A stretch of DNA of 63,791 bases, the filler included, from Phoronis australis (taxonomy: Eukaryota > Animalia > Phoronida): assembly GCA_002633005.1 (NCBI GenBank). It is 5 parts of 5 records of this genome, joined end to end, with 100 filler letters (N's around TTAATTAATTAA, not from the genome) between each part and the next. Parts side by side here need not be neighbours in the genome. Positions count along the whole stretch, not along the records: positions 15,390 to 45,921 come from NMRA01000042.1; 4 more parts are not named here. The stretch is one strand, 5' to 3'. The notes under the pieces are model-generated. The model saw nothing but the letters and a program-made list of their open reading frames with translations. It made no database searches and had not been told where the DNA came from. The position numbers were made by a program, and so were the translations under genes. This document shows, piece after piece, positions 1 to 63,791 of the stretch. Positions within the stretch are counted from its first letter, which is position 1, and each line of letters starts with the position of its first letter.

Positions 1-3000
1 CATGTTTAGTCTGATAAATCACATTAGGGATGAGAGAAATTGGGTGAAGTATGACACCACAAAGTTTGGTGGTTTAGGAGATACAAGGGAAGTGTTCTTG
101 GGGGCAAAATGAGGCAATTTCTTGGTGTGGAATGAGTCATTTTTGACCAAATTTTCTACTCTAGTTTCTGATTCAAACAGAATCGTTTCTGAACAATTTT
201 GATATCACATGATAGGTTCATGACCAATGTCAGTAAAAACGGCACCGACACTGCAATATCGGTTACCATGGTAACACTGGAACTGTTTCCGTGGAGGTAC
301 AATTCTTTCTTGTGAAAAACCAACAGTAAGTTGTACCCTTATAGCGAAGCTGCCCCCGCGAGAAAACTAAAAATAATAACATGGACATGTAGAAGACTCC
401 ATGCCCTTGAAATTAATACAATAAAAACTTTGTCAGCCCTTCAGGCAGGCTAGGTAATAGGTGTCTGAATTTCACTATTTTCAGACCGCGTATGTGTATT
501 TGTCATGTTAAACCAGTCACTAGTTGTGCGCCGTTTCTACTCATTACAATTCCGTGGTATAATACAACAATTAAAAGAATTGGTTTGCTTAAATGTTTTT
601 AATTAATTTTAAGGACACTAGCATTTCCCACTAAAATTTTGAAATTATACTAAATTTGTTCATCCAACTCGTCTGAATACTAAACTAAAGCTTACAATGT
701 GTTAGTTGAATGATGGCTGACGTAAAGTGCGGGTTTGCGGTATTTCTACAAATTGCGGAGAGAAACAAATTTGGAAACTCTTGGGAAATGCACAAGGTAT
801 AGAGCGAGACATTTGAGGTGGAACGTGTCCTCCTGAGAAGTAGTCTGTCTCAGTGTCTGCCTCGGAGGCAGGTGTGCAGCAGGAGCTACATAATCTACCG
901 TATTAGATTCACTTGCCCGAATCATCATTACAACACTCGAGATATATTGCTGTCGCCAAAGACTGAGAACATCCACTGCACACTAGAGGAGAAATCTGAT
1001 AGAGCCTGATAGAGGTCTGAAAAATGACCAAAGACGTTAAGTCAAGGTTCAACGCCCTGCTTCGTGTGAGCTCAGGTAGGAATTACTAAACTCCAGGGTC
1101 TGACCCTGAGGAATATTTTTAGAAGCACGTCATTCATGCAAAAATACTTTTATTGTCACACCGTGATTGCTTATTACCTGGGCCTTATTGCTTAAGCATA
1201 TCTTATTCAAACGTGTTGATGTTTATGCAACTACATGTATACATTGGCATAGAAAATAGGTAGTCATCATAACTTTTCATAACAACCACCAAATGTGTAA
1301 CATGACTTCTGCCCTTGAACTACTTTTAGAGACTATCGAGTATGTTATGTTTGCCCATGAATTTCTGCAACTATGAAGTTAAACATGCTAAAGCCGTCAA
1401 AAATATTGGTGCCTTCACTTTAGCTTGGTATTCATATTTTCTGAGCCGAAATGGACACATTAAATTTATTTTTTTCATTAATACAATTTTATCTTATATG
1501 TCAATTGTCATTTTGTGTTTGATTTTACTTTATTTCTGTTTTTGTTGACAAAGGAAGTTATTACATCCGAAAATTTCAAATTTCAGTTGATCCATTCTTG
1601 TTGTTTTATTTACCGGTTTATACAATTTTAGGAATCAGGAAAGGCTTATGCTGAAGAAGTGGCTTCTGCTGAAGTTGGAGACTTGCCGATTATTAGTAAA
1701 GGTTGGGTATGGAAAAGTTCACAACCAGCAAGAAGGTACCCTTCTGGACAACTAAGTGAGGTGGCTAGAGAGAGGCTGTAAAGTTTACTCCCAGAAGATA
1801 TGTCAAAGAGAATTTGTAGCTGGAGGAATGAGTCGGGGAAAAAGTATTTGCCAAAGATTACTGGCTTATACCACAACAGGTCCAAAGTAATTTGTTGAGA
1901 TAGGCCACTCTCAGCAAATGTGGGGAAACTGGGACAGAGGAAGTGGAGTATGCATTGAAAGAGGCAATCTGCGATTGTTAAGGATGTAGCATTGTAAAAA
2001 TTCACAGGTAAGAAACAGTACAGTGGCTGGACCTGTAAATACTCTGGCTGATCTGCTAAATCCAGTGGGGGCATTATTGTATCAGCACAGGAAGTAGGCT
2101 TGGGTGTTGTTGCAAGCTTTGTTTTCACCAGAACTGCCTGTGTGAACAGCACAAATCTGAAATTTACCTAGTCTAAGACTGAGTTTTTCTCCAGGCACGG
2201 ATCGTGATCCGGGGCCACATGGTAATGGTACGTTGTTCATTTTGTTTATCCACTGGATTTTTTGGTCTGACAGGATTTCTCAGTGTGGCCATCACATTTA
2301 TATGATTTCTGACCACTGTACTGTTCCTTTTCCTTGAAGATGCATAATTGATCTGAATTTATGTTTCCGTATTTTATTTACCATAAAAGATTTTTGTTTG
2401 TAAATGGGTATATATTACTGAAATTTGAGACCCTGTTGCAGTTAGGCTGGTTTTGTTAACTTATCTTTCTACCTGGGTTGTAAACCCATATTCTGTCCAG
2501 GAGGTAATAAGTTTTGATTTAGACCATTTACCTCTATAAACTTTGCTCAGTTTGTTCCTTATTCAGATGGGAAATGATTTCTGGAATTATAGCGAATTGA
2601 CAGTTTGCTATTCCTTGAGACCATGCTGTGTGTATAAAATCACACACTATTAGTCTGGTCTCTAGCAATTGCATATTGCCAGATATTTCAAAGTTCTGAA
2701 ATTGCTCAAAAGTGACCTGGAAGTAATATCTATTTCGTGATGGTAAAATGTCTGAATCAAAAGTTGTTTTATGTGATTTTAGGCGAGTTTATGTCCACTT
2801 CAAATGATTTTTTGTTGCAGTACTGAAAAATATTGGCACATTAGCTCTGGTGGCTCCTTGTTTTTTTTTGGCGAATTGACCATTTTATGGTTCCCATGGG
2901 TAATTTTGTTACTGGTCTAGTATGTATGTACAACTGTAATCGTAGGGCAATTGTAATGCAAACCATTGCAAAAGTATTTTTCCATGACCATTTCATTGTA

Positions 3001-4525
3001 AAATGCTGCCTAATTGGAACCGACAAGCCAATTTTTCATTTTGTGGTGGTTAGTTTTGATAAGAACATTGATGTGGTAAATACAGCTACCTCAAGTTTGT
3101 GAAGAAGAGATTTCCAATGTTGTCAGCGATATTGCGAAATCACTTTTTCGCAGTGAGACTACATCACCTTAAATGTAATTCCCTGACTTTATGGGCTTTG
3201 TGTGGTTGACTTTGTCCTGTAGCAATTAGAGTGTTGAAAAGATCTAGAAGGCAATTATTTGTTAAAGTCATAATATTTGCACTTTTGACTGTAGAGTTAT
3301 CTTTGCATTGTATTAGGAAAACATATCTTGTAGTACACAAGTCTCTGGTTGGTATTTTATATTTTTTCACAAGGAATATTTTCAACTTAGATGAGTTGTC
3401 TGTGAGGTAGGCAATTTTCAAATAAGAGAATGAATAAAATTGTCAAACATTGTTTTATTTTTTAGATGTGTGATCTTCCAATAAGTGATTACTTTTAAAA
3501 AACCTGTGCAGAATTTGATTTTTACTCTTCATTTAAAGGAGAATAAATCCATAAACCTGCATTGTCTAGAAATTTTACTCAAACTACNNNNNNNNNNNNN
3601 NNNNNNNNNNNNNNNNNNNNNNNNNNNNNNNNNNNNNNNNNNNNNNNNNNNNNNNNNNNNNNNNNNNNNNNNNNNNNNNNNNNNNNNNNNNNNNNNNNNN
3701 NNNNNNNNNNNNNNNNNNNNNNNNNNNNNNNNNNNNNNNNNNNNNNNNNNNNNNNNNNNNNNNNNNNNNNNNNNNNNNNNNNNNNNNNNNNNNNNNNNNN
3801 NNNNNNNNNNNNNNNNNNNNNNNNNNNNNNNNNNNNNNNNNNNNNNNNNNNNNNNNNNNNNNNNNNNNNNNNNNNNNNNNNNNNNNNNNNNNNNNNNNNN
3901 NNNNNNNNNNNNNNNNNNNNNNNNNNNNNNNNNNNNNNNNNNNNNNNNNNNNNNNNNNNNNNNNNNNNNNNNNNNNNNNNNNNNNNNNNNNNNNNNNNNN
4001 NNNNNNNNNNNNNNNNNNNNNNNNNNNNNNNNNNNNNNNNNNNNNNNNNNNNNNNNNNNNNNNNNNNNNNNNNNNNNNNNNNNNNNNNNNNNNNNNNNNN
4101 NNNNNNNNNNNNNNNNNNNNNNNNNNNNNNNNNNNNNNNNNNNNNNNNNNNNNNNNNNNNNNNNNNNNNNNNNNNNNNNNNNNNNNNNNNNNNNNNNNNN
4201 NNNNNNNNNNNNNNNNNNNNNNNNNNNNNNNNNNNNNNNNNNNNNNNNNNNNNNNNNNNNNNNNNNNNNNNNNNNNNNNNNNNNNNNNNNNNNNNNNNNN
4301 NNNNNNNNNNNNNNNNNNNNGTTAAAACTGGACAGTTTTTGTACCGTGAAAACATGGCTGCGAAACCGTAAAATGTGTTTGAACCTATAACTTTAGAAAA
4401 GCACAATATTTTGAGGAAATATTTTACCGCTGTTTATAGATCCCATAGGACTACATATGTGCCAAATTTGGTGAAAATCGGCTGACCACCACCTTGCCGC
4501 TCATGGTTGGTGCTCTCGTGGACTA
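1..4525. mobile_element. Probable degenerate DNA transposon running off the window start, ending in ...CTCGTGGACTA (Academ-like terminus)
   Basis: The terminus CTCGTGGACTA at 4515-4525 (reverse complement TAGTCCACGAG) resembles Academ ends. Stop-ridden coding-like relics lie at about 700-2150, and an N gap at 3588-4320 interrupts the element. The other end is not visible and the family call is weak. Confidence 0.25.
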
Positions 4526-4834
4526 GTACTTAATGATGACAATGTAGTCACTTGTTAAAACAAGGTGAACGGTGGTTTTAAGTTCTTTAACGAATGCGAG
4601 TGTGTTCAGGGGTGGAGGGTTCGTCTTCTACTGCAGAGGCGAGTTTTAGAGGCACGAATATTACAGAAAAGGAATGATTTCAATTTGATGAACCGAAGTG
4701 CCTCTTTGTCCTAGTTGTCAACGTGGACCAGCTTCTTGCTAGATATATTTTGCAGTTTAGTCAAACTTTATCGCTGTAAAATGGCACTTCTGTTGAGAGT
4801 GTAATCAGATAATGTGCACATAGCTGATAATTGT

Positions 4835-5722
4835 TTAGTTGTGAATGGAGTTACAACGTAATTTGTCGAGATTTCCACACCGATTGTTGTCTACACAGCT
4901 AAAACACGAATGCGTTGCTGTTGGGCTTAAAATCACCTGCACTTGTCCAAGAGAAAGAGGCATACCCACCGTACGTGGTTCCACTCGTTGACTCTTTTCC
5001 AATAGAGATGGTTAGGTCTTTATTGTCGCATTTTGCCGTGAAATATTAGAGAGTTCATACCGTCACGTGATGCCCGTACAGTAGCTTGAGTGTCTTTCCC
5101 GGGAACCATTTTCTCAGCCAAGCTGTGTGGTCTAGTCAGTAGGTTTGAACTAAGAATGGCCCTAATGTCTGAAATTAAATCTTATCATAAAAACAGGAAG
5201 TATATTAATCAACGTTTCCAAGGTAACAGTGCAATTTTTGGTATTGAAATTACAGCCAAACAACGACATGTTAGTTTATGGGATTTTTGTCACACGAACA
5301 GCCAAAAAGGAGTCACTTAAAACCTAAGTAGTTTATTCATCAACAGAGCGAACATAACCGAAAATACCGCAGGTAAGAACAACATACAGTTAACACTTAC
5401 TTAATATAGTGTATACAGTTAATATTTGTTCTAAGATGATGGGATTCTGAAATACGCACAAGCGTTAACTTGGTGATCATAAATCGTATAGAGTGAAAGA
5501 TTTCTTTACCTGAGATGCTCCTGAAAAACACTTGCATTTCTTCAAGATCATGGTTTTTAAAACAGTCGATTGGAAAATCCGGTTGCTTTTTTCATTCTCT
5601 TTCAGTAAAGAGATGACAGATTCTTCAAAAACAGATCTCTTCACCGCAGCCGACGTCGCTTGGAGAGATGCGACTTCATGAAACAGCCCAACGATGACTA
5701 CTAGGAGATTAGAGTTGAACAT
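4835..5722 (-). CDS. Candidate two-exon small secreted Cys-containing prepropeptide (~104 aa)
   Basis: Exon 5722-5510 reads MFNSNLLVVIVGLFHEVASLQATSAAVKR|SVFEES...KKCKCFSGASQ and ends at donor CAG|gtaaag (phase 0). Exon 4936-4835 follows cctctttctcttggacaagtgcag| and reads VILSPTATHSCFSCVDNNRCGNLDKLRCNSIHN*. Hydrophobic N-terminus, a KR site and 6 Cys; no family recognised. Confidence 0.35.
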
Positions 5723-5850
5723 TATTGCTGCTGAGTTTATCGACACGAACACGTGCAGCTGGACCGTTTCACAACACTAACTGGGAACATATGTCCTCAA
5801 CCTCAAATGTAAAACATCACTAGAGCTTGTCAAAATGACAGGAACCTATT

Positions 5851-5876
5851 ATCAATCAATCAATCAATCAATCAAT
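5851..5876 (+). repeat. (ATCA)n microsatellite
   Basis: atcaatcaatcaatcaatcaatcaat. Confidence 0.9.
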
Positions 5877-5943
5877 ATCATTTATTGTACATCGTGGGCA
5901 TTGCCTACACATATACATCAATACACAAATGAATATTCAGAGT

Positions 5944-6323
5944 GTTTCCAAGGACAGTAGTTCTTCTCTTTAAGCAATGGGGACTCAAGAATACCATATC
6001 CACCAGCTTGACGTCAAGAACAAGTCACTATCTTCAGGTTGAGATCCGGCCAATGCCAGCTGCTCTCCCACATGCATCGCCAGAAAATATCTCACACAAA
6101 TGAGTGTCCCCGTGGTACTGGCCCCCATACTCCTGAGTATTTACTGCAGAGCTGTCCTCCCTGTACGTTCGATACTCTAAGGCGCCAGACATGGCCCAGT
6201 TCGGTGGAACTCAAAGCAAAACTGTGGGGCCCGACGGTATCATTGTGGCGATCTGCAGACTTCGCCCAGAGGACCAGACTGACCATTTACGCTAGACGGC
6301 CGGGAACGCTGGAGAACGAGAAG
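5944..6323 (+). mobile_element. 5'-truncated non-LTR retrotransposon (LINE 3' end) with 17-bp TSD
   Basis: Flanked by identical AAATGAATATTCAGAGT at 5927-5943 and 6324-6340. Encodes a LINE ORF2 C-terminal relic (QVTIFRLRSGQCQLLSHMHR...ECPRGTGPHTPEYLLQSCP, a degenerate zinc knuckle) and has a GAGAAG-type tail. Confidence 0.8.
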
Positions 6324-7657
6324 AAATGAATATTCAGAGTATTTACACAGAGAGCAGTTATTTTCTTAAAGCCATGGCCATCTGATTATACAATGCAAGA
6401 CGATGGATACTGTCATGATGTTTCTGTTAAAATAATCCAAAAACAAAGAGTTAATAACATTAACAAGCTGTTGTAGAATTTTTTTTTTCTAAGGCCTAAA
6501 AGAAGAGGCGATCGACACATGAAATTAGGCTCATCTTCAGTTTCACCCTGATTGCGCCGTATATTCGCACACTTCAAGAGATACTCTATCTTAAAGTGGG
6601 TGACCTGAACATAAAAAATGCACAAGTATCCTATGCAACATCCTTTTACAAGGTGAACCTTTGTGATAGTGAAACATCTCCTTCAAGGTGATCCTTTTCT
6701 CTGAGCAGAAACACTGAGATTATGTAAGTTAATGTACATTGTCATGTGTTTAGCTTAACTAGGTCACGCGTTATCTTATCTCCAGAAAAGGAAAGTTCTA
6801 TTGCCCTGTAAGTCGTGACGGTCTTATTCAATTTTCTGGTGTCGGCTGCATAGACATACATATATAAACATTTCAATTTTACTCACCCACTACCCCCATC
6901 ACTTGTGACACCTCTTATATCTGGGTTCTTGACTTCTGTGTGATGGATTTTATACCCAGAGTTCCTGGACAGGTTTGTTTGTGATAGTGTGGGATTTACA
7001 AAGCTCGTGGAAATATTTTCCTAAAAATCATATCCTACTCCACTCTTCGGGTAGTTAACTTCATTGTTTTACCTGAATGCGGACGTTTGATAGTAAAACT
7101 GGGGTAAACCGGTCTTCCTTGCTCCAATTTTACTAAAATTTTTTATAAATCAATTTTGTCCCTTGACCAAAACTATGATGATTAAAAGTATTTTCCAAAC
7201 ACAGAAATACTAACTTGTGGTAAATCGCTCCAGTCATGTTTTTAAAAATTGGCTGCATAACAAATTTTGAAGAAATAAATGGTCGGAGTAAGTTGGTCAT
7301 TTGACATCATTTAAAATTAAAATTATCCTCATTTGCAGCAGTGGGGCAAAGCATTCGATAATGCTACTTTTTGGAAATACAATCTTTTCGTCACTAAAAT
7401 CTGACAGAGTTGTCTCGACATAAGCGGAATTTTCAAAAATGAAATACCTATTCTTTGCTCGTGGGCTTGTAGCCGGTTTCCCAACCCTGTGAACGCTCTG
7501 ACGTCGCTGATAGCGTGTGAGACCAGTCAATCAAGATGGTCAGTGCAGGAGATAAGTGGACTTGAACATGTTATGCTTGATGTCCTTCATGTGTTTGTGC
7601 AAGGTGTCGCTTTTGCCAGCATATTATGAGTTGTTTGGATTGCTTTATTAGTCTTAA

Positions 7658-9267
7658 AGGAGAATGCCACCCGATTTAATTAGTCTTTTTGCCGTATTAA
7701 TCGTTCTATATCCACATCGCCTCGCATACGGTCGACCTTACCTTGCCAAGAGGTGTCGCGTTAACCTGTGATGAAGGTGAGAAACGACGCTAGCTACGTC
7801 AGTGGTTCATATGCAGAGTGAATGCCGCTATGTTGTGGTGCATCGTTCCCGCTAGTCCGAATTAAGCAGCTGCGAGGAAAGCGGGTACATCGTTTTTTTT
7901 ACTTCCTCAAGAGTCCGAAATGCTTAGGAAGTGGCTCATGGTTAGTGAAGAATGAAATGTACGCTGTAAATAGCAAGTATGAGGCCGTGAAACATCTCCG
8001 TGTCTGTGGCCTGCAGACGTCGACAGTGCCTGACGAATGCCGGCTTACCAAATAACTCCATACGTTTCGTTGTCTGAGCTTGTTCACGGCGCCTCTCTAG
8101 TATGTCATCATCACTGTATTCATGTTCGAATTGATAGCCTGTAAAACTTAACGATCCACCTTCGAAGTCGGGACTGATGAGCTCTAGCTCGTCGTAAGTC
8201 GGGATTGCGAGTTGCCATGTTGGCGTTTATTACTGATCACTCTGTTTCAAAATGAATTATTCTCACCCTAACCAATACTTATATAAATCTGAAACAAAGT
8301 CTGTCTCATTAGATGCAATTTTTAATGCCTTTATAGTGTTCGTGAGTGCAAATGATTTGAGAAGCCAGTAATGAATAAATCACTGCGTTACCGGCTTAAG
8401 TGCAATAAAACTAATTGACGGGACACCTAGGCCGTGTGAGCTCATGCTACGAATTTAGTGCTTGCTGGCAGAAACTGTTGTGAAACAACTCGATTTCCAT
8501 CTCACGGCCAGGTGTTAGGGGAATCTTTATTTACATTTACATTACTCAAATAATAATTGTCAATGTACAACTTCTGCCCTGACGGTGCTGTGGCCAAAGC
8601 GGAACCTGAATTCGCGGCCCCCGACGAGTAAGTAGATTTGCAGTTTCGTGACTAATTCACCAACATTATCAGGTGCACAGACTAGTATAGTATTTTCTTG
8701 ACTGGAAGTTTAGTTTCCACTGAACTTTGGCTGGTTTATGTTCGTGATGTCTGATCAGTTTCCGAGCCACTGGCCGGGATAACGAGTGTTTTGTGTTTAG
8801 AACTCAAAAAAATCACAAGTCTAAACAACATAGATCTAGGTTCTCCTGTCTGTATCTCACGGAAAATACTTCGAAATTATCTCCGAACAGACCTCAAACT
8901 CCTGCTACAGACCTTATTGGCCTGCTGAACTTTGTAGGCTGCGATGTATCCAAATACCAATAAATCCGTAAGAGCAAAATAAAACAACACGTTTTTATAA
9001 GAACTCGGTGTATTTTTAATGGTTTTACATCGAAGTTTGATGATTTATTGGTGTTAAACGATGACTTCAAGCGATAAGCTGACACCAGTAACCCGTGTTG
9101 TGAACTGCTGAACAGACTGCGTGTGAAACCGATGACGTCATTGGATAATTTCAACACCTCCGTCTACCGTCAGGTGTCAGGTAACGCAACCGTACGTGTT
9201 GTTATGGAGTAGAACTATTCGATCTAAATTGATACAAATTAGGTTGTTTTTTGGGTGGCATGCTCCT
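7658..9267. mobile_element. Non-autonomous Kolobok-type DNA transposon, copy 1
   Basis: TTAA at 7654-7657 and 9268-9271; TIRs AGGAGAATGCCACCC...GGGTGGCATGCTCCT; near-identical inverted copy at 10601-12279. Confidence 0.85.
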
Positions 9268-9951
9268 TTAAGTTGTGCTTAACGTTCATTCTCCTCCCAC
9301 CAGGAAATCATTTACAATGGAAAGTCGGATATTTGTCGCAGGTTAAATACATGTATCAAAACTCTGAGGTGGGAGACAGAATACAGGTTTGATTGCAGGG
9401 TCTTTATCAGTGTCCGGCTTTAAACAGCAGATGCTCTTTTCACATCGTTTTAATTACATACTTCATGAAAGTGGTCTTAAACCTAAAATGACTGCCACAA
9501 TGGAATGCTACTGAACTTCAAACACTATGGAAATAAAGAAAAAATGTCCAATTGAAACGCGATTTACCATTGATTACACTTGGTAACAGAAAACAAGTCC
9601 AAATGTTGGGTGTATAGACAGATTGGTTTTGAATAAAAGGCGTTATTCCATTGTCTTCTAGTTGTTCAAGAAGAAATTTAGACAAAAGGTACAAGATGGC
9701 AGTTACGCCATTCCAAAAACAACAATTTTTTTTTAACGGATTTTAACAACAAATCTTTTCAAGTCTTGTTTTATGTATTTGGGAACAGTGTACAATGAGT
9801 CAAATCACAATACGTTTAAAATATCGACCTCATAGACATTATTTACACAATCGCCATTTTAAAAGTGAACCTCTTTTAGGTTCATAAAACAATGGATTCA
9901 AGACATAAATATTAATGACGCTTGCGAAAAAAATTATCCTTTGGACTGTGA

Positions 9952-12900
9952 TTAAGTGCGGAACGCCTCAGTTTTAAAACCTAAAAGGAGGCTCACCTTT
10001 GAAATGGCGACTGCGTAAATAAGGTGTATTCCCAGTGAAATTAAAAAGGCTTTGTTGCTACCATGGCTGTACAAATTGAGCTCTATTGTACAAAATTCGC
10101 GTAGAATCAGAGTATAGACAACACCTTTATCAACAATAGCTGGTAGTAAATACCTGGCATAAAAACTATCTAACTTAATCTGCTTAGAATTAAAAAATGC
10201 CTCATCAAAATATACACGTTCTAAGTGAAAGTCATTTCTTGCTAAGACGTAGAAGTCACACCATGTTTCACCTGTAATACCGAGTTGACCGATACATTGT
10301 TCGTAGTACTTATGATTTGTTCTTAGTTCCAAACCATTTTCTCCGGCTTTCAAATAATTTAACTCCGTCACGCTGTCTTTTTTTCGTACACTTTATTCCA
10401 AGAAGTCCCCATTTGGGATTAGAGTCGGGGTCGTAGACGCGCCTGTCTGGACTGCATCCTAAATGAGGGACTGATGGGTTTATTATGAAACCGACTTCAT
10501 GTATGTCATTGCCAAAATCTGGTGCATAATTAGCAGCAGCAACAGCTTCATTGTCAATGCCAAACTGCATCGCCTCTGTGACAACAGTCTTTTTCTTTAA
10601 AGGAGCATGCCACCCAAAAAACCTAATTTGTATCAATTTAGATCGAGTAGTTCTATTCCATAACGACACGTACGGTTTCGTTACCTGACACCTGACGGCA
10701 GACGGAGGTGTTGAAATTATCCAATGACGTCGTCGGTTTCACACGCAGTCTGTTCAGCAGTTCACAACACGGGTTACTGGTGTCAGCTTATCGCTTGAAG
10801 TCATCGTTTAACACCCATAAATCATCAAACTTCGATGTAAAACCCTTGAAAATACACCGAGTTCTTATAAAAACGTGTTGTTTTATTTCGCTCTTACGGA
10901 TTTATTATTATTTGGACACACCGTATCCTACAAAGTTCGGCAGGCCAATAAGGTCCGTAGCAGGAGTTTGGGGTCTGTTCCCGGAGATAATTTCGAAGTA
11001 TTTTCCGTGAGATCCAGACAGGAGAACCCCTGTGTTGTTTAGCCTTGTGATTTTTTTAGTTCTAACCACAAAACGCTTGTTATCCTGGCCATTGGCTCGG
11101 AGCCCGATCAGGCCCGTCGCGGCCGGCCTGATTGACTCCGCTGTTATCCCGGCCAGGTGCTCGGAAACTGATCAGACATCACGAACATAAACCAGCCAAA
11201 GTTCAGCGGAAACTAAACTTCCAGTCAAGAAAATACTATACTAGTGAGCCAAAGTAATGTGCACGTGATAATGTTGATGAATTAGCCACGAAACTGCAAA
11301 TCTACTAACTCGTCGGGGGCCGCGAATTCAGGTTCCGCTTTGGCCACAGCACCGTCAGGGCAGAAGTAGTACATTGACAATCATTATTTGAGTAATGTAA
11401 ATGTAAATAAAGATTCCACTAACACCTGGCCGTGGCCGGGATGGAAATCGAGTTGTTTCACAACAGTTTCTGCTAGCAAACACTAAATTAGCATGAGCTC
11501 ACGCGGCCTCGGTGTCCCGTCAATCAGTTTTATTGCACGTAAAGCCGGTAACGCAGTGATTTATTCATTGCTGGCTTCTAAAATCATTTGCACTCACTAA
11601 CACTCCAAAGGCATTGCAAATTGCATCTAATGAGACAGACTTTGTTTCAGTTTTATATAAGTATTGGTTAGGGTGAGAATAACTCATTTTGAAACAGAAC
11701 GCTCAGTAGTAACGCCAACATGGCAACTCGCAATCCCGACTGACTTAGGACGAGCTAGAGATCATCAGTCCCGACTTTGCAGGTGGATCGTTGAGTTTTA
11801 CAGGCTATGAATTAGAACAGGAATACAGTGATGAAGAAATACTAGAGAGGCGCCGTGAACAAGCTCAGACAACGGAACGTATGGAGTTATTTTGTAAGCA
11901 TTTGTCAGGCACTGTCGACGTCTGCAGGCCACAGACAAGGAGATGTTTCACGGCCTCATACTTGCTATTTACAGCGTACATTTCATTCTTCACTACCATG
12001 AACCACTTCCTAATCATTTCGGACTCTCGAGTAAGTAAAAAAACGATATACCCCCTTTCCTCGCAGCTGCTTAGTTCGGACAAGCGGGAACGATGCACCG
12101 CAACATAGCGGCATTCACTCTGCATATGAACCACTGACGTCGCTAGCGTCGTTTCGCACCTTCCTCACAGGTTAACGCGACACCTCTTGGCAAGGTAAGG
12201 TCGACCGTATGCGAGGCGATATGAATATAGACCGATTAAGATGGCAAAAAAGACTAATATAATCGGGTGGCATTCTCCTTTAAAAGGTCCACAGCAAGAG
12301 CTTCAAAGTGGCCTCTCCTTGACGTTATGGCCTTGAAATTGAAAGCCGTTATCCGATGCCTTCTTAACTGATACCACTCTTGGCATTTATTTTGCGCTCT
12401 GGAGTCTTTTTCATACTGTTGTGATTCAATTATAGACGTTTCTTTCGATTGGAAGATTACTTGCTGATCAACAGGAAGTGAATGCGGATCACAATGTAAT
12501 GTTAACGCAGGCAAACTGAAGGCAGGAGGGGTCTCTGGTCCAAACAAAACACAAACTTGATCAGGCTTCTCCTGATAAGACAGCATAGACCCCTTTGGTG
12601 CTTGACCAAATTTATTATCTACCAAGGTCATGTCTTCCATTAGACTCGACAGGTGCACCCACTGTGGTGGTGCAGATTGTGCATTAAATGCAGGCAATAG
12701 TTGCTGAACTGTGTGCTGAACATCACTGAGTGGCACTGGCATTGGGGAGTGGATCTACAGCAGATGGGATAACTGGTTTTATAACCGTCACATCCGTCAC
12801 AGGGCGGGTAGCAAAACCATGTGTTCGTGGGGGGACGTGCCAGTGTTGAGGGGTAGATGTGGATGAAATAATTTCAGGCACCTTGTTGATCTGGAGTTGT

Positions 12901-13990
12901 TGAAAGTTGCTCAGTTGGTACAAGAGTGCCACTTCATGTTGACAGAATCCTTTTCCAGCTTTGCAAGTACAGGTGTGTGATGTTATCTCCCACTCATTTG
13001 GTGAAACCAATCTGAAAAGCGAAAATCAAAAATTATGTTACAATAGCTTGTTGGTAAGGGGGATAATGTAAATAATTTGTTACGATGTTACAGGTTAAGT
13101 TACTACGGCCAATAGACTTTTTATAGCCTAGGAGCTCTGAAAATCTTACTAGTGATCTGGCATTTACCACAAATTGTACAAACACGTCATAAATAGAGCA
13201 TTAGCAAGACCATGAAAAACTTTCCTTCAACACTCCAGTAAATTACACATACTAGTTTTAGAATTAAAGCAGCAGTATACTAACAAGATTAAGGATAACA
13301 CGTGTAATAATTATTCGAAGAGAATGAGCTGTTCCAGACTTCTTTTGACTTTGAAAACATTTTGCTCGAACACTGTGATAAGACAGAGCAAGATCACTTG
13401 CGTATCTGGTAAACCTAATTATGGCCCATTGATAGGCCTGCCTCAATAACTCCCAGACCAAGGTGATAATGTGAACTCTTGGCGTGACCTTGTAACTGAA
13501 AACCAGAGGGTCAATCTAGTGGAAATCTTAAGTCTGACTCATGAATCGTTTGCCTTAGGGAGGCTCAGGTACTGTCACGCTGACGCTGACACTTGCTGAG
13601 AGCCCGAGTCTCTCCTAAGACCAGTCAATAGAATCGGTAGGCCCAAGCGACGAATCTGACAAGAATGGCGAGTAAACAAATCGATTTTTATAAATTACGT
13701 TATCATTGGGTCAATGAAGAAAATAATTACGGTTTCAAATAATATTTAACTATTTTTCAAACTTTAAAAGACGATGCTAATAACAAAATGGGCTCAACTA
13801 CTCTTGCTTAATTTAATAGTTGTCGCACGAACGAGCAACACACACATCGAAATTACGCTTACCTCCGATATCATGGACATACGAATCATAATAGAAACGA
13901 TATCCTCTTTGAAGGGAACTTGTGCGTATTGGTATGTTTTTGGAGATCGATTCAACATCAGACAACTTGATTTTTGGTAACGTTGATAAG
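9952..13990 (-). pseudogene. Transposon-borne SWIM zinc finger + YqaJ (lambda-exonuclease-like) gene, frameshifted and interrupted (ISL2EU-type accessory gene)
   Basis: Pieces in order: STLPKIKLSDVE...GYRFYYDSYVHDI with donor gtaagc at 13862; VRAKCFQSQKK (~13330-13400); SWIM motif CTCKAGKGFCQH (12723-13011); EWYQLRRHRITA; AMQFGIDNE, LGCSPD, LLGIKC; YYEQCIGQLGITGETWCDF. Frameshifts at about 12730 and 10375; Kolobok insertion at 10601-12279. Confidence 0.8.
10601..12279. mobile_element. Non-autonomous Kolobok-type DNA transposon, copy 2 (inverted relative to copy 1)
   Basis: TTAA TSD at 10597-10600 and 12280-12283; TIRs AGGAGCATGCCACCC...GGGTGGCATTCTCCT. Removing the element and one TTAA restores the host reading frame (...AVDLL-KKKTVVTEAMQFG). 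Confidence 0.88.
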
Positions 13991-15389
13991 ATGCTGCGTG
14001 GTTGGTAAGTAGGTTTGGCAGGGTGGTACCATTGTAGGTGCAGGTGTGAAGACGTGCTTGCGTAAGAACCGGGGTTCATTTGTGTCATTTAGGGGTTACC
14101 CTTGTCTTGGTAAGCAGTAATGGTTTGTAGTTTGGGCCATAAGTCACTATGAAGAAACATCGACGAACAGCTGACATAATTTTGTAAATTTGAAACAAAA
14201 GGGAAAAGGCTTTGACATCAACAGTTTTTAAACTCATTAAAATTTCTGTTGAAATGGTGAAGAACCACTTTGAATAATGTAGTTTAGCGTGCTTTGGGCG
14301 TTCTTTGCCACTTTAATTTAATATGCTAAAAATGTCGCGTAACAATTTTATATCACGTAACCGCCGCTTGATGGAAGTGTGTCGTATTTAACATGAACAT
14401 AAATTTCTGATTGACTTATTGTTTGAGTTATATATGTTTGTGTCAGTGCTTTTGGAAATTTTGTGTCTTCGGCAAATTATCTATCCTCAAACAGCAGACG
14501 TATCACCTAATTAAATTCCTTTTTAAATGACCATCAAGGTTTGTACAGTCAATATAACCGTTGCTCTAATGTAAAACAAAGACATGAGAAACTTGCACCC
14601 GCGTGGACCATGATATAAGTGTGCCTAATTTACGATGCGAATCCATTCATGCACAAAAGCAAAATCGATGTCTCAAACTGCTATATGTAAATGTGTCGAA
14701 AATGGAGAGGCATGAAATGATTGTTAAAGCGGAAATTGCAAGGTCCAAACCAATCTGAACAACAATATGATCTAAATTCTAGTTTATAATTATCATTGCT
14801 ATATTCTTAACATTAACTGAATTGTACGCCGCTATACAATGTTATTTACATATTTAGTGCCTTGGTGTTGTAACGCCATCGTTGTAACGGAGAATAGAAA
14901 CGGCGCCATTTTCGTTCGTTACACATTTGTGACGTGAGGTTGGGGAACACAAAGGAAGCAATCTGTGTCCAAGTGAGTACAGCAGCGTAGATGAGGAATA
15001 CTTTGAACGATACAGGACGGACAGGTGGACTTTTCAGATGATCCCGACCTTTCGGACGAGGAGGTGGAGGTGACAGATCCCAGAGGAACAATATGTGTTC
15101 ACAGCTTTTCTGTAGTGGAGCCGTTCTCCCTCGATCCTTTTCACGGCCCTTTCTCTGGTCGCCGAAGGCTCACTCCCAGCGGGTTCGTCCTGTGAACGTC
15201 AACAGGCTGAAGGTGCGCAGGAGTTGCGATTAGATGTTAGTGATTGGTAAGAATATTATCAATATGTATCCTACAACCGCGAATTATAANNNNNNNNNNN
15301 NNNNNNNNNNNNNNNNNNNNNNNNNNNNNNNNNTTAATTAATTAANNNNNNNNNNNNNNNNNNNNNNNNNNNNNNNNNNNNNNNNNNNN

Positions 15390-15814
15390 GGAGCCTGCCT
15401 GCGCTGCCTTCGGCAGCTGGGCTGGGGCCCGCCTAAGTGCTACGCCGGAGCCTGCCTGCGCTGCCTTCGGCAGCTGGGCTAAGGCCCGCCTAAGTGCTAC
15501 GCCGGAGTCTGCCTGCGCTGCCTTCGGCAGCTGGGCTGGGGCCCGCCTAAGTGCTACGCCGGAAGCTGCCTGCGCTGCCTTTGGCAGCTGGGCTGGGGCC
15601 TGCCTAAGTGCTACGCCGGAGCCTGCCTGCGCTGCCTTCGGCAGCTGGGCTGGGGCCCGCCTAAGTGCTACGCCGGAGCCTGCCTTCGCTGCCTTCGGCA
15701 GCTGGGCTGGGGCCCGCCTAAGTGCTACGCCGGAGCCTGCCTTCGCTACCTTCGGCAGCTGGGCTGGGGCCCGCCTAAGTGCTACGCCGGAGCCTGCCTG
15801 CGCTGCCTTCGGCA
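15390..15814 (+). repeat. GC-rich 57-bp minisatellite (~7.5 visible units, truncated by gap)
   Basis: Unit GGAGCCTGCCTGCGCTGCCTTCGGCAGCTGGGCTGGGGCCCGCCTAAGTGCTACGCC. Confidence 0.95.
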
Positions 15815-16320
15815 GAAAATTGGATTTTGTGCAATATTGGTTCGAACATAATTGCCTAGTCTGATTACATCAAGCAGACAAGTATCTAATGTGTCTTGAA
15901 TCTTGAGAGCGAACGAATCTAGGTGTATTAACATTTGGTGGACGTCAGCTTTAAGGAACACGTGGGATTTTGCCTTCGGACAGTATCTTAACCATCTAGA
16001 TTTTCTCATTGAGTTAAAGTAAGGTTTCGTTACACAGTAATCACCTATGTTTACAGAACCTTGATATTTCTCATCGTACAGGCGTTCATGATATCTTTTA
16101 GTCTCGTCATGTAATTCTTAATGTGTAGTTATTACCTTGGCAGATTCGAGTGCCTGCATCTATCAATCATATGGTCTTAATCAGGGAATATGACTTGTCA
16201 CGAATTTTGAAATTAATTGGTGTCTCTTGAGTAATTGCGACAAAAGACTTTATAAAGAAACAACAAGAAATCCAGCAATTCGTCACAACTTTGTCGTCGC
16301 TCTTGCTCAGAAACCTAGCC

Positions 16321-16560
16321 ATAGACCCTATTCACACGACGGCCATTAAGATCCAAAGCGAGGCTCACTGCGATAAACAAAGCTAAAGTAGACTCTGCCG
16401 GTCTTTCGAGTCCAACATGGATATTAAATTTTAATGATGTGTCGACAATTAACCACAGAGACGTAGAAAATTACATTAGAGAACAAGTTAAGGCGCCAAA
16501 GAGTTGTCTGACGAAAGGGTTTATTTTTTTTCGGAAAACTAGGTTCGAAACATGAAAAGT
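16321..16560 (+). mobile_element. Terminal fragment of a second ISL2EU-like element with relic first exon of the SWIM-YqaJ gene
   Basis: ATAGACCCTATTCACACGACGGCCATT resembles the 9832 terminus. The relic NDVSTINHRDVENYIREQVKAPKSCLTKGFIFF parallels the 13863-13990 exon and is followed by a gtaaat donor at 16559. Confidence 0.45.
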
Positions 16561-19500
16561 AAATATGACCAAACTGCGGCGATTGTAGTGTTACGGATTA
16601 GGTATTATGCTGAATGCAGGGTTACGCTTTTTCTTATAAATTGTTGATCAAAATACTTTCTACGCGAACCAGGTCATCTGCTCGTATTGTTGACGAGTTG
16701 AAGACATATTCGACAGTGGTGTCTGTCATGTGCAATTAGTCACATCTGGTTTAATTTGTTGATAAGAATATTAACGTCAAGCATAGCCTGATCCTATGCA
16801 CTCACTGGGACTACCAGTTGATTTGTCATTGGTCTGAAAGAATAATTGATGTTATTAAATATATTTTGATTAAAATAAAAAACCAGGCTCGTAATTGAAA
16901 ATAAAGATTATTTGACCATCAATGCTTTCTTGGTTGTAATAATTTTTACGTCTATTTCATGTGTAAGATTTCAAATATCATTCTGGACCAAGTTGAATTC
17001 TAAAATTAAAACACCTAATTCGTTCTTCCAAAACATAACTAGAGAATAGTTTACGTGACACGCGATTGCGCTCTCGTGTCACGCCAGCTATTAAGGCGTC
17101 ATCACGTTTGCACAGTACATTTCTACACAAAACCAGATAAGTGCTGGTGAGTTCTTTTGTTTGTCTATTTTCTGGCGCATACGTGTATTAGCCGTTATTA
17201 TTAGTTATCATTCGTTGTTTATAAAGAGTTCAATTCACAGTATTTGTATATTCATTTTGTATGTTTCAGACGGACATTCGTCTTGCTTAATAAAGCATCG
17301 TTAGAAAAACCCGAGGGTTATTGTCTAATAACATCGTTTTAGAACTCAATTTCAGTTAACTGGACAATGCAATCATAGTTATCATGTTTCTGTAGAAGCC
17401 TCTTTCATCCGAGGGGAACGGTGCCAGTGCCTACTGAGAGGCGATTTTTTCGCCGAGTGAGGGCGGGAACAATCTACCTCCCAATCACCATCAATAGCAC
17501 AACCGCCCTGTTGCAAGCTCTCATAGGCTCTGCCTCAATTTAAAGTAGCCTTTTGTGCTCTTAAAAATTGTCACCTGTGTTACAGGGGACGTGAACTCAG
17601 AGAGATTTTTCACTAGGGGAATTTTTATGCCTCGTTGGGGGAATTTCGCGTGATATTTCAATATGTTTGAGAGGGAAATAGGGCCGATATCGGGCCCCAA
17701 ATTTGAGTGATTGAGGGCCAGTCCTTTTTGGAAAGAAAAATTATAATGTTTCAACCCGTAGCAGGGGCGGATCCAGGTTTTTCATTTAGGGGGGACAGGG
17801 CACAGCAATAAGCAGCATTTCGGCAGATGTGCACGCCCAGCCTAAACTCTGGGGATGCAGGGGTCTTGAATTCTTGGGTTTGCGGACCTGTTGACTAAAA
17901 AAAAACGGTAAACGGGGTTCATTCAGCGCCTATGCGTTGTTTATTCACCCCCCTGGTTGCGCACGTGTGCTAGTCAGCAATTCGCACTCGAACTCAAAAA
18001 TGGGATCTGATACAATTTTAGGAGGGGCGATGTACCCCCCCCCCCCTAAATTCGTAGTCATGAAAACACAGCCTGGCTGGCCCATTCTCTGTCGTTACTA
18101 TATGATGCATAACAATCAACAGACCGACATGCGACAAAATATGATCTAACTTTTCGAAAACATTTATAAATTTTACACGGACATATTTTGCTTCGTANAA
18201 TACACCTCTAAAAATTGCACATCGTCTTTGCGCAAACTACATTGAGATTTAAGTCTCCCGAAAAATGTTGACGATCGGATAGTGTTTAAAAGTCTAATTC
18301 TAAATTTCTCCAGTTAGTGCACAAATGAAGTAAAAGAAAGTAGTTTTGCTTGTCGCGTCAGCTGTTGGTATCATTATCTCGATTTATGACCCACAATGCG
18401 TGACTGGACAAAGCCTTTTCAATTTAGCCGGTGGAGCGTGAGACCCCTGAGGTCCCAATCGAGTCCTCACGACAACTTCGCGTTATGTCGTGCGGCCACG
18501 ACCCAACCAATTACTGTTAACCAATCGTCTACCTTCCAGCGATATTAGGCGACAGCGGTAATACGTGTACGTTTATTAGGTGTCACGATCCAGGGAAATC
18601 TTTACATCAGCTGGTGCACCGAGGAACACATTTTCAAATGGCTGTGCCGTTTCTGTGGAATATTGCCCACTCTGTACACATGCACATGAAAGTAGCCTAA
18701 AATATCAGCGCAATAATCCGTCAAGAGCAAAGGTTAAAACATGTTTGAAACGAAGGACTTGCAAAAAAATTCAATTAATGTTTTTCGTATTCTGACGAAC
18801 CAAGCATAGGATTCATGGTATATAGAAACTTTAAATTTCTTCTACTGCTATTTTAGAGCAGTTGGTTAAAATTTGCTAAAATGGGCGTCATGACCTATTA
18901 AATTTTATCCCGAAAGTAAAAGAAGGCCAGTTTTACAGTAGATGCTAGTTTTTCAAACTAAGACATTCCAGTTGTTAATCATTTCACCTAGGTGTAATAC
19001 TTCCACTAGTTTTGCCTGATGTTCTCGTACAGTCACTCTTAAGTAACCTTCTGGCTCATTGGTTAGTACTGATAACGTCTTCGATCATTCGAAAATTTTC
19101 TGTTGTAATATAAAATTTAAAACAAACAATTCGCTTTCCTGGCTAATTTTTGTAACTTTTATGAAACGAACAGGGATTTGTCATTGCGCTTACATGAATG
19201 CACCATTAATTGGAAATTGGGTCATCTACGTTCGTTACTGTAGCTATTAAGTAAGTCAAGAGTAACCTTATACTCATTAATAGTAATCACAAAAACTTCT
19301 GTTACCAATTAGTGTAGTGATATATAATACATCATTTTTATCGGATAAAAATGAATCGCCAGAAGCCAACTTCCTCTAAATACGTTATTTTCATTTCTCT
19401 TTCGTTATTCAAGGTAGCCCAATCGTCTATAATTCATCGACTCTGTTGTTACAAGCTGGTGAGAACATTTACATTTTTAACCTAACTCAAGGAGGGTACA

Positions 19501-19684
19501 TGTAAGTGCATCACACCAGGGTTCTTGCTCAATACCTAGACTGAATGTCAATAGTGTAGGTTTAGCCAAACACCCATTCTCAATACAGCCCACAATACAA
19601 AAATACTTGCGATAGATTTGACTGTTTGTATTTTTAACACTGCAAGCTCAGGTTCAGCTGAGTGTTCAACGGGACTTCGTAAAC

Positions 19685-19752
19685 CCATTTTCTCGCCAGA
19701 CGTCGCTTTCGAGCCACTGCTCTCTACAAAGCGGCGTCTGGTGAGAAAATGG
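19685..19752. repeat. Short inverted repeat/hairpin (~25-bp arms)
   Basis: CCATTTTCTCGCCAGACGTCGCTTT ... AAAGCGGCGTCTGGTGAGAAAATGG. Confidence 0.8.
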
Positions 19753-19829
19753 ACGTTCACACTGTAAGCTCACGAACAAACAACAAGCAGCAAAAAACCA
19801 CACTTCTCGGGGTTGGCGACGGGGCACTG

Positions 19830-20111
19830 CCGGGAATCAACAGCGACGGTATGGTACCCTTCTTCAGGCGTTGTTTCGCAGGGACCTTCGTCAATTCAGC
19901 GTACATATGTCATTCGTAATCTGACGGCAGAAAATGCTTGCCACACACTCGGTAACCTTTCCACTGCTTTGTAAGTTGCGTGGACGGGTAGCGCTGCGTT
20001 CTTCACATGAACGAGCTAGCAAAGTACGGCGAAGTGTGTCATCCTTCGGAAAGTGACGCATTAAGGTACCCAAAGCGCGTTTGAGACGATAATGAGTACA
20101 TCCCGTGGCAT
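19830..20111 (-). pseudogene. Degenerate THAP zinc-finger domain (transposon-derived)
   Basis: Across one frameshift: ...GCTHY...RHFPKDDTLRR... then YRVCGKHFLPSDYE*HMYAELTKVPAKQRLKKGTIPSL. This contains the FP, CxxHF and AVPT-like box motifs of THAP. Confidence 0.65.
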
Positions 20112-20643
20112 GTTGACTGATTTGTAAACAAAAGCAAAAGACGACCGAACTTGTCACAACCGAGGGTAGAACGATGAGTGGCTCGACAGCCCTCACAGAC
20201 TATAATGAAAAGAAATTGGCGCGAAACTCTTGCCTTCCAAAACGTCACTTCCGGAGTAGAGGACGAGAAATTAATCAAATTACGAAAAGCTGCAATTAAG
20301 TGAAAAATGTGTCTGGGATAATCAACGAACCTTATTTTTGCTAAAAGTGACAGATGAAAAAAGGTTGCCTTCGCCTTTAAGTCTCGTAGACTGAAAAACA
20401 TTTTAATGTCAACAGGAGCAACACATTGTGCAACCTTAAACTTGCACAATGTGTTGTTCCTGTTGGTGTTATAGCTACATTTGATGTACATCGTTTTTGT
20501 TGACTAGAAGGAAGTGATTGATTCTTTGGCTCCTTCTTTAAAGTTGAGGAGACAATAAACCAGCACCCTTTTTGTGTCAAAAACAACCTTTAATTTGGGC
20601 CACATACGTATCGTGTTATGAAATCCATCTCATCTTGTCCTTA

Positions 20644-21123
20644 TGCCCCCTTCACACCAGAGGTGCGGTGCAACTGCGGTGGTTGTTTCGGCATAAACCG
20701 CAGTGGCACCGCCATGATCACCGTGGTTCCACAGTGATTCCGCCATTGATCGCCGTAGTACCGCGGGAAACTGTCAAAACTACAGACCTTTGTGGTGGCA
20801 CGGTGGAAACTTTTAACATGTTGAACTTCCGCAGTGCCACTGCGGGTTGGGGAAATCCGCTGTGAAATCGCCGCGACACCGTCATGTCCGCTGTGGCACC
20901 GAGGACCGCAGTAGCACCTCCTTCACCGCTGTGCTTCCGCAGTACAACCTCAGTGCAATCGCCGAAAACGCACACCGGCGACCCTACAGCGATCCCGTGG
21001 CCCGAAGAAAAACACGTGTGACGGGCAGGGCAAACCTACAAAACACTACTGGCTGTGTCACTACGGTGATGGCGGTTTTGACCAAAAGCCGTAGTGGCAC
21101 CGCGCCTCTGGTGGGACGGTGAT
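20644..21123. mobile_element. GC-rich MITE with ~40-bp imperfect TIRs (PIF/Harbinger-like)
   Basis: Left end ...TCACACCAGAGGTGCGGTGCAACTGCGG; right end CCGTAGTGGCACCGCGCCTCTGGTGGGA...; TA-rich flanks. Confidence 0.6.
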
Positions 21124-23297
21124 ATAACTCAGAACAAATGAAACGATTTAGAGGCTTGGGTCGGAAGAACAGTCAGGTTGTTCTTTGTTCATACCATGCC
21201 CATAACGTTTCTTGCCAGGCCCAGTAGTATTGTAGTCACAGAAGTTCCAGTCCATTTATTTTAGCATCTTATAACTCAAACAAGATTAGAACGTGATGAT
21301 GCACCTAATACTTCGCTCCTAAACAAAGTGATGACGTGGCTTTGGAAAAACAAATACACCTGCAAAAATGTTCATTTGACGTTTCTAACTCCAGGACAAA
21401 GTTTAGAGAGGCGTTTTGAAGCCTCTATAAACTATGTAAATTTGAAGTATCTTAAAAGATACTTAAAAAACGACACGTTTATTATAGGCGTGAGGATCTC
21501 AGAAGTTGGCGTAACGCATGTCGGAAAGTGATGTGGTCAGGCTCACCATAAGTTGGTCGACTCTTTTCCTAAAAATATAAAGAAAAGCAGCAATTACCAA
21601 CGTACTAGATAATCAGCTAGGCAACATACGAAACTTGGCAGTACTTAAATGATACTTGTCATTTTAAGAAACTTTTGAATACCTGAATGCACTTTATTTT
21701 CTATGAGGAAAGACTGAAAAGATTCAGTCATGCGATGCAAAGTTCGTGAATCTCTATAAGGCGTTATCAAAGTAGTAGCTTGGCATTGTTTTTTTAAGAA
21801 CGACGTAACAAGATAATTGAATGCGTTTCTTTTCGACTGAAAATACCGCATGGTTACATGTGGAGGTAATATGACCGGATCTAAGTAAGATAATGCGTTA
21901 GCGTTGGCTTGCAAGGAAGTAAGTAAACGTTGTGCAAACGCAGTTATATTCCGTCTCTTACCACAAACACTCCCATTACTTTTAAAAGTCGTGACACTCG
22001 TGTCTGAACGCTGCTTGACCTTAACCTCGTAACTGCTATAATATAACAATAAATTGAACGTACAAAAAGAAAATATCCATGCAGAGACACATATGTTGCG
22101 ACATTATTTCTGGACATTAACAAAACAAAACAAAATTGCCAATTAACCTTTTTACATGACTGAGCGCGTCAAAAGTTTATTTCGCAAGTCTTCTCAATCA
22201 AGTATAAAACCTTTTTTGATGATAGTGTTTACCGACGACCAATCTCTCAACGTACCTTTTTCGCAATAAACTTCAAGTGAAGGACATGTTCATACAATTG
22301 ATGTTCTTTATGCAAAAAGCATTTGACCAAAAAAACTTCTCGAAATTCAGAAATTTTAAATGAAATTATTTCGCCACATTTTATAATATCCAGTTACACT
22401 ATTCTAAAAATATGATTTTGACCGTTTTGTGACAGAAGAAAATTATGAAGAAAATGGAATTTGTGAACCTCCATGTGATTCATTATACAATTACCTTTGA
22501 TGACATATTGCATTTCTTCCAGTGTTTTTATTCAATTTTCTTTAATCTCGCCTCTGACATCGTCGTTTTGGACATCTTTCTTTCACTCACAAAGTATAAA
22601 CCTTTTTTGAAATTCAATTTTACTGGTGTGACCTAAATACATGTATAACGATGTTCACCAGCGATACTTACCACCTTTTAGAAATGTGCAGAACTTGATA
22701 CTTTTGTAAATATCATGAAAACAAAGTGTATGAATGAGTTAAGGGACTTATGGAAATTTTTTATTAAAGTCTGAAGACGTGGATCTACTGTATTGTCGAT
22801 CTATCTAATGTGTGCTCACGTGTACACTTGTGCATGTTACTATTTGAAATAATCATGTAGGCCAGTGGTCTTATTACATGAACTATAATCAGGAGAATGG
22901 ATGGTCAAGCCAATTACGTCACTTCACTGTTATCGACTACAGAACAGTAAATAAAGCTGAAACATACATCAGGGAAAATCAGTTCATCCATGTTTAATAA
23001 TAAAAAACAGAAGACACGCTGACTTCCCCTTTAAAGTGACATCTTATGCAAGGTGGTTTCGAACGCATTTTGCTGTTCTACAGCTCTGGTCAAAACTAAT
23101 AACTTCACGAAGTCTAATCTACCCATCAATAACACTCAAATGCGTTTTTGGTCCTAAAACCAAGTCCATCATGTCAATCACACGAAAACCCGCTTAATTG
23201 TTTTGTTTAGATACCTTGGTCAAAATGCTTTTGGCTTTCCTTATTGGTACGTGACTTAGGCTACGGTTCGCTGGTTTGAAGGCAGCGGTCGACGCTT

Positions 23298-23303
23298 TAT
23301 AAA
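23298..23303 (+). promoter_or_regulatory. TATA box of cystine-knot gene A
   Basis: TATAAA 66 nt upstream of the ATG of the first micro-exon; gene B has the same arrangement. Confidence 0.55.
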
Positions 23304-23363
23304 GCTGTTGATCAGCCGTGTAAATCAATGTGGTTGGGCTTTTCAGAAGGCAACGAAAACCTC

Positions 23364-26300
23364 ATGATGAAGATATCATTGGTATGTTCATACCGTCGTT
23401 GGGCACCACATTTCAAGTTATCATTATTCAGATTTTATTGAATTCGAGCCGGTTATTTTTCGACAGTTTTGTACTAACGCTCTTTACATTTACAAATTTA
23501 ATTCAGAAAAAAGACAATGTTTGATGATTGTATTTTTAACATACATGTACGTTTAGCTAGATTTAAAAGCAAAATGTTCAGAATTTCAAACACAAGTCAT
23601 TTGGATCCTCACATTTTCAGGAGCACGAAAAGATTTTCCGCAAACAGCTCACAGTAAGGTGTTGTTTTGCGGGTTTATCTTCAAGGGCAAATGTACGCAA
23701 AATAATGCGCACGAGCCACATGTGGTATACATGTATGAAATAAGATACCCACGAAAACTAGTGGCAGAATACATAGGACTATTCAGTCTCGTGGCTGTGA
23801 CCATCAGTATGACTGTTACGTGAGTATACGTAGGAAAATGCAACTGACGACGAAAGATGGCGTGTCAAGCTGCGCTCCTGATGTCCCTAAATTCGTGGAA
23901 ACAGCCTATATGTAGGTATTTTAAATTATCAAGCAACTTCGCTAATGTAATGCATCTCGACAAGCGCACTAAGCATGTGCATATACATGTACAGGTTTCC
24001 GCCTTTCTTCCAAAAACAATGGTTCGCTTATACACCAGAATCTCTTTGCATATTATTAGACCAACCCTGATGAAAACATTAAAACAGGGTCGTCTGTAAT
24101 GAAGTGATATTAATCACGGTGTACCGGCCTCGTACTGACAGGCCAGATACATCATTGTAAATGGAGAAATATCCAGTGTCCATTTATATCTTGCAAAAAC
24201 CCATATAGTTGTTGTACAGTACGTGGGATTTCTAAAAGGGCGGAAAGACTTTCACCAAAGGGAGAGAAAATATTGGTGGCGAGACAGAGGGAGGGCTGGG
24301 GAAAGGGGAGGCAGCTGCCCAAACAATGAGAAAGGGATACCACGGTGACGACCAGAGGGTCCTCTCACGCCACAGCTGTCGTAAAACTCTTTCATGTACT
24401 ATACCAAATGTATTTGCGAGAACACGACGTTGCATCTACTATGACATAAATTGGACACCAGCCTTTGTTTCCTAATGTTGACAACTCAGGGCGCTAAGCG
24501 GGAAATCAATGTTTTATTATATTTATAAAATCATTGAAACATGACAACTGAAAATACTGCTTTTGGTCTATCTACACTGTTCGCAATTTTGATATAATCA
24601 ACTATATAATCCACACAAATAATTGTGACCAAAACGATTCTCTAAGTTTTTCACGGACTGACTTCCCATGTCTCCGTTTTTCCTGCAGGTCTACGCGAGA
24701 TCACTCAACTATATGTTTTCAGTGATTGCAGCCAATATAGCTCAGTCACTTGCTACTGCATTGTCTGCTCGGTGAACGTAATGAAGTGACTTTAAGTACA
24801 TGCAGATACATTTTTTATCACTTGTTTGCTGGTGTGCCACAAAGTGAATTCTGTGCGGGCCCGAGGCGGGCTGTGTGTCCCATATGATCACTGTAGACCG
24901 AGGCGGGCTGTGTGTTTCCCTGTGGTCACTGTGGTCCGAGGTGGGCTGTGTGTCCCATATGCTCAACGTGGTCCAAGGTGGCTGTGCGTCCCATATGGTC
25001 ATTGTGGTCCCAGGTGGGCTGTGTGTCCCATCTGGTCAATGTGGTCCGAGGGGGGAGTGCTGTGTGTCCCATGTGGTCATTGTAGTCCGAGGTGGGATGT
25101 GTGTCCCATATGGTCAATTCGTAGTTAATAATTGTTACAGACAAAAACTGGCTCTTTGTATCAGGTTAAATTAAGGAAATGTCAAGAACAGTAGCTGTCA
25201 TATTGAGAATGTCTGTTCCAAAACCATACTGCATATGGTGACTTTTTTCAGTTCTTCATTTTGGCTATCACCACCTTCGCACGTGGTCATGACCAAATTG
25301 CGAACGTCGAAAGCGTGCAAGAGGTCAATAGGGATGAAGGGCCGTTAGAACGTGAGCTGTCTGAGGAAATAGCGGAGAACACGGATGCTGAAGAAATGGA
25401 AGCGAGAGCAGCCGTCGACAGCAACGAGGAAGAGGAAGAACAAGTAGAGGACGCTATTTCTGATGTGGAGACACGGGCAAATAGTAAGATTTTACTTACA
25501 TTGTCTTCTGTAATGTTCATAAAAGATTTCGTGACATCGGAGCGGTGAGGAATTGGAATTCATACCGATGGTGAGGCGGCTATGAGATAAGCTGAATGAA
25601 GAGCCAGTGTCTACCCCAGTGGGGCGCCAACAACGCCATTCTCGTTTGGCACTTATTTATTAAAGGGATAGCAAAACCGGTTCTGGCCTGTTAACAGATA
25701 TTAATGAAAACGACATTTCCATCCAGTTTTGTGAAACAAAATAATGACTGTAACCCTCGGCAACCGTCAAAATTATGAAGCAAAAATTGAGGTCACGATA
25801 CTGTTCTGCTTGACCTGGCTTTAGGCTACTTACACAAGAACTGTAGCTAAAGACCACCCACCAAGAATCATAATGTCCGATTTGTGACACAGAGCATGAG
25901 CGCAACCGGGGGGGGGGAGAGCTTGGGGGGCTGGAACGAACCCCCCCCCCCATTTGGCGAAGTGGGCAAAAAGATTAGCTCCAGAGAAACAAAATTTCTG
26001 AAAAAGTATAAAACAAGACAACAGTCCACTAAAAAGACAATGTACAATTCAAAGGTCTGAACTGACCCCCCCCCCCTTTTAGTAAAAGGCCCACATTCAC
26101 AAAAAATTCGAGGCCCCACGTTGTTTAGGCTGGGTGCGTGCATGCAGAGAGTATGAATTTGTAGTTGAATCCTCTTTTTATCACTCAAGTTGGACGCCAC
26201 TGATGCATTCGCAGGTGAAAGTACGACAGATTGCTTGAAATCACAAATACAGTGTTTAACACAATAAAGTAAAACGACGAGCGTCGGTACCAAAATTTAT

Positions 26301-29300
26301 TAAAATATATTTACTAATATATATATATTAAAATATATTTCAATACCGAAGCTCGTTGTTTTACTTTATACTATTTCACTTTTCGTAGCCGTCAGTAACC
26401 GCACGAAATTCCAACACTTATTTCATTTATTTAGGGTTTAGTACCTTTTTAAGAGCGGGATCAGGCTAATATTCCCCAGAGTACTGTAGAATTTGATAAA
26501 ATTGTATGCGTCGTGCTTGAGTCCTCACATTGAATGTGTGTCGTGCCCAAGTACGTAGAATGTCTTATCATTGTATGTGTCGTGCTTGGCTAGACTGAAA
26601 TCGTTAGTATTACAATGTCCATGTGTAGTGAACGAGTTCCCGTTTGAATTTCTTAGCAGTGTATGAGCCATGCTTTCGAACGTTAAGAAAAACTGGTGCA
26701 TTAAGTTGTATAAAAACAACCTCTGAACTAGCGTACGCAGTTTATTTCTGTATTCTTGCAAGAAGGGTCAAAAGATAATACTACGTTCTTGGGATGAGAT
26801 TTATTCGAACTTGAAAGCTCTTCAAATTCTAAATTATGTTTGCGCAATTTCTTATAACAACAATTTTCAAGTACAAAAACACAGATTATTGTTTACAGAA
26901 GGATATATCCACACTGTTGCAAATAATTATGATGATGTTATTGTCGAACAGGAAGGTGGAAAGAACTGTTCAGACCTCATGGATTTAACTGTGGATGTTG
27001 TCCTCGACGCACAAAAGTGACACATGCGTACAGTCCGCGTTTACCTGGCAAGTTCTGTCCAATGGTTAAGCCGAAATCTCTCTATATGACCGACTGCTAG
27101 TAAGTTCGATTCCATAGCAGCATACATGACGGCGTCCTGTCGTTCAGCAACTTTTCCAGACGTGAGGGGTTCTGAACGTGCGATAACATCTGGCTCCGCT
27201 GCCCAGCATAGTCTTTTGTCCCGTATGATAACAAGCACGCCAATTATCTCCCAGGCTTCGAAGGGTTACTGAAACCTGGCAGAATGGATTGTCTTAACTT
27301 CTGTTGTAGTTGGGCGATTTTGGCGATTCAAAAACTAAACATGATCAGCATTTGACAAAGAGTTCGAAAATTCTACTGGTTTATGTTGAAATGTTTTATA
27401 ACTTAACTTTCATTTCCAACAGTAAAGCCCAGTCAGGCTAGATACGATCTGATCGGAAATTAGAGCAACTATCGAACAAAAGAGAGCCGGTCCTCCAACC
27501 ATCAATGCCAGTATAGAGTCAATCAGTCGTGTAAGATACTGGCTACAGGGGTAAACTTCCCAAGTTGTTGTTGGGCCACAGAATCGAACAACTTGGGAGC
27601 AACAGGAAAACGCCGTAATGATTTATACTATTGTCTCAAATAGTGTTACTGGTACTGTATATCGTTTCCCGGTATGAGTTCTTTTAAGAACATAAAAGTT
27701 CTGACAATGCAGTGTACACGTGGGCACTTACAATTACACGTGTCTTCGTTGATTAACAGATTTCTGTAGCATTTTACTTACGAGAGGCTGAAAGCTATTG
27801 TTAACAAGCCAATTAATTTGCTTTACATCAGCCTGTCAAGAGCGCAAGAGGCGTGGTCAGCCATTCACAGGACAATCTACCTGACGCTAAGTTTAAAGCG
27901 GATATGGACATGGCACCACACCATGTCAAAAACTTTATACCACTTACCGTTATCAAATTAGAAATAAACAGCTAGTTCCTCATGCGGAACGGAAGAGATG
28001 TCTTGGTCCAAGAAGAACAGACAGTGCCTTAAGGCTCGACACTAGTCTCAAAGGGTGGCATGTTTCTGCGCACTGAGTAAGGTTTCCGAAGAAACAACGA
28101 TCTAATAGTTGTTCCCAAGCAGCAACCTAGGTTCTTCAGCAATACGCCCCCTATCGGGATAATGTGAGTGGTATAAACCGACTAGTTTTTGGCATAAGAC
28201 GATCATTTTAAATTGCTTCCATCTTCATTATTTGAAATGACCTACTTTGATTGGTTTCACGGCGGAAAAGCGCGATTTTGGGGTCTTTGCTGGATGGGTT
28301 GGACTTCGCGAAGTCATCAGAAACTTTTACCAGAGCTATAAAACAGCAAAAGTCATTGGGCTTTTGTGATTGTTATACAAAGTGCCGTTGTCTGCCACAC
28401 ATTTGCTGAAACCAAGAGCGGTGACTTCCAGTTAATGCGTACTCTGCCATGAACCGAGTTTCGTTTAGTTCCATCAGCAGCGCCGTTGATCGACTGCAAC
28501 CGCGTTTTTGCAAGTTCAAGTCTGCGCTGAGATTGACCTCACAAAATCACTTTTCTTGCCGATGTTGTAACTTTAATGTTGTGGAAGTACGTATACTATG
28601 ACCTCCACGTATATTCAGTCAGAAATGAGGGTTGAGTTTCGAAGACACAAGAATCTCGCTAAGGAAGCTATTGTAATCACGTGCTTCGCTAATTGCATTT
28701 CATGACAATATCTCGCGAAGTCTTGTAAGTTCTTGCCTTTCTCGCAAGACACTAACCGGTTTAGGGAGCGCACGCCGCTGTTACCCGGTCACGTGCGGTG
28801 TTGGTCGACGAAACGTCTAGCGCTTTAAAGAGTTTTCAAAGAAATTTGGAATGTTCTCCACAGTTGTTATGAAGCATGTCTGGATTGTAAAATAATCATC
28901 CTTTGTTATGTTCAGACGCCTTCAAAAGAATTCGCAATCCCAAATTAAAGAAATTTGCCATGCAAAAGACCAGTTCTAAAAAGCAACCTCTTGTCTGTTT
29001 CCGCATTCGCTAATTGAAACCATCGACGTCTACTCTTGTTTCCAGATGCCTCCAGTATTTCAAGTAAAACTTAGGTCAGTACATGTAGATGTGTTGAAAA
29101 TGACTAAATGCATGTATGGATGGCTTACTTTGGATGTTGTCTCTCAAATCAACGACATAAACTTTGCGACAAAAGCACGTTTGACAAAATGGCAAGGGGA
29201 AAAAGAGATGTGTGTGGAACATACTGGCGACTTCTTTCATAACCCAGTTTTTTCTGGATTAGCACCCTGTTTGTTTTGATTCATTTAGGCCTCGTAACTG

Positions 29301-29860
29301 CCTCAGGTAACGCTTTGATTTGCAAAATTTGGGCGAAGTTGTGTTACAAGGGGTAAGTACATTCTCCGGCGTGTCTGGAAATACATATTTTCTGATAGTC
29401 GGGTTACCTCAGTCCCAATGTGCCAACAGGTATCGCCATCTGGCGCTCGGTCACTCAACCAACCCAATTCCAATCACGTTGTTTCTTCCACTAAAGTTAC
29501 TAGCACATCAAGCCAACACACTTAGCAATAAATCAAGAAAGTCGTCACACCACTTTCAATTCCAGCAAGGAACTAGTTAATACTAATTTTATAACTGTAA
29601 GTGGTCTAAATTAAATTGAAAAGTGTTGGTGCATAAACCATTGAACAACAGTTACCATTCTAAGTTTCTTTTCCAGCAAACCACCCGGTCACTGCGTGAA
29701 AGTTAGCACCGTCAAAGGTAGACTTGTTAGTCGCGTAGTTGGAGTGTGCAAACATCTTTACAGTCGCACCATAACCATTACAGTGCGCTGTCGTAACAAC
29801 AGGTTTTACAGGGTGCGGTTGAGGCACTACGTCCGATGTGCGTGTATTCATTACCTCTGA
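23364..29860 (+). CDS. Secreted cystine-knot-like prepro-protein, paralogue A (193 aa, 4 exons)
   Basis: Exons 23364-23381, 25252-25483, 26952-27099, 29677-29860; all introns GT-AG, phases 0/1/2, open frame. Protein: MMKISLFFILAITTFARG-HDQ...(acidic)...VETRANRR-WKELFRPHGFNCGCCPRRTKVTHAYSPRLPGKFCPMVKPKSLYMTDCYKPPGHCVKVSTVKGRLVSRVVGVCKHLYSRTITITVRCRNNRFYRVRLRHYVRCACIHYL*. AATAAA at 29951. Paralogue B independently supports the exon structure. Confidence 0.9.
24854..25115 (+). repeat. ~37-bp minisatellite (~7 units) in intron 1 of gene A
   Basis: Approximate unit GTGGTCCGAGGTGGGCTGTGTGTCCCATATGGTCACT. Confidence 0.9.
25895..26144. mobile_element. MITE with CATG(A/C)GCGCA-type TIRs and possible 5-bp TSD CAGAG (intron 2 of gene A)
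   Basis: CATGAGCGCAACC...GGGTGCGTGCATG flanked by CAGAG on both sides; related copy at 37278-37535. Confidence 0.65.
26264..26369. repeat. Inverted repeat with AT-rich loop
   Basis: ATAAAGTAAAACGACGAGCGTCGGTA ... TACCGAAGCTCGTTGTTTTACTTTAT. Confidence 0.75.
27127..27620 (+). repeat. ~500-bp dispersed repeat (inverted copy at 55887-56425)
   Basis: Shared blocks such as AATCAGTCGTGTAAGATA.TGGCTACAGGGGTAAACTTCCCAAG and GTTCTGAACGTG.GATAACATCT. Confidence 0.8.
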
Positions 29861-31159
29861 GTAGCCAAGACAGAAGACGGAATGACTGGGTGAAAATTTT
29901 CGTGCTCTTGCAGCCATGTCCCTGTTGAATACAGCTGTGATTGCTCTTGCAATAAAGCAAAATTACTTAAGCATTACAAGAGTGTCGTTACTCAGGAAAT
30001 GTAGAATCGCAAACTGTCATCGCTCTCTTCCTCAGTGCTTTTCTTGCTCAATCAGGTTTCTACAGTGGCGGGGTACAGTGACTGGGAACGGAAATGAGAA
30101 ATTATTTTTTCCTTACTCAAGCGCCCGACTAGTCCGTCGAGCGCCCAAGTCATAACTCGGGCACTCAAATTATTTCTCATGCTCTTTCCCAGCCACCGTA
30201 GGTTTCCCTATACATTTTTCATGAACAGAGAAGTAAACGCAAATTCGGCAGGTTTTGAAGGCGGGCTGTTTTCCATACAGATGGCCAGATGATCAAGAAA
30301 CCTTCTTTCATATCAATATTAGTAAATGCAAGGAAACACTCACCGTCCTACAAATTACTACAGCTGAAGTTAGGAAACTTCTTGAGGGCATCGATAGCCA
30401 CAAATCAAACAGTATTGAATTCGTAACAAAGTATATCATAGATATATAGGCAAAGAATTTCCTGTTCCTCTCACAACAATGTATTTTGTTTTGACCAACT
30501 GAAAGGTAGTGATAATGGTATCAATTTGGGAGAAGGGCCCACTTGTTTTTAGCAACAAAGAGTATGATCTCCTAATGAAATCATTCATACAATTACTGTT
30601 TGGAAAAATAACAATGAAAAATATATTTTCTTTGATTTATGCTATGTCTTTGGCAGTAAAAGTATATATTTTCTAAATGTAGAAACCCTGGTTGATTTGA
30701 TTATTGACTTTATACCAATATCCTATTAAATGGGTCACGCGACCATGAAATTTTTGTGAAGTTTAACAAAAAAGGTATATTCATAAGAAAACAACGGTAC
30801 CAATAACATGACCAATTTCATTTGATAGAATTGTTTTGGGAAAAATCTCAAAAACAGTCTTTTAAATGATCTCTTCGTCTTCGTTTCATGCAGATTTCGA
30901 TTTTTTCATAAAAAATCATAAAGTTCCTATTTTGGTAACCTCTTCACAAAAGTGGAACTTTTTGAAAATAATTCCAGCGTTTTGTCAAACAAAGTTCAAA
31001 GCATAATATCAGAAGTTTGATACGAATCCAATCAGCCGTTTCCGAGATATGGCATCATGTTTTGGAGTTAGCCAATTTGGACATTTTTCTAGGGTTCTAT
31101 GCAATCTTAAAGATGCATATTTTCATTAAATTGTGAATTTGCAAATGAAGTACTAATTT

Positions 31160-33190
31160 TCAAACAACCCCGTGTCCTCCAGTGTGCTGGAAACCACCCG
31201 AGAATCAGTTACCATTACAATCTCGCAGAAGTCAAGTTTTGCGAGACTATTTGTATGTAAATGAGTATGATAATAATTCATTATGGAGGACGAAGACCCG
31301 ATGTCGGCCAAGAGAACAAAGAAGGTCGGTATCAAACAATTTGTCCCACACAAAATGTCCAAGCCAATCCGCAGCAAGTCATGGATCACTAGGGACATAC
31401 AGAAACTCATGACCAAGCTCGACAAGATATTCTCTGATATGAAGCGGAACAGCGGAGACCCCAAACGTCGATACAAGCAAGTAAAAGCTCATATACAAAG
31501 ACGTACAAAACGGTATTACTGGAAACTTATTGAAGATGTAAATCACTGCACCAACAACAAACAGTTCTGTTCGAACATATAAAACCAAAAGCAACGCAAT
31601 GATCGAACTGGAATATTTGCCATGAAAATTGGAGGCAAAATTATGTAAAACAAAAAAGGCGGGGATGACTGCTTAATTAACCAATTCCAGTCAGTCTTCT
31701 TGGAAAGAATACCACCCACTTGACTTGAAAACAATTAGTCGGAATACAGCACCGTGGCAAACCTTTTCGACTATGCTCGACATTACCATAAATACTACTT
31801 TTGTCATTAACCTACTTGATCATCTGGACAAGTCCCCGGGTCCAGACGTCATTAATCCTAGTGTTCTCAAAGAACCTGCTCCTGTCATCGCTCCTGCTCA
31901 AAGCAAGGTTTTTCAAAAATTATTTGACAGCGGCACGGCGCCTTTAGACTGGAAAACTGGCAATGTATCTCCAATCTTCAAGGAGGGTCAACAATTTTAC
32001 CCAGCTAGCTACAAAGCCATCTCTGTAACATAGATAGCTAGTAAGCTAATGGAACACGTCTTATTCAGCAACATCGTGGACCAAGCGTCATCTAACAACA
32101 TCCTGTATAACCTCCATCATGGCTTCATAGCAAAACGATCATGCGAGACCCAATTCGTACAATTTGCACATGATCTCGTAAGCATTTTATGCAAACAGAT
32201 TTACTGATCATGGACTTCTCGAAAGCTTTTGGCAAAGTAAACCATCATAAATTATTGTCCAAGCTATTGACTTACGGTGACAGAGGGAAACTATTCCTGT
32301 GAATTTAGTCTTTCTTGTTAGGTTGTTCACAGAAAGTGGACCTCGATAGAGATAAATCTAACACCATTGGTGTATCATCTGAAGTCCCTCAAGGATCAGT
32401 CATCGGACACTGTCTGTTTTTGTTTTATATGAAATGACATTGCTGAAAACCTGACATCCAAATCTCACCTCTTTGCAGATGACACCATAACCTATCTGAC
32501 AATTAAGAGCAATTCTGATTCAGCGAAGCTCCAACAAGACCTCGACAGGCTTACCTTGGAGACTAGATCGCTGATGAAACTCCATCCTGATAAGTGCCAG
32601 GTACTACCTGTTTACAGGGGTAAAACATTTGTCATTTCTCATTATCGACTTCACAGTCAGACACTCGAGATCGTTGACTCAGCTAAGTACCTCGGACTTA
32701 CTTACACATCTGACTTATCATGAATCTCACATGTAGATTCCATCACTACAAAAGTCAGCAACAAACTGGGCCTTCCACGTAGGAACGTATGCAGTTGGGC
32801 AATTCTTGTGTGAAAGAAAATGCCTTAAAATCTCGTGTAAGCCCCATCTTAGAGTACTGCTCTAGCATCTGGGACCTACATGTATACACTGAACGAAATG
32901 TCAAAAAATGACATGGTCTAGCGCAGAGCATCCAGATGTGTAACTAATATATATAGACAAAGCTCCGGTGTGACGGACATGCTTCATCAGCTCAACTGGA
33001 GGTCTCTGGAAAATATAAGCGCTAGCATGAAACTCACAAAATTACGATGTGGTTGCAAGCAACGATGCTGTCTTCTTAACCCCATTATCGCCTACTCGCT
33101 CTTCTAGGCAAAGCCCTCCACTCTTATCCCGCATTCCATATAGTAGACAAATTTTTCATTTACATATATATAGCATCTTCCCAACCACCA
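31160..33190 (+). mobile_element. Degenerate CR1/L2-group LINE reverse transcriptase fragment
   Basis: Motifs KSPGPD, DWKTGNVSPIFK, HGFIAKRSCETQ, MDFSKAF, VPQGSV, LFADDT, LQQDLDRL and KYLGLT, with many stops and frameshifts. Confidence 0.9.
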
Positions 33191-33235
33191 TTAGATTGTA
33201 ATTCCAACCTTGACACTGCGATGGCTTGGTGTAGT

Positions 33236-33315
33236 AAGGAGAAGAAGGAGAGAAAGAAGAAGACGAAGAAGGATGAGGAAGAAGAGGAACAGAGTGAGAA
33301 GGAGATGAAGAAGAA
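33236..33315 (+). repeat. Purine-rich (GAA/GAG) low-complexity tract
   Basis: aaggagaagaaggagagaaagaagaagacgaagaaggatgaggaagaagagg... Confidence 0.8.
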
Positions 33316-36300
33316 TCCCTGGGAAACCCCACAGCATTTTCGTTACCCTAGTGAAATAAGGCACAGTTGTTATTATTCGTTTTTTCAATATCAAATAACA
33401 ATTCTTAATATTTGGAATTACTAGGTTTCTTGTATGTTCACACTTGTTTTTAAATGTATCAGTTGTCGAGATTTCTTTAAAACAGCAATTTATTTACAAA
33501 CTGTTTCTTTTCCTTATTATACTTGCACACGCAGTTCTACAGGAAGTCACTGGGTGGTGCTTGCTACAAATTTAAATATTCAAGGTTTTGACGAGACATT
33601 GCATCTTTCAGGTGCTCAATTACATAAAAATATATCTGAAGAGGCTATTTTCAACACAAGACATATTGCAGAATGACTGCCTTGGAGAACAACCTTACTT
33701 TCGGAATCCCAATCTGATTCTAAGCCAACTCGTGTAAATCAACAATACTAATTTGGGAATAACAGAAATGCATTATCTGTTAATGTAAGAGATACGCAAT
33801 TGCTCGCAATGATCAAAACTAGCCAGAAAGAAATATTCTACCACAAAACGACAACTTAACCCCAATCTGATCTTAGCGAGCGTTCTCGGTGATCAGTTCA
33901 TACTGAACGTCAAAACGAAAGAAATTCCGCACAGATTTACACACCAAGATCAAGATGGCATTATCATCAACATCTAAAATGTTTACAAAAATGTAGTCAA
34001 GATTTTTAAAATGCTGATGTTAATATGATCATGATGTTGTAGTGAAAATTTAATGTTTAAATTCTTCCGTTTTGGCATTCGGTTCTCACTGATGTTCAGG
34101 TATCATCGATTCTAATTTTAGGTCAGACATAAGTTTGGCATCACCAAGAAGGCTGTTAAATATGCACGAGTGTTACTATACAGTAAATGTCGTATTCTGA
34201 GCAATATTACAAATGGTCTGGTGGAGATGAGGAATTCTCGATCGAGTATTTCCAGGCATACCAAAAATTTGAACCAAGAGTTTTGTAAAAGAACAGAGTA
34301 AAGAAACTGGGCCACTATCGAGCAATTGACGCGATTCCCAAGTCCCATTTTGAGGACATTCCTTCTTGGACTTGCTTTGATGGACTTGTGAAGTTGCGCC
34401 ACTGTGTGACGGTACAAGTTTTAAACGTGTTTAAGCAGCCGCGAAATTTTTGTTTTACACATTCATTCCCAGCATGCCAAAAAATTCTACAGCCTAAGAC
34501 ATTCTGATAATAAAAACAAGCAAACCGACCAGTGTGCACCACTCACTAAATTGTCAATTAGTTTTCGACAACGTGAGGAAAATTTAACCATCTATATCTA
34601 AATATATAAAACTGCCTATTCATTCCAAAATATATTTCTCTAAGGTATAGTACTGTTTCGAAACATTCGCAAAACCATAAATAGATAGTCAGGTACCCTC
34701 TATCAAAATTAAACTTGTTAATAAATATATCTCATTGATTACAAAATGGCTAATGGCAGCGGAATAAATTGTTTTTAAAGCTCTCAATGCTGAAGCAAAC
34801 AATTCACCACTAAATAGTTTGCCTACATTTGAAGTGAATTCAAGTTTTAAACAACATTAAAGAAAAAATATATAGGTTGAATGCACAAACAGTAAACTGT
34901 GATCTAAATTCCATTATAACTGAGTGGCACGAGACGTAACTCTGGGAATTACACCCTGTACTGTATTTTACTTGCATTTTAGGTGACCGGCGCATCCTTT
35001 TGCGAGGTGAAAGTGGCTTCTTTAATGGTTTAGCACTGAACAAATCTCATCGTTTGTTCTTAACTATACAGTCGTCCTCCATTTTCTACTTTGTCTCAAC
35101 AAGAGTGACGTCATTTTCCCAACAATTAAGGGGGCACACTACAGCTAGAGCAGGGTTTTGGCTGACGACACACATCCAAGTGGAGACTAGTCCTTATCTC
35201 ACGTCCTTATCAAGAGCCTGAACAAAACAAAAGATTTTTTGGCGTTCCCAACTCAACAGCACTACTCATGGTAACTGAAACTTAATTCTGCTACAGATTT
35301 TTAATCGGCTATTTCACATCAGGAAAAAATACCGGCACACAAAAATAGGACCAAAAATACCACATTTGACCGTTTTCTCCCCAAATTTACTACTTCTCTG
35401 CAAGTGCTAGAAAAAATCTAACAACAGATTCAGCATTTTCGTTCTCTCTAGTTTCTAAAAATATGGTCATAGTACCCCCCTTACCAGCTAATTTTTTCTC
35501 AATTTGGATCTGTCTAACAGCCATCTGAAATCGCACCCGTTTTCTTAGTAACCAGGCGACAGGGGTTGAAAGTAAGCGACAGCCACCACTTTGCAAGAAA
35601 AGTGGGTCACGGCTAAAAAACTTGGCTTTCTCATTCAAGCAAATCCCTTTCCTAGCAATTTTTTAAACAAATTCCTCAACCTCCCGCCAAACTTGACACA
35701 CACCCTGTATTTAAATTTAGAAACCCTGTTCACTGCCACCTTTAAGTAAACAGCTTCCTTTGTTCGCCCCCTGTCGGCTTGTTTGATGAAAGCAAGTGAC
35801 ATCAGCCTCCGGGATTTTCAAAAGAGCCCCACCATCATTGCGAATTTTATGGAAAAGAAGGACAGAACGACAAACTTGAATAAAAAACAACGTAGGCCCA
35901 GATGACGTCTAACTTTTGTCGGTAATGTAAATCCTGAGGTTTGAAAATTTTTGGAATAGGGTTGCTGTTTAGAGAAAGCTGGAAAATGCAGCTCCAGGTA
36001 CTTTCGATATTTTTGCTAAAATTAACCAATTCTGTAATTCATTTACGCTAAAACCCTTACATCTTCATAAGCAAATTTAAGTGTCAGCACGTAACTACCG
36101 CGCTATTTGTTTATTTCAAGGCCGGCGGTTATTGAACCAAGTTTTGAACACACGCACGACCTATTTTGAACAATGAATGATACTAATAGGTTTTTTTAAA
36201 ATTCTATTTCGCAATTTGTTTTTCTCTTTAAACCGGGCATATTTACAGAAGCAATACCAGTGGCTATCACTGACTGGTATTTTTTCACTGTCGTTGTTTT

Positions 36301-37277
36301 CAAACGAATTCATTTCCTCATAACCAGCCTGACGTTTTTAAAGATATCACGTAGGCTTACATATAACACATGAATACGCAGTTTTATTATTTTATTTGTC
36401 GGTTTTCAGAGATTTTTGGACACTTGCTTTACCAAGTTTTGGTAAAGTTTATTACCATTTAGTGGGCATAGAACCGTTTGACAGTTTTCTATTGAAAGGC
36501 CACTGATCGTTTCAATGAGCGGCAGTCCGTCTCATCTACGCAGTTAACAACTCACTGTCGACAACTATTGAATTATTGCAGTGGCCCAATAAAGCAAAAG
36601 TTGGCGATTTAAAATGAACAAAATTACCCTACTGTACACGTATGCTATTGTTGAATGGTGTGGATAGCATAAACCATTCAAATAAACACAGGTTCCGAGA
36701 GTGATGAATGGCCCTATATTTAATTTTTTATATAAGTTCAGATTCTTTGCCTGGCATGTTGCTTGCTTTACAGCCGTTGTCTGCTCTCCTGATTTACACG
36801 GTCAAGGGTTTGTGATTTCTGAAGCCTACAGTCGATGAGATCACGTTACGATATTTGACGCCTGCACTACGCGTGTCATCTTGTCTACTGAACTGCACGT
36901 GCACAAAATCTTGCTTTTTTGAACTCGGATAGCAACAACTGAAGGTGAAGTACCACCGGGAACAAATGACAGCGAAGTTTCCACCCATTAAAAATCTCGT
37001 TCTTGAAACAGAAATACACATTAAATAGTGTCGCAAATTTTTTAATTGAATTTAATTAAATTAGCATCAGTCAAGAAGTCACAACGACTTGGTGAGCCAA
37101 GTGTGTTATGTTCTACCACTTGTCAAGATTTAGCCTCTTGAACAATTTTCTGTCAGGTGACACCATTCAAAAGTCCACGAAAATATGATTTATCATTATT
37201 ATTATATCACATTGTATAATATTTAGCAGAAAGATTACAAAATAAGATTGAAAGCTGTCAGTCGTCAGTACAAGTGC

Positions 37278-37535
37278 CATGCGCGCACCCAGGGAGCATC
37301 GGGGGGCTCGAACGAGCCCCCATTTGGCGAATTGGAAATAAAAGGTCCTCCTCAGAGAAAGAAAAAGTCCGAGAAAACGAGAAAAACCCCATAAGAAATC
37401 GGCGCGAATAGACAATTCATAAGTTTGAACCTTGTACCCCGTTTTCGTTTTTTAGTACCCGTTTTCTTTTTTTATCAAAAGGTCCACATAGCGACAAATT
37501 CGAGCCCACCTGAATTTTAGGCTGCTGCGCGCATG
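37278..37535. mobile_element. MITE related to 25895-26144, ~150 bp upstream of the gene B TATA box
   Basis: CATGCGCGCACCC...GCTGCGCGCATG; internal CCCCCATTTGGCGAA and AAAAGG.CCACAT...AAATTCGAG shared with the other copy. Confidence 0.65.
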
Positions 37536-37687
37536 AATACGCTTTCGCCAACTTATTTACTTACTCTATTTAAACTGCAAACCTGTTTTGAAAGGAATTT
37601 TTAATAGCAAACAGGTTTTAGGCTAATTTATTGCTTGTGTTGCAAGAGGAAGTAAAAGATGATAAATGGACGCATTGTTTGGACCTC

Positions 37688-37695
37688 TATAAAAA
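37688..37695 (+). promoter_or_regulatory. TATA box of cystine-knot gene B
   Basis: TATAAAAA 55 nt upstream of the ATG at 37743. Confidence 0.55.
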
Positions 37696-37742
37696 GAAGC
37701 GCGCTTGGAGTTACTGTTGCATCTTCGTGGATTCAAGAAGAA

Positions 37743-40700
37743 ATGAAGACACCGATGGTAAATATGCTTTACTCTCATGCCCCAATTAACTTTTGTCTAG
37801 TTAAGTCGCTTTGTAGGTTTTATAAAATTGTCTTGTTCACATTTGTACCATCTCTCCCCAACGTTAGCACCCTATCCATGGAGATGCCATGCTTTTTCAT
37901 GCTCTTAAACATCCTTGAGGCAACAGTAGCTCCATGGACAAAAATAAAGAATTGTAATAACCTACAATTTCCTGTGATACGGTTGAAGCTCAAAGAAACA
38001 AGTTCACCAAACGCAGCAGCATGATTATTTCCAGCACAACGGAGTTAGCCTAAATGTCAGCTATGAGAAAAAACGGTTTATTGTTGGCCTTTTATTTGGA
38101 CTAAACGTGAGTGAAAATAGGAAAAAAAACACTAATTCCAAAGAAAAGTAGGAGAAAATAGGAGTCTCTCAAAAAATAGGAAAATGAGGAAAAATAGGAA
38201 ACTTAACACCCTGCGAAAATTGCGGTGTAGGCCTATCGATTTCGAAAAACACGAGACCTGGAGTTTAATATCTGTAATCTAAACTTTACATGGCAATCTT
38301 TGAGTCAATCACAAATTCACAAATTTGTACTTGAATCATGCGGTGTGATTGGTTAAATGTGAATTCTGTGTCTGAACCAAGTCTGAGTTCGAAAATAAAA
38401 CCCTGCATCTAGATTATTATTTTTACATCAAATATTTCATCTGAATAAATGTCATGTCCACAGTCTAACTTGCGTATTTCAGAAACATTTTATTGTACCC
38501 AACGGAATTCAAAACTAAAACCCTTTGTGATTTAAATTCTTTAAATTCTTTCCATTGACAGAAACAGTTTGAGTCGATCTTACATACATGTAGCTATGTC
38601 CCAGTGAAAAATATCAAACTTATCATAGATCATTAAAACTGTGCATTGAAAAGCGATCAACAAGAAAAATCGAAATAACAAAAAATGGGTGACGATGGCA
38701 GCTCACAGTTTTGTTACCCCATTTCCATAATGGTTACGTAAACCATAAAAAGACATGACTGATTTTTAGTCCTGGCTCATTTTTAAAAAAGCACATCAGT
38801 TTCAGCCAATGTTTTTGTGAAACCTGCTCAAAGGAAGGTGCAAGGTTTGAAACGACATCGTCTGCCAAGAAATAAACAAACTCAGCATCATTTTTGCTCG
38901 TCTAAACTAAGGTGGATTTTTGTTGTTTTTTTTTTGAATCGTGAGCAACTAAAAATACCACTCCTCCGACTTGATTTTCAAAAAACACAAACCACAACTA
39001 AAAACCGTATGCTTTTTGGCTAATACCATCAGCTGAGCTAAACACAGAAAACACCTGACCACATAGTATCCAAACATTCGTTTTGTATTTTTAAAAACTT
39101 TAATATGTTTATGTCGCCATGACCAGCATTCATTCAAAAATAGCTCTAGGCTTAGATCTGATCTCTTGTCATAATAAAACTGGTATCAAATACTTCCTTA
39201 CTAAGATGTTTGAGAAGTTAAGCCTGGGTTTTGAATCCAAGTCCGGCGCACAAAATGAACCACAATATCAAGTCGAACCCTGTTCTTCTTAACGGGAGGA
39301 AGAAACAGGTTCACACCAACTTTTAACGGTAGACCCATGTGGTCTAAATTTAAAATTATTTAGTGACGGGAGGTCGGTTCATAGCAGCTTCAAAGTACGC
39401 AGTGAACATTTTTTTTAGATTCTGTTGGTCTTGACAGTCACAGCTGTCGCGGCTGTTCATGTCCAAGGAGACACTGTGAATGCCCAGAGTGTCCATACTT
39501 TTGGAGATGATGCGACAATGACGGCACGTCAGCTAGAAGACGCTATAGACAGCTACAACGAGGAAAGGAAGGCAGACGAAATTAAAGAGCAAGAGGACGT
39601 TTCCGAATTGCATATGCATAGCAAAGCTAAACAACGTACGTTATCTAACTATTATGTTCACTACACGCTTTTGCCTTGTGTATTAAGCCCCAGCAATATA
39701 TATATGATCGATCTGCTGAAATTGTGTCCTCCACAGGTCCTCTAGATTGGCTGACCTTACACGATATCAGTGACGTCAGAACCAAGTTACTACCAAAAGG
39801 GACGAATTATACATATAGATAAATTTATTGCCATATTACCAGAATGAAGCAAGACGCTATATGATGGTTGGCGCACTACTAAAAACCGGCAAACCATTCG
39901 ATAAGCGCAGTTTATTGAATATGTGCGGTTAAAATATAAGCAACTGTACTTGCTATGCAAAATTTGCGGTTCGTGTGCAATTTTCGGTCAACATTTTTGT
40001 AGAGTACAACAAGACACATACACTGTAGGGTTATTTACCGTGCACGGCTCGGGCATGCCCGTGCACAAAAATTTCTCCCACGCACGCTATTCGAATCTCG
40101 CTACGAATGCCTCCCCTGTTGAACTTACTTTACTCATCGTTCATGTCTACTGTCTTCGTATGTCGTGATCGCGAGTATTAACAAAGAATCGACAATTTTC
40201 GCAACTACATTTGGTAAAATATTAAACATTTACAGTATATGCAGTGAAAGAAAGGCCATTTCTATTTGATTTCAGGATATATAAATAACTTATTGAAAAG
40301 AAAATGAAACACCAACCGTGAAAGGTTAGCACGAAAATACCGCAACAGTTTTTACGACAAGCTTGTCCCTTAGCGGGAAGGAGTCAGGAATAACGTCCAA
40401 GAGCAGGGTTGGCAGTGCTTGAGCGAAGAAATGTGTATACAAGACGCAGAAAAGTGGACCTGTAGGGGGTTATGTGTCCGCGGGAAGGGAATAGAGGGCA
40501 CAAGAAAGGAGTTTGGGAGCGGGTAGTCCAGAACTGCGCGTGGACAGCGTGCATTAAGTCAGGTGCCTTAATTAAGTAAACACAGTCGAATTTGATTGTA
40601 AGAACATGACCAAAGTTGAATATAGAGGGATGTCCTGCCCTCTCCCAGCTTCAATCAAAGGTGAGAGAATGCCACGAGCGAGACGTTTTTGACGGTGATG

Positions 40701-42084
40701 CGAACGTACTCCTTCGAAAACAGTGGTTGGCAAAACTTGCTTCCTGCTTAGTTTACCAATGTTTGGGCTTCCTTCGAAAACAGTGGTTGGCAAAACTTGC
40801 TTCCTGCCTAGTTTACCAATGTTTGGGATATAAACAAACAAATTCAGTTCTAATTCGGATTGAGGTCCATTCCACTCGCGTGTACGCCGCGAAATTCCAA
40901 TTAAAATTTCAACAGACCTAACTGGCAAAGCCATAATTACTAAGTCTCTGTACTGTGTATTTCAGCGAGCTGGAAGGAACTCTTCAGACCAAAAGACTAC
41001 AATTGCGGATGCTGCCCTTTGACCCTGAGTGTTACACACGCGAGTCACTCCAGCCTCCCAGGTGGAAGGTGTCCCATCATTGTTCCACAACCTTTGAACA
41101 TGACCGGATGTTCTTAGTAAGTGTCACAACACCCTTTCCCAGCGCTACGAGCAGTAACAACGTCTAAATACTACGAATCTGGTTTCTCGTTGTTTTAAAA
41201 GCCTGAGGCAATACCAGACATTGCGAGGGGTTACGTACGGAGATTGTTAATGCCTTTGAGAATTGTTTCCTTAATTAAAGCTTTTTTCGCCTGGCCTGTT
41301 TAGCTGGCTGAAAAGGAAACTCTTAAACGGACATTTTACTCTCATTAACTAAGTCTCATAATATTGACTACCGTGACATGATTCCATTTCACTGTTACCT
41401 ATAAGATCATCGATACCATCAGCGACTCAAGTACACGCTTCAGACTATATTGAGATTTTCAAACCCAAAAATGCGTGGGTCAGCATAACTGTCGCACTTT
41501 GAGGATTGCGACAGTTTGTGCAAGTGCGTCATTTTGGTGGTCTAGCACACCTTTTTATGGTTCCTCGTACGCATGGCAAGAATAACGAATTGATGAAATG
41601 TTTACATAATTCGCACTCTGTAGATTTATCATGCATGAATTTCGCAAAATTTATGAATGGAAAAGGGACCAGTGAGAGGACAGTGAAAGCATAAACATAT
41701 AGTGCAAGCCATATCTACACTTTGGTTCTGCGCTATTTTGTATCTACTTAGTTGGAATAGTCTCCTCAAATAACAAATTTATGAAATGAATAGAATTTAC
41801 TGAGTATTCAACAGTATGTGTATAAATGTAAAACTATTGCTTCCAGGTCGTATTGCTGTGTGTTATTAAGCACCAAGCACCATAATCTCCCCTGTTTGGT
41901 GTTTTTCAGTCACCCAGACTATTGCGTCAAAGTTGACTCCAACGGCAAGACTTCGGAAGTGGTTGGAGTTTGTAGACATCTATATGACCGGGTTATAACA
42001 GTGATAGTCCGATGTGAAGACAAGAAGTTCTACTTCGTGAACTTGAGAAATTACGTTCGATGTGCTTGTATTCATTTCAACTAG
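37743..42084 (+). CDS. Secreted cystine-knot-like prepro-protein, paralogue B (185 aa, 4 exons)
   Basis: Exons 37743-37757, 39419-39635, 40966-41116, 41910-42084; GT-AG introns with phases 0/1/2 as in gene A. Protein: MKTPMILLVLTVTAVAAVHVQG-DTV...(acidic)...HSKAKQPS-WKELFRPKDYNCGCCPLTLSVTHASHSSLPGGRCPIIVPQPLNMTGCSYHPDYCVKVDSNGKTSEVVGVCRHLYDRVITVIVRCEDKKFYFVNLRNYVRCACIHFN*. AATAAA at 42235. Confidence 0.9.
40711..40827 (+). repeat. 60-bp tandem duplication in intron 2 of gene B
   Basis: CCTTCGAAAACAGTGGTTGGCAAAACTTGCTTCCTGC(T/C)TAGTTTACCAATGTTTGGG x2. Confidence 0.9.
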
Positions 42085-42390
42085 CGGTCAGTATGACAAC
42101 AACTCAGATAGAAATTGACATTTATTTGCGTAACTACAAAGTTTAGGTTTCATTTGTGTAGGACCTGTCTGTACACTTAGCCAAATATGAACGAAACGTA
42201 GAACTTTACTCAGCAGATATGCATATTTCCTGAAAATAAAAATTCCTAAAAATTAGATTTTTGACTTGATATAAACTATTTAGGTAACTTGACCTTGTGT
42301 TTTATAAATATTTTACTTTAAGCTCTTTTGGCATGTCGTTTCACACTGAACACAGAATTGTTTACGCTTGATATTTTACGCAGAATACAT

Positions 42391-43269
42391 ATAGATTATT
42401 ACATGGCGAAGTCGTTATCCCCCGTTATCTAGAGCCCGAGTGGATTTTGGAGAATTATCGCCCGAGGGGCGTAAGCCCCGAGGGTGATAATTCTACAAAA
42501 TCCACGAGGGCTCTAGATAAGGGGGATAACGGCTGAGAACATGTAATAATCTATTTATACCACATACTAAACGAGAAACATTGCAATGAATCGATTTACC
42601 TTTTCTGACTCTCCACGGCTTTGCAACTACTTTCTTTGTCAGAGGACCGGGGTCGGAGGTCGTGACCTTTTAAGAAAAGCCCGGCTATATATATTTTTGT
42701 CAAATAATGCTTTTACTCAAAACCAATTGAAAACTTAAATATTATAGAAATAAATTGAATTTATAAATTAAGGTTTACCAACTATTATAGCTCAAAACAC
42801 GTTTTTTTCACGCTAAGCTTCGACCGGGAAATTATCGTCTGCTAAAGTAGGTTACCACTGGTAACTGAATATAATTCTCAAGTCAAGGATCCTGACGACA
42901 CGATACCCGCATTCAAACTAGAGATCGGTGATTTACAAGTAAGAGGACATGAGAGAAAAATTTCACCGAATTCAGATATCATTTTTATGGAAATTATGTG
43001 TCTTATTTTTCGTAGCGTATAAGTACAGTACAATGCGGTTTGTTGAACGTGAGATTATTGCGCGTGCTCATTTAAGTATTCTATTTTCACACTTGATGAC
43101 GTCAGTCGCTGCGTGGTGTAGTGGTTAAAGTCGGAGGCCAGCAACATTAGGGTCCCGGGTTCGACCCCGTCCTCGGTTTCCCGCCAAATCGTTATCTCAC
43201 TAGTGAGATAACTTTATGGGTTATTACACGGTTGTATCTGCCATTTGACGCTAATATTGTGGTATAAAT
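42391..43269. mobile_element. Non-autonomous element with a long terminal hairpin and short subterminal inverted repeats (Crypton-like architecture)
   Basis: A ~164-bp palindrome at 42391-42554 centred on GGGGCGTAAGCCCC; ATTTATACCACA (42553) is inverted as TGTGGTATAAAT (43258-43269). The family call rests on architecture only. Confidence 0.45.
43107..43178 (+). pseudogene. tRNA-derived sequence (Pol III A/B boxes, broken cloverleaf)
   Basis: A box TGGTGTAGTGG at 43114 and B box GGTTCGACCCC at 43158; the anticodon stem does not pair. Confidence 0.55.
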
Positions 43270-43699
43270 AAATTTACGTAAACATTTGTCAAATTGTAAT
43301 ATCCTCCTATCGATAAAGTGCATTGCGTCTATTTAAACGGAGTCTATACGGCCATTTATACTAGTATAAGTTGCACTTGGACTACACTGGGCCAGATCAG
43401 CTGAAACCAAATGATAAAGCGCATGCTTTTCATTGTGAAGTGAGTATTTTTGCCGATGATAGCCAGCAGCGGCGTCGGCGGCGGTGGCAGCAGCGGCAGC
43501 AGCAACAGTAGCAGTAGAAAAAATAGTTGTGTCGGACAAAGACCTGTGAAGCCGGTGAATACAGGAATGGCTTCCAACAGGGTCCAGCGCTCACACACTG
43601 CACATAGCCTAGACATTTAAAAAATGTATACGTGTACTGTATAAGTAGTAATTTAGATAATCTGAAACATAAGAACAGTTGAACATAGAAGAGGGAAAC

Positions 43700-43773
43700 G
43701 GCAACAACAGAAACGAAAACAACAACAACAATAACAACAACAACAACAACAACAACAATAATAACAACAACAA
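43700..43773 (+). repeat. (ACA)n microsatellite; nearby (GCA/GCG)n tract at 43462-43516
   Basis: aacaacaacaataacaacaacaacaac... Confidence 0.9.
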
Positions 43774-46330
43774 CACATAGCTGACATCTGTACCATAATC
43801 TCGCCTGTACCATGGTCATGAACTGATTTAACGTGTCATGATTTAACGAACTTCACCAGCTGTCACGTTACAACACCCTCTATCACTTTCTGACGATATG
43901 TTAAGTAACTGATCTCGAGTTACGAGGACTAATTGGTCGACGCACCTAACAAAAATCGGGACAACCAATCGCACACTAGTGATATTCTCCATTGGGTTTA
44001 GTGTAAAAAGTCGTCAGATGTTCTCGTGGATCAGGAATGGCGGGCGAGGCGTTGCGTTTGTGGTGGTTGTCGGACAACTTTTGGCTCCTTTCACTTCAGT
44101 TCCCGCGTGACATCGGGGAAGCACAGATATGGCACGTATTTGTACAAAAAAATCTTTTGTTGGTTGGTAGATATGACACATGCACTGACCTTGTGTACGT
44201 TAAAACGTCACATGCCGTGGCGCTAATCTTTCAGTTGAACTCGTTTTTTCTTCTGTTTCTCGTTTTTATGATGTTGAATTCAGTGCAGTGATGTAAGGGA
44301 AGGTTTGACGTTGCTGACAATGTAGCCACTTGTCGAAACAAAGTAAATTTTGTTATTTTTAAACAAGTTTTATGCAACCGCCGGGCCCATTATACAAACG
44401 CACAGCGTCAAATTTATAAGCCCCTGCAAATTACAATGACTAAGAAAATGTCACAATTAATTTGTATTTCGAGGATATGACTGGGACGGAAATTTTGATT
44501 CACTTGACATTAGCTGTAAAATAACAACTTACAGCTCATAGGCGGATTGGGGGNGCCTCCCCCCACCCCTTGGCTGGAAAAATGAAACAGAAACAGAAGC
44601 AGCAATTGCAACAGCGTCAGGCGTGGGAGGAAATATTTTAATGAGCTCAGCCGCACCCCAGCCGCAGCCGGGGGCAGAATCAGCCCCGGTTTTATTTTAG
44701 TCCATCGATAGAATTCCTGAACAGAAGGTGCACATCCCCAGCCCCCCGCAACTTTGAGCTGGCGCACATGCAATACCGCGCTTTGCCCAATTCCCCGAGG
44801 CAACATATGTTGCCCCCCCCTTATGGTATCCGATCCACCACTGCAGCTTATCGCATGAAGCGTAAAAATGAGCACACTGATCAAATAAAGAGTGCACACA
44901 TCACGTGTCTGCAAAACATAAAACGACACTATCTCTGGCTGAATCGTCACCATCCTCCAGCCTGTTCACTAGACTCCCTAGATTAAACACCGTGTCACAT
45001 CAAACAGAAGACAACAAACATACCATAACATGATCGAATTTGCTTCTCTCATGAACTTTCCAATGTAAATAAGTAGGTCACGTCGACAACGTCCCACAAC
45101 TGAGATTAATGTTAACTTTACAGATCTTATACACCAATTATGGTCTATAGGCGGTGCACCACAGGGGGGCTGAGGAGGCTTTAGCCCCCCCCCCACTTTC
45201 TTCAGCGTGTACGCCGTCCATGAAACAGCAAGTCAAGCACTAATAGACCAATACATGACGCCCGGCCAAGTAGTTGTAAGTTGACCGGCGTGTGCTGCGC
45301 CTATACTAATCTCCACCAAATTAGTTTTTTTTTGCTTTGAAAACACAAAAAGTATACGACAACGCACTGTCTGCACGTGATTGGGGGGTGAGTGGGGTGT
45401 AGTGTAAACACAACTTATAATTATAAGTCTTGAAGACCTCCCCGCTTTACACACAAAAATTCACTCATATTGCAAGGTAAAAAATAGCACTACAAATATC
45501 GAAATCATTTATTTAAAAGTACGGGAAAGTGAACATGAAAGTGATCGAAAGTGGTCCAGGAACAAACTGGGTGCAATGCTCAAGCCATGTAAAATGCTTT
45601 TTGACACTGAGAATCATACCCGTCGGCGCTCGAGTCTAGCCCGTGACCGGCTCCGAAGACACGGCGAAGGCAACCTTTTTCCATGTCATTTTGAGCTAAA
45701 ATAAGGTTGGTTGGTTATCCTAGACATATTTTTCACTTAATTACAGCTTTTCGTAATTTTATTAATTGCTCGTCCGCTTTTCCGGAAGTGACGTTTTAGG
45801 AGGCAAGCGCTTCCCGCCACTTGGTTTTGCGTTGAGCTTACTGTGCGAATCTGTTCTATTCTACTTTTGTTTTGTGCTATTTTTCACCAATTGTCGCCAC
45901 CACTTTCCATTGGCGAGTATTNNNNNNNNNNNNNNNNNNNNNNNNNNNNNNNNNNNNNNNNNNNNTTAATTAATTAANNNNNNNNNNNNNNNNNNNNNNN
46001 NNNNNNNNNNNNNNNNNNNNNTGAACATTCTAAAATGACAGACTTAAAACCATATCATAAATTCCTATTGCCAAAAGGAATACAGCCAGGAACACAACTT
46101 GTGTAGAAATCTGCCGAGCATTATTGGCTTTTTGCATTGTTAACTTTTAATAAGGTAAATTCCCCGTCGTGACATAGCTACTATAAGATTACTCAATTCC
46201 ACTTGAACTTGGCCATCATGACAGGAAATTCAACGAGCGCTCACCCATTACAACAGGGACTAACAAGTCACTTTGCCTGATTACATTTGACATGTATTGT
46301 ATTCACCGTCTCTCCCACTACAACTTGACC

Positions 46331-49300
46331 TCAATACCCAGTGACAAATCCCCTATTAAGCACAAGTTCATGATCCTTTGGCCAATAACAGTAAGCATCC
46401 AACACACACACTACTCTCCTGCGTCCAACTTCTTGAGCACTAGTCAAAAGGTCACGTAATCTGTATCTAGTTAGTCGTTCACCACGTTGAGCTGATGCGC
46501 TAAATCCAGATGATCGGTCACCATGATGACCCGAGGTTCCCACATTGGATGTGTCATCACCACGGTGGTGCAAGGAGGAAAAATCATCCACACCAGAGAG
46601 CAATTCTATAAAGTTCCTTGCTTGCGTTTCTCTTGGTATCAGTAACACCGTTTGCAACTCAATACTCCTATCTAGACTCAGGAGGGTGACTTTAAAATAT
46701 CCCTCACCTCCAGGTGAAGGTATTCCTGAAATGGATCAGAATATACAGAGGGTATGAAATGGAACGTAACTTGTGTCAGGACGATCATTATAACAGTTAT
46801 TGGGTTCCAAATCAAGGGTTGATAAGTCATTAGCTATATTGTCAACTGTAACTACAATGAAATATTACACAACATGGAACACCATGACGTAAATCATATT
46901 ACACAATGTAAAAAACAAGAGCAATGCGGACCATTGAAATGTGCCCACAACTGCAAAAACAGACTAGAAACAGTAAAACTAGTCACTAGATGGCACAAGA
47001 TACATTGAATCTATCTGACAACATGAACATGTCATCAATTCTGTAAGAGAAAGCTTTTTACCAAATTTCTTAAAAATCTGTTGAGGAACTTCTGAATCAG
47101 AGAAACTGAGGAAAACAGAAAACAATGAAATTGCTACTAGGGAGCACAGCGTTCGTCGGATCCATCTGGAATTCATCGTCGTCCTCTACTTATACATTTG
47201 CTAAATTAAATAAAGATCCTGCACAGGGTTTAGGAAATACAACCAAGGCCATAAAAAAACTTCCACTAGGAGGTGCCACAGTAGTCGAATTGGAAAATCA
47301 TCATCAGTCATCCTCTTCACCATAGGAACATACATGCCAATTTTCACAATTATCCTTAGAGTGGTTTGGTTGACGGGGTAAAAATGGCCAATAGGTAGCG
47401 CAAAATACCTCGACTCCATCCAAAAATGACAAGATATCATCACCTGACTAATGCATGCCAATCTGTCAAACTTTATGAAAATTCCTTGAGGACCTTTGAA
47501 GATAAAGAGGGAAACATGGGGAATATTTTAATATATTTTAGTATTGACGCTTGACATTTTTGTTTTACTAGTTTAACTAAAATTACCACTAGGGGATGCA
47601 AGGGTAATCCGATCCCTCTGAAAGTTGTCGTCGTTAGTAGTCGATACACTAGCTAAATTTAATTAATAAAGATCCTGCAGAGCGTTTAGGAGATACAGCT
47701 ATGGGCCCAAAAATAGACTGGGTGATGCCACAGTAGTCGAAGTCATCGGAAAATCATCGTCAGCCACCCTGTTCACAGTAAGAACATATATGCTGATTGT
47801 CACAATCATCCTAAGAGCGATTTGGTAGACAGAGGGAAGGAAGCCAAAAAGCAGACTCAAAAACAGTAAAAAAGGCCACTAGGTGGTGCAAAACACCTCC
47901 AAACCATTTGAAAACATGAGGATAGTGTCATCTCACTATTAGATGCCTATCTGCCAAATTTTATGAAAATCCTCCGACGATACAGAGGAAAACATAAAAA
48001 AATAAAATTGGTACTAGGGGGCATACCAGTAGTCGCATAGTTGCGATATCCGTCGTCATCCCTCGTCACCTTCATTGAGAACACATCTACCAAATCTCAT
48101 CAAGATCCTGTTTAGAACACAACATGCGCAAGTCAAGAAGTACAAGTGTTTCATATCTCACCTCCTTAGAACACAACATACACATGTCAAGAAGTACAAG
48201 TGTTTGATATCTCACCTCCTTAGAACACAACATACACATGTCAAGAAGTACAAGTTTTTGATATCTCACCTCCCCAGAACACAACATGCGCATGTCAAGA
48301 AGTACAAGTATTTGATATCTCACCTCCCCATAACACAACATACACATGTCAAGAAGTACAAGTGTTTGATATCTCACCTCCTTAGAACACAACATGCACA
48401 TGTCAAGAAGTACAAGTTTTTGATATCTCACCTCCCCAGAACACAACATGCGCATGTCAAGAAGTACAAGTGTTTGATATCTCACCTCCTTAGAACACAA
48501 CATGCGCATGTCAAGAAGTACAAGTGTTTGATATCTCACAAACTTAATTTATGGTGTTCAAAATATAAACTGAAATACTTTTATCAAATAAAAGTGAGAA
48601 TTTCACCTAAAAATTTGTTCTAAAGAGATTTTCATTATTCCAGTTTAGTTTGCCCTGAGAAGGTAATGAGTGCTGCACAACAAAACCAAAAGATAATTAT
48701 GATACTTGTAATATTGCTTGCAATCCTCTGTATACGTAAACCAAGGGATAATGATCGCGCTAGCAATATTGCCTGCAATTCTCTGTATAGGTAAACCAAG
48801 GGCTAATGATCATACTAGCAATATTGCCTGCAATTCTCTGTATAGGTAAACCAAGGGATAATTATCTTACCAGAAATATTGCCTGCAATCCTCTGTTTAG
48901 GTAAACATTGACATGGAAGTGCAAATTCTTGCTTCAAAAATGCTGCATTTCCATCCGATAAGACGCGCGGAAAGATCTTAACGTTGGCCACCATGGTTCC
49001 AATGGTCTTTCTCTGATGACGGAGGTTTGCAAATGACTCATTCACAACTTGTACTGCAAGCTAGAATGAAATGACTAGAGCTCTTAATTTAGCGAGGGTT
49101 AAGTTTATAAACAATGTTGTATCTCAACTTGAATCTTGCCTTGGAACTGTTGCTCTACTAAAATTTTTACTTCATGTGGCATGTTCCATGCTTTGTCACT
49201 GATCCTTAGATGGACTCTCATGGTTTATTTTATTCACAACATTGGCAATAACTTCTGCAATGCCTTGAAAGAAAATACCTTTCAAATTCATAAAATCCCT

Positions 49301-52300
49301 TCATAAGTGATAAGGAGTTTGACAGTTTTTCCAAAATCCAACAAATTATTTCCAAATTTGGTAGAGAATAAACTACGCACAACAGTGTCTGGCCTTATTT
49401 TGACTGATTCAGTCAAAAATCACATAAGAAATTATGTTTTAGGCTCTTAAAGGGACATTGTTGGTGAGCAAACTGGTTTTGTGAGATCAGCCTAAGTGTG
49501 AAATCAAACGTGCAGCCCCCCATGGTATAATGCAGCCCCATGGTTATATGCAGCCCAACCCCATGGTCTAATGGAGCCCCATGGTCTAATGCAGCCCCAA
49601 TGGTCTAATGCAGCCCCCATGGTCTAATGCAGCCCTCATGTTCTAAGGTAGCCCCCATGGTCTAAGGCAGCCCCCCATGGTCTAATGCAGTCCCCAGTGG
49701 TCTAATGCAGCCCTCATGGTCTAAGGCAGACCCCCATGGTCTAATGCAGCCCCAATGGTCTAATGCAGCCCCAATGGTCTAATGTAGCTCTCATGGTCTG
49801 ATGCTCTGCTGGCGGAGCTAAATCCCACATGATAAATGGCAGAGTATTTATTAATAATTGCAATGAACTAGTTAAGTCACAGAGAGAGTTTGGCATACAA
49901 TGGCAAAAACTGACAATGTAGTTGAAGAACAAAAACAATGGATTTTGTTATTTAATAGTTCTAGACAGAGCTAATAACTTAAAGAAGTCTATCCCATCCA
50001 ACAATAAATACAATATTGAGTTTTTTGGCTGCAAATATTTGTGAATGTCACATACTATTGCAAATGACTCTTCTTCCTCATCATCATCTGAGGTCACACC
50101 AGAGGTCACATCAGAGGTCACATCAGAGGTCACACCAGAGGTCATATCAGATGTAGTTTGCTGATGGGTGTCGGGAACTCTTGCAAACTTTAACTGCATT
50201 CTGTCTTTCCTCCTATGCTCCTGACGCGACCTTGTCCAAATGCTGCCACCTGGTGGCTTAGTGTGATCGCCGTTGTGGTGCACTTGGGATGCGCGTCTGT
50301 TGGAATTAACTGCTTTTGATGGATGTGAAACCTTGTCAGGAGGAACTTTAAGCAATTTTGCACGTTGCCTTGTTGTGACCCTGAATTCCGCCATCTTTTC
50401 ATCTTGGGCAGGTCTTTTTAAAAGTGACGCATGTGTTGTGGTTGTTCTGAAGGATTCATCTCTATGCTTCAGTGATGATCGCAGAAGGTATCTTGTTGAA
50501 CTAATTGAAGACTTTGACTGCTCCAAACTGACATTAGGAGATTGACCTGAGGTTCCAAGTTGGAGTTGGTTTGAGATTGGTGAAGACAGCATGTAGCGAG
50601 TGATGTTCCCATCCGATGATTCACTATCACTCTCATCCTTCATACTAGACTGTTTTGGTGGCANTCAAACCATTCATGTCCACAAATCAACATGTAGAGT
50701 CTTGACTCAAACCATTCATGTCCACAAATCAATATGCAGTCTTGACTCAAACCATTCATGTCCACAAATCAACATGTGGTCTTGACTCAAATCATTCATG
50801 TCCACAAATCAACATGTTGAGTCTTGACTCAAACAATAATTGTCAGTTCTTTCCAAACCCAGACATTGATTAATGAACAATTTAAGAACAATTTCATAAA
50901 CATAAAAGATCTAAATTAAAAAAATTTGTGATGGATTAACAGCATTTGATTGACAAGGAGTTGACCTGGACCCAAGTTAATTAGGCATCGCACACCAATC
51001 GTCAGATGGGGCTGAAACTCACTTGTAGTCAACTCCACAGGAACACATCCCGCAAAGGGTTTAGAAGATACAGTTGTGGACGCAAAATGAAAAAAAAATC
51101 CTCACTAGGGGCGCCAAAGAAGTCAAAGATGCCCAAAAATCAATGCCAATCCTCATCAGAAACACACCTGCGAATTTTCACCATTGGCATATAGAACGGC
51201 AGATGCCAAAAACACAAACTCGATTTTCATTAAAAAACGGCCACTAGGTAGCACAGATTCGTCAAAGACATCTGAAAATGTAAAGGTGTTGTCGCCTTCA
51301 TAGTAGAAACCTTTGTGCCAATTTCATTCAAATCCATCCATGAATTACAAAGATACAGGCAAAGGTAAGATCTAAAATTGCCAATAAGGGGTACAGCTGT
51401 AGTTGGATTCGTCTGAGTCTTGATCATCCATCATTAGCTTCAAAGGAACACACCTGCCAAATGTCATTAAGGTGCTGCTGTGGACGATGGATGCCAGACG
51501 CACAGACAGAGATGACAACAATATGCACTCACATTATGAAAATTTGGGCGCATAATAATGAAGACTAATTATTCTCTAAAAATCAATGATATGTGCGCAG
51601 ACCAAAAGTGTTCTAGTTGTTAAGTTCCTCAACGCACAACCATGAGCCTGTGGCTTTAACTTCCCAATTTTTCTGAGTTTGTATCTCAAGACCTGAGGAA
51701 TAGTTTGTTCCGATCACGTCTCACTCACTAGGACTCATCTTTGCTTTAACTAGCCCGAAGAAAAAGTGAACAATACTTGTACATGACTATATAACACAAA
51801 CCTCATTCCAGCCTCCAACGCACAGTCTAGTCCCTATAGAGGGGCCGTCTAGTCCCTATATAGGGGCCGTCTAGTCCCTATATGGGGCCATTTAGTCTCT
51901 ATATAGGGCCCTCTAATCCCCATATAGGGGCCGTCTAGTCCCTATGTAGGGGCCGTCTAGTCCCTATATAGGGTCCGTCTAGTCCCTATATAGGGGCCGT
52001 CTAGTCCCTATATAGGGGCCGTCTAGTCCCTATATAGGGGCCGTCTAGTCCCTATATAGGGGCCGTCTAGTCCCTACAAAGACGTGTAATCATGAACAGT
52101 AATGTGAACAACAACATAATGACTTTCCCATATTCCAGAGGTCAAGGTTCACATTTGGGGAGTTAACGGCTAATTCAATAATTATGAAACACTATGTTTT
52201 TGCAGAAGGGGGAAATAATTGGTCTATTTAGGCAGCCTACTCAGGGTACATAATCTTTCTCCCTCATAGACCTCAAGGGAGTTCTCATAAAAACAGAGTC

Positions 52301-53582
52301 CTTTTTTAAATAGCCCAAATCTTTTCTCATAAAAAATAGTAAAAGATTATTCTTCGCCTTGTTGAGTGAGCCAGACTTCATTGCTAAGTTACAAGACATC
52401 ATTTCTATGGCCAATCCTGAGCCAGAATAGATTGGACCCATCTAGTAACTGCTATGGCATCAGTCTACACAAACACTTAAAATATCTATAATGTTACTTA
52501 CTCATCAGTGGAAGGTACATATTCCACCTCCAAAAGATAAGCTTGAATGGTGAACCTGCGAGACTGGTTCAGGTAAAGTTTCTGGACAGCAGAGCACAGT
52601 GTTTCACAAGGAGTTACCTGACAACCAAGAGCAGATGATTTACATAGTAAGCCATGCCTTAGTATGATACACAGAAGATGATTTATCGTAATCTATTTTG
52701 CCCGGGGTACGGCACGAGCTATGTTGCAGAGTAAAACAAGAGGAGGATTGCGAATATTGTCACTTATTATGACGTAAACAGATAAAACTAACTAAGACTC
52801 TGCAAGATGGGCATGGACAAAACGCCCACCTGCGTATATAGTAAGCCATGCCTTGACATGATACGTAGCAGAAATTTTTATAAGTACATTTCACCTTGAT
52901 TGCTATAGATTGTGTGTATGGAAGACATGTCTTTTAGAGCATTTTCAGTGTGATGAAACTGAGAATTTAACTGGAATGACACCGATGTAGCAAACAGAAC
53001 ACGGCAACACTCAGCTGAGCTTCGGTGAAAAAGTCTCTTACCTACACTTAACCATGACATTCTCATCGACAATACTTTTTCCCCGTAAATGTTATTTTTA
53101 TCATGAACTGCACTGCTTTTCAAAGAGGCTTAGCAGTTCTTTTCTTATGGACATATTTCTATTCTCATAACCACAGCTAGGAATACAATGAGTCTTGGTA
53201 CATTTTACACCTGTTTACTTATACAGTGAGTGCTAGAAACTCTTTTTCACAAAAATTATTTATAAGTAAAGAACAGTGTTCAAGCCAAGATTAATGCAGC
53301 TTGTGATAAAAGAGTGCTTTTGACAATGTCCATCAATGAGAAGGTCCTTAGTGTTAGTGAGAGAATACATTAAATTGCTTGAACCTCCAGCTGGTTTTCT
53401 TCATCAAATGCAGCCGTAAAGTCCCGGAGTTTGGTTGGCAGTGGTGGATATGCAAAGTAGCCCCCTATGCTCAGCTGACTGTAGCGTTGACGACCCTCAT
53501 TAGTTTGGGACCAGTCCACTATCCTCTGATAATAGGGGTGGGCAGCATATGGCTTGTCAATGTGATATCCAGCGGTATATAC
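46331..53582 (-). CDS. RADX: RPA-related ssDNA-binding protein RADX (CXorf57)-like, 3' portion (5' exons missing or beyond gap)
   Basis: Exons 53582-53385 (VYTAGYHIDKPY...IGGYFAYPPLP), 52617-52502 (LYLNQSRRFTIQAYLLEVEYVP), ~50663-50056 (S/T/R-rich; 5' end at an N), 49060-48871 (IFPRVLSDGNAAFLKQEF) and 46725-46331 (GEGYFKVTLLSLD...VVCVLDAYCY...ELVLNRGF). GT-AG sites, with compatible phases where both sides are visible. Motifs match my recollection of vertebrate RADX in the same order; confirm by BLASTP. Confidence 0.75.
46914..48113 (+). mobile_element. Helentron/HINE-like non-autonomous element with degenerate internal repeats (intronic)
   Basis: Starts AACAAGAG; recurring CCACTAGG(G/A)G-GTGC and C(A)AA(T/C)TTTATGAAAAT motifs; related element at 50950-51560. 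Confidence 0.4.
48114..48538 (+). repeat. 54-bp minisatellite (8 units)
   Basis: Unit AGAACACAACATACACATGTCAAGAAGTACAAGTGTTTGATATCTCACCTCCTT. Confidence 0.95.
48700..48905 (-). repeat. ~55-bp tandem repeat overlapping a RADX exon 3' end and donor site
   Basis: AATATTGCCTGCAAT(T/C)CTCTGTATAGGTAAACCAAGGGATAATGATC... about 3.5 copies. Confidence 0.85.
49510..49800 (+). repeat. 19-21-bp minisatellite
   Basis: CATGGTCTAATGCAGCCCC repeated about 14 times. Confidence 0.95.
50665..50835 (+). repeat. ~42-bp minisatellite
   Basis: TCTTGACTCAAACCATTCATGTCCACAAATCAACATGT.. x4. Confidence 0.9.
50950..51560 (+). mobile_element. Helentron/HINE-like element
   Basis: Same internal repeat motifs as 46914-48113, followed by a GACG/GACA-type microsatellite relic near the 3' end. 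Confidence 0.4.
51826..52076 (+). repeat. 22-bp minisatellite with internal palindrome
   Basis: GTCTAGTCCCTATATAGGGGCC x ~11; CCCTATATAGGG is self-complementary. Confidence 0.95.
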
Positions 53583-54838
53583 CTACAACAAAAACACAAG
53601 ATGCACTTTAAGGCAATTCTTAACATACTGGAATTTCCGTAGATAAGCTCATGGATGGGTATTCGGAAAATGAAAATTTTCAGACGTTTTAGCAACACTA
53701 AATAAATCCCTGGACGTTTATTCGGAAAAGGGGGCGTTGAATGGAAAGTCTTAGTTTTGCTTGACCTGACACTCTTTTGCTTAAAACTGCGTCTTTAAGT
53801 TTTTTGTTTAGTTTGCCAACGCCTTGTTTGTTGACGATAAATGCTCCACAAAACAAAATTTGGGCGTGTACTTGGCATAATGTTCCGAATAAACGCCCGT
53901 GTGCTTATCTATGGGAAACCCCGGTAGGAGGCAGGTATTAAAAGGTTTTCAAAAAATTCAGTCATGACCTGAACATTCCAGAAATAAAGTGAAAGTCCAT
54001 AGCAGATGACGTAAAACTAGCCAAAGATTTTACTTCAAAATTTCGATGATTTTATGACAAGACATTAGGTAGCGGTAATTACATGCAAATGCAGGATGTC
54101 AATAGGTAACTTACTTCAAAGATAAACAAAAGTAAACAATATGAATCGTGATACAAAAACATCAAAACAATATCCTTACAGTGAATGCTAAAAATGGTTG
54201 AACAAAATTCCATCTCCGTGCCTGACAAGTTGTTAGGAAGCGNNNNNNNNNNNNNNNNNNNNNNNNNNNNNNNNNNNNNNNNNNNNTTAATTAATTAANN
54301 NNNNNNNNNNNNNNNNNNNNNNNNNNNNNNNNNNNNNNNNNNTTTCCACGGAAATAAAAGTCCCAATGTCCAACCCGCACTCGGAGAAACTTAGTGTGAT
54401 GACAAGAACTTTGAACCATAAACAGACAACTAACGAGACACCGCGATCCACCGGAGACATGTCTGAGTAGTACGTACATTATGTAAAGCGTAGGTTAAGT
54501 AAGGATTGCTTAGAAACCCGAACCTTAAACACTGGGCAAACTTGACTGCCGCATCACGTCAAAAGCTTACTTTATTCAACACTTGAGACGTAACTAATGC
54601 GCGATAGTCACAGTGATGACATACTTGTCAGTATCCAGTGAATACTTTTTTCTGGAACGGCTGTGGACCCAGAAATGGTGTACACAGAAGGTACTTTTCT
54701 TAAGCAAGAACTTGGCAATTAAACAACTTGTACAAGGTTACATTAATTCGGATTTCTAGTCGACTCGATAGCTGAAGTGGAACACTGGTAGAAACGCTCG
54801 TGGATGGTATTTTGAAAAATTCTGGAAAGTGAACCTAC

Positions 54839-57672
54839 CAGGCTGCATCTCAACGTTCACCAACGGAAGTATTTTCTCCAGTTCTTTCACGTGCACGGGT
54901 TCAGCTTGCCTCTGGGAACCTACGTACACGTGATCTAGACGGCCACATTTGTGGGAGCTCTTTAAGACCTTAAGGATGCAAATTTCAAACCACATGTGAT
55001 AAATTTATCAATATTCAATGATAAACAAGCACAAGACTTAGATGAAGACACCAGCGAGTTTTGAGTACCATTTGGATGAGAACTCATTCTTAAAAGGTAA
55101 AGTCTAAAGGTGACCCCATATTGGTTGGAATCTTCGAGTTGAATAGTGACGCTTTGCCTGTGCTGCCCCCTGTTGTCAGTGAGTTGTCGGAGTGCATTTA
55201 TTCCAAGTGTTGTGGTCAAAAGCATTTCAAAAAGTCTGTGACTACCTTAAGCCCAATGTCTGACGTCAACAGGCCACTGTCTGACGTCAACAGGCCACAG
55301 TCTGACGTCAACAGACCACAGTCTGACGTCAACAGACCACTGACTGCATTGGATATGTTGCAGTGTAAACTCATTTGAATAGCCCTAATTTAAAATGTCC
55401 AAAGTCTCATGACAATCAAAATCATTCCAAGAATACTAGCTATGCATTTTCTTTTACCACACAACACTATGCAAAACAGGGCATACAAAAATTGTATCCC
55501 TCACTAAGTGAAGCACTTAACGGTCACGTACAAACCTGTAAACACCCGTTTCTCGTAGTGCATGGATCGAGCGATATGAATACGGTTAACATGTCTGGGT
55601 TCAGGAATCCATTGTCGTACCAGTACCTGTGGAATTTTGATTATGGAAATCATTGCACGCCCTAACACTGTGGCGGATCTAAGGAGGGGAGTTTAACCCC
55701 TCAGGAGTCACGCCAGCACAATAAGCGCCAACTTACCGGCGCGTGACTATTGAGACTTGGTTCCCCCTAGTAAACAAAGTCGTAGATCCGCCGTTAACAC
55801 GTTTGTTTGATATTACCGGTATCAATGCCTTTATATTTTGTTCTAATAAAATCAGACGGTGATGTTTGTGTCAGTTATGTAGATAACATTACGGCGTTTC
55901 CCCGTTGCTCCCAACTTGTTAGATTCTATAGCCCAATAACAAGTTGGGAAGTTTACCCCTGTAGCCAATATCTTACACGACTGATTAACTCCGTTCTGGC
56001 ATTTAGGGTTGGAGGGCCAGCTCTCTTTTGTTCGATAACTGCTCTAATTTCCAGTTAGGAACGTATCTACCCTGACTGGGCTGTGCTGTTAAAAATAAAA
56101 GTTAAGTTATAACATATTTCAACATAAACCAATAGCATTTCTGAAATCTTCGTCAAATGGTGATCATGTTTTGTTTTTGAATCGCCAAAATCGCCCAACT
56201 GCAACCGAAGTTACGACAATCTATTCTTTCCGAATCCCACCAATTCACTCTGAGTTTGACTGTGTTCACACGTGGTTTGTGATAAGCCTGGTAGATAATT
56301 GGCCTGCTTGTTGTCAAAACAGACAAAAGAGTGTGCTTGGCAATCAACAAAGAAGCTAGATGTTATCTCACGTTCAGAACTCCCTACGTCTGGTAATGTC
56401 ACTGAACGGGAAAACGCTGTCACGAACTATTTCTGCCTTGCACGTGCGAGGTCACTAAAGGAAGGCATTGCAGAAGAGGCGAACTTCCATTTTCTGGGCA
56501 TGTATCGAAATCTTTGACGAAAGTTATTTTCTCGCGCCGATAAATTAGATTCGACTGTCTGAGTTAAAATCGTTGAATCATTGCTCAGTTTACTTGTGTN
56601 NNNNNNNNNNNNNNNNNNNNNNNNNNNNNNNNNNNNNNNNNNNNNNNNNNNNNNNNNNNNNNNNNNNNNNNNNNNNNNNNNNNNNNNNNNNNNNNNNNNN
56701 NNNNNNNNNNNNNNNNNNNNNNNNNNNNNNNNNNNNNNNNNNNNNNNNNNNNNNNNNNNNNNNNNNNNNNNNNNNNNNNNNNNNNNNNNNNNNNNNNNNN
56801 NNNNNNNNNNNNNNNNNNNNNNNNNNNNNNNNNNNNNNNNNNNNNNNNNNNNNNNNNNNNNNNNNNNNNNNNNNNNNNNNNNNNNNNNNNNNNNNNNNNN
56901 NNNNNNNNNNNNNNNNNNNNNNNNNNNNNNNNNNNNNNCCGGTCTTTGCCTTCTGATCAAGGAAACGTCACTCACCCGTAGTCTTGATGCCACACGTGCT
57001 GCCCTCCCACGGCTGCGTCTTTCATCATCATCTTAGTGTGGAAATGGGACACCCTTCCGCCAAGGAGCTAAAATGTGAAGGCATCATGACACAACAGTGA
57101 TACGACGAAAACTGAAACGGCGACCGCCTGTGGCTACACCCTGCGAGTCAGTTGGCGTTGAGATCTACCCAGCGTAAGGAAATATTGCGTAACGTATTTC
57201 TGCTCTGGGTTACACGGAAACCGTTTCAACTATAGTTTAACGAACAATTGTAAACGGCTTTTCACAAATTTATCATTTTGAAATTTCAAAAGTGTTTGAA
57301 GTTCCCAGTATTCAGTGCCCTGTGATACATGTATACGTAGCAAAATTGACAGCTTTGTCAGTTCGAGACCATCACCTCAGTGCTACTACGCTCGACGAGT
57401 ATCCGACAAATCGTCTCGTGCAGCAAACAGTGCTTGGATTTTTAATTGTGAGTCGCAGCATAATTTGATGTCGCTATTTTTGGAAAAAAAAAACGCCGTG
57501 CACGTTTTATTGGAAATTTGCACTCGTAAACGTATTTAAGAATAAACTGACGCTACAAAACCTGTTCCGACGTTGAGGCCACTTTCTCGCAACGTGCCAC
57601 CATTCCAGTGATGTCATTTCCGGGATACTTCCATAGGCACATTCTGACTTTCTTTCCACATCCATCATCGAG
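54839..57672 (-). CDS. PhyH-family 2-oxoglutarate/Fe(II) dioxygenase (ectoine hydroxylase / proline hydroxylase-like), internal 4 exons
   Basis: Exons 57672-57562 (LDDGCGKKVRMCLWKYPGNDITGMVARCEKVASTSEQ), 57067-56976 (LLGGRVSHFHTKMMMKDAAVGGQHVWHQDYG), 55626-55536 (YWYDNGFLNPDMLTVFISLDPCTTRNGCLQ) and 54968-54839 (VLKSSHKCGRLDH...VEMQPG). GT-AG introns, phases 0/2/0/1; HxD iron motif present. First and last exons not found (assembly gaps on both sides). Confidence 0.88.
55258..55341 (+). repeat. 21-bp tandem repeat x4, each unit with a perfect CRE palindrome TGACGTCA
   Basis: TGACGTCA at 55261, 55282, 55303 and 55324. Confidence 0.9.
55887..56425 (-). repeat. Inverted copy of the 27127-27620 dispersed repeat (dioxygenase intron)
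   Basis: Reverse-complement similarity over ~500 bp. Confidence 0.8.
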
Positions 57673-59561
57673 CTGCAATAGTGTATGTATCAACAAAACA
57701 ACGTCACTTGTTCATAACCATTAAGTCGCCACATCACCAACCGGAAAAATAAACGATCCTGGTTGTTCATCTCACTCAACAAACACTGGGAAGCTCGCCA
57801 AGCAATGAAATTGCGTTCTGTTAACTGAATGGTAAATGTTTGATGAATAGTTCAGTCAAATATTCCGTTCTAAGCCTACATGAATTGCAGACAAAAATTT
57901 ATTTAAAAAAATGCACTATCCCTATACTGTGGCTAATCGGTTGGAGCAGAGAACTATCCAGTTTCTAAGTTGGCAACAGCTTCGGCGCCTAAATATAAAG
58001 CGTAGTTTTGTGGCACATATTGTTGCACGGGCGTTCTGGGCACCCGGTGCATATTGTCGCACCCTATCGCCCGTGTGTGACAATATATGCTGTCACATTG
58101 TGATGATACATGAGGAGGCTTTCGTTACAGTTTTGTTGTCATTGTTTAATTCAAAATCAAGCTCTTTGGGGTTCAAAACATTAATTTATCATGCTCATCT
58201 GCCCCTAAATTGTTGCTAAATGAGGCGGCAACTTTAGTCATGAGGCAATGCGTGTGCGCCATTTTCAAATTGTAATTTTAGGTTGGACATCTTCAAAAAA
58301 ACTTAAAATGTAGACGGTATTGATATTCTTTTTGGTAAAGGAAACCAAGTAATTTTTGTTTCTAAAACACCCAGATGGCGCAAGGGTAGATATTTTGGCA
58401 ATTATACTCCCAAATTTTATCCAGTTTCGAAAAACCAGCCAGTTTACTGGAAACGGCTGCTTGGTGGTTCTGCGCTGGATTACAGGTTCTCTGTAGTCGG
58501 GACTGAGATCACTTCTATCGGTTTCCTGAAGCTCAATGGTCTAGTGTCGGAGTACTTTACTGACAACTGAAAGGTGCCAGATTCAACTCCCTATGCACCA
58601 GAAAAAAACAGTCCAAGTGGTCATCATGAGTGAATCTGATATCCGTGCTCGTTCTTCGAAGAACGTTACTAACGATCGTAGAAACCAAAGATTTTATAGT
58701 AACCTAAGCTTGGGATGTAGCATTTTGGTAGAAACTGACCGACCGTACGGCGTGCCAATGTAAAGGTTAGATGATGTGGAAACAGACCACTAGATGTTAT
58801 AGAAACGATGTTGAACAAGCTGAGGCAGACGGCATATAGACCACGTGTAACTGCAAGTGGTTCAAGTGGATGTTGAGCGGGTGGCTTGTGTCCTTACACA
58901 TACCGCACACAGGTGGATAGTTGCCAATAAAGCTATTAGGCCACGCCTTCCATAGTTACTGCTACCCACAAACTCCAAGCGACTACGGNNNNNNNNNNNN
59001 NNNNNNNNNNNNNNNNNNNNNNNNNNNNNNNNTTAATTAATTAANNNNNNNNNNNNNNNNNNNNNNNNNNNNNNNNNNNNNNNNNNNNGCTTAAAGGTTT
59101 TAAAAAACATAAGAATATACTGTTTACGACAGAAGAAGTGACCGCGAATAGTGAAACTAGGACGAAAATAGTAAACAAGACAGGAATAAAAGACGTCCAT
59201 TCAGCTTCGTGACAATGTATTCTGAACTAATAATCAAGGTCGCCAAAAAGTGGCGGTACAACAATATTACCAAAAGGTGGCAGCATCAATCCGACTCAAT
59301 TTAAACTAAACTAGATTCTGAGCTTAAAAACAAGTTTCAACATATACAGAATACATCTGGCCGCCAACTGGTCACTAGACAACACTAGCATAACATGGGA
59401 TGACTATGTCAACAGGTAAGACTACACCATTGTCTTCAAGGTATCGGCACTACAGACATTGTGTCCTTCATTAATGTGTTGTCATATGACAGTTTACACT
59501 TCCATTAGTTTCTGAACAATGCTGTGGTCAACTGTAAACTGGAATACGCCACCGTCTTAAA

Positions 59562-62155
59562 CAGGGCTTGGAATGACTCATGGCAAAAAAGAGGAAATTT
59601 TTACGGCCCGGTGGCAGATTTATGTTTTCAATAAGGGGGGTTTAAAGACTCGCGTGAATCCGAGACCCGTAGCGCCGAAGGTCTGGAGAGGGTCCCCCCC
59701 TCCCATGTAAGATGTTTTTTAGTGTTTGTAGATGATTTCGTTTTTTTCATTTTCATTTTTGATACCCCGTCCTGGGGCGGGGGGNAGGAGTCATCCTTTC
59801 TCTTAGCTGCGAGTAGTTTCTTCACAACTTCACCGTAAAAACAAGTAGAGTTTGTCAGATGGTTTGCCTCGTTATGCAAATCAAGTTTAAGCAGACTTTT
59901 GGCACCACCTTGCAGCATTTCTGATTTAATAAAACATCCCAAATACTCCTTCATAAGATCCTCTTGTCTGTTGTGAAGTTCATGTATTTTTGGTTGAGTC
60001 TGCTGAAAGTATTTCATGTAGTCATGGAATATTGTGAGAATTGACGCAAAAAATGCAGAATGAGTGACGTCTTCTCACGAACAATAAAAATCTTGTCTGA
60101 AAGTCGTCTCTTTCTATCCTTCCCTTCCTTAGTACACGAAGTTAGAGACTTTCTAATGAATTTATCAATTTTACAATATGCAATAGTCTTTTTGTAACTG
60201 TCGAATAAAATTTTGAAAGTGGCATAGAACCTAAAAAAACAAACTAAACAGAAGAAGTTGAGAAAGTGACCTATAATTAAATTTAGTTCTTTTAATAATT
60301 ATATGAAATTTTAGATAAATCAATTCAGAGATGAACTGTAAAACCTGAAATACATACACATTTAATACCAACAAAAAAAATCAACGAAAATGGAATTTAA
60401 GTAAAGACAAAAACCTGTGGCCCAACTATTAGCATGACAAAAAATGAAAATAAAAAACATACCATAAACTATAAATTTATTCTAAGTTGACGTATGTTTC
60501 AAACAATATTAATTACAGGTGTTGATTGTTCAAACCATACAAGGAATAACTACCACAACCATGAAAATCGGCTGGCAGAATTTGTACACATGGCTTAGAC
60601 GACTCAGATAACTAGCACCTGTCACGTGACCGCTTCTCTCCTAAGCTGCAAAGCTCGAGTGGGTCAGTATCAAATACATTTTTACAAACTAAAACATGAA
60701 AAAAGTCGAAATAAATTGGACTACATCAACGCATTCTTAATCATAATTGCATTAACAAAATAACACTTTGTTATTGTATCTCGGCGGCAAGTAGAAAATT
60801 GAAGACTCGGGCCCAGCGGCCAACTTGGTCCGGGTTTGCATGAGGGATCAAACAAAAGAGCTTCACATATCATTCACATCCCACGTTTCCAAGGAACAAC
60901 TTACCAGTTATGGTTGAATTTCCCTTCAGAAAGTGTTTTTCTTTCTTATGCTTCATTGTTTTCAGGTGGTCCTCCAAGGCGACTAGGCCACGCACGCCGT
61001 AATTGATGTCCCCCTGGCAGAGTGTACAATGAGCAAATCCTGACTTTTTTGTTTGCGAATGTATTGACCGATTCTTTCGTCCATTTCTTCCACAAAATAT
61101 TCCGTCCATTCCCACCTCCACACATTTTTGGCCGCAGAATCGCAGTATAGTCCGGATACCTATCGTCGTCAGGCTCCAAAGGTCGTCCGCCATCTTGTTT
61201 CGCGTGCAGCGCAGCCACGCGGGACTCAGCGTTCCAATTTGGAGTGCTCGTCTGCACGTTAGATACTAACCTCTCGGGAGAAACACGCATGGAAGAACTG
61301 AGACTAAAATTAATGCATTTACCAACTGTTTTTTGAGACCTCTTAAAAACGTGTAGATTTTACTAATGCACTTTTTTGTTCATTTGCAGAAGATATTTTC
61401 TAAATTAAAATTTCTTCAGACGGAACAAAAAGCAACCCAGGGATTGTTTATGCAATGTATCTATTTGTCCCAGGCACTAACCGACACCTGTTAGGCCAAA
61501 GGAAAAACGCAGCAGACAAATGGAACACGCTGGGTGCTTAACTGTTTCGGCCCACGCCTTGGTCATCAAAATGTTGTCCACTAGTAAAGCAGTTTGTGGT
61601 TGAAGTAGAATTGCTGTAAACCACTTTCCACTATTTTCTTGGCCTTTTTGTGTGTGGTTTTCTGTTCTTTCAAAAGGCGGCAGCATATGACTACCATAGG
61701 AGTCATTATAAAATGGCTGCCGAAAAGCAATGCACAGTTGAACAACTCGGCATAAGTAAAAGAAAACGTTTGAATCAACGAATACTATGTATTTGTAAGA
61801 GTTAAATCAAATCCTATTCAGATCATAACTTTGAAGTGGAATAATTGGGCGAGTTCGACAACAAGCCGGTTTTATGCTTAGGCGGACGACCATTGGGTTC
61901 CCGAGTATATCTGTCACCGCGATTCACAATTCCACGAGACGCCATTAAAAAAAACGCTATCCCAGATGCCCCGGCAATGATAATTTACGTTCCTCCGAAA
62001 CATAAAGAGCAACTTCCGCTTTCGAGCCGAAAGTCGTCGGGAACGCCGCGGTTAGAAAGAAATTTGCCGCGGAAATTGTATATCGAAACCGATTTACGCG
62101 GAAATATTTTAAAAAAGCGGAAATTTTGCGTTTCCGCGGAAAATTCCAAGCCCTG
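59562..62155 (-). mobile_element. hAT-superfamily DNA transposon (degenerate, gapped) with 6-bp TSD
   Basis: TIR CAGGGCTTGGAAT...ATTCCAAGCCCTG; CTTAAA on both flanks (59556-59561, 62156-62161). BED-like zinc finger AHCTLCQGDINYGVRGLVALEDHLKTMKH (~60950-61040) and transposase relic FQQTQPKIHELH...CFIK (59790-60017). Confidence 0.8.
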
Positions 62156-62227
62156 CTTAAAATACTCCTCAGTGCCATCAATTGGGGTGTCGTCATCTAT
62201 AGTAAAGTAAATGCTCGTGTTGAGGTA

Positions 62228-63791
62228 GGGGAAAGTTACTGGTTTCGTACCACTTAAGGATGCACCCCTCTGTACGCCACGCTGAACTAGCCACGGAATC
62301 GGGAGCTATCTCATAGCCTTAAGTGGCTTCACACGTATAACCGCACATGTGATTTTGAAGAATAATAATGATGTTTTAGCTGCAAAACACCGGGTTGTAG
62401 AAAAGTCAATAAAAGTACGATTCACATGACCGGTTTTGTAATTCGTACCTGTCAGACATCAGAATCGTACCAGTGGTACTATACTAATAACAAGCAAAGA
62501 TGAACAAGGAAGCAGTGCAAACAGTCAAACCTTTTATTTGCCACATAGAAACATATTACAAGAAACAGCATTTCCCTATGACTCTAATGCTAACAGACGT
62601 CTTTATAAATATGTGCGAACAAACCAACACTTAAAGATAACAAAATGGATCAGTCAACTGTACTTATGTAACAAACTTAAATTGCCTGGTTTATGTAGGT
62701 TAATCAGAGTCTCCATCCGAATCACAATTATGACTTAAAAAAGCTAACATCTAAGGGTTTACGGCCTGTGCGTTGTGTGACTGGGGAAGGAGAAAATGAA
62801 AACACCATTTTCCTGCGCTAGCTTAATGGCGTCAAGGTTTTTTGTGTGGGATGCATGTCCGTCGAGCAGAAGAAGGACTTTATATTCAACTGACGCATTC
62901 ACTGATCGGATAAAAAGACGAAGCCATTCAATGAAAACTATAGAGTCAATCCATCCTGAATTAGTGCAGGCAAAAATTGTACCAGTGGGTGCATCAAGTT
63001 TCAAGGAATCACACAGTCTTTTCCTCTTGAAGATGAGCATCGGGGGATGTATTGGACAATGGCAGAATGACAGTGGACACCAGTAGTATTTGTTCCTCGT
63101 TCAGTTGGTTGTTGCTGCTCCAACTTGACGTTTCCCTTTCGTTGAGATCACTTTCGATGGCCTTTGCACGGTAGAATGTCCAGTTTCATCCATATTAAAC
63201 ACTCTGTCAGCAGTAAATCCGTGTAATTCAATTAGCTCGTAATATTTATCGAAGAAATCTGAAACCTTTCATGCGACCAGTAGATGTAGCTTCTGGGGTG
63301 CGCAGACTGAGTTCTGGATGTTGTCTCATAAAGCTGTAGTACCAGGTTTTATTGGCAGACTGTTTTGTTTCGCTAAATTTATGGATGCCATGGGATTTTG
63401 CCAATTGATATGCAAGTTTCGTAAGATCTTTTGGTGTGATACCAAAAAAAAGATCGTCAATACCTTTTATGTGTTCTACCAAATCAGGTTCTATTTCTGT
63501 AGGCAAAACTTTTGGGCCTCCGCGTAACTTGATATGTTTTGCGTACTTATTCAGACCCATGCGGTGACGGCGAATAGTTGGCTTTGGGATACCAAATAGC
63601 TTAGAATCAGCGTTAAATCCCAATCCTTCATCCATAGCTTTGAGACAGTTCTGCATATCCTCCGATGTCCATGACGACGGCGATGGCATTTTCCTCATAG
63701 TACTAAAAAGCAAGAAAAACAACATTACCTACTCGTATCACGTTTTGTGTATCGTACCTCTTGGTTATATGTATCGTACCCCGGGTACCAT
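62228..63791 (-). mobile_element. pogo/Tigger-like (Tc1/mariner superfamily) transposon, frameshifted and internally deleted transposase
   Basis: HTH-psq and CENP-B-type HTH (63246-63725: WYYSFMRQHPELSLRTPEATS), FNMDETG relic (~63180) and DDE_1 region SGWID...VLLLLDGHASH...FPSHTTH (62759-63040); TA|GGGGAAAG end at ~62228. Confidence 0.88.

Follow-up and report, generated by a model that had tools for sequence, protein, structure and literature searches.

Two tandem genes of Phoronis australis encode likely secreted ten-cysteine proteins, candidate cystine-knot ligands with a mosaic cysteine pattern

What kind of protein is encoded by two adjacent, head-to-tail genes of the phoronid Phoronis australis? 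The pair lies on the plus strand of a window of 63,791 nucleotides (the whole stretch of DNA that was analysed). The original prediction described two four-exon genes with intron phases 0/1/2, encoding cystine-knot-like proteins of a new ligand or effector family. Both gene models hold. The coding exons of gene 1 (23364-23381, 25252-25483, 26952-27099 and 29677-29860) specify a pre-pro-protein of 193 aa, and those of gene 2 (37743-37757, 39419-39635, 40966-41116 and 41910-42084) one of 185 aa; all introns are GT-AG, in phases 0/1/2. RNA-seq had been proposed as a check on the six splice junctions of the two genes, and all six are crossed by reads, so spliced transcripts exist. Four runs (X1-X4) were assigned by species label, and about 18-19% of each of X1, X2 and X3 was read. 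Gene 1 junctions 1, 2 and 3 are supported by 317/55/2, 332/137/0 and 280/94/0 reads in X1/X2/X3, respectively, and those of gene 2 by 9/27/0, 11/43/0 and 21/20/0. A single contig from X4 crosses both junctions 2 and 3 of gene 2. A pseudogene reading was dropped, since both genes are intact, spliced and under selection.

In gene 1, a TATA box-like sequence (23298..23303) is followed by a cluster of read 5′ ends at 23339 (85 molecules in X1). Exon 1 (23339..23381) carries the ATG at 23364, where the signal peptide begins, and exon 2 (25252..25483) encodes the remaining signal peptide and an acidic pro-region (23 D/E in 65 aa). In exon 3 (26952..27099) an RxxR/RR site is completed, followed by the WKELFRP arm, C97, C99 and C100, and finger 1 with C119 and C132. 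Exon 4 (29677..29972) encodes C139, the heel, C157 and finger 2 with C171 and C187-x-C189; the stop codon is at 29858-29860, AATAAA at 29951, and the 3′ read ends fall at 29957-29972. Gene 2 also has a TATA box-like sequence (37688..37693). Its exon 1 (37737..37757) has the ATG at 37743; in X2, 10 read ends fall at 37737, and the real 5′ end may lie more upstream. Exon 2 (39419..39635) encodes the signal peptide and an acidic pro-region (14 D/E in 59 aa). Exon 3 (40966..41116), without a dibasic site, encodes the WKELFRP arm, C91, C93, C94, C113, C126 and a single N-glycosylation sequon (N122), and the coding part of exon 4 (41910..42084) contains C133, C149, C163, C179-x-C181 and the stop.

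Two more gene 1 exons, both on the plus strand, had been overlooked. First, a cassette exon at 27423..27614, which sits within a dispersed repeat, is included at about 9% of junction reads in X1 and 18% in X2. It adds a stop after residue 138 (poison exon). Second, 114 loose-end reads of X1 at the exon-2 acceptor have a consensus matching 17126..17147, with a GT donor directly 3′. This candidate is probably a second, upstream first exon, used alternatively; because it has no in-frame ATG, its product would have no signal peptide.

Comparison of the two copies indicates that the mature domain is under purifying selection, as had been proposed. Sixty-one of 108 residues are identical (about 55-60% by the earlier hand estimate), with a local score of 336, when 1000 shuffles reached at most 53. 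Identity at codon positions 1, 2 and 3 is 73, 76 and 41 of 106, and silent sites in the mature domains are saturated (pS 0.76; pN 0.30). The N-terminal arm is identical at 12 of 15 residues and finger 2 at 20 of 32. The introns, originally described as having no evident similarity, give a best blastn E of 0.38, with no match for introns 2 and 3. Given the saturated silent sites and unlike introns, an assembly duplication was dropped as well. The pro-regions are indeed acidic in both genes, but their sequences are alike only at chance level (score 33 against a shuffle mean of 32, reached by 412 of 1000 shuffles). A tblastn search of the window found no third copy (best other match, E 0.37).

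The original prediction had named no matching family, and our homologue searches, which used single exons rather than the spliced proteins, agree with it. A word-indexed search with gene 1 exon 4 returned four candidates, none at E ≤1, and those with gene 2 exon 3 and with the exon-3 alignment returned no homologue. A two-sequence exon-4 profile had no HMMER match at E ≤0.001 among 1,835,955,588 representatives. Pfam gave three weak, unrelated matches to six exons, and its cystine-knot families none at E ≤10 to the four mature-domain exons taken singly. PDB sequence searches at E ≤10 returned 1, 2, 0 and 0 rows, all by chance. The sole metagenome match to pass, out of 48 pattern matches, was dropped as a 15-residue chance match within a coiled-coil ORF of 56% GC, and a pattern scan of viral contigs gave 0 of 20. 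Literature searches, none of them by sequence, listed no paper on such a family. The blank homologue searches are weak evidence for lineage restriction, because the libraries evidently do not contain the organism's own spliced proteins.

Both proteins are likely secreted. Judged by hand, each has a hydrophobic N-terminus (9-residue Kyte-Doolittle peaks of 3.1 and 2.8) and small residues at -3/-1. The mature domain was said to start at WKELFRP; this arm is present in both genes, but only gene 1 has the basic cleavage site (RxxR/RR) ahead of it. Each mature domain has ten cysteines, spaced 1-0-18-12-6-17(15)-13-15-1 (15 in gene 2), in agreement with the earlier count. The six at knot positions, ending in the terminal C-x-C, are C100/132/139/157/187/189 in gene 1 and C94/126/133/149/179/181 in gene 2; they are invariant between the paralogues, and the same six had been chosen before. 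A cystine knot is predicted from this spacing, with a ring of 11 residues (CysII-x6-CysIII) that has no CxGxC. C119/C171 (gene 1) and C113/C163 (gene 2) are putative finger-clasp pairs, their bond being suggested by spacing. A CxCC motif is located ahead of knot Cys I, and Cys IV stands alone.

By cysteine pattern the pair fits none of the families compared, which makes the two proteins candidate new signalling molecules. The terminal C-x-C had been taken as typical of a neurotrophin/Spaetzle/IL-17/PTTH-trunk branch. It is not diagnostic, since Norrin also ends in C126-x-C128, preceded by C96 and C110 (PMC3828517), and the Norrin spacing from Cys IV (CysIV-x13-C-x15-C-x-C, or 13-15-1) is the same in both genes. 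An extra finger-1/finger-2 cysteine pair is a feature of DAN/Norrin/GPA2/GPB5 (PMC3224965). With the Norrin/CTCK group (DAN, gremlin, bursicon, GPA2/GPB5, VWF and mucin CTCK) the pair would share the eight-cysteine frame with finger clasp, a short non-helical heel, a CxCC available for inter-chain bonds and a basic finger 2. In contrast to Norrin, the finger 1 intervals are 18/12 instead of 15/9, three residues more on each side of its cysteine and six overall, as a lengthened hairpin would be; the heel is 15-17 instead of 26 residues, and CxCC precedes Cys I instead of Cys IV (C93 and C95 in Norrin). The CKH/CTCK group is defined by an eight-residue ring with a conserved glycine, CxGxC, and the ring classes named are of 8, 9 and 10 residues (PMC3224965). 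The 11-residue ring without CxGxC falls outside these classes, which counts against the reading preferred below, and the long acidic pro-region, the convertase site of gene 1 and the lack of a detectable sequence match are further differences from the group. TGF-beta/GPH/DAN membership was dropped for want of CxGxC.

On balance we consider it probable, if only by a little, that these old tandem paralogues, with their sample-specific expression, encode likely secreted, covalent homodimeric cystine-knot growth-factor ligands. As a best reading, the pair would be lineage-restricted, its knot having a mosaic cysteine pattern. A cysteine some 30 residues ahead of the terminal C-x-C, the 13-15-1 match and the hairpin pattern fit a knot; the alternation of hydrophobic residues along finger 2 and the evenly lengthened finger 1 also count for a knot ligand. 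The signal peptide would be removed near residue 18-22, and the acidic pro-region may mask the basic mature domain (in gene 1, 23 K/R against 2 D/E, pI 10.3). A furin-type convertase would cut gene 1 at RxxR/RR. The pro-region of gene 2, which has no convertase site, would be kept or cut outside the cell; the missing site counts against a ligand. In the knot, C100-C157 would pass through the 11-residue ring of C132-C187 and C139-C189. C119-C171 would clasp both fingers, like C55-C110 of Norrin, and C97-x-C99 would bond reciprocally between chains, as C93/C95 do in Norrin, though beside the other cysteine of the I-IV pair. The conserved N-terminal arm and finger 2 could form a dimer or receptor surface. 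Norrin binds glycosaminoglycan via R107/R109/R115 (PMC4497409), and finger 2 of gene 1, rich in arginine, may bind cell-surface glycosaminoglycans, keeping the protein local.

Expression of the two genes differs between samples. Gene 1 prevails over gene 2 in X1 and X2 (junction reads 19:1 and 3.7:1), and X3 holds almost none of either. In X4 a gene 2 contig reaches a depth of 5173, and no spliced gene 1 is present among the contigs listed, although contigs show presence, not absence. Gene 1 abundance, by a crude estimate about 150-750 TPM, is high for a paracrine factor, which counts against a ligand. It would suit a secreted effector made in quantity (an antimicrobial or a component of mucus, adhesive or clot) with the same knotted fold, in which the acidic pro-piece neutralises a cationic mature protein until release. 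Coagulogen also contains a cystine knot. The X4 depth of gene 2, the strongly basic gene 1 domain and the absence of relatives in single-exon searches, common for fast-turnover effectors, point the same way, and cystine knots also act as dimer modules of mucin and VWF (PMC3828517). However, gene 2 is far less basic (13 K/R, 8 D/E), yet a conserved surface is common to both. Moreover, the window holds two copies only, on which purifying selection is strong, with no sign of rapid diversification, and hormones too can be very abundant in their source tissue. We regard an effector, the main rival to the preferred reading, as unlikely.

A divergent Spaetzle/neurotrophin-type cytokine, which would have gained the finger clasp independently and would signal via Toll, Trk or p75 after cleavage, is unlikely. 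Its fold overlaps with that of the preferred reading; ancestry and receptor differ. The intervals CysII-x6-CysIII and CysIV-x29-CysV found here would be close to those of Spaetzle, whose CysII-CysIII loop would likewise be of six residues. PTTH/trunk, noggin and IL-17 also have a CysII-CysIII loop without CxGxC, and PTTH has an N-terminal C-x-C with a dimer cysteine. In these families, however, the CysIII-CysIV interval is short or the I-IV bond is absent (cysteines I and IV are usually serine in IL-17), and a family motif follows Cys I in PTTH/trunk/noggin. The present pair retains both cysteines and has an interval of 15-17. The precursor plan (signal peptide, pro-region, RxxR and a mature domain of about 107 residues) matches that of neurotrophin, Platynereis NT having the basic convertase site RSKR (PMC4812194), and that of Spz2/Spz5, a match that also counts for the preferred reading. 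The pro-domains of Spz2/Spz5 and Spz1 are cut by furin-like or extracellular proteases, and proteolysis of Spaetzle frees a C-terminal domain of about 106 residues (PMC9427763). The basic mature domain is a further neurotrophin likeness, and Spaetzle sequences are strongly divergent (PMC8296651). On the other side, ten cysteines compare with seven in insect Spz, the seventh making the dimer bond (PMC8637286), and with the six knot cysteines alone retained in NGF (PMC4079206); no additional cysteine lies beside Cys V, a finger clasp is predicted, and the finger-2 spacing is that of Norrin. Single exons had no Spaetzle or NGF match in Pfam, a weak point since they are half-domains, and no PDB chain matched; invertebrate neurotrophins are >40% identical to human NT3 (PMC4812194). 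The six-residue loop and the putatively cleavable pro-domain point towards the original assignment to the neurotrophin/Spaetzle/IL-17/PTTH branch, but the Norrin spacing from Cys IV and the predicted DAN/Norrin-type clasp tell against it. What stands of the prediction as a whole is a pair of spliced, expressed, selected and likely secreted cysteine-rich paralogues without a database match; the branch is not established.

It is quite unlikely that the fold is not a cystine knot at all, the ten cysteines pairing otherwise, for example with the two terminal C-x-C motifs joined in a nested ladder. A C-x-C does occur at each end of the domain, and half-domain models and fold searches gave no knot. 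The exon-4 model (pLDDT 55.8, a low-confidence half domain) has strands at 18-26, 31-38 and 43-49 and places strands on both sides of a turn immediately following C171; the exon-3 half domain reached pLDDT 40.5. With the exon-4 half-model, Foldseek had no match at E ≤0.001 and VIA had a best Z of 4.0 and listed 50 rows, none of them a cystine knot; both are uninformative either way. In Atlas, the top three clusters for gene 1 exon 4 were Cys_knot, CTCK and DAN (0.82-0.87; best match, 181 of 256 features in common), which is a lead only, with recognition <2300. This lead was not repeated with gene 2 exon 4, which matched unrelated prokaryotic and phage clusters only (0.78-0.84; recognition again <2300). 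A knot is favoured by the three intervals shared with Norrin, by the beta-hairpin pattern and by the position of the terminal C-x-C. Lastly, an obligate heterodimer of both products, like bursicon or GPA2/GPB5, would agree with head-to-tail paralogues that share a cysteine frame, are both expressed in X1 and X2 and have opposite finger-2 tip charges, but is very improbable given the unequal junction reads and the X4 contigs, with the caveat noted above.

Ring size and extra cysteines are the basis on which cystine-knot ligands are classified, and fingers of Norrin type combined with a ring of 11 residues and a relocated CxCC would break this scheme. One could go further and see in the pair the founding members of an unnamed knot class, with a Norrin/DAN clasp, a Spaetzle-sized 11-residue ring and CxCC on Cys I instead of Cys IV. 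They would be ligands of an orphan receptor, one activated during secretion and the other outside the cell, and the poison exon, derived from a repeat, would tune gene 1. We think this unlikely; if true, it would provide a new way to build a covalent dimer and would link the hormone/BMP-antagonist and neurotrophin/Spaetzle branches structurally. The gene pair itself is real and conserved, and some samples express it strongly, which makes it a testable candidate for an orphan ligand and a natural experiment on the variation that knot ring and dimer chemistry tolerate.

The motifs on which the original prediction rested are found in the window where it placed them, and joining the exons of each head-to-tail gene by coordinate gives intact four-exon frames of 193 residues (gene 1, upstream, 23364-29860, plus strand) and 185 residues (gene 2, downstream, 37743-42084, plus strand). 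The introns are all GT-AG, in phases 0, 1 and 2. Raw reads of three RNA runs (X1, X2 and X3) and contigs of a fourth (X4), all under one species label, were mapped to 23150-42800. All six splice junctions are covered by reads whose strand is that expected of a stranded library, which confirms the spliced gene pair. In gene 1, read 5′ ends pile up at 23339, downstream of a TATA-like box, and 3′ ends fall at 29957-29972, downstream of AATAAA. There is probably also a second first exon upstream, near 17126-17147 and 6.2 kb before the main start, matched by loose read ends (114 reads in X1). Having no in-frame ATG, it could not supply a signal peptide. Within a dispersed repeat of intron 3 (27127-27628; second copy at 55879-56422, opposite strand, 77% identical) lies a cassette exon, 27423-27614, present in 9-18% of the junction reads; it ends translation after residue 138, so that five cysteines are lost.

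The window has 40% GC and a CpG observed/expected ratio of 0.82, and transposon remains are abundant, all of which would suit DNA of an invertebrate animal. The minus strand at 7654-13025 matches YqaJ (E 5e-11) and SWIM in what look like transposon remains; here 7654-9271 (about 1.6 kb) is an inverted copy of 10597-12283, 92% identical. Decayed, LINE-like reverse-transcriptase fragments (RVT_1, E 0.008) lie between the two genes at about 31100-33000, and pogo/Tc5-type transposase remains (DDE_1, E 6e-14; HTH_Tnp_Tc5) at 62762-63728. Minisatellite arrays, with units including 57 bp and 54 bp, occupy 15390-15815, 24858-25118 (in gene 1 intron 1), 48112-48539, 49511-49804 and 51825-52076. In every run, short dispersed elements at about 25880-26040, 37290-37390 and 42385-42560 attract reads in both orientations and many loose ends; the apparent joints among them are repeat artefacts.

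The two genes are under selection and differentially expressed. Normalised to a million records, gene 1 junctions are covered by 22-26 reads in X1, 5-12 in X2 and 0-0.2 in X3, and those of gene 2 by 0.7-1.7, 1.8-3.8 and 0. The X4 contigs listed include one of spliced gene 2, with a depth of 5173, and no spliced one of gene 1. Gene 1 comes to 150-750 TPM by a crude estimate in which mRNAs are taken to average 1.5-2.5 kb. At such levels the products may be an abundant effector, a reading that we consider unlikely.

The predicted identity of about 55-60% between the mature domains, the C-terminal parts opening with WKELFRP, is borne out (61 of 108 positions, all ten cysteines common to both). By codon position, 73, 76 and 41 of 106 are identical, and pN is 0.30 against a saturated pS of 0.76, in keeping with the purifying selection proposed for this domain. 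The introns share matches of only 12-15 bases, as anticipated, and the pro-regions align no better than shuffles (score 33, shuffle mean 32). The duplication is thus old, and purifying selection is limited to the mature domain. Region by region, identical residues number 12/15 (N-terminal arm), 15/32 (finger 1), 2/7 (loop between Cys II and III), 10/18 (heel) and 20/32 (finger 2). Nearly all X1 and X2 reads of gene 1 differ from the window by a silent change at T107 (27022) and by I167V (29777), and the X4 contig of gene 2 by P78Q (40966); these are probably alleles.

No relatives were found by word search, in Pfam or PDB, in viral contigs, or by HMMER among 1.84 billion representatives, and none was retained from metagenome contigs. 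At the sole metagenome locus (L001, 999-1043), 15 residues match by chance within an unrelated coiled-coil ORF of repetitive sequence. Relatives that are distant or poorly sampled may still exist, because the queries were 48-60 residues long and the organism's own proteins were absent from the returns.

In line with the signal peptide and acidic pro-region of the original prediction, both proteins begin with a hydrophobic stretch ending in small residues, followed by an acidic region (D/E 23 in 65 for gene 1, 14 in 59 for gene 2) and then by the cysteine domain. In gene 1, RxxR and RR immediately precede WKELFRP; at this place gene 2 lacks a basic pair. The gene 1 mature domain has a pI of 10.3 (23 K/R, 2 D/E). 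For gene 2 the pI is 8.7, and there is a single N-glycosylation sequon.

Counted from Cys I (C100 in gene 1), cysteine spacing runs 18-12-6-17-13-15-1 for gene 1 and 18-12-6-15-13-15-1 for gene 2. In Spaetzle and coagulogen the loop between Cys II and III has six residues. Descent from the Spaetzle/neurotrophin line, which would share the fold of the explanation preferred here, is unlikely. Insect Spaetzle is described with a cleaved pro-domain (PMC9427763) and seven cysteines (PMC8637286), and NGF as retaining the knot cysteines only (PMC4079206). The disulfides listed for Norrin (C39-C96, C55-C110, C65-C126 and C69-C128; PMC3828517) give intervals of 15-9-3-26-13-15-1, the final three identical in both genes; either side of its cysteine, finger 1 of the pair has three residues more than that of Norrin. 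A finger clasp, which C119/C171 would form in gene 1, is known in gremlin, cerberus, DAN, GPA2 and GPB5, and the ring sizes named in the same source are 8, 9 or 10 residues, the 8-rings with a conserved glycine (PMC3224965); the predicted ring of the pair has 11, and CxGxC is absent from both mature domains. Norrin also forms inter-chain bonds C93-C95, C95-C93 and C131-C131 (PMC3828517). Its C93-x-C95 directly precedes Cys IV; C97-x-C99 of gene 1 directly precedes Cys I, the disulfide partner of IV. By analogy, we infer that C97-x-C99 plays the same inter-chain role; alternatively, C97-C100 would be an intrachain bond and C99 would be Cys I.

Structure was predicted for single exons. The exon 3 model (pLDDT 40.5) is meaningless; that of exon 4 (pLDDT 55.8) has a hairpin turn just after C171, the position expected for finger 2, and fold searches with this half-model gave nothing informative among the matches. 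In Atlas, a protein-cluster search that serves as a lead, the clusters nearest gene 1 exon 4 are Cys_knot, CTCK and DAN (0.87, 0.82 and 0.82; Pfam shares 18-46%), and those nearest gene 2 exon 4 are unrelated, prokaryotic and phage. A cystine knot in the mature domains is highly probable, and some other fold improbable. An obligate heterodimer of the two products, to be set beside gene 1 : gene 2 ratios of 19 in X1 and 3.7 in X2, is very hard to credit.

The family interpretation in the original prediction holds in part: judged by sequence, the pair appears to behave as a cystine-knot ligand precursor, yet fails a defining feature of every named family tested. The whole mechanism of a secreted cystine-knot ligand has, in our view, somewhat better than an even chance. 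Both products would be secreted, the gene 1 precursor would be cut by a convertase, and the knot, with its enlarged ring and clasped fingers, would form covalent homodimers via the N-terminal C-x-C. The cationic gene 1 product may then be held on glycosaminoglycans and act locally, by analogy with Norrin (PMC4497409), signalling via some receptor.

What the first reader, a model, noticed from the sequence alone, without database searches (positions are those of the whole stretch)
25252..29860. Paralogue A: very cationic mature domain behind a charge-matched acidic propeptide and RxxRR site
Seen (hand count): the 108-aa mature domain has 14 R + 9 K against 2 D/E (about +21). The pro-region has 24 D/E against 6 R (about -18). 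The junction T-R-A-N-R-R|W is assembled across intron 2. Established: acidic propieces neutralising cationic Cys-rich peptides until convertase cleavage occur in defensins and toxins. Inference: a membrane-active or polyanion-binding effector built on a growth-factor-like fold.
Basis: partly seen in the sequence, partly recalled or inferred. Interest (0 to 1): 0.75.

Follow-up and report, generated by a model that had tools for sequence, protein, structure and literature searches.

The report
Orphan cationic cystine-knot-like secreted protein
A spliced, expressed gene, likely of an invertebrate animal, encodes a probably secreted cysteine-rich protein whose strongly positive back half sits behind an almost equally negative front half; it likely folds like a cystine-knot growth factor and, if cut free, would stick to negatively charged surfaces, and the only relative we found is a much less charged neighbouring copy.

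Summary
All counts are exact (mature 108 aa, +21; pro-region -18). RNA reads confirm the splice that builds the RANRR|W junction and add the missing first exon, giving a 193-aa precursor with a signal-like start. Paralogue B is also expressed. It keeps all ten cysteines and the WKELFRP start, but is far less charged on both sides (-8/+5) and has no basic site at that junction. The cysteine spacing of the back half equals that of Cerberus/GPA2, so a growth-factor cystine knot is likely. The ring is C-x6-C, not C-x-G-x-C, and no homologue was found, so it joins no named family. The fold could not be confirmed. The site is a dibasic RR, not the prototypical furin motif. An acidic pro-piece before a basic mature domain is known from BDNF and defensins, so it does not single out an antimicrobial role. 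Best reading: a surface-tethered, polyanion-binding ligand or ligand antagonist (0.45). A direct antimicrobial effector is the main rival (0.25).

The parts
23298..23303 (+). TATA-like box of gene A
   Evidence: TATAAA about 36-41 nt before the place where 85 molecules end in X1
23339..23381 (+). Gene A exon 1 (main); start codon at 23364, six codons of the signal peptide
   Evidence: joint to 25252 in 317, 55, 2 reads; 5' ends pile at 23339; phase 0
17126..17146 (+). Minor alternative first exon of gene A, non-coding in frame (start approximate)
   Evidence: joint to 25252 in 29, 29, 0 reads, letters between not known; in-frame TAA 9 nt before the donor; such a transcript's first in-frame ATG lies inside the pro-region
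25252..25483 (+). Gene A exon 2: rest of signal peptide and acidic pro-region (24 D/E, 6 R counted to R85)
25474..26959 (+). Candidate processing site R81-A-N-R84-R85|W86, split by intron 2 (25484-26951) inside the R84 codon
   Evidence: cleavage itself not tested
26952..27099 (+). Gene A exon 3: RR, conserved N-terminal WKELFRP, CGCC, predicted finger 1 (5 Cys)
27423..27614 (+). Minor cassette exon inside a dispersed repeat; brings a stop at codon 139
   Evidence: joints in 25 and 23 reads (5' side), 32 and 19 reads (3' side) in X1, X2; stop; 27127-27628 matches 55879-56422 at 77%
29677..29860 (+). Gene A exon 4 coding part: end of ring, loop 2, predicted finger 2 with C-x13-C-x15-C-x-C (5 Cys), stop
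29861..29972 (+). 3' UTR with AATAAA at 29951
   Evidence: molecule ends at 29971-29972
37737..37757 (+). Paralogue B exon 1, start codon at 37743, TATAAA at 37688
   Evidence: joint to 39419 in 9, 27, 0 reads
39419..39635 (+). Paralogue B exon 2: signal and milder acidic pro-region (-8)
   Evidence: joint 39635->40966 in 11, 43, 0 reads
40966..41116 (+). Paralogue B exon 3; no basic residue at P1-P3 before WKELFRP
41910..42084 (+). Paralogue B exon 4 to the stop; mature part net +5
   Evidence: joint 41116->41910 in 21, 20, 0 reads

Best explanation
Gene A is transcribed and spliced and encodes a 193-aa precursor that is likely secreted, with an acidic pro-region that likely shields a +21, ten-cysteine domain predicted to be a divergent growth-factor-type cystine knot, which, once probably cut at RR, would bind heparan-sulfate-like polyanions and likely act close to its source as a ligand or ligand antagonist. 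Shown: expression, splicing, charges, cysteine spacing, and a tandem paralogue with the same frame but low charge. Inferred: secretion (about 0.95), cystine knot (about 0.75), cleavage at RR by a dibasic-cutting convertase (about 0.6), pro-region as folding aid and charge shield (about 0.7), polyanion binding of the free domain (about 0.9), and signalling or antagonism as the main job. In this reading A is the tethered, short-range version and B the more diffusible version of one duplicated protein.
For: Splicing and expression in 2 of 3 raw-read runs. Hydrophobic N-terminus, Kyte-Doolittle 11-mer 2.47 at residues 6-16. Cys gaps 1,0,18,12,6,17,13,15,1; the last three equal the Cerberus and GPA2 rows, and the C3-C4 gap of 17 is close to their relatives' 18-19 (PMC3224965 supplement 1). 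The exact back-half spacing arose in 68 of 200,000 shuffles, the family-wide range in 953 of 200,000. A and B share 61 of 106 aligned mature residues, including all Cys and WKELFRP, while synonymous sites are saturated (pS 0.76, dN 0.39): long purifying selection on a fold that B keeps at only +5. Basic residues are densest in the predicted fingers (finger 2: 9 basic, 0 acidic of 33), where CAN antagonists carry their heparin sites (PMC6154108). Acidic pro-peptide binding a basic mature knot is shown for BDNF (pI 5.2 and 9.6, KD about 42 nM; PMC5454954).
Against: The ring is C-x6-C and B lacks the ring Gly, so the published eight-membered pattern fails in both. The model of exon 4 alone shows three short strands rather than one long hairpin, at mean pLDDT 55.8. 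No homologue, receptor or partner gene was found. RANRR|W is not the prototypical furin motif, and B has no site there. Expression of A is high for a signalling ligand (roughly 190-376 reads per kb per million in X1), and +21 is more than tethering would need (my judgement); both fit an abundant effector. Charge rose at about 20 positions in A against 4 the other way, spread over the whole domain rather than in one patch.
Confidence: 0.45

Rival explanations
1. A is a direct antimicrobial or membrane-active effector: a knot-like scaffold made polycationic after duplication, kept harmless by the acidic pro-piece until cleavage, as in alpha-defensins.
For: Net +21 on 108 aa with a balancing -18 pro-piece; pro and mature charge move together between A and B, the pattern described for alpha-defensins and cathelicidins (PMC4571063, passages). 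High, sample-restricted expression, about 30-fold above B in X1 and 3-fold in X2. A strongly amphipathic beta-periodic stretch in the last strand (moment 1.04 at 170 degrees in A, 0.65 in B). No homologue found, as is common for lineage-restricted defence genes (inference).
Against: Charge balance also occurs in BDNF. The charge covariation rests on two genes. No strong amphipathic helix (best moment 0.65). No kappaB-like site near either promoter (5 in the window, none within 1.5 kb upstream; pattern recalled). The samples are coded, so immune tissue or induction could not be checked.
Confidence: 0.25
2. A is a structural secretion (adhesive, mucus, clot or matrix component): the polycation condenses with polyanions after the pro-piece is removed, and the two spare N-terminal cysteines cross-link it into polymers.
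For: High, restricted expression; two Cys beyond the knot and the finger link sit in a C-G-C-C motif too tight for an easy internal bond (inference). Coagulogen as a polymerising knot protein is recalled, not read (one search gave no usable paper).
Against: No repeats or low-complexity tract in the mature part; B keeps the same Cys at low charge and lower expression.
Confidence: 0.12
3. The precursor is secreted uncut (net +3); the acidic region stays bound as a chaperone or regulatory arm, like the long N-termini of Gremlin and SOSD, and RR is incidental.
For: B has no basic residue at P1-P3 of the same junction though it is expressed and conserved; Ala at P4; Gremlin and SOSD have extended N-termini (PMC4079206, passages).
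Against: RR sits exactly where A/B conservation begins and where the charge flips. B has an RK pair 24 residues further up that could serve instead.
Confidence: 0.1
4. The domain is not a growth-factor knot but another disulfide-rich fold, for example a venom or defensive-secretion protein.
For: Ring motif fails; no Pfam or PDB sequence match for the single exons; pre-pro-mature layout with an acidic pro-piece is common in toxins (recalled).
Against: Back-half spacing matches the CAN/GPA2 rows exactly; saturated dS with conserved protein is unlike the fast change typical of venom paralogues (recalled expectation); only two copies in 64 kb.
Confidence: 0.08

Closest known systems
CAN/DAN-family BMP antagonists (Cerberus, Gremlin, DAN, sclerostin) and GPA2/GPB5
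   Same: C4-x13-C-x15-C5-x-C6 identical to hCer1 and hGPA2; an extra Cys in each finger that could form the loop 1-loop 3 bond; C3-C4 gap 17 (15 in B) against 18-19 in Cer1, GPB5, GPH-beta; long N-terminal region; basic finger 2.
   Different: Ring C-x6-C instead of C-x-G-x-C; finger 1 longer (18+12 against 13-16 + 8-9); no Cys just before C4; extra C-x-C before C1; no sequence match found.
BDNF and other neurotrophin precursors
   Same: Signal, acidic pro-peptide, basic mature domain of about 110 aa; pro-peptide binds the mature protein in BDNF (PMC5454954).
   Different: The NGF family keeps only the six knot cysteines (PMC4079206); this protein has ten. The charge split here is larger (+21/-18). 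No canonical R-X-K/R-R site.
TGF-beta/GDF8-type mature domains
   Same: Pro-region, basic site, about 110-aa mature part ending shortly after C-x-C; a Cys pair at C1 with a further Cys before it; C1-C2 gap 31 against 26-28 and C4-C5 gap 29 against 30-31.
   Different: N-terminal pattern C-1-C-C against C-7/8-C-C; ring not C-x-G-x-C; finger-linking Cys absent from TGF-beta; pro-region only about 67 aa (TGF-beta pro-domains are much larger; recalled).
Alpha-defensin and cathelicidin precursors (charge-balance design)
   Same: Anionic pro-piece that offsets a cationic mature part, with charges that vary together between paralogues (PMC4571063).
   Different: Mature part is 108 aa with 10 Cys, not a short six-Cys or helical peptide; no sequence or spacing likeness; activity untested.

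Membership tests
Cystine-knot growth factor superfamily | Secreted protein with signal peptide | tested here: met
   Met + basic residue + hydrophobic stretch (KD 2.47 in A, 2.8 in B), first exon shown by reads; no SignalP run
Cystine-knot growth factor superfamily | Six knot cysteines in order, ending in C5-x-C6, with family-like gaps | tested here: met
   C15, C47, C54, C72, C102, C104 of the mature part give gaps 31, 6, 17, 29, 1 against 23-28, 3, 18-32, 22-32, 1 in the table; the assignment of C1-C3 is my choice
Cystine-knot growth factor superfamily | Disulfides 1-4, 2-5, 3-6 with bond 1-4 through the ring | not testable with these tools
   needs disulfide mapping or a model of the whole spliced domain
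Cystine-knot growth factor superfamily | Two beta-hairpin fingers in the 3D fold | tested here: inconclusive
   only single exons were folded: pLDDT 55.8 and 40.5; models too weak to judge
CAN/DAN, GPH and TGF-beta (eight-membered ring) | Ring C2-x-G-x-C3 | tested here: not met
   C-x6-C in both paralogues; Gly two before C3 in A only; published pattern fails
CAN/DAN and GPA2/GPB5 | Extra Cys pair linking loops 1 and 3, with C4-x13/14-C-x15/18-C5 | tested here: met
   C34 and C86; C72-x13-C86-x15-C102; the bond itself is inferred
CAN/DAN, GPH, TGF-beta, NGF, PDGF, IL-17, Spaetzle | Match to the family profile | tested here: inconclusive
   no such Pfam match for any single exon; 48-60 aa fragments lose sensitivity and the spliced domain was not scanned
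NGF/neurotrophin family | Only the six knot cysteines in the mature domain | tested here: not met
   ten Cys against the statement in PMC4079206
Prototypical furin substrate | R-X-K/R-R directly before the cut | tested here: not met
   P4-P1 is A-N-R-R for a cut before W86; R-A-N-R fits only the minimal R-X-X-R (recalled) one residue earlier
Defensin-type antimicrobial precursor | Anionic pro-piece balancing a cationic mature part | tested here: met
   -18/+21 in A, -8/+5 in B
Defensin-type antimicrobial precursor | Short mature peptide with six-cysteine defensin frame | tested here: not met
   108 aa, 10 Cys; six-Cys frame described in PMC4571063
Defensin-type antimicrobial precursor | Microbicidal activity released by cleavage | not testable with these tools
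   needs bench assay

The most novel reading that the evidence does not exclude
A lineage-restricted family of cystine-knot proteins with an 11-residue ring, in which one duplicate was turned from a mild ligand into an abundant polycationic antimicrobial or adhesive effector by gaining, together, about 20 charge-raising changes, a stronger acidic shield and an RR release site built across an intron.
Probability: 0.22. Interest if true: 0.68.

Novelty: new variant of a known kind. Interest (0 to 1): 0.45.

Why it matters
If the knot is real, this is a growth-factor-type scaffold with a ring size and cysteine set outside the families compared here, and without a detectable relative in the protein collections searched. 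The A/B pair is a ready natural experiment: same frame, but +21/-18 with an RR site against +5/-8 without. It lets one test directly whether charge alone switches such a protein between diffusible ligand, tethered ligand and microbe-killing effector, and whether pro-piece charge follows mature charge outside defensins. The precursor design itself (acidic pro-piece, basic mature part) is not new.

Full report
Setting. The window is eukaryotic DNA of about 40% GC with assembly gaps. The other long frames that I scanned are transposon remnants: SWIM/YqaJ-type pieces at 10.3-13.0 kb, a decayed reverse transcriptase near 32.5 kb and a Tc5/DDE element at 62.8-63.7 kb (6 of 20 frames had a Pfam row). 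No whole genome is held. That the organism is an invertebrate animal is my inference from introns, repeats and the protein type.

Check of the observation. Joining the three exons in the finding gives an open frame with canonical splice sites. None of 50,000 shuffles separates charge as strongly. Three raw RNA runs with the same species label, about a fifth of each read, confirm the model: joints 25483->26952 in 332, 137, 0 reads and 27099->29677 in 280, 94, 0 reads, on the expected strand. The fourth run (contigs) showed only repeat-derived pieces. The reads add a first exon at 23339-23381 with the start codon, a TATA-like box before it and a poly(A) signal at 29951. The precursor is 193 aa. 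No difference inside the coding exons appears among the 40 best-supported rows; 554 rows were not shown.

The paralogue as control. One further copy lies 8 kb downstream in the same direction; tblastn finds no third copy in the window. It has the same four-exon plan and intron phases 0, 1, 2 and is spliced in the same two runs. The mature parts share 61 of 106 aligned residues, all ten cysteines and the WKELFRP start, while synonymous sites are saturated (pS 0.76, dN 0.39). The duplication is therefore old and the protein is conserved. B differs in three linked ways: mature charge +5, pro charge -8, and Q-P-S in place of N-R-R before the Trp. Both whole pro-proteins are near neutral (+3, -3). 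This supports real charge matching, but on two genes only, and the direction of change cannot be told without an outgroup. A is basic at 13 aligned positions where B is not, B is acidic at 7 where A is not (2 positions count in both lists), and 4 go the other way. Rough expression is 190-376, 74-139 and at most 1 reads per kb per million for A in X1, X2, X3, and 12, 41, 0 for B (computed from bin depths and all letters read). The tissues are not known.

What fold? Sequence searches with the single exons found nothing. The spliced domain was not searched or folded remotely, and this is the main gap. The evidence is cysteine spacing. The gaps are 1,0,18,12,6,17,13,15,1. The published table for eight-ring knots (PMC3224965, first quarter of the text and supplement 1) gives C4-13-C-15-C5-1-C6 for Cerberus and GPA2, the same as here. 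That exact pattern arose in 68 of 200,000 shuffles, the family range in 953. A pattern for the whole domain, widened after the fact to fit the query, arose in 2, which I do not count as an independent test. The reading is: knot C15, C47, C54, C72, C102, C104; finger link C34-C86; two spare cysteines C12 and C14 that may join chains. Against membership in any eight-ring family: the C2-C3 stretch has six residues, not x-G-x, making an 11-residue ring, and B has no Gly there. The paper lists rings of 8, 9 and 10; larger rings in the NGF family are recalled. Exon-only models were too poor to help, and the exon-4 model shows three strands, not one hairpin. I put the knot at about 0.75.

The processing site. 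For a cut before Trp the P4-P1 residues are A-N-R-R. The prototypical furin motif is R-X-K/R-R, and mono- or dibasic sites are described as poor furin substrates in the viral examples that I read (PMC6682551, passages). So this is a dibasic site, suited to PC1/3- or PC2-type enzymes of regulated secretion, overlapped by a minimal R-X-X-R one residue earlier (both recalled). Its position at the start of A/B conservation and at the charge flip favours use; its absence in B shows that the family does not need it there. B has an RK pair at 55-56 instead.

How it likely works. After entry into the secretory path the acidic, cysteine-free pro-region would help the domain fold and would keep a +21 surface from sticking to membranes and cargo. 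Cleavage would release a domain that binds polyanions near the secreting cell. That much is shared by the first two explanations. They differ in the target. Precedent for signalling: BDNF is basic, its pro-peptide acidic, and the two bind at about 42 nM (PMC5454954, passages); Gremlin, PRDC and sclerostin bind heparan sulfate through basic residues in finger 2, which limits diffusion (PMC6154108, passages; PMC8522476, passages and section 5). Precedent for defence: charge balance in alpha-defensins and cathelicidins (PMC4571063, passages). I favour a tethered ligand or antagonist (0.45) because the fold and N-terminal motif are kept in a paralogue that is barely cationic, which points to a shape-specific partner. 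The effector reading (0.25) draws on the size of the charge, its spread over the whole domain, the amphipathic last strand and the high expression. The two can hold together.

Comparison and novelty. It works like a cystine-knot pro-protein of the BDNF or CAN type in design, but fails a defining feature of each named family tested (ring motif, cysteine number). Divergent knots with mixed features are known in basal animals (PMC4079206, passages), and invertebrate IL-17-like knots vary in their disulfides (PMC11087794, passages). Five literature searches on such proteins (listings only) showed no paper on this family, but word searches cannot find an unnamed gene, so I do not claim that it is unpublished. 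The alignments and sequence sets in the supplements of PMC4079206 and PMC11087794 were not read and could hold relatives. PMC10136312 (passages) added nothing used here. An unchecked note of this scan on orphan knot-like pairs in Trichoplax suggests that such orphans are not rare.

Verdict. Observation confirmed; interpretation partly supported. A real, expressed, orphan pair of likely cystine-knot proteins with an unusual cysteine set, one of them extremely cationic behind a matched acidic pro-region. New variant of a known kind; interest 0.45.

Noticed in passing
window 17126-17146 joined to 25252: Minor first exon 8 kb upstream (29 of 346 first-exon joints in X1, 29 of 84 in X2) skips the start codon; the first in-frame ATG then lies in the pro-region behind three short upstream frames, which would give a 139-aa form without signal peptide, or a non-coding isoform.
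   Followed up: partly
window 27423-27614: Cassette exon inside a dispersed repeat (second copy at 55879-56422) is included in about 8% (X1) and 20% (X2) of joints and stops the protein after five cysteines: likely an exonised repeat acting as a poison exon.
   Followed up: yes
window 37737-42084: Paralogue B is expressed, lacks the RR site, has one N-glycosylation sequon that A lacks, and its ratio to A differs tenfold between X1 and X2.
   Followed up: yes
window 9952-13025 (-): Broken SWIM / YqaJ-like recombinase frames, probably a decayed DNA transposon, flanked by duplicated stretches near 8-9 kb and 10.7-12.1 kb.
   Followed up: partly
window 31277-33000 (+): Decayed LINE-type reverse transcriptase between genes A and B.
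   Followed up: partly
window 62759-63728 (-): Tc5/pogo-type transposase (HTH and DDE_1) in pieces.
   Followed up: partly
window 49948-50664 (-): 238-codon open frame, Ser/Thr-rich with a 12-nt repeat, ending in what looks like the start of an F-box-like motif (recalled); no Pfam match.
   Followed up: no
window 24861-25118: 37-nt tandem repeat (6.9 copies) just before exon 2 of A; it reads as a Cys/Gly/Pro-rich frame but is intronic by the reads.
   Followed up: partly
window 42385-43268: About 880-nt element right after gene B, read on both strands in all three runs with sharp loose ends at both borders: likely a high-copy non-autonomous transposon.
   Followed up: no
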